In this document: in pieces, positions 1 to 64,000 of the stretch
Layout of the letters: every line of letters starts with the position of its first letter
Position numbering within the stretch: position 1 is the stretch's first letter
Assembly (NCBI GenBank): GCA_020635355.1
Contig: JACJZW010000001.1
Location: 369,633-433,632 of the forward strand
Source of the DNA: Flavobacteriales bacterium
Lineage (GTDB): Bacteria > Bacteroidota > Bacteroidia > NS11-12g > UBA9320
Reading direction: 5' to 3'
Length of the DNA: 64,000 bases
Program-made: the position numbers and the translations under genes
Notes under the pieces: model-generated
Told to the model about the DNA's origin: nothing
The model's input: the letters and a program-made list of their open reading frames with translations, nothing else
Databases searched by the model: none

Positions 1-224
1 CCTGCAAAGGCATAGACCGCCGTGGCAAATAACTCGGGACTTTCCTGCAAGCCCAACCGGCTTACAAAAACTTCCAGGATTAAGGCCGGAATGGTGCTGA
101 GCATGCCAAAGGCAAATGCCTTGGCAAGTAATAATCGCGGTTCGCGATCAAACTTGTCTTTCCAGTAAATGTAGATGCAGATGGCCAGTCCTGGAGCAAG
201 TGCCACCGCCAACAACTGCATCAT
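1..224 (-). CDS. PrsW-family membrane protease, N-terminal fragment (gene runs off the window start)
   Basis: The minus-strand ATG at 224-222 overlaps the TGA of the upstream gene in an ATGA arrangement. The translation begins MMQLLAVALAPGLAICIYIYWKDKFDREPRLL, a hydrophobic N-terminus followed by a YIYxKDKFxREP motif that I recall from PrsW-like proteases. Only about 74 aa fall inside the window. Confidence 0.4.
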   Translation of the reverse strand, partial: MMQLLAVALAPGLAICIYIYWKDKFDREPRLLLAKAFAFGMLSTIPALILEVFVSRLGLQESPELFATAVYAFA

Positions 225-1360
225 CCGATGGCTTGTTTGAGGTCTTCGATGAGATCTTCCACATCTTCAATCCCCACACTCAACCGAATCAATGAGTCTT
301 TCAAACCAGCTTTTTCCCGCTCTTCTTTGGGAATAGATGCGTGCGTCATGCTGGCCGGGTGACCGCATAAAGACTCCACCCCTCCCAATGATTCGGCCAG
401 GGTAAACAGCTTGGTTTGGCTGATCACCTGGAAGGCATCCTCCAAATGATCACCTTTAAGGGTAAAAGACATCATACCGCCAAAATCCCGCATCTGGCGT
501 TTGGCCACATCGTGATTGGGGTGGTGCTCAAAACCAGGCCAGTATACCTTATCCACCTTAGGGTGATTTCTAAGGAACATGGCAATGGCCCGACCATTCT
601 CACAATGGCGTTGCATGCGAAGATGTAATGTTTTGATCCCTCTCAAAACCAGAAAGCAATCCTGTGGACCCGGTGTTCCGCCACAACTATTCTGAATGAA
701 GGTCAATTGCTCATGCAAGGTCTCATCGTTGCACACCAGTACCCCCATCACCACATCGGAATGGCCGTTGATGTATTTGGTCACGGAATGCATCACGATA
801 TCAGCCCCCAAGGTCATCGGATTTTGAAGGTAAGGCGATGCAAACGTGTTATCTACACAGAGCCATGCTCCACATGATTGAGCAAGGCCCGACATCGCTT
901 CGATATCGATCACTTTCAACAATGGATTGGTTGGGGTTTCCACCCAAAAAAGCCTCGTCTTATCGTTTATTAACGACTTCGTTGCCTCCAGGTCGTTCAT
1001 ATCTACGAAGTGAAATACCACACCGTAGTGACTGAATATTTTTGTAAAAATGCGATAGGATCCACCATATAAATCATTGGTTGAAATCACCTCATCACCC
1101 GGTTTTAACAGCTTGGCTACCGCGTCGATGGCCGCCATTCCGCTGGAAAAACACATGCCAAATCGAGCCTGTTCCAACGCGGCAATATTGTCCTGCAATT
1201 GTGTCCGCGTGGGATTATGTGTTCGGCTGTATTCATATCCCTTATGATCGCCGGGACCCGCCTGTGCATAGGTTGATGTCTGATAAATAGGTGTCATGAT
1301 GGCTCCGGTTTCCGGATCCGGGTGAACACCCGCGTGAATGGTTTTGGTGTTGAATTTCAT
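221..1360 (-). CDS. PLP-dependent Cys/Met metabolism enzyme (cystathionine gamma-synthase / cystathionine beta-lyase / methionine gamma-lyase family)
   Basis: The PLP-lysine motif SVTKYINGHSDVVMG is present, along with the family-typical N-terminus MKFNTKTIHAGV. The ORF track starts at a TTG (1372). The first ATG (1360) matches the usual MKF... start. Confidence 0.85.
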   Translation of the reverse strand: MKFNTKTIHAGVHPDPETGAIMTPIYQTSTYAQAGPGDHKGYEYSRTHNPTRTQLQDNIAALEQARFGMCFSSGMAAIDAVAKLLKPGDEVISTNDLYGGSYRIFTKIFSHYGVVFHFVDMNDLEATKSLINDKTRLFWVETPTNPLLKVIDIEAMSGLAQSCGAWLCVDNTFASPYLQNPMTLGADIVMHSVTKYINGHSDVVMGVLVCNDETLHEQLTFIQNSCGGTPGPQDCFLVLRGIKTLHLRMQRHCENGRAIAMFLRNHPKVDKVYWPGFEHHPNHDVAKRQMRDFGGMMSFTLKGDHLEDAFQVISQTKLFTLAESLGGVESLCGHPASMTHASIPKEEREKAGLKDSLIRLSVGIEDVEDLIEDLKQAIG

Positions 1361-1392
1361 ATCGTCGGGCAAATATACACGTGCTCCCCGAC

Positions 1393-3876
1393 CTAATACT
1401 GCCAGTTTCCGCTGAAACCGTTGTAAAAGTCAATACCAAATTTAAGCCCTTGGCTGGCTCCGTTAATGTTGTTGGCTCCGGCCGTATAATACGTGCCAAA
1501 TCGGAACAATTGCCCCCACAAGCGGAATGGGCGTTCCAACCCTGCAAAGGATTCAATGTGCGTCATACCCGTTTCTTCCAATAGCAAAACGCTACTGCCT
1601 ACAGCCGTTTGCAAACCTATGCGTCTAAAAAATCGCATCTGCCCCAAAATGGCTCCATTGAAGTGGTGGACATAATGTCCCTGAAAATACGCCTTGGATG
1701 TGGCCAAACTAAGCGGACCAATCAGTTGGAAGGTTTGGAGCGGATTGGAGAAGTAATAACGATCCGATCCCCGGAAGTATCGAAGACTGCTTATACGTAC
1801 TTCTCGTGCATTAATAAATCGCCCTGCCTGCACCGAGAAACGGGAAATTCCCATTCGGGAAAGCCAGATATCGTGATCACTTCGAACATTGAGCAAATCG
1901 TAGTTCACATCACTTTTCAGGAATGGTTTGATCCCCTTGCTATAATGGACGCGAACGATGGGATACTTCGTTCCAAGAATTACCTTCTTCTCTGGTCTCA
2001 ATTCATACCGCTGACGGAAAGAGATTCTGGCATCCAGCGAAAGAACCAATTCCTCAAATGGAGCGAAATCCTGTGGTTTGGAAAACAGCGGGAAATTCTC
2101 CCAAAAATTCTCAACGGTCTTGCCTTTGTAGGGTCTGAATTGATTGTAATCCACGTAAGACTTCAACAGAAAGCCATTAAATATCTCCCGTTCATAGCCA
2201 ATCCCATAACCAATATTATCCGCGTAATTGGACGGACTGAATGTTGCGCGAATGGAGTTATTGAGGTTAATCATGGTATACACATGGGTGTACTTCAACC
2301 GAATCCGGGAAAATGTAAACGGATCGTACATGAATCGCATATTGGTTTCGCCCCGAACATTCTTGTTCAAAATGCCGTAGCTCAACGATCCCTCGTACTC
2401 CAGTTGCTTACCATTTTTCCAATCCTTGGTAAATGTGCCACCCAACTTATGCCGATACCCGTCCACGGTGTTTATGCTGATTTGGGCCACTAAAGGATAG
2501 AAATACCACTTCACCCCTTTCTTGGTATTTTGATGCTGAATTCCGGTTAATACTATGCCCCAGATATTCATGTGATTCTGAATGGAATCCTGCATTTCCA
2601 AATATTCCACCGATTCGTGAAAAGTCTTGATACTATCTTGGGTATGAACGAATTGCGCTTCCAGTTTTTTCAGTCCGATGGGTCTGAGATTGGCCCAATA
2701 GTCCTCTTCCCGTTTGTAACTATCCGGATCAAAGATGATGTCGCCACTGCGCATAAACTTTTTCGACACCGTCACATTGGGTTGAAATTGATCAAAATAC
2801 ACCGTGGTGTGTCCAAACGCCGTGCGGTTCTTGGGCAACGCTGCATCATAATAAAATTCTTGTCGTTGGATATAGGAATACCTCCCCGTGGAATCAAAAC
2901 CGTAATCCTGCACCATTTGGAACCGATCGAAGAAATGGAGTTTGACGCGCTTAAATTCCAAATCCAGGGCATGAACGGTGAACGATTCATCCCGAATATA
3001 TAGCTCTCCTTCAACGGTGTTCATCGGGGATTTTGGGATGACCTTTATCCGATAGATCATCACACCATCCTCCCGAAACGACTCCAACAGCCGGAAAGCA
3101 TATTTGTCCATGGCGTGCTTACCCACCGGTGAAAGAATGGGCGTAGGTGCCAGTTTGGGCACTTCCAATTGATCGGTATGAATGTTTAAATCACCATCTA
3201 CAATCCGGGTGAAATACAGAAAGGGGTTCGTAATCTCCACACTTTCCCGACCCTTTTCATCCACCGAGACACTGAAGGACACCGTTTGTTGCCGTTGTTC
3301 GGCATTGTCCCTAAAGGCATGTTTAATTTCCTTGAATTGATTTGGACGCTGGAAATAGACATCACTGATCGATTCAATCAGATTGACATTTCTACGTGTC
3401 GTGAGGTCTGGCGTGGTGGTATCCGGGTGTTCCAAATCTTCCATTTCAAGCGAAGCCTTGAGGTACATGGACTCCTGATAGGTTTCCAACCCCTTGTTAT
3501 AGGATTTCGTAGTGGCCATTACTTTACGGATAATGGCATACGCCGGATCTTCCCGATCCTTATCCACTACAACGGTTTGGAGCACTTCCTCAGACTCGGT
3601 CATTCGTATATCCAGGCGGATTTCTCCCCGAACCTGAACCACCTTCTCGATGGGCTGATACCCCAATGACTCAAATACCAACGTATGCTGCCCCTCCGCG
3701 AGGTGAGCGATATAAAATCCCTTCACGTTGGATACAACCCCATACGATCCGCCTTTAACGTGCACCGTAGCATATGAGATGGGGCCCTTGGCATCGGTAA
3801 TATAGCCTTCCACCGTTTGGGACGACGCCCAGCTAGTTCCCAACAGCGAGAATAAAATAAGGAGGTAGCGGTTCAT
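1393..3876 (-). CDS. Carboxypeptidase-like regulatory domain (CarbopepD_reg) protein with a large C-terminal beta-rich domain (DUF5686-like), secreted/OM
   Basis: There is a signal peptide (MNRYLLILFSLLGTSWASSQ). A CarbopepD_reg block follows (VEGYITDAKGPISYATVHVKGG...GFYIAHLAEGQHTLVFESLGYQ). The remaining ~700 aa are rich in aromatic/Gly/Asn and end in ...GNWQY. Confidence 0.6.
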   Translation of the reverse strand: MNRYLLILFSLLGTSWASSQTVEGYITDAKGPISYATVHVKGGSYGVVSNVKGFYIAHLAEGQHTLVFESLGYQPIEKVVQVRGEIRLDIRMTESEEVLQTVVVDKDREDPAYAIIRKVMATTKSYNKGLETYQESMYLKASLEMEDLEHPDTTTPDLTTRRNVNLIESISDVYFQRPNQFKEIKHAFRDNAEQRQQTVSFSVSVDEKGRESVEITNPFLYFTRIVDGDLNIHTDQLEVPKLAPTPILSPVGKHAMDKYAFRLLESFREDGVMIYRIKVIPKSPMNTVEGELYIRDESFTVHALDLEFKRVKLHFFDRFQMVQDYGFDSTGRYSYIQRQEFYYDAALPKNRTAFGHTTVYFDQFQPNVTVSKKFMRSGDIIFDPDSYKREEDYWANLRPIGLKKLEAQFVHTQDSIKTFHESVEYLEMQDSIQNHMNIWGIVLTGIQHQNTKKGVKWYFYPLVAQISINTVDGYRHKLGGTFTKDWKNGKQLEYEGSLSYGILNKNVRGETNMRFMYDPFTFSRIRLKYTHVYTMINLNNSIRATFSPSNYADNIGYGIGYEREIFNGFLLKSYVDYNQFRPYKGKTVENFWENFPLFSKPQDFAPFEELVLSLDARISFRQRYELRPEKKVILGTKYPIVRVHYSKGIKPFLKSDVNYDLLNVRSDHDIWLSRMGISRFSVQAGRFINAREVRISSLRYFRGSDRYYFSNPLQTFQLIGPLSLATSKAYFQGHYVHHFNGAILGQMRFFRRIGLQTAVGSSVLLLEETGMTHIESFAGLERPFRLWGQLFRFGTYYTAGANNINGASQGLKFGIDFYNGFSGNWQY

Positions 3877-3981
3877 GGTTCAATGTTACACTAACCGCTG
3901 AAGATGCTCATCTACGCTCAACGAAAAAGCCCATACGTTGGACAAACGATTCCATAACATAGGTTAATTCCAAGATTTGGC

Positions 3982-3989
3982 TAGGTTTG
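3982..3989 (+). promoter_or_regulatory. Bacteroidota sigma-A -7 box (TAGGTTTG) upstream of the first MscS gene
   Basis: TAGGTTTG matches the TAnnTTTG consensus and lies 24 nt upstream of the ATG at 4014. An identical box precedes the paralog at 5231-5238. Confidence 0.5.
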
Positions 3990-4013
3990 TTTAACCACTT
4001 AACTAAAACAGAT

Positions 4014-4823
4014 ATGGATACCGAAAAAATTATTTCACAGCTCATTGAGATGAGTGTGAATTATGGCCCAAAACTTCTGGGAGCCATAGCGGTTCTGGTC
4101 ATCGGAACCTGGGTGATCAAGTTCCTGGTCAAGGCTATGGGTAAGATGCTGAAAAAATCCGGCATCGACGATTCTCTTGCCTCCTTTCTGCGCACCATGG
4201 CGCACACCCTCATGCGTGTTCTGTTGGTGCTGAGCGTCCTAAGTATGCTGGGCATCGAAATGACGTCATTTATCGCCATCCTGGGCGCAGCCGGACTGGC
4301 CGTGGGTATGGCCCTGAGTGGTACCCTTCAAAACTTCGCCGGAGGGGTGATCATTCTCATATTCAAACCTTACAAGGTGGGTGATGTGATCGAGGCAAAT
4401 GGATATAAGGGAGTGGTTCAGGCCATCCAAATCTTTAACACCATTCTTAAAACGCCAGCCAATCAAACCGTGATTATTCCGAACGGTGAAATGTCGACCT
4501 CCTCCATGGTAAATAATACAATGGGTTCCGATATGTGTGTGGAATGGGTGTTTTCGATCAGTTATGGCGATTCATTTCCCAAGGCTAAAGAGGTGATTTT
4601 GAATCATCTTCGCTCGGATTCCCGTGTGCAACAGGACCGACCACCCTTCGTAGCCTTATTAGCCATGGCCGATAGCTCCATTAACATTGTCACCCGCGCC
4701 TGGGTGAATCAGGATGATTACTGGGGAGTGTTTTTCGATATGAATGAACGCATTTACACCTCCTTCCCTCAAAACGGATTATCCATTCCTTTTCCTCAAA
4801 TGGATGTTCACGTTCATAATTGA
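4014..4823 (+). CDS. Small-conductance mechanosensitive channel (MscS family)
   Basis: Three N-terminal TM helices are followed by an MscS beta-domain block (KPYKVGDVIEANGYKGVVQAIQIFNTILKTPANQTVIIPNGEMSTSSMVN). The ORF track start at 3987 is a TTG. The ATG at 4014 aligns with the paralog N-terminus. Confidence 0.85.
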   Translation: MDTEKIISQLIEMSVNYGPKLLGAIAVLVIGTWVIKFLVKAMGKMLKKSGIDDSLASFLRTMAHTLMRVLLVLSVLSMLGIEMTSFIAILGAAGLAVGMALSGTLQNFAGGVIILIFKPYKVGDVIEANGYKGVVQAIQIFNTILKTPANQTVIIPNGEMSTSSMVNNTMGSDMCVEWVFSISYGDSFPKAKEVILNHLRSDSRVQQDRPPFVALLAMADSSINIVTRAWVNQDDYWGVFFDMNERIYTSFPQNGLSIPFPQMDVHVHN

Positions 4824-4825
4824 GA

Positions 4826-4868
4826 TGCGGGATTCGGGATTCGGGATGCGGGATTCGGGATTCGGGAT
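4826..4868 (+). repeat. (GGGATTC)n heptamer tandem array, 6 G-triplets (G-quadruplex consensus)
   Basis: The sequence gcGGGattcGGGattcGGGatgcGGGattcGGGattcGGGattt lies immediately after the MscS stop codon. Confidence 0.9.
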
Positions 4869-4874
4869 TTTTAA

Positions 4875-4980
4875 TGATTGATTGTTGATGTTGAATGTCT
4901 AATCGAGGACAAAAATGTTTTTGCACTTTGATCTTTGAGTTTTGATCTTCCTTAGTTTAAACGCAAAGCCTCTCAACAAA
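4875..4980 (+). repeat. Direct repeat unit, copy 1 (~106 bp)
   Basis: It runs from tgattgattgttgatgttgaatgtc to tttttgcactttgatctttgagttttgatcttcctt.gtttaaacgcaaagcctctcaacaaa. It is near-identical to 5015-5121. Confidence 0.85.
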
Positions 4981-4983
4981 TTC

Positions 4984-5007
4984 GGGATTCGGGTTTCGGG
5001 ATTCGGG
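4984..5007 (+). repeat. (GGGATTC)-like array, 4 G-triplets
   Basis: The sequence is GGGattcGGGtttcGGGattcGGG. Confidence 0.9.
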
Positions 5008-5014
5008 ATGTTGG

Positions 5015-5121
5015 ATGACTGATTATTGATGTTGGATGTCGAATCGGTAACAATAATGTTTTTGCACTTTGATCTTTGAGTTTTGATCTTCCTTGGTTTA
5101 AACGCAAAGCCTCTCAACGAA
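5015..5121 (+). repeat. Direct repeat unit, copy 2 (~107 bp), followed by a degenerate third partial copy (5122-5215)
   Basis: This is about 90% identical to 4875-4980. The TTGCACTTTGA motif recurs at 4921, 5071, 5168 and 17068. Confidence 0.85.
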
Positions 5122-5230
5122 TTTGGGATGTTGGATTTGAGTTGCCGTATTGAGATCATAGATCTTTTTGCACCTTGATCTTTGCACGTTGAGTTTTAAT
5201 GGTCAATTCGCAATTCAACTTCCTATTCCA

Positions 5231-5238
5231 TAGGTTTG
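5231..5238 (+). promoter_or_regulatory. -7 box TAGGTTTG upstream of the MscS paralog
   Basis: This is the same octamer as at 3982. It lies 10 nt upstream of the ATG at 5249. Confidence 0.45.
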
Positions 5239-5248
5239 CACCCGATAT

Positions 5249-6076
5249 ATGACACTTGACACAGAACTTATTCTTACCAAAGGCGCGGAAATCATTCTTG
5301 AATTCGGGCCAAAATTAATTTCCGCCATTCTGGTTCTCATTGTAGGATTATGGGTGGTCAAATTACTCGTAAAGGGCTTTAACCGGTTGATGGAAAAATC
5401 GTCTCTGGATGATTCCCTCAAGCCATTTTTACGTTCCTTGGTCCGGACCATTCTGCGTATCCTCCTCGTTCTTACAGCACTGAGTACGCTTGGGGTGGAA
5501 ATGACGTCGTTCGTAGCCATTTTAGGTGCCGCAGGTTTGGCCGTTGGTATGGCCCTAAGTGGCACCCTTCAGAATTTTGCCGGAGGAGTGATCATCTTGA
5601 TTTTTAAACCATTCAAGGTGGGCGACTTCATTGAAGCACAGGGATATTCCGGAACGGTTAACTCCATTCAAATTTTCAATACCGTTCTCAAAACACCGGA
5701 CAATAAAACCATCATCATTCCCAACGGTGGCTTATCAACAGGATCAATGATCAATTATAATGAGGAGGCTACCCGACGAGTAGATTGGGTTTTTGGCATT
5801 GCCTACGGCGATGACTATGATCGAGCCGAATCCGTGATTCGCGATATGATGATGCGGGATGATCGTGTTCTCAAGGATCCGGAGGTGTTTATCGCGCTGA
5901 AGGAACTGGCCGATAGCTCTGTGAATCTTGTAGTACGAGCCTGGGTAAACACACCTGATTATTGGGGCGTATTCTTCGATACAAACCAACAGGTGTACAA
6001 AGAATTCCCAAAACACGGCTTGAACATTCCATTTCCACAAGTGGATGTTCACATGCACCAGAACAGCGGGAACTAA
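5249..6076 (+). CDS. Small-conductance mechanosensitive channel (MscS family), paralog of 4014-4823
   Basis: It is collinear with the upstream paralog at roughly 60% identity. Shared blocks include SLDDSLKPFLRS..., GAAGLAVGMALSGTLQNFAGGVIILIFKPFKVGD and IPFPQVDVHMH. Confidence 0.85.
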   Translation: MTLDTELILTKGAEIILEFGPKLISAILVLIVGLWVVKLLVKGFNRLMEKSSLDDSLKPFLRSLVRTILRILLVLTALSTLGVEMTSFVAILGAAGLAVGMALSGTLQNFAGGVIILIFKPFKVGDFIEAQGYSGTVNSIQIFNTVLKTPDNKTIIIPNGGLSTGSMINYNEEATRRVDWVFGIAYGDDYDRAESVIRDMMMRDDRVLKDPEVFIALKELADSSVNLVVRAWVNTPDYWGVFFDTNQQVYKEFPKHGLNIPFPQVDVHMHQNSGN

Positions 6077-6621
6077 AGTCCTGCAAGCTCATACCCAATA
6101 CCCAGTCGTATCATATTTTCACCCACACCATAGGTTCCGGTAGCAAACCAATACTTATGGAAAATGTAGTTCGCAGAAAAGGCCAATTGGATAAAACCAG
6201 TTTTGTACTCTTCACGGGGTTTTACAGCATTGAGTAGAAACGGATTATCGCTTTGAACCAACCATTCCTGGTGCACCCATCCACCCGCCAACGAAAAGGA
6301 TGGATACCAGCGCGCCCCCTTCTTGTAACCTGAGTACCTCAACACCATTCCATAACCGCCCTCATTCCGAATTTGCTTGTATTTTCCCTCACCGGGCCAC
6401 TCATTCACGATTCGATCCCGGTTAATAAAGCCCAGAAAACCAATATTCATTCGCTGACCGTAAGTGGCTTCCATCCATACATGAGGCAGATATTGTTGTT
6501 GGGCTCGTTTTTGATAAAAGTCATACCCCAACGACGTTCTCAACTCGATGACCTGGGCTCGAGAGTCATTGCCGCAGGAAGTCATGAGGATGATAAGGAC
6601 AAGTGATCTAACTGCCATCAT
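6073..6621 (-). CDS. Outer-membrane beta-barrel protein (small porin-like), hypothetical
   Basis: There is a signal peptide (MMAVRSLVLIILMTSCG). The composition alternates aromatic and Gly residues and the protein ends in ...GYELAGL. It converges on the MscS paralog with a 4-nt overlap. Confidence 0.5.
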   Translation of the reverse strand: MMAVRSLVLIILMTSCGNDSRAQVIELRTSLGYDFYQKRAQQQYLPHVWMEATYGQRMNIGFLGFINRDRIVNEWPGEGKYKQIRNEGGYGMVLRYSGYKKGARWYPSFSLAGGWVHQEWLVQSDNPFLLNAVKPREEYKTGFIQLAFSANYIFHKYWFATGTYGVGENMIRLGIGYELAGL

Positions 6622-7142
6622 TATTCCTCCGGATTGAAGTTTAGTCCATAGCCTTCAGGAATTTCAGGTACCACTAACACATATTTAAACGAGAACCCTG
6701 TTATTCCTGTGCCGAAACATCCAGTAAAGGACTCAAGTCGAGATCCAATCATGATTTCCTCAAGTTTGTGATTCACGAACACCCGATATTCCAGGTGGGC
6801 GTCATTCACTTCGTTAACCCCACCAAAATCTGCCATTATTACATCCTCTGTGGTCCAATCAACATCTGAAAAATAGCCGGAAATGAGCTTGAAGTTGGAT
6901 AAACTATTGGTGTCCTTGATTACAAAGCCATTGAGTTTGTCATGAGTGAGCTGTCCGCTACTGAAGAGGCGGGTTGCAATATCTGTATAAGTCAATTCAT
7001 TGGTGCCAATAATGCGAGTATTGAGCAAATCGTACCCTTGAGGTGTCTCAAAACGGGTACTGAAATCCCTCTTGACTTCCAGACAACAGGACGAAAATAT
7101 AAACACACTGATAACTAATACGAAAGACAACAACCTGTTCAT
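6621..7142 (-). CDS. Lipoprotein, hypothetical
   Basis: A lipobox-like signal is present (MNRLLSFVLVISVFIFSSCC). The ORF track start at 7148 is a TTG; the first ATG is at 7142. It shares a single nucleotide with the start of the downstream barrel gene. Confidence 0.45.
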   Translation of the reverse strand: MNRLLSFVLVISVFIFSSCCLEVKRDFSTRFETPQGYDLLNTRIIGTNELTYTDIATRLFSSGQLTHDKLNGFVIKDTNSLSNFKLISGYFSDVDWTTEDVIMADFGGVNEVNDAHLEYRVFVNHKLEEIMIGSRLESFTGCFGTGITGFSFKYVLVVPEIPEGYGLNFNPEE

Positions 7143-7204
7143 GTACAACCCAAAGTTATTCTGGTTGATGGAATGTTGCTGCCGTATCCATCAAAATGAC
7201 AAAA

Positions 7205-7861
7205 TCAGGATTTCTTTAGCGCGCCGTCCTTCATTTCAATGACCCGATCAGCTGCTTCTGCCAGCGTTTGATTGTGGGTAACGATGATAAACGTTTGATT
7301 AAATTCATCGCGCAGCTGAAAAAAGAGGTCGTGAAGTTCGGAGGCATTTTCCGTATCCAGATTTCCTGAGGGCTCATCCGCCAATACCACCTTTGGTTCG
7401 TTCATGAGTGCCCTGGCTACCGCAACACGCTGTTGCTCTCCTCCACTCATGGCAGCCGGTTTATGCTGTTGCCGATGACCCAAATTCAAAAATTCCAATA
7501 GTTCCTTCGCTCTCGCTTCAGCCTTTCGACGGGATGTTCCGGCGATAAAGGCCGGCATGCACACATTCTCCAGGGCCGTAAACTCCGGCAATAAATGATG
7601 GAACTGAAAAATGAAGCCAATATTTCGATTTCGAAACGTAGACAAATCCCTGGAATTCAGTTTAAACAAATCCACATCGTCATACATCACCTGTCCGGCA
7701 TCCGGCTTGTCCAACGTTCCGATAATTTGCAACAACGTTGTTTTACCGGCACCAGAAGCTCCAACAATACTTACTATTTCACCATCGGAAATGGTGAGAT
7801 CCACTCCCTTCAAGACCTCTACACGGCCATACGACTTCTGTATTCCGGCAACTTTTATCAT
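7205..7861 (-). CDS. ABC transporter ATP-binding protein (LolD/MacB/FtsE-like); no adjacent permease
   Basis: It carries Walker A (GASGAGKTT), the ABC signature ([15 protein letters not shown]), Walker B ([12 protein letters not shown]) and an H-loop (IVTHN). Its start lies 3 nt after the stop of the M1-barrel gene. Confidence 0.85.
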
Positions 7862-7864
7862 GAA

Positions 7865-10800
7865 TCAGAAGGTTCGGTTTATCCCGACAACATATCGGTA
7901 CGCCACGTAATTAGACTGCTCTTCTGGGATTCGATTGAGGAAGAACGGCATATCAAATCGAAGGTTCATAGGCGTATAGCCTCCTACACGAAACATATCT
8001 AAAGATACAACCGCACCAATTCCAGCATCCATTCGCAAGCCACTCCACTGATTGTCGCTGTTGCCCAATATACCCGCATCCGCAAAGGCATATGGATGAA
8101 TTTTCGGCCCGTTACGCAGCCATCGTGGCACCTTGAACTGCAGGTATCGGCCAAAATCCAATTCAGCGCTGAACGATGTGCCACGCGTTCCGCTGTAAAT
8201 GGTAAACGTATCGTTGTCCTGAACATTGGTAATGGCCACTCCGGAATATCCACGGATATTGAGTCCGCCACCCTGTTGGAAGTGTGCCCCATCCCGATTG
8301 TGTTGGATGGGTTTATCTACAAATCCGTACGAACGGACATACATATTATCCATCAAATCCGATGTGTTTGCACCACCCAGTAACAACATAGACTCCGGAG
8401 CGATTGAAACACCACTCATCCATTGACCAAACCAGCGTAAATGCAATCCAGCCTTATGCAGATTGCGATTGAATTTCCATTCAGCACTTCCCGCTGCGTA
8501 GGCGTAGTCCGACTGCAACGAAGTGGAGTATGTACGCAAGTTCCAGGATCCGTTGCCATTCATGGTCTTAATGTACCGCAAGAAACTGAGTTCAATGCGT
8601 GTTTCCCATAAACCCGATTTATTGGCGAATTCCGGATACACCAGGTATTCAGCATTCCGGCGTTGTCTGGCAGAGGTATGTAAACTCAGGTAACCTTTTC
8701 CGGCTTCTCGGGTCAGACCAACGGAATTATACGTCCAACCGTCCAAATACCTACTGTCCAGTGTTAACCGATTATAGCTTTTGAATTTCTTGCTGTATTG
8801 CACACTGTAGGACACCAGATCAGGGTTGGACGGATCGGCGTTGGGTTTTGAACCGATGCCGGTATTGTACCACACCCCCAGGTTGAACAGGTGATCGGTA
8901 TTATAAAAGTTACCGGCTAAGCGGGCACCTGCCTTTATTCCATCTACATCATTGTACCAAATAGATGGCCCATAATTCATCACATATGTGCGAAAGGAGG
9001 ATGGCGAATACTTCCCAACGTTAAATCGCCATTCAATCGGCATTTTCTTGGAGTTATTCAGTCGATTGATGTCGGCCATACGACCGCTTGGGTCTATCTC
9101 CACATTCTTGATTCCACCGGGAATCGCAACAATCATGGAGTACTCAGGCTTTATCAGGTCCCAACCAATCCAGTTGGGCAGCACCGCTGCTGTTGTTTGT
9201 TTTTTGAAATAGGAATTGGGGATGTAATACTCGTGGACACTGCCATCTTTGGCGGTAACCCGAACATCTAACGGCATGGAAGCACCCTTTCTATGCAAGG
9301 TGATTTCATACTGATTACCTTTTAGATGTTTGACCTGACCCACTTTATAGTCAATGGTTGTAGTGCCTTCGATCCATTGGTCAAAAAACTGATTGAGATC
9401 CACACCGGTATAATCAATGATAGATGATCTGAAATCCTCCCAATAAGGATGACAGAATTTCCATTGATCGAAATAATGTTTGAAGGCATCTGAAAACAAC
9501 TTATCTCCCAAAATGTACTCAAGTTGATAGAGCATTGTAGCTGTTTTATAATAGACTTGACCGTATCCTCCGCCGTGTCGAACAGCCGAATTAAAATAGT
9601 CTGAATGAATGTTCAAACTGGCGGTGTTATCGTGTATAGCGTGGTTGATGTATCCGTTGTACACCACTCCATCGTCTGTTCCATTGGGTAGCCCTTGAAC
9701 CGACATAATTTTCTTTAACGACAGTGCGGTCAAAAATTGAGTAAATCCTTCGTCAAGTGAGGCGCGGTAGGTTTCGTTGTTTCCAACCATTCCAAAGAAC
9801 CAGTTGTGTCCCACTTCATGGGCAATCACATAGCGATGTCCTGGCCAATTGCCGCTGTTGAGGGTTAACATGGGATACTCCATACCATCACGGGCATCGG
9901 CAGCAATCATCTTCGGATAGCCAAACATGCCCACATCTTCACTGTAGGTCCGAACCACATCGGCTACAAACTGAGCCGTTGGCTGCCAGTTGTGGGCGTG
10001 TTCTTCCTGAGCCAGCGCAATGCATCGGATTCCGTTCCATACCACTTCTCCAATGCGGTAAGTGGGATCGGCTGTAAAGGCAAAATCATGCACATTTACG
10101 GCCTTGAAATGCCAGGATTTACGGGTTCCGTCTCGCGGAACAGGGTTGGTATAAACGTCTCGTGATGTTTTGTAGTTGGAAATATCCAGTCGCTGTCTGA
10201 GATCTCCCGGGTACACCTCCGACTCATTTTGTAACTCCCCGGTTGCTTCCACAATGTATTCTGACGGAAAGTTCAACGTGACATCGTACACGCCGTAATC
10301 ACCATAGAATTCTTTGCCCAAGTGCTGATCGGTGGTCCAACCAAATTTTCGATCGAATACCGCGATGCGAGGATACCAATGCACACCATCTAGGTGTAAA
10401 AATTCCCGATCATCGGTACCGCCATGCCGGAATGATTTCATCCGCCTGCGAATGTTGCCCGCATCGTCCTTGTCCCAATACGTCCAGAATTCAATTTGAA
10501 TCTCCATACCGGAGTTGGGCTTCAGCGGCTCCTTCAAATCCACAATTAAAATCGTATTGTCTATGGTCCATGCATTGGATTCACCGTTGATACTCACACT
10601 CTGAATGGACGTTCCCAGACCCTTGGCTTCATGTTCACCATAAACGCTTTTCTCTTTATCGTTCTTCCGCATATCCGAGAGATACGAATTAGGCGTGAAA
10701 GCATTTTGATAGAGATGGAAGTAGAGTTGGGTAATCTCCTTTGGTGAGTTATTCCAATAGATCAGCTTCTCTTTTCCCTGAATACTTTCATCATTGTCAT

Positions 10801-11005
10801 TTACGGCTGCAGTAATGGTGTAATGGACATCCTGTTGCCAGTAGGATGGAAAAGGTTTACGATTCCCCCAATAGTAGGCGTTTGAGGAACTTTGGTAGGC
10901 CTGTAAATCCGGTGAGGGCTGGACAGGTGCTCCGAATGATGTTCCGGCAGAGAAGGTTATGAGGCTGAATAAAATGAGGACTACTGCTGGGCGAAAAATC
11001 AGCAT
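7865..11005 (-). CDS. Exported M1-family zinc metallopeptidase domain fused to a C-terminal Omp85/BamA-like outer-membrane beta-barrel
   Basis: There is a signal peptide (MLIFRPAVVLILFSLITFSAGTSFGA). The M1 zinc site is present: HEVGH followed 18 residues later by E (SLDEGFT), plus a GMEYP GAMEN-like motif. The C-terminal ~500 aa are beta-rich with Y/W/G/N alternation, contain the Omp85-type GGGLNIRGYSG motif, and end in ...INRTF. The ORF track start at 11134 overlaps folE. The ATG at 11005 directly precedes the signal peptide. Confidence 0.6.
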   Translation of the reverse strand: MLIFRPAVVLILFSLITFSAGTSFGAPVQPSPDLQAYQSSSNAYYWGNRKPFPSYWQQDVHYTITAAVNDNDESIQGKEKLIYWNNSPKEITQLYFHLYQNAFTPNSYLSDMRKNDKEKSVYGEHEAKGLGTSIQSVSINGESNAWTIDNTILIVDLKEPLKPNSGMEIQIEFWTYWDKDDAGNIRRRMKSFRHGGTDDREFLHLDGVHWYPRIAVFDRKFGWTTDQHLGKEFYGDYGVYDVTLNFPSEYIVEATGELQNESEVYPGDLRQRLDISNYKTSRDVYTNPVPRDGTRKSWHFKAVNVHDFAFTADPTYRIGEVVWNGIRCIALAQEEHAHNWQPTAQFVADVVRTYSEDVGMFGYPKMIAADARDGMEYPMLTLNSGNWPGHRYVIAHEVGHNWFFGMVGNNETYRASLDEGFTQFLTALSLKKIMSVQGLPNGTDDGVVYNGYINHAIHDNTASLNIHSDYFNSAVRHGGGYGQVYYKTATMLYQLEYILGDKLFSDAFKHYFDQWKFCHPYWEDFRSSIIDYTGVDLNQFFDQWIEGTTTIDYKVGQVKHLKGNQYEITLHRKGASMPLDVRVTAKDGSVHEYYIPNSYFKKQTTAAVLPNWIGWDLIKPEYSMIVAIPGGIKNVEIDPSGRMADINRLNNSKKMPIEWRFNVGKYSPSSFRTYVMNYGPSIWYNDVDGIKAGARLAGNFYNTDHLFNLGVWYNTGIGSKPNADPSNPDLVSYSVQYSKKFKSYNRLTLDSRYLDGWTYNSVGLTREAGKGYLSLHTSARQRRNAEYLVYPEFANKSGLWETRIELSFLRYIKTMNGNGSWNLRTYSTSLQSDYAYAAGSAEWKFNRNLHKAGLHLRWFGQWMSGVSIAPESMLLLGGANTSDLMDNMYVRSYGFVDKPIQHNRDGAHFQQGGGLNIRGYSGVAITNVQDNDTFTIYSGTRGTSFSAELDFGRYLQFKVPRWLRNGPKIHPYAFADAGILGNSDNQWSGLRMDAGIGAVVSLDMFRVGGYTPMNLRFDMPFFLNRIPEEQSNYVAYRYVVGINRTF

Positions 11006-11090
11006 GGTGTGGAATCGGGAAACGAATTGTCGCATAGGTATGGTGAGAGCGACAAAGATTATAAAAATGAGCGGTTTAAGAAATCGGCTG

Positions 11091-11711
11091 TTAGTAGCCG
11101 ATGTATCGCAAAAATTCCAACCGGGTGGCTTCATTTTGGAATTGGCCTCCGAGGTCGGCCGTAACCGTGGATGAGTTCACGTCTTCCACTCCTCGCGCAG
11201 CCACACACATGTGTGCCGCATCGATTACTACGGCAACATCTTCCGTTTTGAGCGTCTTGCGCAGTTCAGCTGCGATTTGTCGGGTGAGGCGCTCCTGAAC
11301 CTGAGGTCGTCGACAGAAATACCGAACAATCCGATTGATCTTGGATAATCCAATCACCTCACCATTGGAAATGTAGGCCACGTGGGCTTTTCCGTAAATG
11401 GGTACCAAATGATGCTCACAGGTTGAGAACACGGCGATCTCCTTTTCAACCAGCATTTGGCTGTATTGGTATTTATTCTCAAATAAGGTGACTCGCGGCT
11501 TGTTATCCGGATTCAACCCACTGAACAATTCCTGGACGTACATTTTCGCTACCCGATGTGGTGTTCTTGCGAGGCTGTCGTCCTTGAGATCCATGCCCAG
11601 AATGTCCAAAATGCTGCGAACATGGGTTTCAATCTTCTCGATCTTTTCCTGATCACTCAGTTCAAACGCATCCGGACGAATGGGGGTATTTATATCATCT
11701 GATCGGGTCAT
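11091..11711 (-). CDS. folE: GTP cyclohydrolase I
   Basis: Conserved FolE blocks are present: SGLNPDNKPRVTLFENKYQYSQMLVEKEIAVFSTCEHHLVPIYGKAHVAYI and RPQVQERLTRQIAAEL. Confidence 0.9.
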   Translation of the reverse strand: MTRSDDINTPIRPDAFELSDQEKIEKIETHVRSILDILGMDLKDDSLARTPHRVAKMYVQELFSGLNPDNKPRVTLFENKYQYSQMLVEKEIAVFSTCEHHLVPIYGKAHVAYISNGEVIGLSKINRIVRYFCRRPQVQERLTRQIAAELRKTLKTEDVAVVIDAAHMCVAARGVEDVNSSTVTADLGGQFQNEATRLEFLRYIGY

Positions 11712-11720
11712 GTGCTTTTA

Positions 11721-12128
11721 TTACGGGTTGATCTCAACAAAATTGCGTTCCGTTTCGTACAAACGAATACCCAACTCAAGATGTTCACTGATGGCTGCTC
11801 TTAATTTTTTATAAATCACGATGGCAATGTTCTCAACCGTAGGATTCAACTCTTTAAAGTCCGGTACGTCGAGATTTAGATTTCGGTGATCAAACGCCTT
11901 TACCACGTACTGCTCAATTAGACCTTTCAAAACGCCTAAGTCAATGACGTAACCCGTTTCAGGATCTATTTCACCTGTGATTTTCACCTCCAACACGTAA
12001 TTGTGACCGTGATAGTTTGGGTAATTGCACTTACCAAATAGTTCCTGATTTCGCTCGGCCGACAAGTTGGGATTGTGCAGCCGATGCGCGGCGTTAAAAT
12101 GTGCTTTTCGAAATACCGATATCTTCAC
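11721..12128 (-). CDS. queD: 6-carboxy-5,6,7,8-tetrahydropterin synthase / 6-pyruvoyl-tetrahydropterin synthase family
   Basis: The PTPS-fold Zn site is present (CNYPNYHGHNY; Cys-x5-His-Gly-His). The N-terminal block KAHFNAAHRL and the length (135 aa) fit. The start is GTG. No in-frame ATG lies upstream. Confidence 0.8.
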   Translation of the reverse strand: MKISVFRKAHFNAAHRLHNPNLSAERNQELFGKCNYPNYHGHNYVLEVKITGEIDPETGYVIDLGVLKGLIEQYVVKAFDHRNLNLDVPDFKELNPTVENIAIVIYKKLRAAISEHLELGIRLYETERNFVEINP

Positions 12129-12428
12129 GCAACAAATCTACGGAATTCAAGGGCGCATTTTTTCTGTTCAAGAGTTTTAGCTCTTTCTTAAACAAAAACA
12201 TCATAATGTCCGGATAAACTAAAACAGACAGTTTAATGACATGATTCACCCTACCCTATGCGTCTACACAGTAAAATCAAGTACTTACATCAGGTTATTG
12301 CCCAAATGAATGCTGATATAAGAAAATGTGATACATCCCAATAGACTGATTTACAAGTTATTGAGATTTTGTTTAACGTTTTTGGTGTTTTATTAAACAG
12401 TTTTAGTTGTAGGTACATTTAATTGGGT

Positions 12429-12436
12429 TAACTTTG
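12429..12436 (+). promoter_or_regulatory. -7 box TAACTTTG upstream of the ECF sigma gene
   Basis: It matches TAnnTTTG and lies 20 nt upstream of the ATG at 12457. It sits in a 328-bp AT-rich divergent intergenic region. Confidence 0.45.
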
Positions 12437-12456
12437 ACCTACCAATAACAACCGAT

Positions 12457-12975
12457 ATGAACTTTGATCGCGAAATACATGATGAGCAACCAGCGCTAAC
12501 CAGTTACGCTCTCCAGCTCACAAAAAATATGGAAGATGCCAATGACCTCGTTCAGGAAACGATGCTCAAGGCGCTCACCTATAAATCCAAGTTTACGGAA
12601 GGTACCAACCTCAAAGGATGGTTGTATACGATCATGCGAAACAGCTTCATCAACAACTACCGACGTTTGATGCGACGCAATACCTTCATCGACACCACCG
12701 ATAACACCTACTTTCTGGATGCGCCAACGCATACAACTGAAAATCTGGGTGAAGATCGATTTCTGAATAAGGACTTACAAGATGCCATCGAGACGTTGCC
12801 GGAAGATTTGAAGAAAACGTTCACGATGAACATGCGCGGATTCAAATACCATGAAATCGCTGAAGAATTGGACATTCCCATTGGAACGGTAAAAACCCGA
12901 ATTTTTGTGGCTAAACGTCGTCTCCGCAAACAACTCCATACTTACGCTGAGTTGTACGGTTTGAAGGCTGAATAA
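12457..12975 (+). CDS. RNA polymerase sigma-70 family (ECF-type) sigma factor
   Basis: Sigma-2 region (LVQETMLKALTYKSKF...WLYTIMRNSFINNYRR) and sigma-4 region (HEIAEELDIPIGTVKTRIFVAKRRLRKQL) are present. The protein is 172 aa. No adjacent anti-sigma gene. Confidence 0.85.
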   Translation: MNFDREIHDEQPALTSYALQLTKNMEDANDLVQETMLKALTYKSKFTEGTNLKGWLYTIMRNSFINNYRRLMRRNTFIDTTDNTYFLDAPTHTTENLGEDRFLNKDLQDAIETLPEDLKKTFTMNMRGFKYHEIAEELDIPIGTVKTRIFVAKRRLRKQLHTYAELYGLKAE

Positions 12976-12976
12976 C

Positions 12977-14215
12977 TTAATCGGCTGATAACGCTTCTAC
13001 CGGCCTGATGCGCGCGGCCCTTCCTGCGGGAATTAATGCCGCCAGTGCTCCGGCAATCACCAGCACCACTAACGCCGTTACGGCCGTTTGAAAATCCACC
13101 GTTGGATTGGCAAATACCGCCCCGTCCGCACCGGATGGAATTGCCTTGGCTAGAAGTTCAATGATCAGTACTCCAAAGAAGAGTCCGAAATATCCGAAGA
13201 ACAGGGTAATCAGAACGGCTTCCTGAACAATCATCGATACGATGGATCGCGGCGTGGCACCCAATGATTTCCGAATCCCAATTTCCTTCGTACGTTCCTC
13301 CACGGTGATGAGCATGATGTTACTCACCCCAATGATTCCTGCAAAAATGGTGAGGACGCCAATTAACCAGAAGAAAGATTTCATCAGTCCCAACACATCG
13401 TATATCCGCTTAAATTCCTTAAAATTATTTCGAATGTGTAACGCCCGTTCATCTTCCGGTGAAAAATTATGCCGTGCCGCCATGCGTTCCCTCAATCGGG
13501 CTTCAATACGCTCGGTAGATGCCAAATCAGCGTCTCCAACCGTAAACATCGCGCGATCAATCTTATCTGAATAGCCATAGGCAAGCTGCATGGTTTTAAT
13601 CGGCAGGTACACGGTTGCATTTTCCCCTTCACTTCCTTCGTCCACAAACACACCTACCACCCGAAAGGGAACACCTCCCACACTCACCCATTTGCCAAGT
13701 GCCGATTCGCCATTAAATAACTCGGTTTCAACCGGTTCACCAATTACACAAACTTTTCGCCTCCGGCTGATATCGGCATCATTCACGAACCGCCCCTTCA
13801 TCATGATGGTTTTCTCTACATACTGATGTCCGGGATGCACGCCTCGGAGTCGGTATGTGGATGATTTTGAGCCGTAGGTCACGATGCGACCCTGCCAGTC
13901 GTCCACGCGAGCAGACAGATGATCGGCCTCGGATCCAACCTCATTGGTAATGATGTCAAAATCCTTATCCCGAAATTGAATACGTCGTCCTGGCTGCGTG
14001 CCATTATACGTCATACTGGTTTGACCGGGAATCACCCAGATGCTATTGATCGCATCATCCTTGAACTGTTCTCTCGTCCCGTTTTGCAAGCCCGTTCCTA
14101 CGCCTAACAGCAACACCAGCATGAAGATGCCCCAGGCCACGGCAAATCCGGTTAGCACCGTTCGCAGCTTGTTGGTTCGAATGTTCGACCAGATCTCGCC
14201 TAATCGCTCTATCAT
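12977..14215 (-). CDS. ABC transporter permease, FtsX/MacB-type (MacB periplasmic domain + FtsX)
   Basis: An N-terminal TM helix is followed by a ~230-aa periplasmic domain and a C-terminal 3-TM FtsX-like region (FWLIGVLTIFAGIIGVSNIMLITV...). The ATG overlaps the TGA of the upstream ATPase gene in an ATGA arrangement. Confidence 0.8.
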   Translation of the reverse strand: MIERLGEIWSNIRTNKLRTVLTGFAVAWGIFMLVLLLGVGTGLQNGTREQFKDDAINSIWVIPGQTSMTYNGTQPGRRIQFRDKDFDIITNEVGSEADHLSARVDDWQGRIVTYGSKSSTYRLRGVHPGHQYVEKTIMMKGRFVNDADISRRRKVCVIGEPVETELFNGESALGKWVSVGGVPFRVVGVFVDEGSEGENATVYLPIKTMQLAYGYSDKIDRAMFTVGDADLASTERIEARLRERMAARHNFSPEDERALHIRNNFKEFKRIYDVLGLMKSFFWLIGVLTIFAGIIGVSNIMLITVEERTKEIGIRKSLGATPRSIVSMIVQEAVLITLFFGYFGLFFGVLIIELLAKAIPSGADGAVFANPTVDFQTAVTALVVLVIAGALAALIPAGRAARIRPVEALSAD

Positions 14216-14871
14216 ACCACCAGGCCGTCTTTGAGGTTAATGACACGCGACGTTTGTTCTGCAATGTCGTGTTCGTGCGTAACGATGATGACGGTTTTCC
14301 CAGATGCATTGATTTCCTTCAACACGTTCATGACGTCCTGTGAGGTTTGAGAATCCAACGCCCCAGTAGGCTCATCGGCCAAAATAAGTTTGGGATTGGT
14401 AATTAACGCACGGGCAATGGCCACTCGCTGTTTTTGTCCGCCGCTCATTTCATTGGGAAGGTGATTGGCCCAATCCTTTAAGCCCACACGATCCAAATAA
14501 TCCAGTGCCATGGCATTCCGCTCACGGCGACTTACGTTCTGATAGTAAAGCGGAAGTGCCACATTCTCCAACGCATTTTTAAAGGTCACGAGGTTAAACG
14601 ACTGAAAAACAAAACCGATGTACTGTCCACGCAACTTGGCGGCACGAGTCTCACTCAGGTTTTTGATCAGTTCATTGTCGATGTAGTATTCCCCGCTGTC
14701 ATAGGAATCCAGAATACCAATGATGTTCAAAAGTGTGGATTTTCCGGATCCGGAAGACCCCATAATCGACACCAACTCCCCATCGGCAATATCCAGGTTA
14801 ATGCCCTTGAGTACCTGCAGCTTATGGCTGCCAATGGAATAGGATTTGGTTATGCCGCGGAGTTGAATCAA
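14212..14871 (-). CDS. ABC transporter ATP-binding protein (MacB/LolD-like)
   Basis: It carries Walker A (GSSGSGKST), the ABC signature ([15 protein letters not shown]) and Walker B ([11 protein letters not shown]). The start is TTG. No in-frame ATG lies upstream. Confidence 0.85.
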
Positions 14872-14957
14872 GGGTCCTAATTTTCCTCAAAAATAACATC
14901 GGCCGGCAGGCCTTGATCCCACTTCGACAAAGACGAGCATTAAATGGATTGGCGACT

Positions 14958-15803
14958 CTATCTGTCCAGCATCCGAAGGGTGAACGGAATATCATCGGTT
15001 TGAACCGCGTCGGGTTGAAAGTTCAAGGCTTCCCGAACATCGGAGTGAATCTTAAGTCCGTATAATGACCACTGAAGGTTGGCGTTGTCCATCCTCTGTC
15101 TCATTTGTGGTGTGCATTTCAAGTAGTTGGACACCAATCCTTGCAGCTGATGATCTACCGCAAACGCGATGTTTTGATCAGTGGCTTCGGCCGTGAAATA
15201 AAGGGGTATATCATCACGTCCGGCTGCCGCCATTTTTAAGGCAATCATCTGTTCGGGTTCCGGGCTTTCAATGATAATGACATGCCGGGAAGTCACGTCC
15301 GAAGTGATTTCTGCCATCAATTGCTCCGCCCGTTTTTGGAACAACGCTGGTTGATCCAATGCATCCGATTGTGGCTGAAGATTTAAGGACACCTTCACCA
15401 CCCGTTGTGCTTCATCTAATATGTCGAATAGGTGCTGCAAGCTGATGACTGGATAATCTCTTGAAGCATCTAAAGCACCTTTATACGAGGCCGTCACCAC
15501 GTCCTCCATTTTCAGCTCCCCGATGGCTCCAAATCCATTCGTTGAACTTTCCAGCCGGTGATCATGATACAACACTATTTTTCCATCAGAGGTCAATTGG
15601 ATGTCTACCTCAACACCATCGGCACCGAAGGCAAATAATGCCCTGCGAATGGCTGCTTCACTATTGGCCGGATGAGGATTGGTGGCCGACATAAATCCGC
15701 CGCCACCATGACCATATACATCAACGTGCCGATTGACCGAAACGCGTGTACATCCTACGAAGAGGATGACTATTGCCAATAACTGAAACCGAGACTTATA
15801 CAA
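14958..15803 (-). CDS. Glycerophosphodiester phosphodiesterase family protein (lipoprotein)
   Basis: A lipoprotein signal is present (LLAIVILFVGCT). GDPD motifs are present: HGGGG...NSEAAIRRAL.FGADGVEVDIQLTSDGKIVLYHDHRL. The start is TTG. Confidence 0.75.
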   Translation of the reverse strand: MYKSRFQLLAIVILFVGCTRVSVNRHVDVYGHGGGGFMSATNPHPANSEAAIRRALFAFGADGVEVDIQLTSDGKIVLYHDHRLESSTNGFGAIGELKMEDVVTASYKGALDASRDYPVISLQHLFDILDEAQRVVKVSLNLQPQSDALDQPALFQKRAEQLMAEITSDVTSRHVIIIESPEPEQMIALKMAAAGRDDIPLYFTAEATDQNIAFAVDHQLQGLVSNYLKCTPQMRQRMDNANLQWSLYGLKIHSDVREALNFQPDAVQTDDIPFTLRMLDR

Positions 15804-16258
15804 TACGACATGCCGTTACTGGTGTACTCCGGAGCACCTTTCACCAATCGCTCCCGGTATCCTCCAATGCCTATTCCGGAATTGATTTCCCAATGTTTTT
15901 TGATGCGTATGATGTGTCCATATCCCGCATAACCCTGTGTTATTCGTAATTGATTTTGCTGGGCATTTTGATAGGAAAAGAAATCCGTACGGATAAACAC
16001 CTTTCCAGATGAGCTATCCGGTTTATAATCAATCGTAGTGGACCACCCTCCTTTATTCAAGTTGTTGGAATACAGGTAGTTCATCCCACTGAAAATTCGA
16101 ATGTGGTCGAATTTGTATCCCACTCCAAGGGACGTCCCCAAACCGGCATAGGTTAGCGACGTTTCAGTTTGAACGGCATATTGTGCCGATGCGTCATCCG
16201 CAGAAAATCCGGCTGATAGCAACCCGCACCACAACACTATGCTCCGAATTATCTTCAC
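15770..16258 (-). CDS. Small outer-membrane beta-barrel protein (OmpX/OmpA-beta-barrel-like), hypothetical
   Basis: A signal peptide appears when the gene is started at the GTG at 16258 (MKIIRSIVLWCGLLSAGFSADDASAQ). The pattern is beta-strand-like and ends in ...GFSYWQ. The start is uncertain: the ORF track gives a GTG at 16285. Confidence 0.45.
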   Translation of the reverse strand: MKIIRSIVLWCGLLSAGFSADDASAQYAVQTETSLTYAGLGTSLGVGYKFDHIRIFSGMNYLYSNNLNKGGWSTTIDYKPDSSSGKVFIRTDFFSYQNAQQNQLRITQGYAGYGHIIRIKKHWEINSGIGIGGYRERLVKGAPEYTSNGMSYCISLGFSYWQ

Positions 16259-16301
16259 TTCGGGTGCGAATGTACGTTTCACCACGAAATCACAAACGGG
16301 G

Positions 16302-16309
16302 TATTTTTG
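16302..16309 (+). promoter_or_regulatory. -7 box TATTTTTG upstream of the DUF2188 gene
   Basis: It matches TAnnTTTG and lies 15 nt upstream of the ATG at 16325. Confidence 0.45.
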
Positions 16310-16324
16310 TACAAAACAGTTGCT

Positions 16325-16639
16325 ATGGCCGACATCCGAACAGGAAAATTCTGGACTGATTTACTTAAAAAACTGCTTGGCCAGTTTTTAAAGAGCAAGG
16401 GATTCTCTACACGCGCCAATACCCACAATCAGCACGTTGTTCCCCACGAAGATGGTTGGGCCATTCGCGGTGAAGGAAATGAACGTTTGTCAGGTGTGTT
16501 TAACCGACAAGAACAGGCTATTGACCGAGCACGGGAAATTGCATTGAATTACGGCTCGGATGTAATTATTCACAGGGAAGATGGAACCATCCGGGATCGG
16601 GTATCACCAAGGGAAACGAGGCGAAGACGAAGGAGATAG
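16325..16639 (+). CDS. DUF2188 domain-containing small protein
   Basis: The DUF2188-like core is present (HVVPHEDGWAIRGEGNERLSGVFNRQEQAIDRAREIALNYGSDVIIHREDGTIRDR). The ORF track start at 16307 is a TTG inside the promoter box. The ATG at 16325 is used here. Confidence 0.6.
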   Translation: MADIRTGKFWTDLLKKLLGQFLKSKGFSTRANTHNQHVVPHEDGWAIRGEGNERLSGVFNRQEQAIDRAREIALNYGSDVIIHREDGTIRDRVSPRETRRRRRR

Positions 16640-17091
16640 TTTTTAATTCTGAGTGTTTAATGTTGAATTATTACTAGTACTGCCTGCTTAATTTGAACGA
16701 ACAAATTGAAAAAGATTCGGGATTCGGGATTCGGGATGCGGGATTGTAAGTATGAAAACGGTCAACGTTTTTTTAGGCATGCACAATGCACAAACCGCTA
16801 ACTGTTCACCCTGACCGAGTGAAACGAGCGTCACGGGCTAACCGCTAACCACTACCTATTTTTCCTGCCTGAGCGTAGCGAACGTCATCACAGATTCGGG
16901 ATTCGGGATTCGGGATTCGGGATTTTTCATATTGATCCACTACCTGCTAACTGCTAACTGCTAATTGCAAACAATTCACCCTACTTGAGCGTAGCGAACG
17001 ACATTTCAGATTCGGGATTCGGGATGCGGGATTCGGAATTCGGAATTCGGGATTTTGCACTTTGAACTTTGCACTTTGATCTATTACAAAT
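16640..17091. repeat. Repeat-rich intergenic region: three (GGGATTC)n arrays, a (TGCTAAC)n array and a triplicated ~20-bp motif
   Basis: (GGGATTC)n arrays with G-triplets lie at 16718-16741, 16897-16920 and 17013-17050. The sequence ctgctaactgctaactgctaattgc lies at 16940-16965. TGAGCGTAGCGAACGTCA-like motifs lie at 16815, 16870 and 16986. The motif TTGCACTTTGAACTTTGCACTTTGATC lies at 17065-17090. Confidence 0.85.
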
Positions 17092-18075
17092 CTATTTCAA
17101 GGATTTTCGGCGCCAGCCAATCAGCCCTATGCACACGAAATCCGAGTCTACCGATGATGCTCCGGTGAGATCTTCTATTCGGAAACATTCAAAGGTTTGT
17201 GTATTCACCATCGAATCAGCCAGAATAGTCACAACCGTTCCAGCTTTAAGGGCTTCTTTATACTGGTTTGACGTAAAACCATAAATGATGTCAGGATTGC
17301 TCAACCAATCACCTGAATGTGGCTCTTGAAAGATATCCATGTCGTATTGAATGGTATCGGTCCATATCGGACAAAAGGTTGAAGGAATCGTTGTTCCCTG
17401 CCAATAACGAAGCGTCTCAATCATCGAAACGTGAGTGGTTGAATCAAAATATCTGGAGTATCCGGACCGATAGGCCAAGGTTTGAGGCTTATTGTCCGGG
17501 AAGCTTTTCCGAAAGGAATAGTTTTTCATCGTGTAGATCGAATTCATGCAACACGGGTGGCTTTCTATCTGAAGATCGATGGCTGAATCCTCATGTATCC
17601 GATGGATACCGGTAACCCTCCCCAAATCCTTGATCATCAAATGGAGGGCGGTATCCGCATGATTCAAATAGAGAGCGGTGCGAATGGATTCAATCCCTTC
17701 CGGGATGGAATCTTGATAAATGATATCCAGAAAACCATCTGCATTGATATCCAGGACATGGAAACTATTGAATCGATGCCCGGGATTCTCCGTAGGTATA
17801 AACAAATCCATATAGGTGTGCCTCCGTATCCTTTGAATCAGCTTAATCTTCACCGATCTATCCAGGGATGTTTCCCAATCCGTCCAGGAAAAGGTCGAAT
17901 TACCATGAGGATGCAGATAACTTCGAAATTCATTTTTTAGCACACAGGATTCGTTGGTTTGGGTCGTACGGATCGAAGGGATGGTATTGGGAAGCGTGTT
18001 GTCCTCCCTTCTATTTTCAAGAAAGGAACACGTCAACAAGAGGAATCCCAATAGGGCGTAGATATACAATTTCAT
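17092..18075 (-). CDS. Hypothetical secreted/lipoprotein with an FG-GAP-like repeat
   Basis: There is a signal peptide (MKLYIYALLGFLLLTCSF). One VLDINADGFLDIIYQD motif is present. No other recognisable domain. Confidence 0.35.
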   Translation of the reverse strand: MKLYIYALLGFLLLTCSFLENRREDNTLPNTIPSIRTTQTNESCVLKNEFRSYLHPHGNSTFSWTDWETSLDRSVKIKLIQRIRRHTYMDLFIPTENPGHRFNSFHVLDINADGFLDIIYQDSIPEGIESIRTALYLNHADTALHLMIKDLGRVTGIHRIHEDSAIDLQIESHPCCMNSIYTMKNYSFRKSFPDNKPQTLAYRSGYSRYFDSTTHVSMIETLRYWQGTTIPSTFCPIWTDTIQYDMDIFQEPHSGDWLSNPDIIYGFTSNQYKEALKAGTVVTILADSMVNTQTFECFRIEDLTGASSVDSDFVCIGLIGWRRKSLK

Positions 18076-18213
18076 AACGGGTAAAACGACGAATAAGAAC
18101 GTAGTTCCCCATCCCCTATGTTGCGTTTCCCGACGATTTTGTGCATAATTTTATCCCCCACCGGATCGAACATGAAAAATAATTCCATTACTTTGCAATA
18201 CAAAGTTATTTGA

Positions 18214-18825
18214 ATGTCCGATAATTCACATCTTCAACAGTTGGCCGAAATCCGCAGTATGATGGAAAAGTCAAGTCGGTTCATTTCCCTCAGTGGAATG
18301 AGCGGCGTGATGGCCGGAATCTATGCCATTGGAGGCGCCGCCTATGTTCATTTCAATATGGATCACCGCGATCGGTATAGTCGGGTAGAACTTTCCAATC
18401 CGGAATTGTTGCACTATATCCTGGTGGCACTTGCCGTTGTTGGACTGTCATTGATTACCGGATTCTTCCTCACCCAGCGCCGAGCTAAATCGCAAGGACA
18501 AAAGCTCATTGATCGGGTGGCCTTTCGTATGTTGGTAAACCTGTCCATCCCCATGATGACGGGCGCCCTGTTTGCTATTGTTCTTCTGGTGCGAGGGAAT
18601 TATGAACTGATCGCTCCGGTATTATTAATGTTCTACGGGCTGGGATTAATTAACGGAAGTAAATACACGTTGGACGACATACGCATGCTGGGGATTCTGG
18701 AGGTTATGCTGGGAATAAGCTGCGCCATTTTGCCCGAAATGGGCTTGATGTTTTGGACATTGGGCTTCGGCTTTCTGCATATTCTGTACGGACTTCGTAT
18801 GTGGTTTAAATACGAACGGTCGTAA
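18214..18825 (+). CDS. Hypothetical multi-pass membrane protein (first gene of a 5-gene membrane operon)
   Basis: A cytoplasmic N-terminus of ~25 aa is followed by 4-5 predicted TM helices. A 23-bp gap separates it from the next gene. Confidence 0.4.
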   Translation: MSDNSHLQQLAEIRSMMEKSSRFISLSGMSGVMAGIYAIGGAAYVHFNMDHRDRYSRVELSNPELLHYILVALAVVGLSLITGFFLTQRRAKSQGQKLIDRVAFRMLVNLSIPMMTGALFAIVLLVRGNYELIAPVLLMFYGLGLINGSKYTLDDIRMLGILEVMLGISCAILPEMGLMFWTLGFGFLHILYGLRMWFKYERS

Positions 18826-18848
18826 TTCGAACGGTTCATCATTAGTCT

Positions 18849-19139
18849 ATGATCGAAGGAATCAATAAAGCATTTGAAAGCAGGGTCCGATTGGGCATCA
18901 TGAGTGCGCTCATGGTGAACGATTGGCTGGATTTCAATGCCATGAAATCCCTTCTGGACGTAACAGACGGCAATTTATCCAGTCATATTTCAGCTTTGGA
19001 AAAACTCAAATTCATTGACGTGCGGAAGGAATTTGTTGGAAAGCGTCCAAAGACTTCCTATCGTGTTACGCCGCTGGGCAAAAGGTCGTTTTCGGACCAC
19101 CTGAATGCCCTTGAAAAATTACTCAACGGACTCACCTAA
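18849..19139 (+). CDS. Winged-helix transcriptional regulator (HTH_34/PadR-like small wHTH)
   Basis: The 96-aa sequence RLGIMSALMVNDWLDFNAMKSLLDVTDGNLSSHISALEKLKFIDVRKEFVGKRPKTSYRVTPLGKRSF fits a wHTH pattern (helix-turn-helix plus beta-wing). Confidence 0.6.
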   Translation: MIEGINKAFESRVRLGIMSALMVNDWLDFNAMKSLLDVTDGNLSSHISALEKLKFIDVRKEFVGKRPKTSYRVTPLGKRSFSDHLNALEKLLNGLT

Positions 19140-19151
19140 AAAATTTTATAA

Positions 19152-19673
19152 ATGAACTCTGTATTTCAAAGTACTTTACATCGCAAGATTAAATGGATGG
19201 TTATCACCTTTCAATTGGGATTATTTGTTCCGGGTGTTACGGCCTTTTTTATTCCCGGAGGGGTAGAATGGACCACCCTTGCAGCTCAATACCTTGATTT
19301 CCCGTTGCACAGATGGCTAACACAGGTGCATATTGGCGTTCAAGCCATGGATACGGCCTACCCGTTCATCTTTTATGGAACGGATTGGCTGGCCTTTGCC
19401 CACATCCTGTTCACCATTTTGTTCATCGGGGTATTCAGAGATCCGGTACGCAACAAATGGATTGTGGATTTTGGACTCATCGCCTGTGTTTTGATCTTCC
19501 CAACAGCCCTATTAGCGGGTTGGGTACGGGAAATTCCCCTCGCTTGGCGATGGATGGATTGCGCATTTGGTGTCATTGGAATCTTTGTCTTGTTACCCAT
19601 CAAATCATGGATCAAGCAACTTGAAACGTTTGAAACCACTTATTCAACCACTGTTCTCACCGCTCATGCTTAA
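19152..19673 (+). CDS. Hypothetical membrane protein
   Basis: It is 173 aa with 4 predicted TM segments. The operon gap is 12 bp. Confidence 0.4.
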   Translation: MNSVFQSTLHRKIKWMVITFQLGLFVPGVTAFFIPGGVEWTTLAAQYLDFPLHRWLTQVHIGVQAMDTAYPFIFYGTDWLAFAHILFTILFIGVFRDPVRNKWIVDFGLIACVLIFPTALLAGWVREIPLAWRWMDCAFGVIGIFVLLPIKSWIKQLETFETTYSTTVLTAHA

Positions 19674-19677
19674 AATT

Positions 19678-21120
19678 ATGGATACATCAAAAATATTATC
19701 CCGCGCATCGGCCATACTGATTGCCGCCGTTTCATTCGTCCTGCTTTTCTATCAGTCGCGCAACAACCAAGGATTAAATTGGTTGCTGTACCTGATTGTA
19801 CTCACGACGCTGGCATCTATTTTTCTTCGCAGATCCCAAACTAACCATCTGTACCTCACCTTAGCCGTTCCTCTGATTGCCGGAATTGGGATGATGTGGC
19901 ACGGAACAGCCCTGGCCATAGCAGCATGTATCGCGGCCTTTTTGTTTCTCGCTGCGCGGATGACTGACGCAAAACTTCAGGCTCCTGAAGGAATTGTGGT
20001 GGCCGGCATCAACCTGTTTTTGTCGCCTTTGGTAGCCTTTATTCGATTTATTCAACGCACCTCCGGAAAACAAAAATCATCCGACAAAAAGATCCTGAAA
20101 TGGCTCATTCCCCTCCTATTGATCACGGCTTTCGGTATCCTCTATTATCACAGTTCACCGGTATTTCGAAATTTGATAAACCGATTGGATTGGCCGGATC
20201 TGAGTGAAGTCATCTTCATGACGATTTGGGGAGCCCTGATGGCGGTAACGGTGTTTAAATCCTTTTTTCCAGAATCACTCTCTGTTGCGCTACGTCGTGA
20301 ACCAAAAGAGCAGAGTTGGTCGATTTTTAAATCCGATTATCTCCAAACCTGGCGTATTACAACCATCTTACTCTCAGTCCTTCTTCTGATTGTTGTATTC
20401 AGTGATGCGTGGTACCGGTTTATCATACATGAACTGCCACCTGAACTCACACTATCCGAATACCTGCATCAAGGTTTTTTCTCGCTCATTGTCACCATTG
20501 TTCTCACCGCCTTTTTAGGAACCCGACTCCTCTCTCAACCCGATTATAAATCAGACCGCTTCCTGAGGTACACCTGGCTGTCCTTCATAGGATTAAACAG
20601 CATTTTCATCCTTCAAACCACGGCTCGCAACCTGGCATATATCCAGGAATTTGGTCTGACCGAAAAACGCATAGCCGTTTATTTCTACCTTTTTGCCTGT
20701 TTCGTGAGTCTGTTTTTAGCAGCCCGAACCATCCTTCGATCCGATTCGATCCGCACGCTTTACGGTCAATTGAGTTGGATGACTATCATTCTTTTTGTTT
20801 CGGCTTCTCTCGTAAATTGGTCCAAGGTGATTATGACCTATAATCTCCAAAACATACCATCCTCCACTGCCGTAATAGACTACGATTATCTGCTTCGATT
20901 AAACCGATCCTCACTAACGCAACTGATCCCTCATGCCGATGAACTTACCCCAAAACAGCAACGGAAACTCAGGCGTCGATTAAATCGAAATCTCAGCAGA
21001 GAAACCTGGCAAATTGAAGATCCCAGAGGCTTTGTGATTGACCACTACATCCTTTTGAAGGAGCTGCGCGATCAAACCGCATTTTTAACGAATGACTCAT
21101 CCAACACCACGGGCAAATAA
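19678..21120 (+). CDS. Large polytopic membrane protein of unknown function (DUF4153/DUF4173-like)
   Basis: It is ~480 aa with at least 10 predicted TM helices and a basic C-terminal tail (KQQRKLRRRLNRNLSRE). The ORF track start at 19567 overlaps the previous gene. The ATG at 19678 lies 4 nt after the previous gene's stop. Confidence 0.4.
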   Translation: MDTSKILSRASAILIAAVSFVLLFYQSRNNQGLNWLLYLIVLTTLASIFLRRSQTNHLYLTLAVPLIAGIGMMWHGTALAIAACIAAFLFLAARMTDAKLQAPEGIVVAGINLFLSPLVAFIRFIQRTSGKQKSSDKKILKWLIPLLLITAFGILYYHSSPVFRNLINRLDWPDLSEVIFMTIWGALMAVTVFKSFFPESLSVALRREPKEQSWSIFKSDYLQTWRITTILLSVLLLIVVFSDAWYRFIIHELPPELTLSEYLHQGFFSLIVTIVLTAFLGTRLLSQPDYKSDRFLRYTWLSFIGLNSIFILQTTARNLAYIQEFGLTEKRIAVYFYLFACFVSLFLAARTILRSDSIRTLYGQLSWMTIILFVSASLVNWSKVIMTYNLQNIPSSTAVIDYDYLLRLNRSSLTQLIPHADELTPKQQRKLRRRLNRNLSRETWQIEDPRGFVIDHYILLKELRDQTAFLTNDSSNTTGK

Positions 21121-21133
21121 CCAAACAACTCTC

Positions 21134-21859
21134 ATGAAATCCATTCCATTTCCATATCGTACCTTTTGGGTAGTGACCCTCTTTGCCGTTGCGATGGCCA
21201 TGCTCGAAAGCGCAGTAGTAATCTATCTCCGCGCCATGCTCTACCCCGATGGCTTTGTATTTCCCTTGGAAACCCTGGATCTGGGTTTGGCTGTGGTTGA
21301 GGTGAGTCGGGAAGCCGCCACCATCCTCATGCTCATTGGTATCGGGTGGTTGGCCGGAAACAACGGAAACACGCGCTTTGCCTACTTTCTTCATGCCTTT
21401 GCGGTATGGGACATTTTCTACTACGTTTTTTTGTATGTCTTCCTCGGTTGGCCTCAATCACCCGCAACCTGGGACGTTTTGTTTCTCATCCCGGTCATGT
21501 GGGTGGGGCCGGTCTGGTCACCGGTACTCCTATCCTTTATGATGATTGCCTTCGCTGTACTATTGATTCGAATCAATGCATCCGGTTATATCTCGGTGGG
21601 TCGAAATTGGTATTTACTTATAACCGGAGCCCTAACCTGCATTGCAGCCTTCTGTTGGGATCCTGTTCAGTTTATGATGAATCAATCGTCCGGGAAATGG
21701 TATCAGGCCGACCACCTGTTCAAAGCTCATTATGTACCCCAGGATTTTCCCGAATGGCTTTTTGTATTGGGCATTGCGCTGCTGATAGCCGGCGTATTCC
21801 GATATCATCAGCAGAATCGGTTCAGCAAAAACCGAATGATGTTGGGACAGTTTATTTAA
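21134..21859 (+). CDS. Hypothetical membrane protein
   Basis: It is 242 aa with 6-7 predicted TM segments. The start was moved to the ATG at 21134, which precedes the first TM (MKSIPFPYRTFWVVTLFAVAMAML). Confidence 0.4.
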   Translation: MKSIPFPYRTFWVVTLFAVAMAMLESAVVIYLRAMLYPDGFVFPLETLDLGLAVVEVSREAATILMLIGIGWLAGNNGNTRFAYFLHAFAVWDIFYYVFLYVFLGWPQSPATWDVLFLIPVMWVGPVWSPVLLSFMMIAFAVLLIRINASGYISVGRNWYLLITGALTCIAAFCWDPVQFMMNQSSGKWYQADHLFKAHYVPQDFPEWLFVLGIALLIAGVFRYHQQNRFSKNRMMLGQFI

Positions 21860-22325
21860 CCACCTTGTTGGCACAATAAGTTGATGCGAAGGCATCGGGT
21901 TTCGCCTTGAAGGTATAGCCCATCCCCAGGATGTATCCCATGGCTTCTTTGAAGGCAATGTTCGACTGGAATTGTGGATCCGTATTGATATCGGCATGAA
22001 CCTCCATCTCCACGTGGTATTTATCAAACGTTGGGCACAGCAAATAAGCGGTTTCAATGGAATCCGAAACTTCATGAAGCATGCGCTCCTTCAGGGAAAA
22101 TACGCGCTTGCTGCGGTATTTGTTGAGAAAGATAAAACCGCCTCGTCCTTCACGTAGAAACACAATGGCCGTAGCAAATTCCGTGATGTCTCCTTTCACC
22201 TGAGAATCGGTTCCAATGCATACTTTAATGCGGTGTTGCGTGGTTTCGGTCTTCAAAACCTCATCAACTTCTGTGGCCAGATCACGTTGGAGTCGGTCAC
22301 CTGATAATTTTCTCCAAACTTTCAT
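21852..22325 (-). CDS. RNase H-like YkuK/DUF458 family protein
   Basis: The pattern IKVCIGTDSQ...FATAIVFLREGRGGFIFLNKYR matches the YkuK-family core (xGxDSQ plus downstream GG). It is 157 aa. Confidence 0.5.
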   Translation of the reverse strand: MKVWRKLSGDRLQRDLATEVDEVLKTETTQHRIKVCIGTDSQVKGDITEFATAIVFLREGRGGFIFLNKYRSKRVFSLKERMLHEVSDSIETAYLLCPTFDKYHVEMEVHADINTDPQFQSNIAFKEAMGYILGMGYTFKAKPDAFASTYCANKVVK

Positions 22326-22479
22326 ACAAGCATATTCGATATAGTTACGGACAAATTGAGGGTTTAGTTCTGAACAGAATGTTAAAAGGATGTGATAACA
22401 ACGTAACCATCAACATTTTACAAACACAAGACCGGAGCATCGGTTGCACGGCTTAGATCATTGAACGTCCTTTGCACCT

Positions 22480-23475
22480 GTGAATACCTCATCCACCGAT
22501 ACACGTTTCCAGGCTATGGTTCATTTGAGAGCCCTCATGGAACAGCTTGAATCTGACACCGAATTCCTGAATTTGGTTGCTCTGGAAAACCCATGGTTCA
22601 CTCCGGAAAATGTGCGATTCTGCCTGAGGAATTGGATCCAGTCGTTGGCCGATGATCAGCTATCTAACTGGATACCGGAGCCTGCCAGTGCTGTAAAACG
22701 AGTTGGGGTGGTGTGTGCCGGGAATATTCCCTTGGTTGGATTGCACGATGTTCTTTCCATTGTTGCCACGGGTCATCAGGCCGTGGTAAAACTTTCTCAT
22801 TCCGATAAACGCACCATGCGGCGCGCCATACAAGCGTTAAATGAATCCTTGGATAAACCGCAGCAAATTGAGGAAACCGAAAAGTTGGAACACGTGGACG
22901 CCGTTATCGCCACCGGAAGCAACAACTCTTCCCGATACTTTGAATACTACTTTAAGAATATACCCCATGTCATCCGGAAGAATAGAACAGGTGTTGCCGT
23001 ACTCACCGGAGAAGAATCGCCTGAACAATTGCATTTCCTGGCGAAAGACATCTTTACATACTTTGGATTAGGCTGTCGGAATGTCACGAAACTATTCCTC
23101 CCCCAAGGATATGATTTCGAACCCATTGTTACGGCATTTGAGCCCTATTACGAAGTTATCCATCATCATAAGTACGCTAACAACTACACCTATCACAAGG
23201 CCATTTTCCTCATGAATCTGGATAAACATCTCGATTCCGGATTTCTCCTGTTTAAGGAAGACCAGGGCATTCACGCTCCGCTTAGTTGTGTCTTTTTTGA
23301 ATACTATGACACCTTGGATCTAGTTCAGAAGAAGATCAATGATCTGGAGGATGAAATTCAGGTGGTTGTGGGCCATGTTCCATGGGCTTCACTGCCGTTC
23401 GGGGTGGCTCAGGAAACGCGACTAATGGACTATGCCGACAATCTGAACACAATTGAATTTCTGCAATCGATTTGA
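22480..23475 (+). CDS. Acyl-CoA reductase (LuxC-like) family protein
   Basis: The length (331 aa) and N-terminal pattern (RFQAMVHLRALMEQL...NPWFTPENV...W) resemble Bacteroidota LuxC-family acyl-CoA reductases. Call from memory only. The start is GTG. Confidence 0.45.
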   Translation: MNTSSTDTRFQAMVHLRALMEQLESDTEFLNLVALENPWFTPENVRFCLRNWIQSLADDQLSNWIPEPASAVKRVGVVCAGNIPLVGLHDVLSIVATGHQAVVKLSHSDKRTMRRAIQALNESLDKPQQIEETEKLEHVDAVIATGSNNSSRYFEYYFKNIPHVIRKNRTGVAVLTGEESPEQLHFLAKDIFTYFGLGCRNVTKLFLPQGYDFEPIVTAFEPYYEVIHHHKYANNYTYHKAIFLMNLDKHLDSGFLLFKEDQGIHAPLSCVFFEYYDTLDLVQKKINDLEDEIQVVVGHVPWASLPFGVAQETRLMDYADNLNTIEFLQSI

Positions 23476-23551
23476 TCCAACGGAAATTATTTGAACTATT
23501 CTTAGTCTGTTTTCTCTGAAACCATACATTTGAAAGCTGAAAAGTAGAAGG

Positions 23552-24508
23552 ATGGAATCGTTAGTTTCAACGAATTATTACTTTCGGGGGCAACGCGATT
23601 TTTACCGGGGAAAGGTGCGGGATGTTTACAACATTGACGACAACCTTCTGGTGATGATTGCCACTGATCGGATCTCTGCATTTGATCATGTTCTACCACA
23701 CCCGATACCGTATAAAGGACAAGTTCTCAATCAAATTGCATCCACCTTTCTGGATGATACATCTGATCTGGTACCCAATTGGAAAATTGCCGAACCCGAT
23801 CCTCACGTCACTGTAGGATATCGGTGCGATCCAATCCCGGTAGAAATGGTGGTGAGAGGTTATCTCGCCGGCCATGCCTGGCGCATTTATCGCGATGGTG
23901 GTCGGGAAATTTGCGGCGAGAAATTACCGGATGGGCTGAGAGAAAATGATCGTTTGCCAACACCTATCATCACCCCAACCACCAAAGCCAAATCGGGTCA
24001 CGATACGGACATCTCCTTTGAGGAATTGTACGAACAAAAAGTGCTTAAAAAACGGCAGATCGACCAATTGGTTCAATACGCACTTACCTTGTTCGAAGCT
24101 GGATCCCAAAAAGCTGCGGATCGCAATTTGATCCTCGTAGATACCAAGTATGAGTTTGGTATTCGGGATGAAAAAATCCTCTTGATTGATGAGATACACA
24201 CCCCGGACAGCAGCCGCTATTTCTATCGAAATTCGTATGAGGAAATTCAGGCCAAGGATCAGCAACAACGCCAGCTATCCAAGGAGTTTGTACGAAAATG
24301 GCTCATTGAAAATGGCTTCCAGGGACTTGAAGGTCAGCTTATTCCCGAGATGACTCCCGAGTTCATCGAAAGTGTATCCAACCGCTACATCGAATTGTAC
24401 GAACAGATTACCGGCAAGACCTTTGTTAAACGGGACTATCACAACATTGGTCAAACCATTGAGGAAAAAGTGAATGCATTTATTTCTCAGAACTTACAGG
24501 GAAGTTGA
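23552..24508 (+). CDS. purC: Phosphoribosylaminoimidazole-succinocarboxamide synthase (SAICAR synthetase, long form)
   Basis: It begins with the block YRGKVRDVYNIDDNLLVMIATDRISAFD. It is 318 aa. Confidence 0.9.
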   Translation: MESLVSTNYYFRGQRDFYRGKVRDVYNIDDNLLVMIATDRISAFDHVLPHPIPYKGQVLNQIASTFLDDTSDLVPNWKIAEPDPHVTVGYRCDPIPVEMVVRGYLAGHAWRIYRDGGREICGEKLPDGLRENDRLPTPIITPTTKAKSGHDTDISFEELYEQKVLKKRQIDQLVQYALTLFEAGSQKAADRNLILVDTKYEFGIRDEKILLIDEIHTPDSSRYFYRNSYEEIQAKDQQQRQLSKEFVRKWLIENGFQGLEGQLIPEMTPEFIESVSNRYIELYEQITGKTFVKRDYHNIGQTIEEKVNAFISQNLQGS

Positions 24509-24563
24509 TCGCATTTGCTAATTTCGGCAGATCAAGAAATCTAAACCTTTACGACAAGAAATT

Positions 24564-26228
24564 ATGAAGAAATACCTTCTCACCGGAGCGGGTCTTTTCG
24601 CCGCTGTATTGGCTACCGCACAAACTGTAACCACCTTTGCCGGTAAGGAGAATATCTCCGATCCATGGGCAAATTTCAATAACACCACCACCACCACCTC
24701 GGACGCTTACTTCTATGAGCCGGAAGGGTTGTGTTGGGACGGTAACGGAAAAATGTATGTGACTGAACGAAACAAGATTCGTTTGATCGACGGCACAACG
24801 GTTTACAATCGTTCCGGTGCCCTGGGCGATGCCCAAACTTCCCTTGGTTTTGCCGATGGTACTGGCGTAGCCGCTAAATATTACCACCCCATATCCGCTG
24901 TATGCGATGGATCGAATAACGTGTTTATCGTTGATTCTGAAAATCACGCTATTCGCAAACTAGCTCCCTTTGTAAACGCCGGTAACGGTCAGATCATGAC
25001 CACATTTGCAGGTGGTAAGCCCGATGGAACGCAAAGTGCTCAAGGCACTCCCGGCCATCAGGACGCCTCCGGAACCAATGCCCGATTTGATACTCCAAAA
25101 GGCATCACCATTGATGGCAACGGAAATATGTACGTGTGTGATTACAATAACTTCGTGATCCGCAAAATCACACCCGCCGGTGTGGTAACAACTCTTGCCG
25201 GTAAAGCCGGTGTTGATGGGTCAGACGATGGAACCGGAGGGGCCAGTGCTCGTTTCGGCGGTCCACATGGAATTGCCATGTTGGACAATAACAACGTTGT
25301 GGTGACCGATTTCTGGAACCTTACCATTCGCAAAGTCAACATCACCTCCGGATCCACTACAACCATTTGTGGCAAAACCGGCGTCTTAGGTCAAAAAGAC
25401 GGAACACTTGCCGAAGCAACCTTCAAAAGTCCAAAGGGAATCGCTGTGGTAAACGGCCTAATATACGTGGCCGATGACAGTAAGATTCGGGTAATTGACC
25501 TCACCAATAGTACCGTAAGCACGTTTGCCGGTGGCAGCGCCGGAAATCAGGACGGTGTGGGCACCAACGCCAAATTCGGACGGTTAGGTGGATTGGTGTA
25601 CGATGGCAATAACGCCATGTTCGCCACGGATTTATACTTCAATGTTATTCGAAAAATCACCATCGATAACCTCGCTCCTACAGCTGCGTTTACGGCAACC
25701 AAAACCAACTTATTGGTGAATGAGGAAACTACTTTGTCTGATATCAGTGGCGGTAAAGCCGCTACCAGCCGGAAATGGGTGGTTAAGGAACAGCAAACCG
25801 GATCCACAGCCAACGTATCGGTAGTCAGCGGTGACTTGAACAGCAGCGAGAACGTAACTGTAAAATTCCTTGCAACAGGTTTCTATACGGTTTCATTGAA
25901 TGTTACCAATGAGTTTGGAAGTGATCAATCAGAGAAAGCTCCGTACTTCAGTGTGTCTACCAGTAGCGTTGAACAACTCAATCACTTGAATGAGCTCAAC
26001 ATCTTCCCAAATCCATTAAATGGAACTGAATTAAACGTACGTCTCACACGCGGTTTTACGGACGCCACACTGGAATTGTATGAAGCCGGTGGACGCCTGG
26101 TTCAAACCGATGAGCATGTAAACGGAATTCAGCACCGGATGTCTATCCCTCAATTGGATGCGGGCACCTACTTCCTCGTTGTCCGTAGCAAGGAAGTGAC
26201 CGGAGCGCGAATGATCGCCGTTCAGTAA
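24564..26228 (+). CDS. NHL-repeat protein with a T9SS C-terminal sorting domain (secreted cargo)
   Basis: There is a signal peptide. Multiple NHL-type repeats are present (GIAMLDNNNVVVTDFWNLTIRKV; GITIDGNGNMYVCDYNNFVIRKI). The C-terminal ~80 aa resemble a Por_Secre_tail domain (LNIFPNPLNG...GTYFLVVRSKEVTGARMIAVQ). Confidence 0.8.
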   Translation: MKKYLLTGAGLFAAVLATAQTVTTFAGKENISDPWANFNNTTTTTSDAYFYEPEGLCWDGNGKMYVTERNKIRLIDGTTVYNRSGALGDAQTSLGFADGTGVAAKYYHPISAVCDGSNNVFIVDSENHAIRKLAPFVNAGNGQIMTTFAGGKPDGTQSAQGTPGHQDASGTNARFDTPKGITIDGNGNMYVCDYNNFVIRKITPAGVVTTLAGKAGVDGSDDGTGGASARFGGPHGIAMLDNNNVVVTDFWNLTIRKVNITSGSTTTICGKTGVLGQKDGTLAEATFKSPKGIAVVNGLIYVADDSKIRVIDLTNSTVSTFAGGSAGNQDGVGTNAKFGRLGGLVYDGNNAMFATDLYFNVIRKITIDNLAPTAAFTATKTNLLVNEETTLSDISGGKAATSRKWVVKEQQTGSTANVSVVSGDLNSSENVTVKFLATGFYTVSLNVTNEFGSDQSEKAPYFSVSTSSVEQLNHLNELNIFPNPLNGTELNVRLTRGFTDATLELYEAGGRLVQTDEHVNGIQHRMSIPQLDAGTYFLVVRSKEVTGARMIAVQ

Positions 26229-26331
26229 TCGTATACAAGCGATTATCTTTTAACCTACCTTTGCACCGCCTAATGGGCGAAAAGGCTAGGCGTCTGTTCG
26301 TTCATTCCAATTAGGAAGGCAACGAACATAT

Positions 26332-28098
26332 ATGACTGGATTTCACACTACCGGCCTGGGCCGGGAACTCCTGAATGCTGTTGAGCAATTAGGATTCACC
26401 TCACCTACACCAATTCAAGAACAGGCTATTCCTATCATTCTCCAACAGGAGAATGATCTGGTTGCATTGGCCGCCACAGGAACCGGTAAAACGGCTGCAT
26501 TTGGCTTGCCTATTTTGGATTTGATCGACATGAATCAACGCGCTATTCAGGCGCTGATCATTTGTCCAACCCGGGAATTGGCTCGACAAATACATTCGGA
26601 TTTTGATAGCTTTTCTACCGATAAATCCGGCATGGGAATCTGTGCAGTTTACGGAGGAGCCTCCATTCAGAATCAAATTCGCGACCTCCAGCGAGGTGTG
26701 CGGGTGGTTGTTGGAACACCCGGCCGATTATCGGATCTTATTCAGCGAGGTGTGCTGGATTTATCAGCGGTTAAACACTTGGTATTGGATGAGGCAGATG
26801 AAATGCTCAACATGGGATTCAAAGAGGATATTGAATACATTCTCAACGAAACTCCACAAGAACGCTTCACCTATCTCTTTTCGGCCACCATGCCTGCCGA
26901 AGTGCGGCGCATCGGCCATAACTACTTGAAGAACGCAGTAGAAATAGCCGTTAAGAAACGGGCTGATGACGTTTCAGGGATTGAACACCTGTACAGCGGC
27001 ATTCAGGCCTCCGATCGATTGCCGGCTTTGATGCGATTGTTGGATAGTCAGCCCAATGCCTACGCCATCGTTTTCTGCCGAACCCGAAAGGATACGCAAC
27101 AGGTAGGTGACGCCCTGTCTCAGGCAGGCTATCCCGCAGACTGCCTCCATGGGGATTTGTCACAGGCGCAACGCGATCAGGTGATGAAGCGATTCAGAAC
27201 CAAACGCATTACCGTTTTGGTTGCCACGGATGTAGCTGCAAGAGGTATAGACGTTGACGATGTAACCCACGTAGTTCATTATCATATTCCGGATGATCTG
27301 GAAGCGTATGTACACCGAAGCGGACGAACCGCACGTGCCGGAAAATCAGGTATTTCCATTGCCTTTGCCACCATTCGGGATAAAAGCCGTCTGAAAGATT
27401 TGTCGCGCATTATTGGCAAGGAAATCAAGCCATTCCATCTCCCCTCCGGCGAAGAAGTGTGCACCATCCGCCTTCAGCAAGAGCTGAAAAGCATCACCGA
27501 GCTAGAGCCTGACATGAATCAGGTGAACCACATGCGTGAACAAATGGCGGAGCTCATTCCGGATTTGAGTGAAAAAGACTTAGCCGATCGGTTACTGTAT
27601 AAAGCCCTGCATGATCTCTATGATCGATACGCAAAAGCCCCAGACCTCAACCTTGAACTTTATCTTGGTAAAAATTCACGGGATGCGGGATCAAAGAAGA
27701 AGAACAAATCCGACCGGGACGAGCGCAAACACCAATCACAAGCGTCGTCTTTCACACGTTTCTACATCAACGTAGGTAAGAAGGATGATGTGAACCCGAA
27801 TCGTTTGATGGGTTTCATCAACGAACAGAATGAGTTGAAAGGTTCAGCCATCGGACGGATCGAAATACTCAAAACATTCTCCTTTTTTGAGCTGGATTCA
27901 TCCCTAACCGACCTGGCTATGGAGGAACTGAACGGACAAACGTTTAGAGGACGAAAAATCAGTCTTTCGTTGGCCGAAGCACCCACCAAGCCGGTTGCAC
28001 GAAAGAAATTAAAAGGAGTGTCTTTTGGTGATCGGGATCGAGGAAAGACAAATTTTAAAAAACCTCGTCACAAGGGTAAGAGCCGTAAACGCTATTAA
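26332..28098 (+). CDS. DEAD-box ATP-dependent RNA helicase with a C-terminal DbpA-like RNA-binding domain and a basic tail
   Basis: The Q-motif (GFTSPTPIQEQ), motif I (AATGTGKT), DEAD (VLDEADEML), SAT (FSAT) and motif VI (HRSGRTARAG) are all present. A C-terminal RRM-like block (FYINVGKKDDVNPNRLMGFI) and a KR-rich tail follow. Confidence 0.9.
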   Translation: MTGFHTTGLGRELLNAVEQLGFTSPTPIQEQAIPIILQQENDLVALAATGTGKTAAFGLPILDLIDMNQRAIQALIICPTRELARQIHSDFDSFSTDKSGMGICAVYGGASIQNQIRDLQRGVRVVVGTPGRLSDLIQRGVLDLSAVKHLVLDEADEMLNMGFKEDIEYILNETPQERFTYLFSATMPAEVRRIGHNYLKNAVEIAVKKRADDVSGIEHLYSGIQASDRLPALMRLLDSQPNAYAIVFCRTRKDTQQVGDALSQAGYPADCLHGDLSQAQRDQVMKRFRTKRITVLVATDVAARGIDVDDVTHVVHYHIPDDLEAYVHRSGRTARAGKSGISIAFATIRDKSRLKDLSRIIGKEIKPFHLPSGEEVCTIRLQQELKSITELEPDMNQVNHMREQMAELIPDLSEKDLADRLLYKALHDLYDRYAKAPDLNLELYLGKNSRDAGSKKKNKSDRDERKHQSQASSFTRFYINVGKKDDVNPNRLMGFINEQNELKGSAIGRIEILKTFSFFELDSSLTDLAMEELNGQTFRGRKISLSLAEAPTKPVARKKLKGVSFGDRDRGKTNFKKPRHKGKSRKRY

Positions 28099-28949
28099 CC
28101 AAAAATCTGGGCAGCAAGAACCCGCGCCTCGTTGAACCGCGCTTCATCAAGTCCGGTAGATATGCCTGCCTGATCAAAATAGCTGATCAAATTCTCGGTA
28201 GGCATATTACCAACTAATTTATCGGCAGCCATCGGGCATCCGCCAAATCCGAAAATAGCACCGTCAAATCGGGCGCAACCTGATTTCCAGGCCGCATCTA
28301 CCTTTTCTTTCCAATCATCCGGTCGGGTGTGAAAATGTGCCCCAAATTCAGCTTGATCAAATGCGCGCAATAACTCAAAAACGGAGGTAATTTTATCGGC
28401 ATCCGACACACCAACCGTATCGCTGATGGAGAATGAGGTAATCCCCATGGCTATTAATCGTTCAACCCACGAAGCTACCAATTCCGGCTGCCAGACATCC
28501 CCGTATGGATTACCAAATCCCATGGAAATATAGATCACTACCTCTTTACCAGCCTTCGACGTTTGAGTCAATAGATGCTCCACAACCGGTAAACTTTCTT
28601 CAACAGACCTATTGGTGTTGCGTTGCTGGAACGTTTCGGATATGCTGAAGGGATACCCTAAATACGTCACCCGATCGTGCTGAACCGCGTCATCAATACC
28701 CCGTTCGTTCGCCACAATCACCGATAAAAGTGTGGAAGAATCGGAATCAATCCGATCCAATACCTCCGCAGTGTCCCGCATTTGAGGAATGGCTCTGGGC
28801 GACACAAAACTGCCGCAGTCCAACGTATGATACCCAACCTTGAGCAGGGCATTCAGATAATCCACCTTCAAATCAGTGGGAACAAAGCGTTCAAGCCCTT
28901 GCATGGCATCCCTGGGACACTCAATGATTTTAACCCTGTTATTACTCAA
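28095..28949 (-). CDS. Hydroxymethylglutaryl-CoA lyase
   Basis: The HMGL-like TIM-barrel N-terminus is present (VKIIECPRDAMQGLERF). The ...HFHTRPD... and ...GGCPMA... blocks are present. The start is TTG. The gene converges on the helicase gene with a 4-nt overlap. Confidence 0.85.
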   Translation of the reverse strand: MSNNRVKIIECPRDAMQGLERFVPTDLKVDYLNALLKVGYHTLDCGSFVSPRAIPQMRDTAEVLDRIDSDSSTLLSVIVANERGIDDAVQHDRVTYLGYPFSISETFQQRNTNRSVEESLPVVEHLLTQTSKAGKEVVIYISMGFGNPYGDVWQPELVASWVERLIAMGITSFSISDTVGVSDADKITSVFELLRAFDQAEFGAHFHTRPDDWKEKVDAAWKSGCARFDGAIFGFGGCPMAADKLVGNMPTENLISYFDQAGISTGLDEARFNEARVLAAQIFG

Positions 28950-29012
28950 AACTAGTTGGTTTTCGGGCCAAAAGTACCATTTTTGCTGCTTTCGATAAAA
29001 ACGACCTGGTTC

Positions 29013-31031
29013 ATGGTAAATGAAGAATTAGAGGCTGAACAAAACGGTTCGGAACATCCGGAATCTGCTGAGGAAACCACTCAGGAGAATCAGTTGGATC
29101 AACCAACGGATGTGACGGATCAACCTGCTGTTGAGGAAGAAGTTGTTGTGGAGTCTGAACCGATTGTAGAACCGGTAACTGCTGAGGTTACCGTCCCATC
29201 TTCATCAGAAGATGATGATGAGGACACAGACGATTCCGATGAGGAAGACGAAGAAGAAGAGGATGGAGATGATGACTCCACTTCTGTTGACTACCACACC
29301 CTTTCCAAGGAACAACTCGTTGAAGCTGCCCGCTCAACCGCTACCAAAACAGCCCGTGAGGCCATCAAACACCTTCGTGAGATTCGCTCCATTTTGAACG
29401 AGGTTCTCCGCGCTGAACAACGTCAACTGCTTCAGGAACACATTGATTCCGGAAATGAGGTAGAGGAATTTAAGTTCGATGACGGCGGTATGCGCAACCA
29501 GGTTAAAATGCTGTTTGAACAAGCCAAGCTGGCTCGTCAGGAAGAGCGTGAACGCATCGAAAAAGAGAAGCTTCAAAACCTGAAGCTCAAACAAGGCATA
29601 CTCGATAAACTCAAGGAAATTACCGAATCCGACGAAACTGAAAAGAGTCTGGAAGATGTAAAGGCCCTTCAGCAGGAATGGCGTGGAATTCGGGTAGTTC
29701 CTCAGGAACATTCACAAAACCTTTGGGAAACCTATCACTTTTATCTCGATAAGTTCTATGACAATCACTCGATTAACATCGAACTGAAAGAACTGGATCG
29801 GAAAAAGAACCTGGAAACCAAAATCGAATTGTGTAAGAAGGTGGATGAGTTGAGTGCTGAAACGTCACTCAAAAAGAGCTTCATCCTCCTGAACAAATAC
29901 CAGGAAGAGTTCCGCAACACGGGACCTGTACCCCGTGAATACAATAAGGAAATCTGGGAGCGATTTCAGAAGGCAACGGATGCCGTTTATGCTCAAAAGA
30001 AGGAACAGTTCAACGAACTGGAAGAAAAGCGCAAGAAAAACCTGGAACTGAAGGAAGTGCTGGTTGAAAAGGCCTCCCTGATCGCAGCCGAAAACTATAA
30101 GAAAACGAAGGATTGGTCATTGAAGACCAAGGAGTTGGATGATCTTATGACGGAATGGAAGACCATTGGTCAGGTTCCGAAAAGTAAGTCGGACAGCATC
30201 TGGAAATCATTCCGCGAGCAGTTCAAAGAATTCTATAACAACAAGAATCTATACTTCAAGGATCAGCACAAGGCCAGAAAAGCCAACCAAATCCTCAAGG
30301 AAGATATCTGTAAGCGGGCGGAAGAACTGCAAGACAGCACGGATTTCTCGTTCGCAACGAATGAATTGATCAAACTTCAGAAAGAGTGGAAAGATATCGG
30401 TCCTGTACCCGATAAAATTTCCAACGCCATCTGGAAGCGATTTCGATCAGCCTGCGATCACTTCTTCGCCCGAAAACAGAATGAGTTTGCATCGAAGCGT
30501 GATGAGGAAAACCAAAATCTCCAACTGAAAGAAGACCTTATTCAACAGTTGAACAGCATTCTGGAGAAAGATTCCCAGGACAATTTGCTGGATACCCTCA
30601 AAGGCATTCAACGGGATTGGAAAGCCATTGGTTATGTGCCGATTAAGAAGAAAAAGGAAATCGAAAACCGATATCAGAAGGCCTCCAACAAGGTGTTTGA
30701 AAAGTTTAAGCTGAATCGTCAGGAACTGAAGGCCGGACAGGTGAAAGAGCATTACAAGCATTTGGCCGAGTTGCCCAGCGGTGGCAAACGTCTCTCTGAA
30801 GAAGAGGATAAGATTAAACGCAAAATCAGTTATCTGCGCGGAGAGATCCAAACTCTGGAGAACAACATGGAATTCTTTGGTAGATCAGCCGGTGCTCAAA
30901 AACTGAAGGCAGAGATTGAAGGTAAAATTGATAAGACGAAGGAGCAGATTGACCGATTGAAATCGGAACTGAAAGCCATTCGCGACTTGAAGACAAAGCC
31001 TGCCGACGCCAAAGAACAGGCTGCCAGCTAG
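29013..31031 (+). CDS. DUF349 repeat protein with an acidic N-terminal region
   Basis: At least 6 copies of the ~75-aa DUF349 module carry W(K/R)xIG(P/Q/Y)VP cores (EWRGIRVVP, EWKTIGQVP, EWKDIGPVP, DWKAIGYVP, FRNTGPVP). A D/E-rich tract (SSEDDDEDTDDSDEEDEEEEDGDDD) lies at the N-terminus. The ORF track start at 28956 is moved here to the ATG at 29013. Confidence 0.75.
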   Translation: MVNEELEAEQNGSEHPESAEETTQENQLDQPTDVTDQPAVEEEVVVESEPIVEPVTAEVTVPSSSEDDDEDTDDSDEEDEEEEDGDDDSTSVDYHTLSKEQLVEAARSTATKTAREAIKHLREIRSILNEVLRAEQRQLLQEHIDSGNEVEEFKFDDGGMRNQVKMLFEQAKLARQEERERIEKEKLQNLKLKQGILDKLKEITESDETEKSLEDVKALQQEWRGIRVVPQEHSQNLWETYHFYLDKFYDNHSINIELKELDRKKNLETKIELCKKVDELSAETSLKKSFILLNKYQEEFRNTGPVPREYNKEIWERFQKATDAVYAQKKEQFNELEEKRKKNLELKEVLVEKASLIAAENYKKTKDWSLKTKELDDLMTEWKTIGQVPKSKSDSIWKSFREQFKEFYNNKNLYFKDQHKARKANQILKEDICKRAEELQDSTDFSFATNELIKLQKEWKDIGPVPDKISNAIWKRFRSACDHFFARKQNEFASKRDEENQNLQLKEDLIQQLNSILEKDSQDNLLDTLKGIQRDWKAIGYVPIKKKKEIENRYQKASNKVFEKFKLNRQELKAGQVKEHYKHLAELPSGGKRLSEEEDKIKRKISYLRGEIQTLENNMEFFGRSAGAQKLKAEIEGKIDKTKEQIDRLKSELKAIRDLKTKPADAKEQAAS

Positions 31032-31034
31032 GAC

Positions 31035-31814
31035 ATGTCATCAGCTTACGGAATCGTTGCCAAATCCGTTCGATACCTCCGTCATCGACTAACGTCCGGC
31101 AACCAGCACAGCATCCATTCTCCTCAGGTTTTTGCGTTGTACAATGCCCTTTTTGACAAACCGGGTAGTGAAATTCAATCCATCTATCGGCTGCATCGGG
31201 AGTTGAAACAAAGCGATGAGATCATCCGCTATGCCGATCCGGGCCGACAAGGTAAATCCACATCGATTTCAGTTAAGTCGCTCGCCAGAAATGTGGCGAA
31301 ATCCGAACGACTGGGAACCGTGCTTCATAACCTGGTTCATCATCTGAAACCGAAATCCATCCTGGAATTGGGGTCTTCGTTGGGGTTGAGCGCACTGTAC
31401 CAGCATACCGGTTGGTCTCAGGCATCCTTTCTGGCCGTTGAGGGAGCACCGGAGTTGGCTGAAAAGGCACAGCAACATGTTCAGATCCAGTCGGTTCCCA
31501 TCGAACTGCAATGCGGGTTGTTTGATGACGTTTTACCTGCGCTATTGGAGCGTCAAGCGTCATTTGACTACATCTATCTGGATGGTCATCATCAGCTTGA
31601 ACCTAGCCGAAGATATTACGAACAGCTCAAGCAGCTCGCAGTGGATGGAACGGTGATCGTTCTGGACGACATTCACTGGTCGGCCGGGATGGAGCAATTC
31701 TGGAATGACGTAATCGCAGATACCGACGCCACGTTTACGATTGATCTATTCGAATTCGGTATCGTGATTCTTCGCAGTGGTGCGCCCAAGCAACATTTCT
31801 CACTCCGTCTTTAA
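31035..31814 (+). CDS. Class I SAM-dependent methyltransferase (O-methyltransferase-like)
   Basis: A Rossmann SAM motif I is present (ILELGSSLGLSALY) and an acidic post-I motif (VIVLDDIHW). It is 259 aa. Confidence 0.6.
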   Translation: MSSAYGIVAKSVRYLRHRLTSGNQHSIHSPQVFALYNALFDKPGSEIQSIYRLHRELKQSDEIIRYADPGRQGKSTSISVKSLARNVAKSERLGTVLHNLVHHLKPKSILELGSSLGLSALYQHTGWSQASFLAVEGAPELAEKAQQHVQIQSVPIELQCGLFDDVLPALLERQASFDYIYLDGHHQLEPSRRYYEQLKQLAVDGTVIVLDDIHWSAGMEQFWNDVIADTDATFTIDLFEFGIVILRSGAPKQHFSLRL

Positions 31815-32876
31815 CCCCAGAGAATCGTATTTTTTGATGAGATTTTTCCAGTTGTATTGATCCAACTGCGATGGAAGTTGATAGGCCGCTGGTTGACGTA
31901 GAGCCTCTTTCGTTTGACTCAGAAATTCAACAAAACTCCCATAAAAGACGTTTAAATCGCGGTAAATTGAGGGGTAGCTCAGCCGATTGGGCAGAACCGG
32001 ATGCACGCCTGCGACAATGGCTTCCAGCACGCTTAAGCCAAAAAATTCCTGATTGGACGTCACCGGAAGTACGTGAGAAGATCGAAGCAATTGGAGATAC
32101 TGTTCCCTGCTTTCCGCATATCCCCAATGAATAATCTCGTGTTCAAATTCTGTCCGGATCGATTCGAACGCCTCCGGCTGATGCTGAAAATGTTCACCAC
32201 AAACAATGAGCTGGAACGCCTCTCCTTCCCGCTTCAATTCCTGCAGTAAATGGAGAAAACTTTCCGGATTCTTGTCGTGTTCCCACCGATGATTCCACAG
32301 GATCACCGGAAGTGCTGACTTTACACGAGGTTGGGCACGGATGGCATCCATATCAACCCCTGGTGAAATGACCTTCGATTTGTGTAAAATGGACTCAAAT
32401 GACGTCTGATATCCTTGTTCGGGAAAAGCGCTTAAAAAAGTGGGAATGGCCTCAAAAACCACCTCTTGATGATACGATGAATTAAAAACGACTTCATCGG
32501 CAACCAACATGGACGTTAAGTTCCGCCACGCATATTGTCGGTCACGATTCCGATGATCAGGTTCATTCCACGGATAAGTAAGCTGGGTTTCATGCAAATA
32601 GAGAATGATGGGAATTTGTTGAAGATCGGCCGACAACAGGGATTTAAACAAGGGAAGATCCATCATCCCAGAAACAAGAATCACATCCGGTGATACGCTG
32701 GACTGATTGATCTGCTCAGCCAAAGGGATGGCTGATGATGCCATCCGCCACTTCCAGTTTCTGCCCGGCAGCGTGAACAGATGTACGTTGTGTCTGGAAA
32801 ATCGCTGTATATCACGCGCCCACTGTGCATGAGAGCCCGAATAGAATGGTTCAACTAAAAATAAATTGGATGTCAT
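31800..32876 (-). CDS. DUF3524-domain glycosyltransferase (GT4-like; GTDC1/QTMAN-type family)
   Basis: The N-terminus LVEPFYSGSHAQWARDIQRFSRHNVHLFTLPGRNWKWRMAS matches the DUF3524 consensus (LLEPF(F/Y)xGSH...W.....H...L.L.GR.WKWRM). The C-terminal half is GT1-like. The ATG overlaps the mltG TGA in an ATGA arrangement. Confidence 0.65.
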   Translation of the reverse strand: MTSNLFLVEPFYSGSHAQWARDIQRFSRHNVHLFTLPGRNWKWRMASSAIPLAEQINQSSVSPDVILVSGMMDLPLFKSLLSADLQQIPIILYLHETQLTYPWNEPDHRNRDRQYAWRNLTSMLVADEVVFNSSYHQEVVFEAIPTFLSAFPEQGYQTSFESILHKSKVISPGVDMDAIRAQPRVKSALPVILWNHRWEHDKNPESFLHLLQELKREGEAFQLIVCGEHFQHQPEAFESIRTEFEHEIIHWGYAESREQYLQLLRSSHVLPVTSNQEFFGLSVLEAIVAGVHPVLPNRLSYPSIYRDLNVFYGSFVEFLSQTKEALRQPAAYQLPSQLDQYNWKNLIKKYDSLGLKTE

Positions 32877-33898
32877 TCCCGGATATTTCGGGCATCAAGG
32901 GCTTTATGATAGTTCACGGCATTTTGTTCATGCACACGCGCCGACGCGGTAAACAAGTGATATCCGGAAAGATCGGGTTTGGCGCAGAAGAACATATAAT
33001 CATGGGATTCGGCATTTAAAACCGCATCAACGGCTTTAACACTGGGCAACAAAACGGGCCCGGGAGGTAAACCCCTGTACTTGTAGGTATTATACGGGTT
33101 ATCTACTTTCAAGTCAACGTGCAATACTCGTCGCCTGCCTGCTTTGTGCGCAATGTATCGAACGGTTGGATCTGCTTGGAGTGGCCATCCCTTTTCGAGT
33201 CGGTTTAGATACACTCCAGCAATTCGAGGTAATTCGGAATCAAACATGGTCTCCGCATCCACGATGCTGGCTAGCACAATCACATCGTTGATGGTCAGAT
33301 CCAGATCGTTGAGTTTTCCCATTCGTTCCGGTGTCCAAAATACATCCCGTTCTGATTTGAAACGCTTAAACACCGCATCGGGCTTGGCCGCCCAGTGAAA
33401 GAAATAGGTGTTGGCCATCATTAAACACGGCCAGTTTTCACGATTTAACTCAAGACTCCTGAGATAACTGGATGTATCGATGTAGGCATCAAATGCCGTA
33501 GAATCCGGTTCCAGTTTCAAACTCAATTCGCGAATAATATCCCGACGGTCTATACTGCCTTTTAGCAACACCACCACTTGCTCCTGATTCCCCGATCGAA
33601 AGTGCCGGATCAACCGTCTGTTGGTCCACCCGTTTTGAATAATGTATTTTCCGGGAATCACCTTATTGCGAAGATTCATCTGATCGGCCAGTTGATCAAA
33701 GCCGGGTCCGGTAATCAGGTATGGATCCAGTGCTTGACGAAGGGAATCATAGGTCCAGTTGGATCCTACATAGATCTCAACCGGCTTGCCATTGGGCGTT
33801 GAGACATTTGATTTCCAGAGTAATCCATAGGCGAAATAGCCGGCAACCGCCATCACACCAATCAGAATAAGGCCTGTCGAGAATAGTATGCGTTTCAT
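32873..33898 (-). CDS. mltG: Endolytic murein transglycosylase MltG (YceG family)
   Basis: An N-terminal TM is present (MKRILFSTGLILIGVMAVAGYFAY). The YceG-like domain has conserved blocks ...LASIVDAET... and ...GYHLFTASARVHEQN. The ORF track start at 33910 is a TTG. The ATG at 33898 is used here. Confidence 0.8.
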   Translation of the reverse strand: MKRILFSTGLILIGVMAVAGYFAYGLLWKSNVSTPNGKPVEIYVGSNWTYDSLRQALDPYLITGPGFDQLADQMNLRNKVIPGKYIIQNGWTNRRLIRHFRSGNQEQVVVLLKGSIDRRDIIRELSLKLEPDSTAFDAYIDTSSYLRSLELNRENWPCLMMANTYFFHWAAKPDAVFKRFKSERDVFWTPERMGKLNDLDLTINDVIVLASIVDAETMFDSELPRIAGVYLNRLEKGWPLQADPTVRYIAHKAGRRRVLHVDLKVDNPYNTYKYRGLPPGPVLLPSVKAVDAVLNAESHDYMFFCAKPDLSGYHLFTASARVHEQNAVNYHKALDARNIRE

Positions 33899-33967
33899 AC
33901 AGCTTTGCAAATATAGCGGGCTACTCTACACGTCATTAAATCGTAGATTTGCCCGAAGAGATTCATC

Positions 33968-34696
33968 ATGAGAATTGCATTGATTGGTTACGGAAAAATG
34001 GGAAAGGCCATTGAATCGCTTTCGGCCCCTGTTCACCATGAAATCTCGCTGAAGGTTGGTCGGTCCGGATTTACCGCCAAAGACCTCCAACAAACTGATG
34101 TAGCCATTGAATTTTCTACCCCGGATGCCGCTGTAAACAACATCTACACCTGCTTTGAAGCTGGAATACCCGTTGTTGTTGGAACTACGGCGTGGTATCA
34201 CCAGTATGATGAGGTGGTTGCCGCATGTAAAAAAGCAAACGGCAAAATGCTCACGGCTACCAACTTCAGTATAGGCGTGAACCTGTTTTGGAAAGCGGCT
34301 GAATACCTGGCTGGGTTGATGAATGAACGAACCGACTACGACGTCTCCGTTCACGAGGTGCATCACTTGCAAAAATTGGATGCGCCCAGCGGAACAGCCA
34401 TTACAACAGCCAATAAGCTCATTGAACAACTCAACCGAAAAAATCGATGGGTTCATCATGAGATCGGCAATAGCCCCAGTGATGATCCGTTTCATCTGAA
34501 CATCAGTTCGGCCCGTGAAGAAGGCGTGCCGGGCACCCATATAATTGAATTTGCGAACGACATTGATTCCATTGAACTCAAGCACACTGCCAAGAATCGG
34601 AAAGGTTTTGCCACCGGCGCCCTCAAGGCTGCCGAATGGCTCTATCAGCAATCCGAACCCGGTGTGTACACAATGGATGATGTTTTAAATCTTTAG
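33968..34696 (+). CDS. dapB: 4-hydroxy-tetrahydrodipicolinate reductase
   Basis: A NAD(P)-binding N-terminus is present (MRIALIGYGKMGKAIE). The DapB C-terminal domain is present with E..HH.K.DAPSGTA. Confidence 0.9.
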   Translation: MRIALIGYGKMGKAIESLSAPVHHEISLKVGRSGFTAKDLQQTDVAIEFSTPDAAVNNIYTCFEAGIPVVVGTTAWYHQYDEVVAACKKANGKMLTATNFSIGVNLFWKAAEYLAGLMNERTDYDVSVHEVHHLQKLDAPSGTAITTANKLIEQLNRKNRWVHHEIGNSPSDDPFHLNISSAREEGVPGTHIIEFANDIDSIELKHTAKNRKGFATGALKAAEWLYQQSEPGVYTMDDVLNL

Positions 34697-34699
34697 ACA

Positions 34700-36028
34700 T
34701 TGGATATTACCTACAACCCCATCGAACTCTTTCGGGAATTTCGCACACGAACCAAGGTGATCTTAATCGTTTGGACCGTGTTCAACCTGCTCATCAGCGG
34801 GATGTATCTCTTTGGCGCAGGTGCCCCATTTCTGAATACCCTGATCTTCTTTTTGATCTGGGAACTGGCCATCTGGGGTTATTATGTTTACCGGTACAAC
34901 TGGAAACAGCGACATAAAGTTGGGGAATGGATTGATGCGATCATCTTCGCGGTCATAGCCGCAACGGTGATTCGAAGTTTATTCATCGAAGCCTATCAAA
35001 TCCCAACGTCATCCATGGAAAAGTCATTGATGGTGGGCGACTTCCTCTTTGTGAGCAAAATTAACTACGGAGCACGCTTACCCATGACACCCATCAGCTT
35101 CCCGTTTGCACATCATACCATGCCGGGAACGGATGACACCAAATCCTACGTCGAAGGGTTTCAGATGCCGTATTACCGCATCCCCGGTTTTCAAAAAATC
35201 AAAAATGGAGATGTGGTGGTGTTTAACTGGCCGGATGAACGACTGGACAGGCCAGTGGATAAGAAAGAAAACTACATCAAACGTTGTGTGGCCATTCCGG
35301 GCGATACGCTTCAGGTGATTGATGGTCAGGTTTGGATTAATGGCGTTGCGGAAAAAGTTCCAACCATGCGTCAGTTTGAATACGAAGTGAAGACCAACGT
35401 TCCTGATCTACCAAAACGGTTTTATGATGAACACGACATTACGGATCGCTATCAATTTGATCCAAGTGTGCCCATTCATTATCTTCACTTGACCGATGAG
35501 AGCCGGAAAGCCGTTCAAACCAATCCCAACGTGGTAAGTTGTGATACCAATTTACACCGAAAAGGACAGGACGGACATGGTACGCTGTTCCCATTCAGTA
35601 AGCAACATGTGTGGAGCCGTGATTTCTATGGCCCGCTGGTCATCCCAAAGAAAGGGGTAACCGTTGCCCTTGATTCAGCCAATTATTACATCTACGAACG
35701 ATTGATTCAGGTGTACGAGAATCACCCGGATTTCCAGATGCGTGGAACCAAATTCTTTATGGGTGATGAAGAAATCACGAGCTATACCTTTGAAATGAAC
35801 TATTACTTCATGATGGGGGATAACCGACACAACAGTTTGGATTCCCGTGCCTGGGGATTTGTTCCGGAGGATCACATCGTGGGTAAGGCGCTCTTTGTTG
35901 CCTTTTCAATCAAGCACGATATCACCCGCCGCCCGGTTTATAACCAGTTTGGCCAAATGGTGGGACAAGAAGAAATCAAGAAATTCAAAGGCATTCGCTG
36001 GAACCGAATATTCATGGGTATCGAATGA
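34700..36028 (+). CDS. lepB: Signal peptidase I (S26 family, long Bacteroidota type)
   Basis: The catalytic Ser box is present ([17 protein letters not shown]). A catalytic Lys region and a C-terminal [25 protein letters not shown] box are present. The start call is uncertain: the codon at 34700 is TTG, and the first ATG lies 35 codons in. Confidence 0.8.
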
Positions 36029-36939
36029 TTCCTGAGCACTGCCGATTAGTTTTTATTGGTACGCCGGAGTTCTCAGTTCCATCTCTGGAGAAAATCATTG
36101 AAGCCGGTTTTAACGTCGTTGCTGTGATTACAGCACCTGATCGGCCGGCAGGACGAGGTATGAAACTCCAGGCATCCGCCGTAAAGCAATGTGCGGTAAA
36201 TCATCACATACCCGTACTTCAGCCAACGAATCTGAAAAATCCTGAGTTTCTGCAAACGTTAGCGGATTTAAAGCCCGATGTGCAGGTAGTCATCGCCTTT
36301 CGAATGCTTCCGGAAGTGGTTTGGAATCTGCCTACGATGGGCACCATCAACCTCCATGCCTCCCTCCTTCCGGATTATCGTGGTGCGGCTCCCATCAACC
36401 GGGCCATCATGAATGGTGAAAAACAAACGGGACTCACCACCTTCCGATTGAAGCATGTGATTGATACCGGTAACATTTTGAGACAGTTAACGGTTGATAT
36501 CGGCGCAAATGAAACGGCTGGAGAACTGCACGACCGGATGATGCATTTGGGTGCAGATCTAATGATAGAAACACTAATGGGCGTGCTGGATCATTCATTG
36601 GTTGAACAACCCCAGGTGGTACTGCCTCACCATAAGAATGCACCCAAAATTTTCAAAGATGATTGCTTGATAGACTGGCAACAAAATGGAAATCAAATCA
36701 TTAACCTCATTCGAGGTTTATCACCCTACCCCACTGCCCGATGCTTTTTTCAAGGCAAGATTCTGAAAATTTATCACGCCGAGTACGATCCAGATAGTGC
36801 GATTCAAATTGGTGAGGTGAATCTGAAAGATGATCGTCTGGCATTTGGCTGCGCCGATGGGGTAATTTATCCAACCGATGTTCAAATTGAAGGAAAACGT
36901 CGCATGTCTGTTGAGGAAATGTTGCGCGGATTGCGCTGA
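36025..36939 (+). CDS. fmt: Methionyl-tRNA formyltransferase
   Basis: The formyl-transferase N-domain is present ([17 protein letters not shown]...[26 protein letters not shown]) with the Fmt C-terminal domain. The ATG overlaps the lepB TGA in an ATGA arrangement. Confidence 0.9.
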
Positions 36940-36990
36940 TTACAATAAACAACCTTCCGGATGAGTTAAGTGGTGTAAAGAATTAAAACG

Positions 36991-38646
36991 ATGAGAAATT
37001 CATTGCTGCTTGCACTGATCTCCGTTTTAACTCAACCAATCCTGGCACAGGACAAACTTACCCAACACTTCTATTTTCAGACCGACAGCTTCAACATCAC
37101 CTCCGCCCATGAAGACGGCCTGAAAAGACTTCAACGTGAACTCACGTTAAATCCCTATTACCGCATCCGTATGGATGGCAACACGGACAGCATCGGAGAT
37201 CGTTCGTACAACCTGGAACTCAGCAAAAAGCGCGTCACAAGCATTCGAAATGAACTCATCCGACGCGGCATTCGCGCCGATCGGATCAAGATGGAAGCCA
37301 AAGGTGAAGATTGGCCCCAGTTCAGCAACGCCACTGAACATGGTAAATCCAGAAACCGACGGGTGGATGTTTTTGTATTGCTCGACAAAGATTCCTGCTT
37401 CAAGGATGGCTGTGCTCAAACGTGCATACCTAAGGGAACCTTTGACCCTTATTTCACCTATGAGATCGACATCAAGTTCATCCCAATCACCAATGTGGAG
37501 CAAATGCGCACCAACAACATCTCCGCTCAAACGGTTGACGGTGGCTATCTATTTTCCAGTGGGATGATTCAGGTCATAGCAGAATACAAGGGCCGGAAGG
37601 TCTACCCAAAAAAGCCCGCCAAATTGCGTATTCCAGCCTATAAACTGGATGAGACCTTCACCATTTATGAAGGTAATTCCAGTGGGAATTCATCCGTAAA
37701 CTGGAAGGAAAGCGCCCTAAAAGCCGCCAGAGGAAACGATGGGTGCAAGTACTTTGAATTGGACGGGTCCATCATCAACCGATGGGTGAACATCGACAAA
37801 CCTCGGCCAGCCAACAACATGATCTGTTTGGATAATCCGTTTGCCTATCTGGACATGCCAGCCATTGACAGTGATACATCCAAAATTATTGATGGGGATA
37901 TTGTCTTGGCCCTTCCTCAGAACTCATTTGACTCGTCGGATCTTCAGGCGCTTCAAATCAAATCGGAACGCGTTCAAACCCTTTGCCAAATGCTGGATCT
38001 CAGAATGACCAGTATCACCGAGAACTCCTATCATTTGGGACGGGATCGCGATATTTTACATATCGACAAGTTTGAAGTAAAAGGGGTGGAAGTTGAACCT
38101 CAAATGGCGGCCTTCAACCTGTATTTTCCAGCCAAGAAAATCGCCGAAGACGCCACCTTTTACGTGGCCGAGGAGAAATCCAATGGCACGATGGAATGGA
38201 CAAACGCGGGCAAAGCCGACAGCATCTATGAAATCAAGGGGTGCGACTGCAAGTACGTGGTAAAATCATTTTCCTATCCCACCCGCTTCATTAATGTGAG
38301 TACGGAAGAACGACAGAATGAGGTAAAAACCTCACAACTATTGGTTGTAAAAAAACATCAGCCGGAGGAACTTTTTGTATACAACAAAAGCACAAAAACG
38401 CTGGAACTCATTGAACCCAATGATCAGGGAAAGTATTCCATTGACATCGGTAAACGCGCTGATAAACTGATCATCATTGGCCGTTATAAGGGTGATGACG
38501 GAGATTATGTGTTTGACAACACCCTAACCCGGTTTCGCAAACGATGGTTCCGAAATGAACGTGTGGTGAATGCCAAACACTATAGAAAGGTTGATCCACG
38601 CAAGGGTTTGAAACTTAAAAGTGTTTCATGCCGTACACGGATTTGA
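36991..38646 (+). CDS. OmpA-like (peptidoglycan-binding) domain protein with a large uncharacterised C-terminal region
   Basis: There is a signal peptide. The OmpA_C-like motif lies near the N-terminus (NTDSIGDRSYNLELSKKRVTSIRNELIRRGI...AKGED). The following ~400 aa have no recognised domain. Confidence 0.6.
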   Translation: MRNSLLLALISVLTQPILAQDKLTQHFYFQTDSFNITSAHEDGLKRLQRELTLNPYYRIRMDGNTDSIGDRSYNLELSKKRVTSIRNELIRRGIRADRIKMEAKGEDWPQFSNATEHGKSRNRRVDVFVLLDKDSCFKDGCAQTCIPKGTFDPYFTYEIDIKFIPITNVEQMRTNNISAQTVDGGYLFSSGMIQVIAEYKGRKVYPKKPAKLRIPAYKLDETFTIYEGNSSGNSSVNWKESALKAARGNDGCKYFELDGSIINRWVNIDKPRPANNMICLDNPFAYLDMPAIDSDTSKIIDGDIVLALPQNSFDSSDLQALQIKSERVQTLCQMLDLRMTSITENSYHLGRDRDILHIDKFEVKGVEVEPQMAAFNLYFPAKKIAEDATFYVAEEKSNGTMEWTNAGKADSIYEIKGCDCKYVVKSFSYPTRFINVSTEERQNEVKTSQLLVVKKHQPEELFVYNKSTKTLELIEPNDQGKYSIDIGKRADKLIIIGRYKGDDGDYVFDNTLTRFRKRWFRNERVVNAKHYRKVDPRKGLKLKSVSCRTRI

Positions 38647-39642
38647 TCACATGGCGGTGCAAAACACCCAATAGTACTTAAAGCTTGAATTGGGATCGAA
38701 AGCAACGCCCAACCCAACAAATTTGCTGGACTTGTTGAACATGTTCCGATTGTGTCCGGGGCTGTTGAACCATTGGTCATACGTACCTTCCGGATCGGAA
38801 GAGCCGGCCGCTAGATTTTCTGAATTCACGAAGGTTTCGTTATAAAAGGTCCGGATACGGGGAAAGGTGGTGCCAATTTCGCGAAGTTCCTCACCCACCC
38901 GGTCGTAACTGTTGTGACTGAAGTAGTCCTGGGTTGCCATATCAACGGCGTGATACCGAGCAGCTCGAACCAGATCTGGTTGCATTTTCAATGGATCTAA
39001 TCCCTTTTCAATGCGTGCCTTGTTGATGATTTCCAGCAGTTTCCATTCCTCGGACTCAAAGGAACCAATGGCTTTCTCATTACCCGATGGCATTCCGAAA
39101 AATGGCCCCTTAGCGTATCCATCCACCGTAAACTTGGTTGCCTCATCGTAAACTACGTCTGCTGACGCTGGTGTTGATGCCAGTTCACTAACCTGAGCAT
39201 TCTTGAGTCGGCCATACTTCGACGAGATCAAATCAAACCGTTCGATTTCACCCGAAGCCGATAGAACCTTTGCCATTTCCTGATACAGACTGTCGATCTG
39301 CTCCCGACTCTCATCCCACTTCAAGCGAGCAGTAAGACCAGCATTGCCATATCGCTCAAATTTTCGGGCGTGTGAAAGGCATCTGCTAAAATTTCGGTAC
39401 GCATTTCGTGCGGAGGTGTCTGACGAAATAAGTTGAAGATAGTAATCCGCCAAATAGTAATTCGCCACTGGATTGGTGGCATTGCGAGCAATCTTTTTAG
39501 ATGCGTACCTGTAGAGGGAGAACGCACCAGCCGACTTCTTTTTCTCGAATCGCTTGATCTGCGTTTCCGTGGAGGGATGCCATACAGGCCGAGGCATAGA
39601 ATTGGCACCGGAATACAGCGCAACTAAAAAGACAGTTATCAT
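38647..39642 (-). CDS. CAP/SCP/PR-1 domain secreted protein
   Basis: The C-terminal CAP domain carries MATQDYFSHNS..., ...GSSDPEGTYDQWFNSPGHNRNMF... and ...YYWVFCTAM. The N-terminal half is TPR/helical-like. The start was moved to the ATG at 39642, which precedes a hydrophobic segment. The ORF track gives 39690. Confidence 0.6.
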   Translation of the reverse strand: MITVFLVALYSGANSMPRPVWHPSTETQIKRFEKKKSAGAFSLYRYASKKIARNATNPVANYYLADYYLQLISSDTSARNAYRNFSRCLSHARKFERYGNAGLTARLKWDESREQIDSLYQEMAKVLSASGEIERFDLISSKYGRLKNAQVSELASTPASADVVYDEATKFTVDGYAKGPFFGMPSGNEKAIGSFESEEWKLLEIINKARIEKGLDPLKMQPDLVRAARYHAVDMATQDYFSHNSYDRVGEELREIGTTFPRIRTFYNETFVNSENLAAGSSDPEGTYDQWFNSPGHNRNMFNKSSKFVGLGVAFDPNSSFKYYWVFCTAM

Positions 39643-39819
39643 CCATCTTCCGAATGCACACCGTCCTGTATGGTTTACCCTGAGTTCCATGTTCGTGTTT
39701 TCACGTCAATACCTGGATAACGGGAAACGTAAACGGTTTGTGATGCGTGGTGTACTAGTTTGAGCACCTTTCTTCGAGTTGGGTGTCATGAAATCTTTGT
39801 AAATACTTCAAACCCGCAT

Positions 39820-39960
39820 AAAAAAAGCCTGAACACTGCGTGTCAGGCTTGAGAATCTGTGCACCCGAGAGGATTGCTCCCTCACCCATGCTCTGCTCCA
39901 CCCGGTCGCGAACTGCGTTTCGAACCCCGCCAACCTTCGTTCGAACCTCTCGGGAGGAAT
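39820..39960 (-). repeat. Tandem repeat copy A: pseudo-tRNA fragment (3' 16 nt of tRNA-Arg) plus terminator hairpin
   Basis: It contains TGCACCCGAGAGGATT (39860-39875), identical to the tRNA 3' end. It also contains the terminator hairpin AAGCCTGACACGCAGTGTTCAGGCTT plus a T7 run (minus strand). The ~85 bp between has TTCGAACC T-loop-like motifs but no complete tRNA fold. Confidence 0.8.
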
Positions 39961-40104
39961 AAAAAAAGCCTGAACACTGCGTGTCAGGCTTGAAAATCTG
40001 TGCACCCGAGAGGATTGCTCCCTCACCCATGCCCTGCTCCACCCGGTCGCGAACTGCGTTTCGAACCCCGCCAACCTTCGTTCGAACCTCTCGGGAAAAA
40101 CCAT
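39961..40104 (-). repeat. Tandem repeat copy B (about 97% identical to copy A)
   Basis: It has the same structure as copy A. TGCACCCGAGAGGATT lies at 40001-40016. Confidence 0.8.
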
Positions 40105-40135
40105 AAAAAAAGCCTAAACACTGCGTGTCAGGCTT
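40105..40135 (-). terminator. Rho-independent terminator of the tRNA gene
   Basis: On the minus strand the hairpin is AAGCCTGACACGCAGTGTTTAGGCTT followed by TTTTTTT. Confidence 0.75.
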
Positions 40136-40144
40136 GAAAATCTG

Positions 40145-40218
40145 TGCACCCGAGAGGATTCGAACCCCTAACCCCCAGAGCCGAAATCTGGTATTCTATC
40201 CAGTTGAACTACGGGTGC
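40145..40218 (-). tRNA. tRNA-Arg (anticodon UCG read from the sequence)
   Basis: A manual cloverleaf was built from GCACCCGTAGTTCAACTGGATAGAATACCAGATTTCGGCTCTGGGGGTTAGGGGTTCGAATCCTCTCGGGTGCA. It has a 7-bp acceptor stem, a D-arm GTTC/GAAT, an anticodon stem CCAGA/TCTGG with loop TTTCGGC (anticodon TCG), a TTCGAAT T-loop and discriminator A. CCA is not encoded. Confidence 0.75.
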
Positions 40219-40229
40219 ATTGAGGGGTG

Positions 40230-40237
40230 CAAAATTA
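40230..40237 (-). promoter_or_regulatory. -7 box TAATTTTG for the tRNA gene
   Basis: The minus-strand TAATTTTG lies 11 nt upstream of the tRNA 5' end. Confidence 0.45.
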
Positions 40238-40374
40238 GTGGAATTACCATTTAATTTCTGATGAACGCTCAAATAAAAAAATCATTCTCTGGACTTGTAG
40301 CATTTGAGCATAAATCATCTCTTAACCTGATGAAGGTTTATGGTATATCCGTAGGGAATGGATTGATTTGCACC

Positions 40375-41322
40375 ATGACAAAACGGGATCATCTCCTTGA
40401 ACAATTGGATCAGAAGTATCAATCCATTGGTCAAAATACCGACACCCACCTGAGTGGCTTACTGCATTCACGCCCCATCACCTACTGGGATTACATAATG
40501 ACGGATGCCCTCCTCAATTTGCAAATCACGCGTACCAACCAACCTGATGAACTGGTGTTCATCATGTATCATCAGATCAATGAACTTCTGTTCAAGATGA
40601 TCCTCTCCGAGATTCAGCAGGTGGCCTTTAAGGAGGATTTAAGTCCGGAATTCTTTGCGGAACGACTGGAACGCATCAGCAGGTACTTTGATATGTTGTC
40701 GTCCTCGTTCTCCATCATGCAAAAAGGCATGGAAGTGGAACAGTACTTGAAATTTCGGGATACCCTAACGCCTGCAAGCGGATTTCAAAGCGCCCAGTAC
40801 CGTATGGTGGAGTTTGCCTCTACGGAGTTAATTAACCTGATTGATAATCGGTTTAGAAAGACCATAAATCGTGATACGCCCTTCAAGCATGCCTATGACC
40901 ATCTGTACTGGCAGGCTGCCGGAAAAAACCATGAGACCGGCGAAAAATCCACGCTGTTACAGCTGTTTGAAAAGCGCTATCTGGATGATTTTATCGTGTT
41001 CATGCAGACGTATAACACCCGAAATTTATGGTCCACCTACAAGGCTTTACCGGTCTCAACTCAAAATGATCTGACCTTGAAAAATGCCATGCGCCACTAT
41101 GATCACACCGTGAATGTTCGATGGGTAATGGCACACTATCACGCTGCAGAACGTTACCTAGAATACGGTGGTAAATCGGCTGAAGCAACTGGCGGTAGCG
41201 TTTGGAAAAAATACATGCACCCGAAAACCCAACGTCGCATCTTTTTCCCTGATCTATGGAGTGCGGAAGAATTGGAAAACTGGGGAATTACGAATTTGGA
41301 TGGGTATGAGAAGTTGATTTAA
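40375..41322 (+). CDS. kynA: Tryptophan 2,3-dioxygenase
   Basis: The TDO core blocks are present: ITYWDYIMTDALLNLQ and DELVFIMYHQINELLFKMILSEI (compare TDO YGxYLxLDxLLxAQ and HDEHLFIIxHQxxELWFK). The start is uncertain. The ATG at 40375 gives ~34 aa before the first conserved block. The ATG at 40261 gives 353 aa. Confidence 0.65.
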   Translation: MTKRDHLLEQLDQKYQSIGQNTDTHLSGLLHSRPITYWDYIMTDALLNLQITRTNQPDELVFIMYHQINELLFKMILSEIQQVAFKEDLSPEFFAERLERISRYFDMLSSSFSIMQKGMEVEQYLKFRDTLTPASGFQSAQYRMVEFASTELINLIDNRFRKTINRDTPFKHAYDHLYWQAAGKNHETGEKSTLLQLFEKRYLDDFIVFMQTYNTRNLWSTYKALPVSTQNDLTLKNAMRHYDHTVNVRWVMAHYHAAERYLEYGGKSAEATGGSVWKKYMHPKTQRRIFFPDLWSAEELENWGITNLDGYEKLI

Positions 41323-41325
41323 CGG

Positions 41326-41397
41326 TTCAGAAGTTCAAGGGTTCAGAGGTTCAGTAGTTCAAGGGTTCAAGAGTTCAAGAGTTCAGAGGTTTGTGTT
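41326..41397 (+). repeat. (GTTCARRG)n octamer tandem array, ~9 units
   Basis: The array is ggttcaga agttcaag ggttcaga ggttcagt agttcaag ggttcaag agttcaag agttcaga ggtttgtg. It lies directly after the TDO stop. Confidence 0.9.
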
Positions 41398-41418
41398 AGG
41401 ACTCCGTACTCCGTAATC

Positions 41419-41445
41419 TCGAATCCCGAATCCCGAATCCCGAAT
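41419..41445 (-). repeat. (GGGATTC)n array on the minus strand (3 G-triplets), preceded by 2x ACTCCGT
   Basis: The plus strand reads tctcgaatcccgaatcccgaatcccgaatc. It abuts the pirin gene 3' end. Confidence 0.85.
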
Positions 41446-42585
41446 CTATCCCTTCTCCTCCAATCTGCCATCCGCATGTTTGGCAAATCGCCCGCGTTCC
41501 CGGTCATGAACCTGATCTGTTCTGGGCCATGGCCAACCACCAAATTTGGTGTCGTGATAATCCTGAAACGCCTTATTGATTTCCTCCTTGGTATTCATCA
41601 CAAACGGGCCATACTGAATAACCGGTTCGCCAATTGGCCTACCTTGTAGCATTAAAATTTGTGATTCATGATCCGGATTCGCGATTGTTAGATCATGTGT
41701 TGGATCCACCCGAATTTCGTGGTATTTAGGAATGGTCTCCCCGGCAATGGTGATTTGTTCACCCTCATAGAAATACAGCATTCGATTCACCCCTTCCACG
41801 GATTTTGGTAAGGTCCAGGTAGCCCCAGGCTCGAGGGTAATGTTCCAAATAGCAATGTGATTATTCACCTCAGATGCCCAGGAATTGGGAGGTGGCGATG
41901 GTGCCTTATGCGTATCCAATTTGCCGGCAATAACCTCAACGGTGGTTTTCTTTCCATTGGCATCGGTATGTTGGTAGTTGGGAATGCTATCATTCCATAG
42001 CATCTTGAAATGTGCATCCACCATTTTGTTCTTCTTCGGAAGGTTCAGCCAAATTTGAAACAGTTCCAATGGGTTGTCTTGATCCTTCTTAATGAGAGGA
42101 AACATTTCGGAGTGCTGCACGCCTCCACCAGCCGTCATCCACTGTACATCCCCATTTCCATATCTTCCGGCAGCGCCTAACGAATCGGCGTGATCCACGA
42201 TGCCCTTTCGAACCACCGTTACGGTTTCAAAACCACGATGAGGATGGCCGGGAAAACCCGGTACCGACTTTCCGTGGTACATTCGGAATCCATCCTTGAT
42301 GATGAAGTCGTCGCCTAAATGTCGGCCCACATGGTGCTTTGGATCCGGAGCCATTTGATCATTTCCATTTGGGAAGTAATCTTCATGATGCACGCAGAAA
42401 AGAAACGGATCCAGGGTGTCCCATTGGAATCCCAGTGCCTTCATTCCCAAAACAGATTTTTTGTTGGCATCCGGATTGGAATCATCGGACCCAAAAATCT
42501 TCCCTAAACCTTGAAAAGGTGTCCACAGTAATGCGGAGGCTCCAAGGGTAAGCTTGCTCAAAAAAGATCGTCTGTTTGCCGCCAT
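41446..42585 (-). CDS. Pirin-family bicupin (quercetin 2,3-dioxygenase-like) with a Tat signal peptide
   Basis: The pirin N-domain motif is present (GFPGHPHRGFETVTVVRKG...GDVQWMTAGGGVQHSE). A twin-arginine signal is present (MAANRRSFLSKLTLGASALLW). The start was moved to the ATG at 42585. The ORF track gives 42744. Confidence 0.8.
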   Translation of the reverse strand: MAANRRSFLSKLTLGASALLWTPFQGLGKIFGSDDSNPDANKKSVLGMKALGFQWDTLDPFLFCVHHEDYFPNGNDQMAPDPKHHVGRHLGDDFIIKDGFRMYHGKSVPGFPGHPHRGFETVTVVRKGIVDHADSLGAAGRYGNGDVQWMTAGGGVQHSEMFPLIKKDQDNPLELFQIWLNLPKKNKMVDAHFKMLWNDSIPNYQHTDANGKKTTVEVIAGKLDTHKAPSPPPNSWASEVNNHIAIWNITLEPGATWTLPKSVEGVNRMLYFYEGEQITIAGETIPKYHEIRVDPTHDLTIANPDHESQILMLQGRPIGEPVIQYGPFVMNTKEEINKAFQDYHDTKFGGWPWPRTDQVHDRERGRFAKHADGRLEEKG

Positions 42586-42718
42586 AATCGTTTGAGGAAT
42601 GTAACAAATTAAGTGAATAATTGATTGCCCAAAAGCAACACGGATTTCGAGAAAACTAACAGGCATAAAAAAAGCCCCCAATACAATTGGAGGCCTATTA
42701 AAAGATTGTATAAAAACG

Positions 42719-43378
42719 CTATAGGGTCTCGTCGTACCCTCCATTTTTAGGCTCCAGATCTCCGGTGATGATCATAATCAGGTCGATCAGGGTCCACACA
42801 CCAAAACCACCTAAGGTGAGCAACTGAATCACGCCAATTACCGGATATCCCAGGTAGAATCGGTGAATACCCAAGGTTCCCACGAAGATACAAAGCAACA
42901 AGGCCACCAATTGACTCTTTCCTCCAGAGCTTGGTGATGACTTTTTGGATTTTACTTTGACGTCGGACTTGTTGTGCTCTTTCTTCAAAGCTCGTTTAAA
43001 GTTCTTCATCGGTGCAAAAACCTGGGCTTTTGAAGCTGCAGGGGTTTCAGACACTTGGGCCACCGGAGCCTCTGCCTGGGCTGACTCCATCTTAACCGTA
43101 TTGGTTTTGATTGGTGCAACTGCCGTCATTTCAGGTGCCGAGGTAGACCGAGTCTCCAGGGTATTCAAAGCATCCTCGCGAACCGTTAAGGTTTGTTCGA
43201 GTTGCTTTTGCTTGAGCGCGAAGGCATACGTCTTCTGCTCCTTTTTTTGTTTGTGTTTGTGCGTTACGGCTTTCTCCTTGTATCGTCTGGTTTGAACATA
43301 ACCGTTGCGTTTAACGGTTGAACAAGAAGCGAAGACCAGCATGGCCAGCAATAGATAGGTTAGGTTTTTAAGTTTCAT
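42719..43378 (-). CDS. TM2-domain lipoprotein with a low-complexity linker
   Basis: There is a lipoprotein signal (MKLKNLTYLLLAMLVFASCS). A K/E/A-rich linker follows. The C-terminal TM2 domain reads LVALLLCIFVGTLGIHRFYLGYPVIGVIQLLTLGGFGVWTLIDLIMI. Confidence 0.65.
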   Translation of the reverse strand: MKLKNLTYLLLAMLVFASCSTVKRNGYVQTRRYKEKAVTHKHKQKKEQKTYAFALKQKQLEQTLTVREDALNTLETRSTSAPEMTAVAPIKTNTVKMESAQAEAPVAQVSETPAASKAQVFAPMKNFKRALKKEHNKSDVKVKSKKSSPSSGGKSQLVALLLCIFVGTLGIHRFYLGYPVIGVIQLLTLGGFGVWTLIDLIMIITGDLEPKNGGYDETL

Positions 43379-43434
43379 AGGTTAAATGTTTTAGGTGATG
43401 CAAAATAGTAAAATGTGTGAGCAAATCACAGTGC

Positions 43435-44838
43435 TCAGAAGATTTTACCGGGATTGAGAATGCCATTTGGATCAAACGATTTCTTAATCAATCGCATCAA
43501 ATCCAATTGCTTTTCAGATAGAACCTCGGTCATGTATTTGCGCTGGACATAACCAATTCCATGCTCCCCGCTAATGGTTCCTCCCAGCTCCTTACACAAG
43601 CGAAATAGTTCCCGGATTCCGGATTCCAGATGAGGACCGTTCCATTCCTCATCGGACATGTCATTCTTCAAGATATTCACATGAAGATTTCCATCCCCTG
43701 CGTGACCATAGCAAACGGATTCAAACCCATATTTCCGCCCAATTTCCTTCACGCCTGTCATCAATCTCGGCAACTCTGCCCGTTTCACCACTGTATCTTC
43801 CTCTTTATAGACGGACTTGGCTTTTACCACCTCCCCGATACTCTTCCGGATGCGCCACCATCGATCCTTTTGTTCGGCCGTATCGGCGAGTTGTACCTCC
43901 AACACCCGATGATTCTCCAGCATCGCATAGATCGATTCCGCATCAGGATATAAATCGTCCAATGCCTTTCCATCCAGTTCAATTAACAGAAGTGCCTCAG
44001 CATTATGAATCGTTGGATTGGCCAATTGCAGATGGTCACAGGCAATGTGTACGCCGGATTGTTCCATCAATTCCATGGCCGATGGAGTGATCCCGGATTT
44101 CATGATATCCGCTACCGCCTCGCATGCCTGAACAGCATCGTCAAATTGAGCCAACATGAGCAAATCGGCCTTCGGTTTTGCCAATAAACGGACCACAATC
44201 TTCGTCACCACCCCAAGTGTTCCCTCGCTGCCTATCATCAGTTGAGTCAGGTTATATCCTGTGGAATACTTCAAGGTATCTGCTCCGGTCCAAATCACCG
44301 ATCCATCCGCCAATACCACTTCCAAATTCAGTATGTAATCCCGCGTAACGCCATATTTAACTGCTTTCGGTCCCCCACTGTTATGCGCGACATTGCCACC
44401 TAAAAAACACGACCCTCTACTGGCCGGGTCAGGAGGATAAAACAGATCAATGGCCTCCACATGATCCCGAAAAACCTGGTTGATGACACCCGGTTCAACC
44501 GTTGCCTGCAAACTGGAAGTATCCACATTGAGAATCCGGTTAAAGCGCTCCATGGATAAACCTACCCCACCAAATACGGGCAAACAGCCACCGCTTAATC
44601 CGGTTCCCGCACCTCTAGGTGTCACTGGAATATGGTGCTGATTGCAGTAACTTAGAATGGCAGACACGTCTTCCACTGAGTCCGGAAGGAGAACGATATC
44701 GGGAAGAAATTCAAGATCCTCGGTGTAGTCGCGTGCGTATACCTTTCGATCCGGTAAAGCGACCCGCACATTTTCCAATCCCAGGGTCTGTATAAACCAC
44801 TCTTGATGTGCATCTGTCCAAATTCCTGATTCACTCAT
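43435..44838 (-). CDS. FAD-linked oxidase (GlcD / D-lactate dehydrogenase family: FAD_binding_4 + FAD-oxidase_C)
   Basis: The PCMH-type FAD-binding region is present (VTPRGAGTGLSGGCLPVFGGVGLSMERFNRIL). The C-terminal block GGTISGEHGIGYVQRKYM is present. The start was moved to the ATG at 44838 (MSESGIWTD...). Confidence 0.75.
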   Translation of the reverse strand: MSESGIWTDAHQEWFIQTLGLENVRVALPDRKVYARDYTEDLEFLPDIVLLPDSVEDVSAILSYCNQHHIPVTPRGAGTGLSGGCLPVFGGVGLSMERFNRILNVDTSSLQATVEPGVINQVFRDHVEAIDLFYPPDPASRGSCFLGGNVAHNSGGPKAVKYGVTRDYILNLEVVLADGSVIWTGADTLKYSTGYNLTQLMIGSEGTLGVVTKIVVRLLAKPKADLLMLAQFDDAVQACEAVADIMKSGITPSAMELMEQSGVHIACDHLQLANPTIHNAEALLLIELDGKALDDLYPDAESIYAMLENHRVLEVQLADTAEQKDRWWRIRKSIGEVVKAKSVYKEEDTVVKRAELPRLMTGVKEIGRKYGFESVCYGHAGDGNLHVNILKNDMSDEEWNGPHLESGIRELFRLCKELGGTISGEHGIGYVQRKYMTEVLSEKQLDLMRLIKKSFDPNGILNPGKIF

Positions 44839-44905
44839 ACCTAATCCGTCAGTTTTGCTGTGCGTTCGCACGCAAAATACGTAATATTGAAGCCAAATAA
44901 GAACG

Positions 44906-47092
44906 ATGAAGAAGTCCATTATTTCCCTGTATCTGCTCACCATTTCAATTGCTGTACTGGCGCAGGGTACCAAGCCCATAACACTTGAAGATATCTGGAT
45001 AAACGGGTCGATTTACCCAAGTACCATTGGAGGTTTTGTCAATCTCAACGACGGTAAAACCTATTGTCAGCTCGAAACAGACGAGTACCAAAACAATGTG
45101 GTGAACAAGTACGATTATGCCACCGGTAATCAAACCGGAGTTCTCATCGACGGAAAGGCCATTGCCCAGGTTAACGGCATGGATCACTTTTCCTTTGGAA
45201 GCTTCCAATTAAGTGCAGATGAACAGCAAGCGTTGATTCCCACTCAAACGAAATCGATCTATCGGCATTCCCGGGAATCCGTGTATATGCTGCTTAATCT
45301 TAAAACAAATAAGCTTACTAAAATCTCGGAGAAACACATTCGGTATGCGACGTTCAACCCACCCGGGACTATGGTGGCGTATGTGTTGGATAACAATCTG
45401 TATGTAAAGGATTTGATCAAAGGAAAAACCAAGCAACTAACCAAAGACGGCAAACACAACGCCATCATTAATGGAGGTGTAGACTGGGTTTACGAAGAAG
45501 AATTTTCCATGAGCCGGGGATTCGAGTGGAATGCCGACGGCACCAAACTGGCCTATTACCGCTTTGACGAAACGAAGGTTCCGATGTTCGATATGACCAT
45601 GTACGGAACACTTTATCCCCAACATGAGCAATTTAAATATCCCAAAGCAGGTGAAGTAAATTCAACGGTGGATGTGTACATCTGTAATCTAAAGGGTAAG
45701 CGTAAGAAGCTGGAGTTGAACTCAGAGCGCGATCAGTACATCCCTCGCATCAAATGGACCGAAGATCCAAATATTTTGAGCGTTCAGCGGTTAAATCGTC
45801 TTCAGAATCACTGGGAATTGTTAATGGCCGATGCCTCAACCGGTAAATTGTCCCTCAGTATTGAGGAGGAGAACAAATACTACGTTGATATACATGACGA
45901 TATCATCTTCCTCAAGGATAAACGGCACTTCGTCATGAAGAGTGAGCGAACCGGATATTGGCACCTGTATATGCATAAAATAGACGGCCCTCAGGTGTTT
46001 GAAATCACCAAAGGCGATTGGGAAGTGGAGCATCTTCTCGGCGTTGATGAAAAAAATCAGAAGGTCTACTTCACCAGTACGGAAGTGTCTCCTATTGAAC
46101 GTCATGTGTATGTGTGTGACATCGATGGGAAAAAACGCAAGCGTTTAACGATGGAACCCGGTACGCATGAAGCTACGTTCAGCAACGATTTCTCGATGTT
46201 CTTTCACACGCACAGCGCCATTACCATCCCCTTTAGTTACAACATTCGAAAGAACGATGGCACTCTGTTGCGGGAAATTGAAACCAATGCTGAGTTTGCT
46301 GCTAAAATGTCGGAATTCCGCATGGGCACCACTGAGTTCCGCGAAATCGAGGTAGAAAATGGCGTGATGCTAAATGCCTATATGATCTATCCAAAAGATT
46401 TTGATCCCACAAAAGAATATCCCCTGTTCATGCATGTGTATGGCGGACCAGGCTCCCAACAGGTTTTGAATTCCTGGCGTTGGTCTAATTTCTTCTGGCA
46501 TCACATGTTGGCCAGCGAGCACAACATCATTATTGCCGTAGTGGATAATCGGGGAACCGGAGGACGAGGCGAAGAATTCAAGAAGATGACGTACAAACAG
46601 TTGGGCAAATACGAAACGGAAGATCAAATTGCGGCCGCTAAAAAACTAGGCGAACTTCCCTTTGTTAATGCTCAACGGATGGGTATTTGGGGATGGAGTT
46701 ATGGCGGGTACATGTCCAGCCTCTGCCTGGCAAAAGGAAGCTCAACCTTCAAGATGGCCATTGCCGTAGCACCGGTAACGAACTGGAGATACTACGATAA
46801 TGTATACACCGAACGATTCATGCGCACACCTCAGGAAAACGCGAAGGGATATGACGACAATTCACCGATAAACCATGTTTCTTCCATCAAAGGGAAATAC
46901 CTCATCGTACATGGTTTAGCCGACGATAATGTGCATTTCCAGAATACGGCGGAGATGGTGAACGCCATGATTTCCAAGAACATTCCATTTGATTCCGAAT
47001 TCTATCCCAATAAAAATCACGGTATTTATGGGGGTTATACCCGCATCCATCTGTTTGATAAGATGACGCGGTTTGTGGAGGAGAACTTGTAG
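44906..47092 (+). CDS. Dipeptidyl-peptidase IV (S9B family prolyl peptidase)
   Basis: There is a signal peptide. The DPP-IV N-terminal beta-propeller region is followed by an S9 catalytic domain with the nucleophile elbow GWSYGGYMS. Asp and His blocks (GLADDNVHFQNT...) follow. Confidence 0.85.
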   Translation: MKKSIISLYLLTISIAVLAQGTKPITLEDIWINGSIYPSTIGGFVNLNDGKTYCQLETDEYQNNVVNKYDYATGNQTGVLIDGKAIAQVNGMDHFSFGSFQLSADEQQALIPTQTKSIYRHSRESVYMLLNLKTNKLTKISEKHIRYATFNPPGTMVAYVLDNNLYVKDLIKGKTKQLTKDGKHNAIINGGVDWVYEEEFSMSRGFEWNADGTKLAYYRFDETKVPMFDMTMYGTLYPQHEQFKYPKAGEVNSTVDVYICNLKGKRKKLELNSERDQYIPRIKWTEDPNILSVQRLNRLQNHWELLMADASTGKLSLSIEEENKYYVDIHDDIIFLKDKRHFVMKSERTGYWHLYMHKIDGPQVFEITKGDWEVEHLLGVDEKNQKVYFTSTEVSPIERHVYVCDIDGKKRKRLTMEPGTHEATFSNDFSMFFHTHSAITIPFSYNIRKNDGTLLREIETNAEFAAKMSEFRMGTTEFREIEVENGVMLNAYMIYPKDFDPTKEYPLFMHVYGGPGSQQVLNSWRWSNFFWHHMLASEHNIIIAVVDNRGTGGRGEEFKKMTYKQLGKYETEDQIAAAKKLGELPFVNAQRMGIWGWSYGGYMSSLCLAKGSSTFKMAIAVAPVTNWRYYDNVYTERFMRTPQENAKGYDDNSPINHVSSIKGKYLIVHGLADDNVHFQNTAEMVNAMISKNIPFDSEFYPNKNHGIYGGYTRIHLFDKMTRFVEENL

Positions 47093-47097
47093 GAATA

Positions 47098-47131
47098 GGT
47101 TCAGAGGTTCAGAGGTTCAGGGGTTCTAGGG
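47098..47131 (+). repeat. (GGTTCAGR)n octamer array (left arm of an inverted pair)
   Basis: The array is ggttcaga ggttcaga ggttcagg ggttctag. It begins 6 nt after the DPP-IV stop. Confidence 0.9.
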
Positions 47132-47177
47132 TAGACAGGTATCTGGTCAGGAATGCCTGAAAAAGGTGCAGAGCATA

Positions 47178-47543
47178 TTATTTTCTCTCTTTTGGATGTA
47201 AGGATTCCAGATAACGCATCAATTTGAGTATTTTTCTTTTGAGTGCTTCTAGTTTACTGAATAGTTGGGCGCCGTCCAGTCCATATAGGCCATGTGCTAT
47301 GATCAATTGAGTATCCAGCTCAACCAGTGAACCGAGAGCATAGTTCAGGAATTTCAGATACTCCTTATCTCCCTTTCTGGCCGCTCCCTCGGCAATATTA
47401 GATGGAATGGAAATGGCAGATCTTTTCATTTGGGAAGTGAGGGTATACTTTTCTTCCGATGGAAGATTTTTTGAGAATTGATAGACATCAATGACCAATT
47501 CAATGGCGATCTTCCAAATATCCAGGTTTTTGTGTGTTGACAT
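47178..47543 (-). CDS. Four-helix-bundle protein (PF05635; 23S rRNA intervening-sequence protein / Avd-like family)
   Basis: It is 121 aa. Characteristic blocks are present: NLDIWKIAIELVIDVYQFSKNLPSEEKYTLTSQMKRSAISIPSNIAEGAAR and KEYLKFLNYALGSLVELDTQLIIA. Confidence 0.8.
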   Translation of the reverse strand: MSTHKNLDIWKIAIELVIDVYQFSKNLPSEEKYTLTSQMKRSAISIPSNIAEGAARKGDKEYLKFLNYALGSLVELDTQLIIAHGLYGLDGAQLFSKLEALKRKILKLMRYLESLHPKERK

Positions 47544-47667
47544 TCAGTGAATTTCCTGGTTTGTCCGTAAAGAATAGCGCATCCCAAGCACATTAAACGC
47601 TTAGTTGGGTCGAACGATTCGAAATCGGCTTCAAACGATCCATTAGCCAAACATTTGAATAACACAA

Positions 47668-47694
47668 ACCTCTGAACCCCTGAACCTCTGAACC
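47668..47694 (-). repeat. (GGTTCAGR)n array, inverted copy (right arm)
   Basis: The plus strand reads acctctgaacccctgaacctctgaacc. This is the reverse complement of ggttcagaggttcaggggttcagaggt. Confidence 0.9.
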
Positions 47695-47838
47695 ACACAT
47701 TGAGGTCAATGAAATAGCTTTTGTAGTGTTCAACTTTCCCCAATTCCATAGGATTTCTCATCACCCCTCACCCATCACACATCACCCCCATACGCCACAC
47801 ATTAAAATTTCATAGATTTGGCGTTCAATCAATTCTAA

Positions 47839-49545
47839 ATGAGCAACTCAACGAACAAACACCCTAAGGGGCTTTACTACCTGTTCTTCACAGAGATGTG
47901 GGAGCGCTTTGGTTATTACCTGATGCTGGGTATTTTCTCGCTGTACATGCTGGACAGTGTTCAGAACGGCGGTATGGGATTTTCACCTGAAAAGAAATCA
48001 GATATTTATGGCACCTATTTGGGTTTGGTTTACCTGACTCCATTTATAGGTGGTTTATTGGCCGACCGTATTTTAGGTTATCGAAAATCCATTGTAATTG
48101 GTGGCTTGTTGATGGCGGCCGGTTATTACGGACTAGCCCTTCCCGGTGAAACAACGTTCTACGGCGCACTGCTTCTCATCATTCTAGGAAACGGATTCTT
48201 CAAACCAAATATCTCGACCTTACTAGGTAATCTCTATTCGGAGGAAGAGTATAAGGATAAGAAGGATTCCGGGTATAACATCTTCTATATGGGGATTAAC
48301 ATCGGGGCGTTTGTCTGCAACTTTGTGGCGGCCTACCTCCGGATCAATTATGGCTGGGGATGGGCGTTTGGCGCTGCCGGTACCGGAATGTTAATTGGAA
48401 TCGTGATCTTCCTATTGGGTGCACCACACGTGAAGGCTGTAGATGTGATTAAACCGATGGAGAAAGGCGACCTATCCACGGGAAGGATTTTAGGGTTTAC
48501 GTTGGTGCCGATGTTTATTTTCGGATTGCTGGGCTACCTCATTCCGGGCAACATTCTCGGATCCGATTCCAACGATGCCTTCATCATAGGCTGTATTCCA
48601 GTTGTAGCCTTTTTCATCTACCTGTATGTCAAGGCGAATGAGGGAGATAAACGCCCCATTGGTGCCCTTTTGGCGGTTTATGCCTGTTTGGTTGTGTTCT
48701 GGGCGATCTTTCATCAAAACGGTGATGCGCTAACGGTTTGGGCTGAGAACTATACAGATCGTCAGCCAACTGAACTGGTTCAGGACGGTCTAGATAAAAT
48801 CAACCTCTCCCAAACAGTGACCAATGACTCGATTGCCCGTTTAAACGATGATGATTTTGCTGCCTATTCTAACTGGGTGGGTGAACAGGATTCCATCTTC
48901 AAGGCACAAGGAAACAGCGAGGCCCGGAAGGAACTATCGGGTTTATATAAGGAACAATCAGCTAGTAGATCCTATTTCCAAAATATGAATCCGGAAAACA
49001 TTCCCGAACCCGGTGGAAGTTTAAAACTCATTTCAACGGAGATCTATCAGTCCGTGAACCCATTTTGGATCATCATCCTTACGCCCCTGTTGGTTGGATT
49101 TTGGAACATGCTCAAGCGTAGAAAGCGCGAACCCACTACGGCGACTAAAATTGCCATCGGTTTGGTTATTACCGGGCTTTCTGCCCTCGTAATGGTTGCA
49201 GCTGTTAAGTCTACCAACATCGCTGAAAATAAAGTCAGTCAGTTCTGGTTGATAGCCTCCTACGGTGTCATATCCCTCGGAGAGCTTTGCCTATCTCCCA
49301 TGGGACTTTCATTGGTATCGAAGCTTAGTCCGCCGAGGATTACAGCCCTCATGATGGGCGGCTTCTTCCTCTCGACTTCCATCGGTAATAAATTATCCGG
49401 TATGTTGTCTGGTATGTGGGAAAGCTATGAAGACAAGTCACAATTTTTCATGATCAACATGATGTTGGCCCTGGTGGCGGCGGCCATGATGTTTGCCATT
49501 CTGCGTTGGTTAAACAACGTTATGAAGGAAAAGAATATTCATTAA
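47839..49545 (+). CDS. POT/PTR2 family proton-dependent di/tripeptide transporter
   Basis: The PTR2 signature region is present (FTEMWERFGYYLMLGIFSLYM) with at least 12 TM segments and an FGAAGTGMLIG block. It is 568 aa. Confidence 0.85.
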   Translation: MSNSTNKHPKGLYYLFFTEMWERFGYYLMLGIFSLYMLDSVQNGGMGFSPEKKSDIYGTYLGLVYLTPFIGGLLADRILGYRKSIVIGGLLMAAGYYGLALPGETTFYGALLLIILGNGFFKPNISTLLGNLYSEEEYKDKKDSGYNIFYMGINIGAFVCNFVAAYLRINYGWGWAFGAAGTGMLIGIVIFLLGAPHVKAVDVIKPMEKGDLSTGRILGFTLVPMFIFGLLGYLIPGNILGSDSNDAFIIGCIPVVAFFIYLYVKANEGDKRPIGALLAVYACLVVFWAIFHQNGDALTVWAENYTDRQPTELVQDGLDKINLSQTVTNDSIARLNDDDFAAYSNWVGEQDSIFKAQGNSEARKELSGLYKEQSASRSYFQNMNPENIPEPGGSLKLISTEIYQSVNPFWIIILTPLLVGFWNMLKRRKREPTTATKIAIGLVITGLSALVMVAAVKSTNIAENKVSQFWLIASYGVISLGELCLSPMGLSLVSKLSPPRITALMMGGFFLSTSIGNKLSGMLSGMWESYEDKSQFFMINMMLALVAAAMMFAILRWLNNVMKEKNIH

Positions 49546-49568
49546 AGAGACGATATCCTATTATTGCA

Positions 49569-49599
49569 CAAGCCCGGCTCATTACCGGGCTTGTTTTTA
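49569..49599 (+). terminator. Rho-independent terminator after the first POT transporter gene
   Basis: The hairpin is aagcccgg ctcatta ccgggctt followed by GTTTTTA. Confidence 0.7.
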
Positions 49600-49615
49600 T
49601 CTAAGCAATTAATAT

Positions 49616-51118
49616 ATGAACAACGAAACCGCAACACTGGAAGAAATTCAAGCCTTCGAGGGAAAATACCCGAAGCAGCTGTGGTATCTCTTCTTCTCCG
49701 AAATGTGGGAGCGATTTTGCTTCTATGGCATGCGTGGCATGCTCACCTTCTTCATGGTTTATCAGATGGCTATGGAAAAGGATGTGGCAAATCTTCAATA
49801 TGGCGCCACCCAGGCATGGGTATATGCCTTCACCTTTATTGGTGGTTTGTTTGCCGATAAAATTCTTGGATTTAAAAAATCACTCTTTTGGGGTGGTATT
49901 TTGATGATCACGGGAAGTATCTTCCTCACCATTGATCCCAAAGGATTCTTCTTTACCGGTATCAGCTTCCTGGTAGTGGGAACGGGCTTTTTCAAGCCAA
50001 ACATCTCGTCTATGGTTGGTCAGCTGTACAAAAAGGGTGATTACAGGCGCGATGCGGGCTTTTCGCTGTTCTACTCCGGTATTAATATGGGCGCCTTCTT
50101 CGGAGGTATGCTGATGATTGGCGTTGGAAAGGGCGAAATATTGAGTGGTGTAATTCCTGAAAATCTTCGTTGGAATGTTGCCTTTGCGTTGGTTGCCGTG
50201 GCCATGCTGATTAGCTTGTTGATCTTCTCCTTTACGCGTCATCACCTGGGTCCTATTGGGAACACACCGATCAACTATGACGAGGAGAAGGGAAAAAAAT
50301 GGTACATATACGCCGTTTATATTGGAGCGTTAATGTGCGTTCCGCTCATTGTGAAAATGGTATCAAATACCGTTTACACCGATTGGTTTATGTACATCAT
50401 TGGGCCATTCAGTGTGGGCTATTTGATTTTTGAGATGACCAAGCTGGACAGAGACAGCGTTAAAAAGTTGATAGCAGCTCTGGTGTTCATCGTATTCTCC
50501 TCCTTGTTTTGGGCCATTTTTGAACAAGCTGGCGGTTCATTGAGTTTGTACGCGGCAGAACACCTTGATCGAGGTACCTTAAATGTGGACCCGAACATCG
50601 TAAATAATTCAGCGAACTCCCTGTTTGTTATTGTGTTTGCTCCGTTGATTGGAATACTTTGGTTGTTCCTACACAAACGAAATCTTGAACCCAACAGCGT
50701 GGTCAAGTTTGGAATAGGCTTTTTATTACTGGGAGCAGCCTTTTATGTGTTCGGCGCCAACAAGATGTTTGCAACCAACGGCATCGCAATGGGTGATATA
50801 TTCATTCTCGGATATCTGGTTGTAACCCTTGGTGAGATTGCGCTCTCTCCCATTGGTTTGAGCTTGATGACCAAACTGGCCACACCAAAACTTCAAGGAT
50901 TTATGATGGGTATGTGGTTTCTGGCCAGTGCCTACGGTCAATACATTGCCGGGCTTTTTGGAGCCGGTATTTCACCAAAAGCCGACGCCTCCCCAATGGA
51001 GAAACTGGAAGTGTACTCTGCGGGATATGAGCAATTTGCCGTATATGCCGTGATTGCCGGTGTGGTGATTATTGCTATTTCTCCCTTTGTTCGCAAACTC
51101 ATGGGAGATGTTAAGTAA
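49616..51118 (+). CDS. POT/PTR2 family peptide transporter (paralog)
   Basis: The block FSEMWERFCFYGMRGMLTFFM matches the PTR2 ExxERFxYYG motif. It has at least 12 TM segments and is 500 aa. Confidence 0.85.
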   Translation: MNNETATLEEIQAFEGKYPKQLWYLFFSEMWERFCFYGMRGMLTFFMVYQMAMEKDVANLQYGATQAWVYAFTFIGGLFADKILGFKKSLFWGGILMITGSIFLTIDPKGFFFTGISFLVVGTGFFKPNISSMVGQLYKKGDYRRDAGFSLFYSGINMGAFFGGMLMIGVGKGEILSGVIPENLRWNVAFALVAVAMLISLLIFSFTRHHLGPIGNTPINYDEEKGKKWYIYAVYIGALMCVPLIVKMVSNTVYTDWFMYIIGPFSVGYLIFEMTKLDRDSVKKLIAALVFIVFSSLFWAIFEQAGGSLSLYAAEHLDRGTLNVDPNIVNNSANSLFVIVFAPLIGILWLFLHKRNLEPNSVVKFGIGFLLLGAAFYVFGANKMFATNGIAMGDIFILGYLVVTLGEIALSPIGLSLMTKLATPKLQGFMMGMWFLASAYGQYIAGLFGAGISPKADASPMEKLEVYSAGYEQFAVYAVIAGVVIIAISPFVRKLMGDVK

Positions 51119-51140
51119 ACGAGCTTAAAAGCATCGCTAA

Positions 51141-51178
51141 AACCCTGAATCTGTGCCGAATCGGATTCAGGGTTTTTT
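51141..51178 (+). terminator. Rho-independent terminator after the second POT transporter gene
   Basis: The hairpin is aaccctgaatc followed by a 12-nt loop, then gattcagggtt, then TTTTTG. Confidence 0.75.
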
Positions 51179-51249
51179 GTTTAGTATAGAGTTTTGTGTT
51201 GACAACACCTATTTTTGCGCTCGCACTGCAAATCGACCTATACGACCTG

Positions 51250-51993
51250 ATGAAACGCCTTTCGATATTAATTTTACTGACCCTATTATTTTCCGCTTGT
51301 GGAAATAAGTTCATCTATTTTCAGATGAAAAAGGACAGTCAAAATTCGTATGACAACATTCAAGTTGTTAATCCGCCGGACATTCGTTCACATGTGGTAG
51401 AAGAAGGTGATGTACTTCAGATTCGTTTGTTCAGCGACGATGAAAAGATGATTAATTTGTTTAATCAGAATGTCCTCGACGAAAAGAACTCCATATCCGG
51501 TTATCAGGTAAAGAATAACGGCAACATCTTTCTTCCATTTATTGGCGATCTGGCAGTTAAAGGCAAGACGCTAGACCAAGCTGAACAATTGATTAAGGAC
51601 TCGTTATCCGTTTACGTTAGTGCACCAAATCTTGCCCTGGATCTTACCGCATTTCAAGTAATTGTTCTTGGGGCAGTGCGTGCACCAGGTCCGGTTTTGG
51701 TTCGGACAGATAAGGCATCCATCATAGATGTTATTGCATTTGCTGGAGATCTATCTGATTATGGCAATCCCAGAAACATTAAGGTTGTACGGGACGTAGA
51801 TGGCAAGAAAATGAATCGGTTTTTGGATTTGTCCGATGTTGATGTATTTAAAGATCCATATTTCTACATTGGTAGTAATGATATCATCTATGTGGAAACC
51901 CTTAAGAGACGGTTTGTTCAAGAAAACCTCACGGTTCTTTCCCTGGTATCAACCATGCTTAACGTGGTTGCGTTAATTGCCCTTCGCTTTTAA
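51250..51993 (+). CDS. wza: Polysaccharide biosynthesis/export protein (Wza-like OM lipoprotein; Poly_export + SLBB)
   Basis: There is a lipoprotein signal (MKRLSILILLTLLFSACG). The Poly_export block is present (IRSHVVEEGDVLQIRLFSDDEK). SLBB-like repeats are present. The start was moved to the ATG at 51250. A TATTTTTG box lies at 51210-51217. Confidence 0.8.
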   Translation: MKRLSILILLTLLFSACGNKFIYFQMKKDSQNSYDNIQVVNPPDIRSHVVEEGDVLQIRLFSDDEKMINLFNQNVLDEKNSISGYQVKNNGNIFLPFIGDLAVKGKTLDQAEQLIKDSLSVYVSAPNLALDLTAFQVIVLGAVRAPGPVLVRTDKASIIDVIAFAGDLSDYGNPRNIKVVRDVDGKKMNRFLDLSDVDVFKDPYFYIGSNDIIYVETLKRRFVQENLTVLSLVSTMLNVVALIALRF

Positions 51994-51995
51994 AT

Positions 51996-54515
51996 ATGAG
52001 AGAAGACTTCAATAGTTTAAATGAAGAGGAACAGAGTCGCATTAATGTGCGATCGCTGCTTCTATTGGTCAGGGTATACTGGCATCTTTTTGCCATTTCG
52101 ATAGCCTTCACACTTTTTGGAGCCTACATGGTCAATAGGTATAAAACACCTAAATACCTGATGAAAAGCCAGGTTCTTCTCAGCAATGAAAAAGAAGGAC
52201 GAGAAGGAATGGAAATCATTGGTGGTCAATCAATGGGCGGTGCCTTTAACCCATGGGATCCAACCTTTGTTAACGACAAAATTCAAATTATCAAGTCGTT
52301 CCGCTTTTTAGAACCGGTTATTGATCAACTGGGCTTCGTTAATTCATATTACGTGCAGGGTGATGTTAAAATTTCAGAACAGTACTCCGTACCATTTGAT
52401 CTGAAGTTTGATACTAAAAATGACAAGGCACTACAATACCAATACACGTTTAATTTCCGCGAAAACGAAGTATTGGTAATCGGTGAAAAAGAATCCCGTA
52501 ACATCTTTGAGTTTTCACTTAAACCCGGCCAGGTATATCAGCACAAGTATTTTTCGATGGGTATCTCACTGACAGAAGAATATGCCTCGTCCGGTGGATC
52601 CTGGAAAGAATTGGTGGGTACGCGATTCATTTTCAAAAAATCATCGTTAAAATCTGTGGTATCCCGCTATAAGAGTCGATTAAAAGTTGAATCGGTAAAG
52701 GATACCAAGGCCATCGAGTTAAGCATCGAGGAAGAGAATCAAGAAAAGGGAATAGCCCTGTTGGATTCTGTTGCGAATGCCTTTGTGAGAAAGGGATTGG
52801 AAGATAAAAATCAATCCTTTGAAAAAAGTATTGCCTTTATCAACTCTGAACTGGAACGGGTTACGACGTTTTTGAATGACCTGGAAGAAAAATTTCAAAC
52901 CTTCAAACAGGATAAGCGAGCTATATCACTTACTGACCAAACTACGGCATTAATACATGAATCAGCCGAAGTAGAAGCTGAGCGCTATCAACAGTTGCTG
53001 GCCTTGAAGAGCATTGAAAGTCTCAATCAATACCTCAAGACACATGATGATCTGTCGACTTTGGCCCCCGCCACGTTTGGCATTTCTGAACCCTTGTTAG
53101 TGCCACATATCAACAATGTAGCTGCACGATATCAAGAATGGAAGGGTATATCGAATTCTTTCCAACCATCGTCTCCGCAATATCAAAAAGCACTCAAAGC
53201 ACTGAATATTGCCAAGGCATCTTTGGAGGAAAATGCCCGAAACGTTCAAAATCAAATGAATACCGTTCTTGGAGAATATGACAAACGCATTCGTGAGTAT
53301 GATCTGAGGTTGGAGAATGTTCCATTGATTGAACGTAATCATGCCGGGATCAAGCGACAAACAGAAATTCAGGAAAAAATTTATGTGCTGTTGCTGGAAA
53401 AAAAGTTCGAATACGAAATAGCCAAGTCAGGTAATAGAAGTGATTACTCCATCTTAAACAAGGCTTATGTAGCCAAACAAACCAGTCCTCAAAAAGGCCG
53501 AAATTATACCCTCGCGATCTTGCTGGGTTTGATTATTCCAGCTATTTACCTTTTTCTCAAGATATATTTTGATAACAAGGTTAGATCCAGAGAGCAGATT
53601 GAAAATGGATCTGATGTGCCATTTCTTGCTGCGATACCTCACCACAGTGGTGAAGAGCAACTTGTTTTTCAAACCAACTCTAAATCCATTACGGCGGAAT
53701 CCTACAGAAACCTGAGGACTTCCATGAGCTATATGCTCGCATCGGATGATAAACCCAAAACAATTCTAGTTACCTCTACCATTAGTGGGGAAGGTAAAAC
53801 TTTTTGTACGCTGAATATCGGCCACGTTCTTAGCCTCTCTGGTAAAAAAGTGGTGGTTCTTGGTCTGGATCTTCGAAAACCAAAACTGCACCTTGAGTTC
53901 AATCTCAAAAACAATGTAGGTTTGAGTAATTACCTGGTTGGAAAGCTTTCCTTGGATGAGATCATCTTTAAAACTCCTTTGGATAATGTGGATATCATTC
54001 CTTCAGGTCCCATCCCTCCTAACCCTTCCGAACTCATTCTGAGCAACCGGATGATAGAGCTTCATGAACAATTGAAGAATCAGTATGACTACATTTTGTT
54101 GGATACGGCTCCTCTGGGTTTGGTGACCGATGCGGTAGACCTCATGAGAATTTCTGATTTATGTGTCTACATCATGCGTGAGGGATATACGCAGGTAAAT
54201 GCCATTGGATTCCTCAATGAATTTTACGTCAAAAAGGACATTAAGAACCTTGGTGTTGTTCTCAACGATAGCAAGTTCTCCGGCATCAAATACGGTTATG
54301 GCTATGGCGGTGGCTACGGTTATGGCTATGGCTACGGTTATGGTTATGGTTATGGTTATGGCTATGGTTACGGATATGGTTATGGCTATGGCAGTGGATA
54401 TGGATATGGTGGTGCCAAACAGGGCTATGGGTATTATGTGGATAATGAGGAAACCTCACGCCCATTCTTGATGAAGGTATTCGACCTGCTCAAAAAGCTA
54501 TATAAACGCTCGTAG
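51996..54515 (+). CDS. wzc: Polysaccharide co-polymerase / tyrosine autokinase (Wzc-like: Wzz domain + CapB-type P-loop kinase) with an expanded (GY)n tail
   Basis: Two TM segments flank a ~430-aa coiled-coil periplasmic domain. Cytoplasmic Walker A (STISGEGKTF) and Walker B (ILLDTAPLG) are present. The C-terminal ~50 aa read KYGYGYGGGYGYGY...GYGYY with about 21 Tyr. Confidence 0.85.
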   Translation: MREDFNSLNEEEQSRINVRSLLLLVRVYWHLFAISIAFTLFGAYMVNRYKTPKYLMKSQVLLSNEKEGREGMEIIGGQSMGGAFNPWDPTFVNDKIQIIKSFRFLEPVIDQLGFVNSYYVQGDVKISEQYSVPFDLKFDTKNDKALQYQYTFNFRENEVLVIGEKESRNIFEFSLKPGQVYQHKYFSMGISLTEEYASSGGSWKELVGTRFIFKKSSLKSVVSRYKSRLKVESVKDTKAIELSIEEENQEKGIALLDSVANAFVRKGLEDKNQSFEKSIAFINSELERVTTFLNDLEEKFQTFKQDKRAISLTDQTTALIHESAEVEAERYQQLLALKSIESLNQYLKTHDDLSTLAPATFGISEPLLVPHINNVAARYQEWKGISNSFQPSSPQYQKALKALNIAKASLEENARNVQNQMNTVLGEYDKRIREYDLRLENVPLIERNHAGIKRQTEIQEKIYVLLLEKKFEYEIAKSGNRSDYSILNKAYVAKQTSPQKGRNYTLAILLGLIIPAIYLFLKIYFDNKVRSREQIENGSDVPFLAAIPHHSGEEQLVFQTNSKSITAESYRNLRTSMSYMLASDDKPKTILVTSTISGEGKTFCTLNIGHVLSLSGKKVVVLGLDLRKPKLHLEFNLKNNVGLSNYLVGKLSLDEIIFKTPLDNVDIIPSGPIPPNPSELILSNRMIELHEQLKNQYDYILLDTAPLGLVTDAVDLMRISDLCVYIMREGYTQVNAIGFLNEFYVKKDIKNLGVVLNDSKFSGIKYGYGYGGGYGYGYGYGYGYGYGYGYGYGYGYGYGSGYGYGGAKQGYGYYVDNEETSRPFLMKVFDLLKKLYKRS
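54292..54410 (+). repeat. Hexanucleotide (TAYGGN)n microsatellite, ~20 units, encoding the Wzc Tyr-Gly tail
   Basis: The array is tac ggt tat ggc tat ggc ... tat gga tat ggt. It is in frame. The alternative-frame ORF 54199-54471 (MAMAVATV...) is an artefact of this repeat. Confidence 0.9.
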
Positions 54516-54602
54516 ACACATCAAGAATGAGTACTTTTGTTACTCATTCTTTGGGAGTGAAGTGGCGAAGCTGTACACTTCCGTCTTCCCATCATCCGAA
54601 TC

Positions 54603-55136
54603 ATGCTGGATTCACTCATCACCTCAAAAACCAGAGTAAAGCTTTTACTCCGCCTCTTCCTTAACCCAGATACCAAAGGTTATCTAAGAGGATTGGCTGA
54701 TGAGTTCAAGGAAAGTACAAATGCAGTTAGATTGGAATTAAACCGATTGGAAGATGCCGGCATGTTAATTTCATCCACCCGTGGCAATAAGAAGGAATAT
54801 AGTGCCAATATCAAACATCCTCTCTATCCTGACATTCAAAGCATTCTAAGGAAAATTACCGGGATAGATGAAATCATTGAACGGGTTGTTCGCCGACTTG
54901 GAGGGTTGAACCAGGTGTATCTTACCGGTTACCTTGCAAGTGGGTCAGATGATGCCTTGATCGATTTGGTTCTAATTGGCGCTGAGTTGGATTCATCCTA
55001 TCTCAACAATCTGGTCTCAAAAGCTGAACAGCTTATTAATCGAAAAATTAGAACGCTCCACATAAAACCCGAAGAGTTTGAGTCCTGGAAGGAATCATGG
55101 TCTCAAAAACTACTGTTGGTTTGGTCAGCTGAATAA
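54603..55136 (+). CDS. wHTH transcriptional regulator with a C-terminal nucleotidyltransferase-like region (polysaccharide-locus regulator, hypothetical)
   Basis: The N-terminal ArsR/MarR-like wHTH reads SKTRVKLLLRLFLNPDTKGYLRGLADEFKESTNAVRLELNRLEDAGMLIS. A GS...DxD-like motif (LASGSDDALIDLVLIG) follows. Confidence 0.45.
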   Translation: MLDSLITSKTRVKLLLRLFLNPDTKGYLRGLADEFKESTNAVRLELNRLEDAGMLISSTRGNKKEYSANIKHPLYPDIQSILRKITGIDEIIERVVRRLGGLNQVYLTGYLASGSDDALIDLVLIGAELDSSYLNNLVSKAEQLINRKIRTLHIKPEEFESWKESWSQKLLLVWSAE

Positions 55137-55183
55137 AACAACGACAACATTCGAATAATTCAATAAATCCTCTACATACGAAT

Positions 55184-56476
55184 ATGCAAGACGATAAAAA
55201 CTACATGATCAGCCTAATTGGCCTTGGCTACGTTGGTCTTCCCCTGGCGGTTGAATTCGCCAAAAAATTCCCGGTTATTGGTTTTGACATCAACCAACAT
55301 CGGATAAAGGAACTCGGCAACGGCCACGACAGCACGCTGGAAGTTGAAGATGACGTACTACAATCTGTGATTGCCCCATCAGCTGATGCTTCTCAAGGAC
55401 TTATTTTTAGTAGTAATCCAGAAGATTTGTCGCGGTGTAATGTCTTCATTATTACGGTTCCTACCCCAGTAGATAAGCATAACAAGCCTGATTTAACCCC
55501 ATTGGTAAAGGCAAGTGAAACCGTGGGAAAATATCTGAATGATGGTGACATCGTTATTTATGAATCAACCGTTTATCCCGGAGCAACTGAAGAAGAATGC
55601 ATCCCTGTTTTGGAACGCGTTAGCAACAAGATATTTAACAAGGATTTTTTCGTTGGATATTCTCCAGAACGTATCAATCCAGGTGATAAAGAACATACGG
55701 TAGCCAAAATTAAAAAAGTCACATCAGGCTCTACCCCATCCATCGGAAAGGAAATTGACGCCCTCTATCAACAGGTAATAACCGCCGGTACCCACTTAGC
55801 CCCGTCTATTAAGGTTGCCGAGGCAGCGAAGGTGATTGAGAACTCTCAACGGGATATCAACATTGCCTTCGTAAATGAACTCGCTAAAATCTTCAATAAA
55901 TTGGACATTGATACCCTTGATGTGTTGGAAGCTGCTGGCACCAAGTGGAACTTTCTTCCATTTCGTCCTGGATTAGTAGGTGGTCACTGCATCGGAGTTG
56001 ATCCGTTTTATCTGGCACAAAAGGCACAGGAAGTTGGCTATAATCCTGAAATCATCCTGGCCGGCAGAAGGATGAACGACAGCATGGGTAAGCATGTTAC
56101 CGAAGAAGTAGTTAAGCTGATGATCAAACGAGATATCCCTATCAAAGGTTCACGTGTTTTAATGCTCGGAATTACCTTCAAAGAAAACTGTCCGGATATT
56201 CGGAACACCCGTGCCATTGACATCATTCGGGAATTGCAGGAGTATGAACTGAATGTAGACGTTTACGACACCTGGGCAGATGCCAACGAGGTTAAACATG
56301 AATACAACCTTCAATTAGTTGACAACCCAATTTCAGGCTCGTATCAGGCCATCATTCTTGCTGTTTCCCATCGAGATTTTGCCAACTTGAATTTAGATTC
56401 GCTAAAAGCCAACAAATGTGTGGTTTTTGACGTAAAAGGTGTCTTGCCTAAATCTCAGATAGATCGAAGACTGTAG
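55184..56476 (+). CDS. Nucleotide-sugar dehydrogenase (UDP-GlcNAc/UDP-ManNAc 6-dehydrogenase; TviB/WbpA/WecC family)
   Basis: The NAD-binding N-terminus is present (MISLIGLGYVGLPLAVEFA). The catalytic Cys region is present (GLVGGHCIGVDPFYL). It is 430 aa. Confidence 0.85.
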   Translation: MQDDKNYMISLIGLGYVGLPLAVEFAKKFPVIGFDINQHRIKELGNGHDSTLEVEDDVLQSVIAPSADASQGLIFSSNPEDLSRCNVFIITVPTPVDKHNKPDLTPLVKASETVGKYLNDGDIVIYESTVYPGATEEECIPVLERVSNKIFNKDFFVGYSPERINPGDKEHTVAKIKKVTSGSTPSIGKEIDALYQQVITAGTHLAPSIKVAEAAKVIENSQRDINIAFVNELAKIFNKLDIDTLDVLEAAGTKWNFLPFRPGLVGGHCIGVDPFYLAQKAQEVGYNPEIILAGRRMNDSMGKHVTEEVVKLMIKRDIPIKGSRVLMLGITFKENCPDIRNTRAIDIIRELQEYELNVDVYDTWADANEVKHEYNLQLVDNPISGSYQAIILAVSHRDFANLNLDSLKANKCVVFDVKGVLPKSQIDRRL

Positions 56477-56526
56477 CCACAATCTTAGAAACAACTATTA
56501 TTGAATAGCTGATTTGATAAAGTAAC

Positions 56527-56676
56527 ATGGAGTTCTTAAAAGACATTATCCGATTTGTCCTTCAACGTAAGAAATTTTGGTTAGCCCCGGTAATAATTCT
56601 ACTTATCATTCTTGGGGTTTTATTAGTTATTGGTGGCGGTTCAGCCGTCGCTCCTTTTATTTACACCTTATTTTAG
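56527..56676 (+). CDS. DUF5989 family small membrane protein (SxtK-like), 49 aa; missed by the >=60-aa ORF track
   Basis: The translation is MEFLKDIIRFVLQRKKFWLAPVIILLIILGVLLVIGGGSAVAPFIYTLF*. It has one TM and the characteristic ...APFIYTLF C-terminus. Confidence 0.65.
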   Translation: MEFLKDIIRFVLQRKKFWLAPVIILLIILGVLLVIGGGSAVAPFIYTLF

Positions 56677-56682
56677 ACACTA

Positions 56683-57084
56683 ATGAAGGAAATTATTCAA
56701 ATCCCTCAAACCAAGGCAGAAAAACTCAAAAGTGTCCTAACAGTTGTGGTGGTTTTCGCTACCCTTGGTTTATTAATTCAACGGTCCCAACCTGACTTGA
56801 GCAGATATCTAATCATCATAGGTACAGGCATTGGATTACTAACCTTGTTCAATAACCTAATTCTTGATGCTTTCATCTGGATTTGGTATTCTATCGCTTC
56901 AATACTCGGATTTGTCGCTTCCCAAATCTTACTTACCTCAATATTCTATCTTTTTCTATTTCCTATAGCGCTGCTCAGCAGGCTTACATCAAAAGACCCT
57001 CTTCGGCTGAGGAAACCTGAGCTTTCCAATTATATTGAACGAAACCATACTTATCATGCCGAGGATCTTAAAAATATTTGGTAA
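56683..57084 (+). CDS. SxtJ-like membrane protein
   Basis: It is 133 aa with 3-4 TM segments. It sits in the conserved position between the DUF5989 and carbamoyltransferase genes. Confidence 0.55.
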   Translation: MKEIIQIPQTKAEKLKSVLTVVVVFATLGLLIQRSQPDLSRYLIIIGTGIGLLTLFNNLILDAFIWIWYSIASILGFVASQILLTSIFYLFLFPIALLSRLTSKDPLRLRKPELSNYIERNHTYHAEDLKNIW

Positions 57085-57089
57085 CCAAA

Positions 57090-58961
57090 ATGGCAAAGTA
57101 CATTCTTGGCATTTCAGCGTTTTACCACGACTCCGCTGCCGTCATTCTGAAAGACTGCGTAGTAGTAGCAGCGGCACAAGAAGAGCGTTTTACCCGTAAA
57201 AAGCACGATCCATCATTTCCTGTACAAGCAATTAAGTATTGTTTAACGGAAACAGGTAAATCCCTTGATGATCTTCAATACATCGTCTTTTATGATAAAC
57301 CCCTTTTGAAACTCGAGCGATTGTTGGAAACCTATTACGGCTTTTCTCCGAAAGGATTGAATTCATTCATACGATCCATGCCCGTTTGGTTGAAGGAAAA
57401 AATGTTCCTCAAACGATTAATCAGAGACGAATTAAAAAAGGTTGAAGTCTACAACTCGAAAAAGGCGCAACTCCTGTTTCCTGAACATCACCTTTCTCAC
57501 GCTGCCAGCACGTACTATCCCTCGTCATTCGAAGAGGCCGCAATTCTAACAATAGATGGTGTAGGCGAATGGGCAACAGCGTCTATCGCCCACGGCAAAG
57601 GAAAAGATATAACCATATTAAAGGAATTGAGGTTTCCTCATTCCCTTGGCTTGCTTTACTCTGCTTTCACCTATTTTCTTGGTTTCCGTGTGAATTCGGG
57701 AGAGTATAAACTAATGGGACTAGCCCCGTATGGAAACCCAGACTCAGAGCGTGTTAAGACCTACATCGATATCATCAAGAATGAACTCTTACAGATTTAT
57801 GACGATGGTTCACTTTGGTTGAATCAAAAGTATTTCAAATACGCAACTGGTCTTAGAATGGTGGATGATGCTTCATGGAAATCCTTATTTGGATTTGATC
57901 GAAGAGAACCCTCGGATTCTCTTGAACAACACCACTGCGATCTGGCATTAGCCATTCAAGCAATAACTGAAGAAGTTGTACTTAAGATGGCTATGGAGGC
58001 AAAACGGCTTACCGGTAGTGAATATCTGTGTCTTGCTGGTGGTGTAGCATTGAATTGTGTTTCCAATGGTAAATTAGTAAAATCAGGGATCTTTCGGGAC
58101 ATTTATATCACACCACCTTCTGGAGACGCTGGTGGCGCATTGGGTGCTGCCTACTGCGCTCATTTTATAACTGAACGCAACGAGCGACACATCGATCCAC
58201 AAAAATATGATGCCCTCTCGGGTGCATACCTTGGCCCAGATATTACAGATTCAAGCATTCGTCAAACTATTGGTAAGTACGATGCTGTTGGAATCGAATT
58301 TGCATCCTTTAATGAATTAGCGGAAGAAGCGGCAATACTGTTGGACCGAGGGAATGTTATTGGTTTTGTGCAAGGCCGCATGGAATTTGGCCCCAGAGCC
58401 CTGGGTGCCAGAAGCATTCTGGGAGATCCTCGGAATGAGGAAATGCAGAAAAAGCTCAACTTGAAAATCAAGTATCGGGAATCATTTCGGCCTTTTGCAC
58501 CCTCGGTTCTGGCTGAAGATTGTGAAAATTATTTCGACCACACTGGAACTTCTCCATATATGTTACTTGTTCAACCGGTTCAGAAGAGCTTGAGAGAATC
58601 TTTGCCTCAGGGTTATGCCTCGTTTGATCTACGGAATAAGTTATACTATAAGCGCTCTATTTTACCTGCTGTAACTCACATTGACTTTTCAGCACGCATT
58701 CAGACTGTTCATAAGGACACCAATCCTCGATATCACAAGCTGATATCTTCCTTCAAAAGTAGGACTGGCTGTGGTGTGGTTGTCAATACCTCGTTTAACG
58801 TGCGTGGAGAACCCATTGTATGTACACCGGATGATGCCTACCGTTGCTTCATGCGCACAGAAATGGATTATCTCATTTTAAATAATTTCCTATTCAAAAA
58901 AGAAGATCAATCTGCATGGGATAAGAAGGACAATTGGCAGGAAGAGTTTGTATTGGATTAA
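57090..58961 (+). CDS. Carbamoyltransferase (NodU/CmcH family)
   Basis: The N-terminal ASKHA-fold block is present (MAKYILGISAFYHDSAAVIL...AAQEERFTRKKHD) with the C-terminal carbamoyltransferase domain. It is 623 aa. The start was moved to the ATG at 57090. Confidence 0.85.
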   Translation: MAKYILGISAFYHDSAAVILKDCVVVAAAQEERFTRKKHDPSFPVQAIKYCLTETGKSLDDLQYIVFYDKPLLKLERLLETYYGFSPKGLNSFIRSMPVWLKEKMFLKRLIRDELKKVEVYNSKKAQLLFPEHHLSHAASTYYPSSFEEAAILTIDGVGEWATASIAHGKGKDITILKELRFPHSLGLLYSAFTYFLGFRVNSGEYKLMGLAPYGNPDSERVKTYIDIIKNELLQIYDDGSLWLNQKYFKYATGLRMVDDASWKSLFGFDRREPSDSLEQHHCDLALAIQAITEEVVLKMAMEAKRLTGSEYLCLAGGVALNCVSNGKLVKSGIFRDIYITPPSGDAGGALGAAYCAHFITERNERHIDPQKYDALSGAYLGPDITDSSIRQTIGKYDAVGIEFASFNELAEEAAILLDRGNVIGFVQGRMEFGPRALGARSILGDPRNEEMQKKLNLKIKYRESFRPFAPSVLAEDCENYFDHTGTSPYMLLVQPVQKSLRESLPQGYASFDLRNKLYYKRSILPAVTHIDFSARIQTVHKDTNPRYHKLISSFKSRTGCGVVVNTSFNVRGEPIVCTPDDAYRCFMRTEMDYLILNNFLFKKEDQSAWDKKDNWQEEFVLD

Positions 58962-58964
58962 ACT

Positions 58965-60092
58965 ATGAAAAAGGTATTTCGATTGATTCTGATCAATTTT
59001 GCGGTCCTCGCAACGTTGCTGTTTCTCATTAACATCTTATGTTTAATTCTAATAAAATCTGAAGACGGAAACCCTTATCCATATAAAAACGCACGGAGGT
59101 CAGAGCTCAATAATAATGAAAAAGACAGTGCCTATAACCGACTTGTATATGATGAGTTTTATAAATTAACAACGATATATCAACCCTACGTTGTTTGGTC
59201 GAGAAATCCTTTTAAAGGCCAAACCACCACCATTGACTCCACGGGTGATCGAGTCACCCCTAATAATCCAATTAATTCATCAGATATTGAGACTAGAGTA
59301 CATTTTTTTGGGGGTTCAACAATGTGGGGTACAGGGGTTGATGATCTTGGCACCATACCCTCATTCTATCAACAAAAAAACCCTAATCACCTTAGTTTGA
59401 ATCATGGCGAATCTGGGTTTGTCTCAAGACAAAATTTGGCAAGATTGATCAATTTGGTTAATCAAGACATAGATATTGATCGAGTAGTTTTCTACGATGG
59501 CTTTAATGATATTCTAACTTTATGTCGAAGTGAAGTCGACATCAACTCTCATGACAGGGCTGTTCAAATAAACCAGTATATTAATGATGCTCAAGAAATA
59601 AAATCATCAAAACATCTTATTATGAAAGTATTGGATGTGGTATTTGTTCGGAATATACGTGGGTATTTCTTGAGTAAAAAGTCCTCAACATTATCGCCGA
59701 ATGAGTTTTATTCTTGTTGTAGTGATAGCATGAAAGTTCAGCAAGTTGCTAATACACTTGTTAATAATTGGAGAATTGCTCATGCAATATGCACTGCTCG
59801 CAATATAGAATTTCATGCCATTCTTCAACCTTCAGCCTATGTTGGTAATCCTACATTCGACCCAAGATTTGATCAATCAAGAAATGACTGTATACCGGAT
59901 GTCTCAAAAAAGATTTACTCGTTGGTTAGAAACGATTTGAAATTAGAGTCCTGGTTTCACGATTTTTCCAATATCTTAAACGATGGGAACGCTTATTACA
60001 TGGACGCATGTCATATTTCTGACCTGGGAAACAAGGTTGTTGCAGATTCTATCACAGCTTTGTTTGGGAAGACATCTATTAACGAAAATTAA
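58965..60092 (+). CDS. Membrane-anchored SGNH/GDSL-fold hydrolase-like protein (putative polysaccharide O-acyl/carbamoyl modification or esterase)
   Basis: There is an N-terminal TM segment. SGNH blocks are present in order: block I (HFFGGSTMWG), block III (VVFYDGFNDIL) and block V (DACHIS; DxxH). Confidence 0.55.
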   Translation: MKKVFRLILINFAVLATLLFLINILCLILIKSEDGNPYPYKNARRSELNNNEKDSAYNRLVYDEFYKLTTIYQPYVVWSRNPFKGQTTTIDSTGDRVTPNNPINSSDIETRVHFFGGSTMWGTGVDDLGTIPSFYQQKNPNHLSLNHGESGFVSRQNLARLINLVNQDIDIDRVVFYDGFNDILTLCRSEVDINSHDRAVQINQYINDAQEIKSSKHLIMKVLDVVFVRNIRGYFLSKKSSTLSPNEFYSCCSDSMKVQQVANTLVNNWRIAHAICTARNIEFHAILQPSAYVGNPTFDPRFDQSRNDCIPDVSKKIYSLVRNDLKLESWFHDFSNILNDGNAYYMDACHISDLGNKVVADSITALFGKTSINEN

Positions 60093-60101
60093 CAAGACAA
60101 T

Positions 60102-61160
60102 TTGAAACTACTTATCACAGGATCCGCGGGATTTATTGGATACCACCTGGTAGACCTTATGCAAGGTGAATCGAACCTTGAAATCATTGGCATTGATGAC
60201 ATTAATGACTATTACGATCCTCAACTTAAATATGATCGACTTACATCTCAGGGAATTCAGGTAGCGAATATTGAGTATGGCAAGCCGTTGACCAGCTCCA
60301 AATGGCCGAACTATACGTTCATAAAACTAAGTCTTGAAGATAGCGAGAAGCTCAAAGATTTGTTCGGTGGTGAGTCCTTCACCCATGTTTGTAATCTGGC
60401 TGCCCAGGCAGGCGTGAGATATAGCCTTGAAAATCCATACGCCTACATTGAAAGTAACATCATTGGTTTTACCAATATTTTGGAAAATTGTCGTCATCAT
60501 AAGATTAAACATCTTGCGTATGCGAGTTCATCCAGTGTGTATGGCCTGAATCAAACCATGCCATTCTCAGTTCATCACAATGTGGATCATCCTATTTCCT
60601 TATACGCAGCAAGTAAAAAGTCCAATGAATTAATGGCCCACACATACAGCCATTTGTTTGGTTTACCAACTACGGGTCTGCGGTTTTTTACAGTCTATGG
60701 GCCATGGGGCCGGCCGGATATGGCATTATTCCTTTTTACAAAGGCCATGTTATCCGGTAAACCAATCGACGTGTTTAATCACGGTAAAATGCGTAGGGAC
60801 TTCACCTATGTTGCCGATATTGTGGAAGGGATAAAACGGGTCATTCTGAATCCCGCCCAAGCAAATCCTTCATGGGACGGCAAAAAGCCCGATCCGGGCA
60901 CATCGGTTGCACCCTATCGGGTATATAACATCGGCAATAACAATCCGGTGGAACTGTTGGACTTCATTAAGGCGATTGAAAATAAACTCGGAATTGAAGC
61001 TGTGAAGAACTTCCTTCCCCTTCAAGCCGGAGATGTACCGGAAACGTATGCAGATGTTCAGGATTTGGAATCCGATATGGGATACAAACCTGCCACCAGC
61101 ATTCAAGAGGGAATTGATCGGTTTATAGACTGGTATCAGGACTATTACGGAGAAAAATGA
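60102..61160 (+). CDS. NAD-dependent epimerase/dehydratase (UDP-glucuronate/UDP-GlcNAcA 4-epimerase-like SDR)
   Basis: The Rossmann motif is present ([13 protein letters not shown]). The YxxxK region is present (YAASKKSNE). It is 352 aa. The start is TTG, with no in-frame ATG upstream. The stop overlaps the next gene's ATG in an ATGA arrangement. Confidence 0.8.
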
Positions 61161-62155
61161 TTGAACTAATAGCTGAAATCGGTCAGGCTCATGAAGGAAG
61201 TTTGGGGATTGCCCATTCCTACATCGATGTTCTTGCCGAAACCGGTGTCAATACAATCAAATGGCAAACACACATTGCCAATGCGGAAAGTTCTGAATAC
61301 GAGGAATTTCGCGTTAAGTTTTCGTACGAAGACCACAAGCGCATTGACTATTGGAAACGCATGGAATTCACTCCGGCCCAGTGGCAGGAATTGAAAGATC
61401 ATTGTGAAGACAAAGGGTTGGCTTTCTTGAGTTCTCCTTTTTCAATGGAGGCCGTGCGGTTGCTTGAGGAACTGAACGTTGATCGCTACAAGATTGGAAG
61501 TGGTGAGATAACCAATCTTCTGATGCTCCAGCAAATTGCTCAAACCGGCAAGCCAATCATTCTGTCCTCTGGTATGAGCTCATTTACGGAATTGGATGAA
61601 ACCATCGACTTTTTAAAGCCGTTTGGAAACGAACTTTCGATCCTTCAATGTACAACCAGCTATCCTACTCAACCGTCTGACTGGGGTTTAAATGTGATTC
61701 AGGAGCTCAAGAATCGATACCACTTAAAAACAGGTTTCAGTGATCATTCAGGAGATATTTACGCCGGTTTAACTGCCGTTGCCTCTGGTGCTGAGATTCT
61801 TGAATTTCACGCGGTATTTCACAAACAGATGTTTGGGCCTGATGCCAAGTCTTCATTAACCCCGGATCAAATAAGACGTTTGGCCGAAGGTGTTCGTCAA
61901 ATTGAAGAAGCCCATAATCATCCAATACAAAAAGAGGATAACCAGAGATTTACTTCTCTAAAACAAATATTTGAGAAGTCACTCGCTGTAAATCAATCCC
62001 TTAAGCAAGGAACTGTGTTGTCGATGGATATGCTGGAAGCCAAAAAACCTAAGGGTAAAGGAGTTGACGCCTCGAGATTTAAAGAACTTATCGGGAAGAC
62101 ATTAACCACCGACAAATCCCAATGGGACTTTATCCAAGAATCTGATTTGGAGTAA
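61157..62155 (+). CDS. neuB: Nonulosonic acid synthase (NeuB family: N-acetylneuraminate / legionaminate / pseudaminate synthase) with SAF domain
   Basis: The NeuB N-terminal block is present ([34 protein letters not shown]). The TIM-barrel region and a C-terminal SAF-like region follow. It is 332 aa. Confidence 0.8.
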
Positions 62156-62156
62156 T

Positions 62157-63308
62157 ATGAGAAAGATTTGTGTTGTAGTCACTGCGCGCCCGTCCTACAG
62201 CAGGGTAAAAACCGCTCTGCAAGCGATAAAAGATCATCCGGATCTGGAACTACAGCTGGTAGTAGCAGCCTCCGCATTATTGGATCGATATGGTTCAGCG
62301 GTTAACTACATTATTCAGGACGGATTTGAGATTTCTGCTAAAGTATTCAATACCTTGGAGGGGGAGAATCTCACTGCCGCAGCAAAGACCACCGGAATCG
62401 GCATTCTCGAACTGTCATCTGTATTTGAAAATCTATCACCTGATATCATCGTAACCATTGCTGATCGGTTTGAAACCATGGCAACTGCAGTTGCCGCTAG
62501 TTTCATGAACATCCCACTTGCCCACATACAGGGTGGTGAAGTGACCGGAAATATTGATGAAAAGGTGCGACATTCCATTACCAAACTAGCAGATTACCAC
62601 TTCGTTGCGTCAAAAGGCGCCCTGGAGCGCGTACTTCGTTTGGGTGAACAGGAACAATTTGTTTTCAATACCGGATGTCCATCTATTGATTTGGCAGCCA
62701 ATGTGTTGAGATCTCCCGATCTGGACTTCGACCCCTTTGAGAAGTATGGAGGTGTAGGGGCTAGTTTCGACCATACCGGCAATTATTTGGTGGTCATGCA
62801 GCATCCGGTAACCACCGAATACAGCAGCTCAAAAAAAGACGTAACCGAAACACTGGAGGCCATAAACCATCTGGGCATTCCAACCTTCTGGTTCTGGCCA
62901 AATGTGGATGCGGGCTCCGACGGAACCTCCAGTGGCATCCGAACATTCAGAGAGAAGTTCAATCCCAAACACATTCACTTCTTCAAGAATATGGAACCCG
63001 AGGATTTTCTCAGGCTGCTGATCAATTCCAGTTGCCTGATTGGAAATTCCAGCGTGGGAATTCGGGAATGCGCTTACCTTGGTGTCCCCGTAGTCAATGT
63101 TGGCACAAGACAAAACAGACGAGATCGTGGAGAAAACGTGCAGGATGTTCAGTACCATCGAACAGCTATTGTCGATGCCGTTACACGCTGGATAGAAAGT
63201 CCTCGTCCAAGTACCTCCATGGTGTATGGAGGAGGTGACGCCGGCACGCGAATCGCCAACAAATTGGCCGAAGTACCCTTGGTATTTCACAAGACCATTG
63301 CCTACTAA
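62157..63308 (+). CDS. neuC: UDP-N-acetylglucosamine 2-epimerase (hydrolysing), NeuC/LegG family
   Basis: The N-terminal block ICVVVTARPSYSRVKTALQAIKDHPDLELQLVV is typical of NeuC-type hydrolysing 2-epimerases. It is 383 aa. Confidence 0.8.
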   Translation: MRKICVVVTARPSYSRVKTALQAIKDHPDLELQLVVAASALLDRYGSAVNYIIQDGFEISAKVFNTLEGENLTAAAKTTGIGILELSSVFENLSPDIIVTIADRFETMATAVAASFMNIPLAHIQGGEVTGNIDEKVRHSITKLADYHFVASKGALERVLRLGEQEQFVFNTGCPSIDLAANVLRSPDLDFDPFEKYGGVGASFDHTGNYLVVMQHPVTTEYSSSKKDVTETLEAINHLGIPTFWFWPNVDAGSDGTSSGIRTFREKFNPKHIHFFKNMEPEDFLRLLINSSCLIGNSSVGIRECAYLGVPVVNVGTRQNRRDRGENVQDVQYHRTAIVDAVTRWIESPRPSTSMVYGGGDAGTRIANKLAEVPLVFHKTIAY

Positions 63309-63992
63309 TTGAAACCCTTCATCCTAATACCAGCCCGGGGTGGATCTCAAGGAATTCCGGGTAAGAATATTAAGTTACTTAACGGTAAACCATTAATTGC
63401 CTATTCCATTGAACAAGGTTTGCAAGCCAAATGTGGTCCAGTAATCGTATCAACGGATGATTCGGAAATTGCAGCTATAAGCAGAGAGTTTGGTGCACAA
63501 ACTCCTTTTATCCGACCCGTTGAATTATCTACATCCACCGCTAAATCGGTTGATGTCATGATACACGCCGCACAATGGATGCGACAGTCCGATAGGCAAT
63601 TGGATACACTGATTTTACTTCAACCCACAAGTCCCTATCGTCCATCAGGAGTCATTGGAAAAGCACTTGAACTATTTGAAAAATCCAAGGTAAAGTCCCT
63701 CGTATCAGTGCGAAAGGTGCCGGATCATTTCAACCCACACTGGGTATTTTTACAGACCAACGAGAACAAGCTTACGCCGGCAATGAATGATGAAGTTTTC
63801 ATTTCCCGCCGTCAGGACTTACCCCTGTCCTATCACAGGGATGGTGCCATATATATCGTCAACATTGATTATATGATCACTCATCATCGCATTATTAGCG
63901 AAGATGTGATCGGTTATGCAATAGATAGCCCTGAATTGATCAATATTGATTCAGCCGCAGACTGGAAGATAGCTGAAACCTATATCAGATGA
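63309..63992 (+). CDS. neuA: Acylneuraminate (nonulosonate) cytidylyltransferase, NeuA/LegF/PseF family
   Basis: The CMP-sugar synthetase N-terminus is present (KPFILIPARGGSQGIPGKNIKLLNGKPLIAYSIEQ). It is 227 aa. The start is TTG. Confidence 0.8.
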   Translation: MKPFILIPARGGSQGIPGKNIKLLNGKPLIAYSIEQGLQAKCGPVIVSTDDSEIAAISREFGAQTPFIRPVELSTSTAKSVDVMIHAAQWMRQSDRQLDTLILLQPTSPYRPSGVIGKALELFEKSKVKSLVSVRKVPDHFNPHWVFLQTNENKLTPAMNDEVFISRRQDLPLSYHRDGAIYIVNIDYMITHHRIISEDVIGYAIDSPELINIDSAADWKIAETYIR

Positions 63993-64000
63993 TTGTTGCC

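Follow-up and report, generated by a model that had tools for sequence, protein, structure and literature searches.

Two genes for small-conductance mechanosensitive channels, MscS-1 (4014-4823, plus strand, stop codon TGA at 4821-4823) and MscS-2 (5249-6076, plus strand), lie in tandem in the 64-kb stretch of Flavobacteriales DNA analyzed in the present study (the window), and the 425 bp between them (4824-5248) are filled with short repeats. The locus raises the questions of how this spacer arose, whether the repeats brought about the duplication of the genes, and whether they serve a role at the boundary between them. The explanation that we consider probable overall is that heptamer repeats filled an old MscS spacer at a late stage and may act there as a structured 3' boundary element; for the identity, origin, and timing of the spacer repeats our confidence is high.

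Both proteins contain the transmembrane helices, beta-domain, and C-terminal domain of the MscS family above the Pfam cut-offs (PF00924, PF21082, PF05552, and PF21088 in each), and they share 161 of 268 amino acids (60%), in agreement with an earlier note on this DNA that was made from the sequence alone. That note also drew attention to identical -7 boxes. The Bacteroidota -7-type box TAGGTTTG was indeed read in the sequence at 3982-3989 for MscS-1 and at 5231-5238 for MscS-2 (both plus strand), the latter 10 nt 5' of the ATG, and it also precedes MscS-2 of a syntenic relative (L127), 13 nt from the ATG. Its significance did not stand, as TAGGTTTG is the ordinary, phylum-wide TAnnTTTG motif of Bacteroidota, 35 copies of which are present in the window, 12 of them in an enriched position 8-80 nt 5' of ORF starts; the two boxes coincide at only two free positions, and their sharing is not notable. 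The minus-strand ORFs 4690-4926 and 4899-5159, previously dismissed as artefacts, are translations of the repeats, and a Pfam search with both revealed no family above the cut-off.

Short tandem repeats, most with 7-nt units, are pieced together in the spacer, and GGGATTC is the dominant unit. The first array, detected by a tandem repeat finder, pattern statistics, and a G-quadruplex (G4) regular expression, occupies 4824-4869 (plus strand), begins on the base immediately after the MscS-1 stop, and consists of 6.6 GGGATTC/GGGATGC units with six G-tracts (consensus (GGGATKC)6.6, 92% match); the second, at 4980-5009, is (GGGWTTC)4.3 with four G-tracts (91% match). These are the six-unit and four-unit arrays that had been described before, and the pattern G3N4G3N4G3N4G3 was matched in each of them (4829-4852 and 4984-5007), which supports the view that potentially G4-prone DNA lies on the coding strand directly 3' of the first gene. 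Every GGGATTC unit contains GATTC, a match to the GANTC methylation motif; neither a role in methylation nor one as a CsrA-type sponge of GGA motifs had evidence in its favor.

The arrays form part of a larger tandem unit of 141 bp, identified by the tandem repeat finder, a repeat search, and alignment. Copies 1 (4839-4979) and 2 (4980-5120, opening with the second array), both on the plus strand, are identical at 126 of 141 positions (89%), and the order within the unit is the array, decayed heptamers of the GATTGTT/GATGTTG type, a run of TTTGNNC heptamers, and a short non-periodic tail. According to alignment and repeat families, a third copy, decayed and shortened by a 35-bp deletion, extends on the plus strand from 5121 to approximately 5215, reaching the MscS-2 promoter; its array has degenerated to TTTGGGATGTTGGATTTG and its G4 competence has been lost. 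The two approximately 90%-identical 106-bp direct repeats and the decayed third reported in the earlier note are present, and are better described by the 141-bp unit that includes the array, 106 bp being its non-GGGATTC portion. A 7-nt periodicity runs through the whole spacer: lag-7 identity was 0.49 for the whole, 0.42 for the non-GGGATTC part, and 0.42 for the tail, versus approximately 0.25 in coding DNA.

GGGATTC arrays are not confined to this spacer; the earlier note would have regarded arrays at this site alone as a refutation. The window contains six at three unlinked intergenic loci, with 6, 4, 4, 4, 3, and 3 G-tracts; GGGATTCGGGATTC occurs 17 times with at most one mismatch (0.07 expected), and four of the five G4 regular expression matches in the window are GGGATTC arrays (shuffle mean, 0.5). 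The units GGGATGC and GGGTTTC differ from the main unit at one position. The second repeat locus (16714-17054, plus strand) comprises arrays at 16714-16745, 16893-16924, and 17009-17054 together with GCTAAC[CT] and TTTGCAC heptamers, a (CTAACTG)4.7 array at 16940-16972, and a block duplication at 16837-17040 (116-bp spacing, 81% identity). It lies in G-sense in the convergent gap that follows a DUF2188 gene (16307-16639, plus strand), 74 nt past its stop; an exact-protein look-up with the DUF2188 gene matched no record, and a protein search with the ORF at 17092-18075, aimed at a second orthologous spacer in the syntenic relative, found no homolog at 1e-30. The third locus, (GGGATTC)3.9 at 41415-41446 on the minus strand, has only three G-tracts and shares 1 nt with the TAG stop of a Pirin gene (41446-42585, minus strand), such that sense-strand arrays abut a stop, at approximately 0-1 nt, at two of the three loci (MscS-1 and Pirin). 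In the two arrays with three in-register tracts (17014 and 41421), a three-tetrad intramolecular G4 is impossible. An octamer array, (GGTTCARR)n, at 41324-41385 (plus strand) begins 1 nt past the TAA stop of a Trp-dioxygenase gene (40261-41322, plus strand); it abuts the stop as the GGGATTC arrays do, yet has GG doublets only, which indicates that stop-adjacency does not require G4 potential. The genes beside the arrays (MscS, DUF2188, Pirin, Trp dioxygenase, and DPP-IV) are functionally unrelated.

For comparison, approximately 120 arrays of at least three GGGATTC units from several phyla were taken from the matches listed from genome contigs, an unsystematic sample in which genes were called as crude ORFs with robust stop positions and less reliable starts. 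The strand and position bias that the earlier note proposed to look for was found in the window and, among the matches listed, in these arrays. Among the matches listed, 34 stop-adjacent arrays (within 15 nt) were in G-sense and 6 in C-sense (p=8e-6), while start-adjacent arrays, subject to the uncertainty of the start calls, were C-sense in 27 cases and G-sense in 3; the nearer neighbor was the 5' one for 78 of 111 arrays (p=2e-5), and the polarity persisted in arrays without inverted partners (52 of 74). An inverted partner array was present on the 3' side in 37 of 116 cases and on the 5' side in none, again among the matches listed. Arrays from Lysobacterales, Acidobacteriota, Planctomycetota, Bacteroidota, and Nostoc among these matches have a gene end next to the 5' end of their G-strand. 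The most common number of G-tracts among the matches listed was four (44 arrays, versus 25 with three, to be read with a caveat about ascertainment), and this excess of four-tract over three-tract arrays is not a geometric decay. Period 7 accounted for 193 arrays and periods 5, 6, and 8-11 for at most 9 each (among the matches listed). The biases of stop-codon and sense-strand polarity and of four-tract preference reported by Rehm et al. (2015) were, thus, reproduced for GGGATTC among the matches listed.

Several other features of these matches may be mentioned. Nesting of arrays in hairpin loops was considered as a general rule and rejected, since it applied to only 3-6 of 127 arrays among the matches listed; the loops of REP-like palindromes held 3 of the 127, all in Rhodanobacter or Lysobacteraceae assemblies. 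In Nostoc calcicola (L093), GGGATTC lies beside an STRR1-type CCCCAGT array. Scans of viral contigs gave 15 matches to (GGGATTC)3, 15 to the G3-preserving control (GGGTTAC)3, 4 to the scramble (GTGAGTC)3, and 3 to (GGGAATC)3; these small and unspecific counts show no sign of the spread of arrays by phages.

Regarding structure, G4Hunter gave 1.25 for the array at 4824-4869, 1.14 for (GGGATTC)4, which is below the usual threshold of 1.2, and 1.375 for (GGGATTC)3GGG, and the G4 term of ViennaRNA predicted -8.4 kcal/mol for four units. The RNA of 4815-4880 was predicted to form a wobble hairpin of -20.2 kcal/mol through self-pairing of GGAUUC, with a run of five U beginning 4 nt past the stem and no canonical U-tract at 0-2 nt. 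Folding of the spacer as DNA and RNA revealed no Watson-Crick structure beyond that of shuffled sequences: the DNA fold of the arrays was weaker than shuffles (z +0.6 to +1.8) and the RNA fold of the whole spacer was no better (z=0.15). Scans of 4824-5248 for terminator and promoter consensus sequences returned nothing, no intrinsic terminator consisting of a G+C-rich hairpin directly followed by a U-tract was found in this interval, and Rfam searches of the window at the gathering threshold and of 4700-5350 at E<=1 gave nothing in the spacer. No hairpin-plus-U terminator accompanies the genes that are followed by arrays, in contrast to strong terminators of this type at three other genes (49568, 51139, and 56632).

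The earlier note saw in this architecture a sign of repeat-mediated duplication, which would mean a recent duplication by recombination between direct repeats, and direct repeats do sit between two paralogs of the same orientation. However, the syntenic relative (L127/L126; one lineage in two assemblies, the sole one found in the databases) has the same gene order and the same tandem MscS-1/MscS-2 pair with a repeat-free spacer of 80 bp, a situation that the note itself had regarded as the mark of an ancient duplication. The orthologs (74% identity for MscS-1 and 73% for MscS-2) are closer than the paralogs (60-62%), and the nucleotide identity of the paralogs is 61% and falls to 41%, near saturation, at third codon positions, whereas the repeat units are 89% identical. 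In addition, MscS-2 is nearer to 118 other homologs, the named ones mostly from Bacteroidota (median identity 66%), than to MscS-1, and the repeats are confined between the genes and do not flank the duplicated segment. The 20.8 kb of L127 contain no arrays, a count that is not significant by itself. Since the pair is repeat-free in L127 and orthologs are closer than paralogs, the MscS duplication is, judging from sequence comparison, ancient and the repeats are its later, lineage-specific fill; that they caused it is extremely improbable. Nor are the repeats a phase-variation switch or a mobile element. Heptamer simple sequence repeats (SSRs) cause phase variation in some pathogens, and related arrays of Xanthomonas are reportedly polymorphic enough for MLVA markers, which would agree with a contingency locus whose length changes switch the expression of MscS-2 or MscS-1. 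The position of the arrays argues against this: the intact ones lie at least 220 bp 5' of the MscS-2 -7 box and 3' of the MscS-1 stop, neither within an ORF nor between promoter elements, and the neighboring genes are of housekeeping types. Moreover, the variation in array length among strains that the earlier note suggested examining was not found in a small strain sample, as the spacer is identical in L001 (a strain 0.6% divergent) and L003 and the arrays of the 41324-41446 region are identical in six further, independent assemblies from different samples; we regard such a switch as very improbable. Insertion between the genes of a small mobile element of the MITE, REP, or BIME type is just as improbable. 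Short-read assemblies break inside the 141-bp unit (L002 and L004-L006 start at window position 5065) and, as noted above, a few arrays among the matches listed occupy REP-like loops, but the local 141-bp tandem suffices to explain the breaks. The spacer has no inverted repeats, terminal ones included, and no dispersed whole-unit copies were found in the window: heptamer arrays recur, whereas the 110-bp non-array part of the unit has no second copy within the 64 kb. The copies are arranged head-to-tail, the unit itself is 7-nt periodic, and Rehm et al. observed no association with IS elements or transposons (PMC4692102).

The late filling of an old spacer very probably proceeded as follows. 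The repeats grew inside a pre-existing spacer of approximately 80 bp between the anciently duplicated genes, at one level by replication slippage of single units and at another by unequal recombination between arrays, duplicating the 141-bp block two to three times, while the promoter of MscS-2, at the downstream margin of the spacer, stayed intact. Since there is no terminator between MscS-1 and the array, the MscS-1 transcript probably runs into the array and carries it at its 3' end. At least four G-tracts on the sense strand can, in principle, fold as an intramolecular G4, and a G.U-wobble hairpin is a conceivable alternative in RNA because GGAUUC pairs with itself; the array would then make polymerase pause or hold up 3' exonucleases, thereby separating two transcription units. 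A structured 3' boundary element is, in this scheme, a tentative proposal to which we assign clearly less than an even chance, and it does not apply uniformly: three-tract arrays, octamers with GG doublets, the sub-threshold G4Hunter score of four units, the lack of a canonical U-tract at 0-2 nt behind the wobble hairpin, and a whole-spacer RNA fold no better than shuffles count against a G4 or terminator role. The main alternative, with nearly even prospects, is that the arrays are near-neutral by-products of slippage with no selected role, which gather where insertions are tolerated, just past stops and away from promoters, their strand bias reflecting a mutational asymmetry coupled to transcription or replication. 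It is consistent with the failure of the dedicated study to assign a function (PMC4692102), the relative that manages with an 80-bp spacer, the unrelated functions of the neighboring genes, the decayed copy at 5121-5215 in which G-tracts were not maintained, and the similar behavior of non-G4 units (octamers, TTTGNNC, and GCTAACY). On the other hand, free space predicts no strand asymmetry, and the G-sense excess after stops and the polarity without inverted partners were both seen among the matches listed; four-tract arrays outnumber three-tract arrays among these matches, as they do in Rehm et al. (PMC4692102), and freely slipping SSRs are expected to be less stable than arrays that remain identical across 0.6%-divergent strains and six assemblies. 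Polarity and four-tract preference across phyla point to a role linked to RNA or transcription. Extending the boundary proposal, G-rich heptamer arrays could be pan-bacterial polar gene-boundary elements that replace 3'-end or terminator structures in this Flavobacteriales lineage, with a G4 or a G.U-wobble hairpin formed by GGGAUUC in the sense RNA as the active structure and sister arrays of 7-8 nt sharing the role. We consider this broad reading unlikely; if true, the arrays would be a non-canonical device for termination or mRNA stabilization rather than junk.

Several phyla commonly carry G-rich heptamer arrays, and the present locus offers a before-and-after comparison, with 80 bp in the relative and 425 bp here. 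It also holds a lesson for annotation, in that such spacers yield spurious ORFs and break short-read assemblies and should not be taken as a sign of recent gene duplication.

Among known systems, phase-variation SSRs share with the spacer short tandem units made by slippage, whereas the arrays described here are outside ORFs and core promoter spacing, beside housekeeping genes, and invariant in length in the available assemblies. Rho-independent terminators and REP-type 3' stabilizers have in common with them a sense-strand position directly 3' of a gene and a plausible folded transcript, but the arrays have no G+C-rich Watson-Crick stem with a U-tract, which leaves a G4 or a G.U-rich hairpin as the conceivable structures. 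The STRR heptamers of heterocystous cyanobacteria, reportedly described by Mazel and colleagues in 1990, resemble the arrays in comprising several types of heptanucleotide units in tandem, dispersed in intergenic DNA; they differ in unit sequence and phylum, and it is the cyanobacterial units that define an STRR. Heptamer direct repeats of TAACTGA are found in Beggiatoaceae, Cyanobacteria, and five Bacteroidetes, mostly directly 5' of start codons in the sense orientation, and a translational role has been proposed for them (MacGregor, 2015; PMC4679880). Close relatives show the same neighborhood with shorter, repeat-free spacers (PMC4679880), which parallels the window and L127; these repeats are likewise intergenic heptamers abutting gene ends, and the (CTAACTG)4.7 array is a near-match, although the TAACTGA unit is not G-rich and the paper makes no mention of GGGATTC.

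The spacer arrays belong to the class of G-rich heptameric SSRs described in Xanthomonas, as (GGGAATC)n and heterogeneous (GGGANTN)n, and in Nostoc, as (GGGGA[C/T]T)n (Rehm et al., 2015, PLoS One; PMC4692102). The (GGGAATC)/(GGGANTN)n arrays are 89-93% intergenic and most commonly four units long; arrays of the class lie up to 50 bp past stops on the coding strand or 5' of ORFs on the non-coding strand and occur as convergent inverted pairs, and (GGGAATC)3GGG forms a K+-dependent G4 (T1/2 50 C) (PMC4692102). The arrays of the window agree in their unit, which is 7 nt long and contains a G3 tract, with GGGATTC fitting GGGANTN, in dispersed intergenic copies within 64 kb, mostly with at least four G-tracts, in a coding-strand position right past stops, all three loci being G-sense, in the lack of ties to particular gene functions or IS elements, and in G4 competence by sequence. 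Convergent inverted pairs, a frequent and not obligatory feature of the class, were absent from the window. The exact unit GGGATTC does not occur in PMC4692102, and a literature string search for its dimer gave no match. Further differences are the host, a Flavobacteriales metagenome-assembled genome of approximately 45% G+C as opposed to a high-G+C gammaproteobacterium or a cyanobacterium, the embedding of the arrays in non-G-rich 7-8-nt patchworks and tandem blocks of 116-141 bp, and the wobble self-complementarity of GGGATTC RNA, which GGGAAUC lacks. Taken together, the locus adds a Bacteroidota (Flavobacteriales) example with a GGGATTC unit to a known class, and polarity and four-tract preference are seen, among the matches listed, beyond Xanthomonas and Nostoc.

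The arrangement described in the earlier note, in which two tandem genes for mechanosensitive-channel paralogs flank a spacer of heptamer arrays, was confirmed by direct reading of the sequence. MscS-1 (4014-4823, +) and MscS-2 (5249-6076, +) both carry the complete MscS Pfam domain set and share 60% identity in an ungapped alignment of 268 residues. Regarding the 425-bp spacer, a (GGGATTC/GGGATGC) array of 6.6 units (4824-4869, +) begins at the base after the MscS-1 TGA stop, and a second heptamer array of 4.3 units is located at 4980-5009 (+). Direct repeats are also present, but the real unit is a 141-bp tandem repeat that includes the array, with copy 1 at 4839-4979, copy 2 at 4980-5120 (126/141 positions identical), and a decayed third copy that lacks 35 bp and extends to the MscS-2 promoter. 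The entire spacer is heptamer-derived: lag-7 identity was 0.49 overall and 0.42 in both the 110-bp non-GGGATTC part and the tail, versus approximately 0.25 in the controls (the MscS genes and repeat-free intergenic regions), and the 141-bp unit passes in register from GATTCGG through GATTTTT, GATTGTT, and GATGTTG to later TTTGCAC, TTTGATC, and TTTGAGT. The window contains 17 GGGATTC dimers with at most one mismatch (0.07 expected), and GGGATTC arrays account for four of the five G4-regex matches in 64 kb (shuffle mean, 0.5). Only these arrays recur elsewhere in the window; the remainder of the 141-bp unit has no further copy. The minus-strand ORFs 4690-4926 and 4899-5159 matched no Pfam family above the cut-off.

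The repeats had been proposed to mediate the duplication of the MscS genes, and this is refuted by the nearest other lineage on record (GCA_016124755.1; locus L127, also L126), in which gene order is kept from the aminotransferase gene through the GDPD gene, including the tandem pair, with a spacer of 80 bp and no short tandem arrays over 20.8 kb. MscS-1 and MscS-2 are 74 and 73% identical to their respective counterparts in L127, while the paralogs are 60-62% identical to each other in both genomes; their nucleotide identity is 61%, and 41% at third codon positions, against 89% between the 141-bp units. MscS-2 resembles homologs from other Bacteroidota orders (median identity, 66%) more than it does MscS-1, for which no further ortholog above 63% was found among 5.8 billion proteins. 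The shared tandem pair, taken together with these ortholog and paralog identities, indicates that the duplication is older than the split of the two lineages, and, as judged from the one syntenic lineage in the databases, the repeats filled the spacer later, an outcome that the note itself had named as refuting its proposal. The -7 promoter consensus of Bacteroidota is TAnnTTTG, which occurs 35 times in the window, 12 of these 8-80 nt upstream of ORF starts. The identical TAGGTTTG boxes upstream of MscS-1 (3982-3989) and MscS-2 (5231-5238) are present as claimed, but are unremarkable, coinciding at two free positions; MscS-2 of L127 likewise has a TAGGTTTG box 13 nt before its ATG.

The organism is a Flavobacteriales MAG. 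GCA_020437705.1 aligns to 1-16074 with 99.4% identity and has the same spacer. The spacer is unchanged in L003 and in L001, which has 92 differences over 16 kb outside it. Across six full-length assemblies derived from different samples, the 123-bp gap filled by arrays (41323-41445) shows no difference. Four independent short-read assemblies (L002, L004, L005, and L006) all begin at 5065, inside copy 2 of the 141-bp unit; the repeat is a systematic breakpoint in this organism's assemblies.

Other GGGATTC arrays are located in a convergent gap past a DUF2188 gene (16714-16745, 16893-16924, and 17009-17054, all +) and at 41415-41446 (-), the latter sharing one base with the TAG stop of a Pirin gene. 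The former locus has its own block duplication (16837-17040; 88 nt, 116-bp spacing, 81% identity), in which GCTAAC[CT] heptamers combine with a stretch of unique sequence and a GGGATTC array; a (CTAACTG)4.7 array lies at 16940-16972. The ORF 17092-18075 (-) encodes 327 aa with a lipoprotein-like signal (MKLYIYALLGFLLLTC...), but matched no Pfam family, and a search of the 5.8-billion-protein index at E<=1e-30 recovered neither a homolog nor a self-hit; it is either an orphan gene or no gene at all. Octamer arrays of (GGTTCARR)n start 1 nt past the stop of a Trp-dioxygenase gene (from 41324) and 4 nt past that of a DPP-IV gene (from 47097). Together with the stop-abutting heptamers, these loci indicate that several 7-8-nt arrays of the genome adjoin stops on the sense strand.

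Inverted 28-nt (GGTTCAGA)n octamer arrays (47098-47125 and 47667-47694, 93% complementary) flank a 23S_rRNA_IVP four-helix-bundle gene (47178-47543, -; PF05635, 1.4e-32), and the region 47097-47694 looks like a cassette. In the region 39817-40218, tRNA-Arg(TCG) (40144-40218, -) is followed immediately on its 3' side by a second, unrelated 141-bp tandem repeat (2.4 copies, 95% identity). Its units each carry a copy of the final ~21 nt of the tRNA, together with GGTTCGAA-like T-loop motifs and a terminator made of a hairpin and a T-run, and they resemble remnants of a pseudo-tRNA or an att site; the ORF spanning them (39808-40104, -) had no Pfam match. A (TATGGC)18.8 hexamer array (54297-54409) within a Wzz/GNVR/AAA_31 tyrosine-kinase-like gene (51996-54515) encodes an extended (YG)n run close to the C-terminus.

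A scan for (GGGATTC)3 with one genome per species yielded at least 119 stretches. Among the matches listed, the majority were from Lysobacterales, including Xanthomonas, Lysobacter, Stenotrophomonas, Luteimonas, Rhodanobacter, Dokdonella, Aquimonas, and others, and the remainder included Acidobacteriota, Planctomycetota, Nostoc, Chloroflexota, Actinomycetota, and Bacteroidota (Phaeodactylibacter, Saprospiraceae, Lewinellaceae, and Chitinophaga). Period-7 arrays numbered 193 at these loci, with at most nine for each of periods 5, 6, and 8-11, and the remaining heptamers were mostly of GGG(G)ANNN types. Position and strand were assessed for the arrays among the matches listed using crude ORF calls with arrays masked. 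The closer neighbor was the gene 5' of the G-strand in 78/111 (p=2e-5), a polarity still shown by 52 of the 74 arrays that lacked an inverted partner. Among arrays no more than 15 nt from a stop codon, those with the G-rich strand on the coding strand outnumbered C-rich ones by 34 to 6 (p=8e-6), and within 15 nt of a start codon 27 were C-rich and 3 G-rich. In each of the 37 cases with an inverted partner (loci L007-L125, across phyla), it was located on the 3' side of the G-array and never on the 5' side. In-register G-tracts most often numbered four (44 arrays), followed by three (25) and five (17), a tally limited by the demand of the scan for three perfect units. A 12-26-bp REP-like palindrome encloses the array in its loop at L050, L092, and L104, all three from Rhodanobacter or Lysobacteraceae.

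The most likely mode of action, although at less than even odds, is that the spacer feature provides a structured 3' end to the sense transcript; the main alternative is a tolerated by-product without a selected function. The stop-proximal, G-sense bias is consistent with the former. GGAUUC RNA is self-complementary via two G.U pairs, and RNAfold gave -20.2 kcal/mol for the segment 4815-4880 and, for four units, -7.4 kcal/mol, with a G4 term of -8.4 kcal/mol. The whole-spacer RNA fold had a z of 0.15, the arrays as DNA folded more weakly than shuffles, and neither an Rfam match nor a hairpin-plus-U terminator was found in the spacer. Strong canonical terminators follow three other genes of the window (49568, 51139, and 56632) and none of its array-followed genes, a small sample. 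A mobile element and a phase-variation switch were also considered for the spacer repeat and rejected.

In this lineage, G-rich heptamer simple sequence repeats and sister units have undergone a specific expansion, which occupies a spacer that already existed between two genes of ancient duplication and grew by slippage and block duplication. The TAACTGA heptamers reported by MacGregor (2015; PMC4679880), the hosts of which include flavobacteria, occur in spacers that also hold other heptamers, and in close relatives the spacers between these genes are short and contain no repeats. The (CTAACTG)4.7 array differs by one base from this TAACTGA repeat of Beggiatoaceae, Cyanobacteria, and Bacteroidetes. 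Rehm et al. (2015; PMC4692102) described exactly the class to which the spacer arrays belong, with GGGAATC and heterogeneous (GGGANTN)n units in Xanthomonas and, in Nostoc, GGGGA(C/T)T units, arranged as convergent inverted pairs that are mostly transcribed and have no link to IS elements or particular gene classes, with a function "still to be elucidated". In that study, (GGGAATC)3GGG formed a K+-dependent G4 (T1/2 50 C). In the present folding analysis, GGGAAUC, unlike the unit in the window, lacks the wobble hairpin (-1.5 kcal/mol). GGGATTC is absent from the text of both papers, and a literature string search for its dimer returned no paper. The present arrays extend the class of Rehm et al. 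to a new phylum and a new unit.

Follow-up and report, generated by a model that had tools for sequence, protein, structure and literature searches.

A strain-variable island of heptanucleotide repeat arrays between convergent genes of a Flavobacteriales bacterium

The spacer at positions 16640-17091 of the window (the whole 64-kb stretch of DNA analysed here) is dense in short tandem repeats and raises the question of what kind of element it is: a mobile repeat, a functional RNA element, or simply a place where repeats have accumulated. The sequence-only reading had favoured a composite interspersed repeat of possibly MITE-like origin. The evidence set out below makes it probable that the island is a strain-variable compound microsatellite or minisatellite in the non-coding 3' spacer between two convergent genes, and in our view it is neither a dedicated gene nor a transposable unit.

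The convergent arrangement of the neighbours, already described from the letters, holds. Upstream on the plus strand lies the gene for a 104 amino acid DUF2188 protein (16325..16639, stop codon TAG at 16637-16639; Pfam PF09954, 8.1e-22), which is identical to P0001 (NCBI MCB9239806.1, annotated as "MAG Flavobacteriales bacterium"). Downstream on the minus strand is an orphan gene of 327 codons (17092..18075), called as an open reading frame and encoding a putative lipoprotein, with a lipobox-like LLTC recognised by eye. The gene is also present on the Logan contigs L001 and L002. Its product has no Pfam match and no homologue was found in the search for orthologous spacers; the label "FG-GAP-like" given to it earlier is not borne out.

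Reading along the plus strand, a non-repetitive leader of 74 nt (16640..16713) separates the DUF2188 stop codon from the first array, C1 (16714..16745), which consists of 4.6 units of GATTCGG according to TRF, with four GGG tracts, one GGGATGC variant and a canonical G4 motif at 16719-16742. A small hairpin, AAAACG-GTCAA-CGTTTT, with a T run behind it (16755..16774; T7 by eye) is a weak candidate intrinsic terminator for DUF2188, being missed by the consensus terminator scan. After a mini-array of 2.1 units of ATGCACA (TRF, 16779..16793), a degenerate first A'-B' unit (CCGCTAA..TTCACCCTGACCGAGTGAAACGAGCGTCAC, 16795..16836) can be recognised by eye. It shares 20 of 31 bases with 16974-17004, and 10 of 15 in the B core. 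Two copies of a higher-order unit follow, recovered by repeat search as an 88 nt repeat with 81% identity and a spacing of 116 nt. Copy 1 (16837..16924) is made of two GCTAACC units, the B motif TGAGCGTAGCGAACGTCA (exact match at 16870-16887) and array C2 (16893-16924), which TRF gives as 4.6 perfect GGGATTC units with four GGG tracts and a G4 motif at 16898-16921. Array A (16940..16972; TRF, 4.7 units of CTAACTG/CTGCTAA) runs into copy 2 (16953..17040), which has the B motif TGAGCGTAGCGAACGACA as an exact match at 16986-17003. Array C3 (17009..17054; TRF, 6.6 units of GATTCGG, with one GGGATGC and two GGAATTC units) passes directly into array D (17054..17082), composed of the units TTTGCAC, TTTGAAC, TTTGCAC and TTTGATC (TRF reports (TTTGCAC)n at 17054-17078) and adjoining the 3' end of the minus-strand gene. 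The island is a compound microsatellite of units of about 116 bp, each with a CTGCTAA array, a unique 18-mer and a GGGATTC array. The arrays called by TRF make up about 43% of its 452 nt, all in direct orientation, and there is no inverted-repeat pair in 16600-17120.

Most of this agrees with the description made from the letters. The three GGGATTC arrays, the CTGCTAA-type array and the terminal TTTGCAC-type array are present by TRF, and the motif counts are far above chance: with at most one mismatch, GGGATTCGGGATTC has 17 matches in the window against 0.07 expected and TTGCACTTTGA has 7 against 1.69, a number reached by none of 100 shuffles. The G-tract counts of four and four stand for the first two arrays, while the third, counted as about five, has four GGG tracts (3+1) and two broken GG tracts in its GGAATTC units. 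The canonical G3-N1-7 x4 quadruplex motif occurs in the first and second of the three arrays only; the label "G4-type" is sound in that the arrays are quadruplex-capable by sequence. The "triplicated" 20-bp motif is reduced to two exact copies of TGAGCGTAGCGAACG (16870-16887 and 16986-17003), the supposed third copy near 16818 matching at 10 of 15 bases and not being found with up to three mismatches.

The island is not an assembly artefact, since the independent assemblies L243 and L244 match the window at all 481 bases of 16640-17120, that is the island and 29 bases beyond. It does vary among strains. On contigs encoding the identical DUF2188 protein the position of the island is kept, the versions of array C1 differ and one haplotype is rearranged; the same-species metagenome contigs show gain and loss of units and one module rearrangement. 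The leader is conserved in L242-L249 apart from SNPs. Array C1 differs in length or unit number and in composition in L242, L247 and L248, variants which were seen at contig ends only and could be partly assembly noise. In L249, a k=141 assembly with SNPs of its own, an array C is fused to a D array and followed by an A-array linker. Short-read contigs mostly terminate inside the arrays, L001 and L002 both ending in C3 at 17010. No syntenic empty site was found: relatives of the DUF2188 gene (66-71% identity; P0009, P0006) are located in other gene contexts and are devoid of arrays.

A simple course of events would account for these features. Tandem arrays of 7-base units would have come to occupy the spacer, and these would lengthen, shorten and mutate through slipped-strand mispairing at replication. 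Folding back of the GGGATTC G strand, or its folding into a G-quadruplex, may favour slippage, and unequal recombination between arrays would duplicate and reshuffle the blocks of about 116 bp.

Unit numbers that differ between strains also bring to mind a contingency (phase-variation) switch or a protein-binding platform acting through unit number on a neighbouring gene, and S1, Csp or Csr-type proteins have been suggested to bind heptamer direct repeats (PMC4679880). We regard such a role as scarcely credible here. The island is downstream of both convergent genes, outside any promoter and reading frame; scans for sigma-70 and Bacteroidetes-type -33/-7 promoters gave nothing convincing in it. 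In addition, Rehm et al. judged phase variation unlikely for comparable repeats, the genes associated with them spanning functional classes (PMC4692102).

The window contains six GGGATTC arrays, all intergenic and spread over three spacers, so that the island has two sisters. The first (4824..5192, plus strand) is located between two tandem MscS genes identified by Pfam matches. Its GGGATTC array begins at the base directly after the stop codon, and it contains a 141-bp higher-order unit in 2.1 copies with TTGCACTTTGATC modules. The second (41324..41446, identified by TRF and direct reading) lies between convergent genes, with a GGTTCARR array beginning 2 nt past the plus-strand stop codon and a minus-strand GGGATTC array overlapping the stop codon of a pirin-like gene. 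The GGG tracts number six and four in the former and three in the latter. In all three islands (4824-5192, 16714-17082 and 41324-41446 on the minus strand), as well as in the variant L249, an array of the TTTGCAC/TTTGATC/TTGAAC type comes after a GGGATTC array on the same strand. The motif said to be common to the end of the island and the MscS spacer was confirmed, TTGCACTTTGA being exact at 4921 and 5062 as well as at 17055 and 17069.

This recurring order argues for modules which move jointly, as in a composite, MITE-like mobile repeat of G-rich heptamers and TTGCACTTTGA. Both the window and L249 repeat the junction GG(G/A)ATTTTGCACTTTGA, and the edges of the GGTTCAGA arrays share 18 of 18 bases between 41381-41398 and 47660-47677. 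The spacing between C and D arrays, however, differs among the islands (0, 33 and about 51 nt). By blastn-short the islands resemble one another in their tandem arrays and in a TTTGCACTTTGATC piece of 15-19 nt only, and there is no unique, non-tandem sequence common to them. MITEs and REP-type repeats are likewise short, non-coding, intergenic, multi-copy and assembly-breaking, but the island has neither their terminal inverted repeats or palindrome nor a conserved unique core. Outside the window the composite fails to reappear. The combination of GGGATTCGGGAT, a gap of 1-61 nt and TTGCACTTTGA was not found in the metagenome contig collection, which evidently does not include the source organism, and both GAGCGTAGCGAA and TTGCACTTTGA are absent from all 119 GGGATTC loci listed from other genomes. 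The 14-mer GAGCGTAGCGAACG has at least 120 matches in the same metagenome collection, at whose size a 14-mer is expected by chance; those listed are in unrelated contexts, none beside a GGGATTC array, and about one tenth of them sit in a hairpin-type repeat, "GTCATyCy...". The phage collection holds no match to the island, the plasmid collection holds pure array matches only (one Xanthomonas and one Burkholderia plasmid), and no transposase is found nearby. A mobile repeat is therefore highly unlikely, and the MITE-like origin suggested earlier lacks both inverted repeats and unique sequence common to the islands. What survives of the idea that the modules travel together is the C-then-D order; the composite interspersed repeat does not. 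The alternative which the sequence-only reading itself had named, slippage products without shared modules, describes the island in part: the arrays are of the slippage type, yet they recur together, within this lineage only. Pure independent slippage does not predict the recurring order, which hints at exchange between the islands or at a shared constraint.

GGGATTC itself, in contrast to the composite, is widespread. Arrays of three or more units were found at at least 119 loci in other genomes, the matches listed including Lysobacterales, Acidobacteriota, Planctomycetota, Bacteroidota (Phaeodactylibacter, Saprospiraceae, Lewinellaceae and Chitinophaga), Nostoc, Vibrio and others. Neighbouring variant units include GGGATTG, GGGAGTC and GGGATCC. 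Runs of four G-tracts are the most frequent (44 of 118 arrays, against 25 with three), a peak which is confounded by a search pattern demanding three full units. The arrays have a distinct polarity. Among 58 intergenic arrays the nearer gene is on the 5' side of the G strand in 44 and on the 3' side in 14 (p = 1e-4), with median gaps of 16 nt and 94.5 nt respectively; the test covers these 58 because a crude ORF caller, which probably over-calls in high-GC genomes, placed 47 of 113 arrays inside genes. The window follows the same rule, with the G strand being the coding strand at 0, 0 and 75 nt past the stop codons. Neutral slippage alone does not readily account for such strict polarity toward gene ends across phyla.

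One alternative is a functional module at the RNA 3' end, in which transcribed G-strand arrays would fold into G.U-containing hairpins or RNA quadruplexes, ending transcription or shielding the upstream mRNA from 3' exonucleases, and buffering convergent transcription. Predicted RNA folding is confined to the G strand: -7.4 kcal/mol for (GGGAUUC)4 and -15.5 kcal/mol for (GGGAUUC)6, against 0 to -0.4 kcal/mol for the complementary strand. The array hairpins are predicted at -9 to -20 kcal/mol (-20.4 kcal/mol for the G-strand RNA of C3) and run into T4-T5. Arrays C2 and C3 and the first array of the MscS spacer (4824-4869) lead straight into T runs, and a U-rich stretch (GGGAUUUUU..., GGGAUUUUGCACUUUG...) often comes after an array. 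ViennaRNA gives -8.4 kcal/mol for a quadruplex of four GGGAUUC units, and a competing G.U hairpin is predicted to match or exceed the quadruplex in stability. The position of the window arrays just past stop codons, the similar polarity across phyla and in Xanthomonas and Nostoc, and the finding that most repeats there are transcribed (PMC4692102) are all consistent with such a module. On the other hand, the consensus terminator scan remained at background (three sites against 1.7 expected), with none at the arrays, and taken as a whole the island folds no more stably than shuffled sequences (z = +0.38 on the plus and +2.54 on the minus strand). Three serial arrays would be redundant for termination, and Rehm et al. 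identified no regulatory role (PMC4692102). Furthermore, of the 42 arrays having a gene within 50 nt on the 5' side of the G strand, 15 have it on the opposite strand and thus lie beside its start, which a role at the 3' end leaves unexplained. Rfam gave nothing in the island, whether at the gathering score or with E values of up to 1. A dedicated 3'-end module is unlikely. Should the island, taken as a compound microsatellite, have any function, this would be modest at most and exerted at the RNA 3' end, with the G strand of the 3' UTR folding into a hairpin or quadruplex.

Elsewhere in the window, at 47097-47694, a gene for a 23S-rRNA-IVS protein (IVP; PF05635) is surrounded by inverted arrays, an IVS-like architecture. 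Tandem-repeat arrays bracket PF05635 genes in all seven loci examined, which are this locus, L038, L257/258, L259-261, L262, L263 and L264.

The island could in principle be a gene-less or decayed relative of such an IVS-like cassette, a remnant left by rearrangement or by loss of the cargo. The bracketing of IVP genes at seven of seven independent loci would suit this origin, as would the GGTTCARR arrays of the IVP locus in the window, which also occur beside the GGGATTC array in 41324-41446, and the way in which the arrays adjoin the flanking genes, as the brackets of an insert would. The island, however, is devoid of the inverted architecture and has direct-orientation arrays only. A tblastn search with 120 IVP proteins detected no IVP remnant in the three islands (best E = 0.07, over 10 amino acids), and about 0.9 Mb of listed GGGATTC loci contain one IVP gene, 2 kb from its array. 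Such a descent appears very improbable for the island. A broader proposal, speculative and rather improbable, is that polar short-tandem arrays, those of GGGATTC type included, are cis elements of a widespread IVS-like cassette system, in which inverted, G-strand-first arrays bracket a cargo and compound direct-orientation islands such as this one are cargo-less recombined descendants. The cargo may be a gene for the 23S-rRNA-IVS four-helix-bundle protein or a short spacer, insertion may take place between genes or inside operons, and a register-tolerant stem may be processed as in rRNA intervening sequences. Xanthomonas genomes, each with 70-75 inverted pairs of heptamer arrays, may carry miniature versions.

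Among described repeats, the compound microsatellite is most readily compared with the G-quadruplex-forming heptamers reported by Rehm et al. 2015 (PLoS One, PMC4692102), (GGGAATC)n/(GGGANTN)n in Xanthomonas and GGGGA(C/T)T in Nostoc. Oligonucleotides of the (GGGANTN)n heptamers form K+-dependent G-quadruplexes by CD spectroscopy, and the arrays, perfect or heterogeneous and of two or more units, are enriched in non-coding DNA and scattered through the genome in many copies (PMC4692102). By its letters GGGATTC fits this quadruplex-capable class: the unit has 7 nt, of which the first four are GGGA and the sixth is T. The arrays are similarly heterogeneous and non-coding, with about four G-tracts, have the G strand on the coding strand just past stop codons, and combine a conserved position with length variation among close relatives. 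There are also differences. Unlike GGGAATC, the GGGATTC unit is predicted to make the G-strand RNA self-complementary via G.U pairs. The island has three arrays in one spacer, other heptamers interleaved with them, a 116-bp higher-order repeat and no inverted pair, and its host is a low-GC (45%) Bacteroidota MAG, from a phylum outside that paper (PMC4692102). The (GGGANTN)n class, known from Xanthomonas and Nostoc, is thereby extended to a Saprospiraceae-like member of the Bacteroidota.

Two further categories overlap with the island. As presented in later papers (PMC4679880, PMC4692102), the LSSR of Mrazek, Guo and Shah 2007 are prokaryotic repeats with units of 5-11 nt, in which heptanucleotides predominate, which are non-coding and longer than chance, and for which polymerase slippage is invoked. 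In that presentation they form a statistical category and not a sequence family, and it is silent on polarity and compound architecture. MacGregor 2015 (PMC4679880) described TAACTGA heptamer direct repeats in Beggiatoaceae, cyanobacteria and Bacteroidetes and proposed that they have a role in translation; most of them are in "forward" orientation and precede a start codon by no more than a few nt. The (TAACTGC)n of array A is one base off this unit, but TAACTGA itself is absent from the island and the arrays are downstream of both genes. A likeness is found in the islands of Gramella, Aequorivita and Elizabethkingia in the same work, where a single Bacteroidetes spacer holds several heptamer arrays; such multi-heptamer islands are missing from close relatives and draft contigs end within them (PMC4679880).

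Heptamer islands of this kind may serve as hypervariable strain-typing markers and are predictable break points of short-read assemblies. If the polarity of the arrays does reflect a function at RNA 3' ends, or a link to IVP cassettes, they would represent a common, unannotated layer of bacterial intergenic organisation.

The STRR (short tandemly repeated repetitive) heptamers of heterocystous cyanobacteria, e.g. CCCCAGT, are also dispersed intergenic arrays, with several unit types per genome that sometimes adjoin. They are defined by their cyanobacterial units and so differ from the island in unit sequence and phylum. At one Nostoc calcicola locus (L089) the two kinds of repeat meet, a CCCCAGT array adjoining a GGGATTC array.

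The island at 16640-17091, read directly within 16300-17400 and with Tandem Repeats Finder, is a repeat of repeats, tandem arrays making up about 43% of its 452 nt. It starts with a unique leader of 74 nt, followed by the first GGGATTC array (C1; (GATTCGG) x4.6, 16714-16745), a weak hairpin plus T7 run at 16755-16774 and a degenerate A'-B' unit; (ATGCACA) x2.1 is found at 16779-16793. The higher-order unit is composed of A, an array of the GCTAACC/CTGCTAA type, B, the unique TGAGCGTAGCGAACG(T/A)CA, and C, a GGGATTC array, and is present in two good copies of 88 nt each, with 81% identity and 116-nt spacing. The second GGGATTC array (C2; (GATTCGG) x4.6, 16893-16924) is perfect; (CTAACTG) x4.7 at 16940-16972, the third GGGATTC array (C3; (GATTCGG) x6.6, 17009-17054) and (TTTGCAC) x3.6 at 17054-17078 follow, all of these arrays being on the plus strand, and an 11-nt unit is doubled at 17079-17100. 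Array D (TTTGCAC TTTGAAC TTTGCAC TTTGATC) ends the island, adjoining the minus-strand gene at its stop codon. No inverted repeats were found in the island.

With up to one mismatch, GGGATTCGGGATTC has 17 matches in the window versus 0.07 expected and TTGCACTTTGA has 7 versus 1.69, a number reached by none of 100 shuffles. The arrays described in the sequence-only reading, (GGGATTC)n and TGCTAAC-type, are real, the observation as a whole standing well over chance, and the motif ending the island does recur in the MscS spacer, with exact copies of TTGCACTTTGA at 4921, 5062, 17055 and 17069. The reported G-tract counts of 4, 4 and about 5 are right for the first two arrays, which alone in the island satisfy the canonical quadruplex motif; the third contains two GG tracts besides four of GGG. 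The 20-bp motif, taken as triplicated, has two exact copies of TGAGCGTAGCGAACG (16870 and 16986) and the alleged third matches at 10 of 15 bases.

As had been proposed, the gene on the left encodes a DUF2188 protein (Pfam 8e-22). Its start is likely the ATG at 16325, since the 104-aa product from there is identical to a database protein (P0001, MCB9239806.1). The right neighbour (17092-18075, minus strand) had been called FG-GAP-like, a label without support because its product has no Pfam match and the homologue search found none.

Two sister islands are present in the window. In the first (4824-5192), between two tandem MscS genes (Pfam), the first base after the stop codon is the start of a (GGGATTC)n array, and a 141-bp higher-order unit is repeated 2.1 times with TTGCACTTTGATC modules inside. 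In the second (41324-41446), between convergent genes, (GGTTCARR)n begins 2 nt past the plus-strand stop and a minus-strand (GGGATTC)n overlaps the stop codon of a pirin-like gene. Each of the three islands has its first G array on the coding strand past a stop codon, at 0, 0 and 75 nt, and an array of the TTTGCAC/TTTGATC/TTGAAC type after it on that strand. The MscS paralogues (3987-4823 and 5249-6076) are co-directional, with the repeat island of 425 bp in between, and a Bacteroidetes-type -7 box TAGGTTTG (5231-5238) is located immediately 5' of the second.

The identical DUF2188 protein is encoded by ten further contigs. Two of them from independent metagenome assemblies (L243 and L244) match 16640-17120, that is the island and 29 bases past its end, at 481/481 bases, and the island is therefore no assembly artefact. 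These two, L245 and L246 carry the window sequence through the island to the extent of their reach. Contig L242 has extra GGGATGC units in array 1 at its end, and in L247 and L248 array 1 is longer and of different composition, SNPs being present too. L249, a k=141 assembly with its own SNPs, has the order leader, (GATGCGG GATTCGG GATTCGG AATT), (TTGCACTTTGATC)x2, TTTTCAAATTGATCCACTACC and (TGCTAAC)n, which is a C array joined to a D array and then the linker found 3' of C2 in the window. Six of the ten DUF2188 contigs, and both Logan contigs approaching from the opposite side, end inside arrays. The island behaves as a variable-number tandem-repeat locus, one that would change by unit slippage and recombination between higher-order units; that this variation serves as a phase-variation switch is unlikely. 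Directly upstream of DUF2188, in a 171-aa gene, L243, L244 and L246 differ from the window by 33-43 mismatches over 300 nt (region compared, 15886-16324). As these mismatches meet a DUF2188 gene and island 100% identical to the window (in L243 and L244 also into the start of the lipoprotein gene), the alignment points to the DUF2188 start as a possible recombination boundary.

The G-rich heptamers and the second module had been proposed to travel together in a composite interspersed repeat of MITE-like origin. The combined pattern (GGGATTCGGGAT, 1-61 nt, TTGCACTTTGA) is indeed found in both 4824-5192 and 16640-17091, and has no match in the metagenome contig collection, from which the source organism is evidently missing too. 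By blastn-short the window islands match one another only within the arrays and over a 15-19-nt piece of TTTGCACTTTGATC, with no unique sequence in common. Neither TTGCACTTTGA nor the B motif was found in the 119 GGGATTC-bearing loci listed from other genomes, phage records gave no match and plasmid records match with pure heptamer arrays only. The B 14-mer is present in metagenomes in unrelated contexts at about chance frequency. The co-occurrence of the modules is thus real yet lineage-specific; a MITE-like origin, showing no hallmarks and no support for mobility, is unlikely for the island.

The best-supported assignment is to an established repeat class, (GGGANTN)n, of which the island is a Bacteroidota member. 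In Xanthomonas the class comprises (GGGAATC)n as well as heterogeneous (GGGANTN)n arrays, and Nostoc carries GGGGA(C/T)T; four units are preferred and quadruplexes form in vitro (Rehm et al. 2015; PMC4692102, where Bacteroidetes are not mentioned). Xanthomonas genomes carry 186 and 183 arrays each, mainly non-coding, inverted pairs number 70-75 per genome, and 83% of arrays keep their position between two species but vary in length; the arrays are mostly transcribed and no function was found (PMC4692102). GGGATTC conforms to GGGANTN and agrees with this class in the features testable here: the unit, the preference for four G-tracts, the polarity and length variation at a conserved position. 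The island is also the same phenomenon as the long spacers with several different heptamer arrays in Gramella, Aequorivita and Elizabethkingia, which are missing from close relatives and at which draft assemblies break (MacGregor 2015; PMC4679880); its A unit TAACTGC is one base apart from the TAACTGA repeats of that work. As cited in both papers, Mrazek et al. 2007 found heptanucleotides to predominate in "long simple sequence repeats" and are credited with the idea of polymerase slippage. The explanation with the best support is that a tolerated 3' spacer has become a compound microsatellite/minisatellite. Its anatomy, excess over chance, polymorphism, distribution and polarity and its lack of mobile-element features are shown; we infer that structure-prone heptamers slipped, that blocks of ~116 bp recombined unequally and that the island probably has no strong function. 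The compound architecture is unusually clear here and strain polymorphism is documented.

In one scan of species-representative genomes (GGGATTC)x3 occurs at at least 119 loci. The matches listed include Xanthomonas, Lysobacter, Stenotrophomonas, Rhodanobacter, Luteimonas, Acidobacteriota, Planctomycetota, Nostoc, Vibrio, Aeromonas and actinobacteria, and among Bacteroidota Phaeodactylibacter, Saprospiraceae, Lewinellaceae and Chitinophaga. Among them arrays are flanked by variant units (GGGATTG, GGGAGTC, GGGACTC, GGGATCC, GGGGTTC, GAGATTC), (GGGATTC)n-spacer-(GAATCCC)n pairs are frequent, several heptamer types adjoin one another in Bacteroidota relatives too, and the G-tract run length has its mode at four (44/118 arrays, a count biased by the search pattern). 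A crude gene caller placed 47/113 listed arrays within ORFs, probably by over-calling in high-GC DNA. For the 58 intergenic arrays among the matches listed, the median gap to the nearest gene is 16 nt 5' of the G strand versus 94.5 nt 3', and the gene is nearer on the 5' side in 44 versus 14 (p = 1e-4). Of the 42 lying within 50 nt of the 5'-side gene, 27 follow its stop codon on the same strand, and 15 are beside the start codon of a gene on the opposite strand. (GAATCCC)n arrays can adjoin a start codon directly (a Lysobacterales MAG, L103 ~4700-4780, and other listed loci); (GAATCCC)4 followed by the ATG of an AccC-like gene (MLDKVVIANRGEI...) leaves no space for a Shine-Dalgarno sequence.

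The main rival, compatible with the microsatellite explanation, is that G-strand arrays act in RNA as 3'-end hairpins or quadruplexes, to which array polarity and the strand asymmetry of predicted folding both point. GGAUUC is self-complementary via G.U pairs, unlike the Xanthomonas unit GGGAAUC, for which a quadruplex is the main predicted fold. Predicted folds reach -7.4 kcal/mol for (GGGAUUC)4 (-8.4 as quadruplex) and -15.5 for (GGGAUUC)6 versus 0 to -0.4 for the complementary strand; hairpins predicted for the window arrays range from about -8 to -20 kcal/mol, and all but one of the five canonical quadruplex motifs across the 64 kb come from these arrays. Against such a role, promoter and terminator scans gave background level with no terminator signal, three arrays are redundant and a start-proximal class exists. 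Whole-island folding is no better than shuffles (z = +0.38 plus strand, +2.54 minus strand), and an Rfam search of the island matched no family.

A different array architecture surrounds a 121-aa 23S_rRNA_IVP four-helix-bundle protein gene (47178-47543, minus strand; PF05635, Pfam 1.4e-32). It lies between inverted octamer arrays with arms of 28 nt, 93% complementary: (AGGTTCAG)x3.8 (47097-47126), beginning 5 nt past the stop of a 728-aa peptidase gene, and (AACCTCTG)x3.5 (47667-47694); (CATCACC)x4 is found at 47759-47787. Tandem arrays bracket the IVP gene in all seven independent loci retrieved, this one included. Inverted brackets are (GGGACCS)n between carA and carB of Xanthomonas codiaei (L038:5208-5646; arms 32 nt, 97%), (GATCAGTATG)n between cysD and cysN (L257:1404-1923 / L258; 18/18 up to 26 nt), (GATCAGTRTR)n between a Por_Secre_tail gene and RNase Y (L259:1364-1973, L259-261; up to 75 nt), (GTGAGAA)n / (TTCTCAC)n between epimerase and NTP transferase genes of a Deferribacteraceae genome (L263:1427-1927; 39 nt, 85%) and (CGTGACG)n / (CGTCACG)n between OMP decarboxylase and AI-2E transporter genes (L264:1404-2050; arms by eye). 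In L262:1445-2002 (CACGTMT)n stands on either side in direct orientation, with no inverted pair. The G-rich array comes first in each of the six inverted brackets, the unit differs in every genome and several bracketed genes are within operons (carA-carB, cysD-cysN, sugar-nucleotide genes). In rRNA intervening sequences an ORF lies inside the stem of flanking inverted sequence, and the bracketed loci resemble these in having an ORF between inverted flanks. A link to the GGGATTC islands is purely hypothetical because no IVP remnant was found in the three islands, and derivation of the island from an IVP cassette is unlikely. One paper reports IVP genes as often interspersed among cas operons; a literature search found no mention of array bracketing. 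The polarity of the arrays and the IVP brackets are the aspects that merit following.

Some further repeats were observed. Soil and freshwater metagenomes contain recurring copies of the 14-mer GAGCGTAGCGAACG within a GTCATyCy-GAGCGTAGCGAACG repeat (L148:7477-7592, with tandem 34-bp copies, L160, L159, L196, L228 and L238), apparently a separate small intergenic family. Within 39817-40218, two units of 141 bp with 95% identity stand in tandem after a tRNA-Arg(TCG) (40144-40218, minus strand). Each begins with the final ~19 nt of the tRNA, continues with a ~95-nt segment that carries tRNA-like GGTTCGAA motifs and is closed by a CCCGAGAGG/CCTCTCGGG stem, and ends in a hairpin and A/T run; ARAGORN and Rfam call a single tRNA in this region. 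A hexamer array, (TATGGC) x18.8 with 78% matches, is located at 54297-54409.
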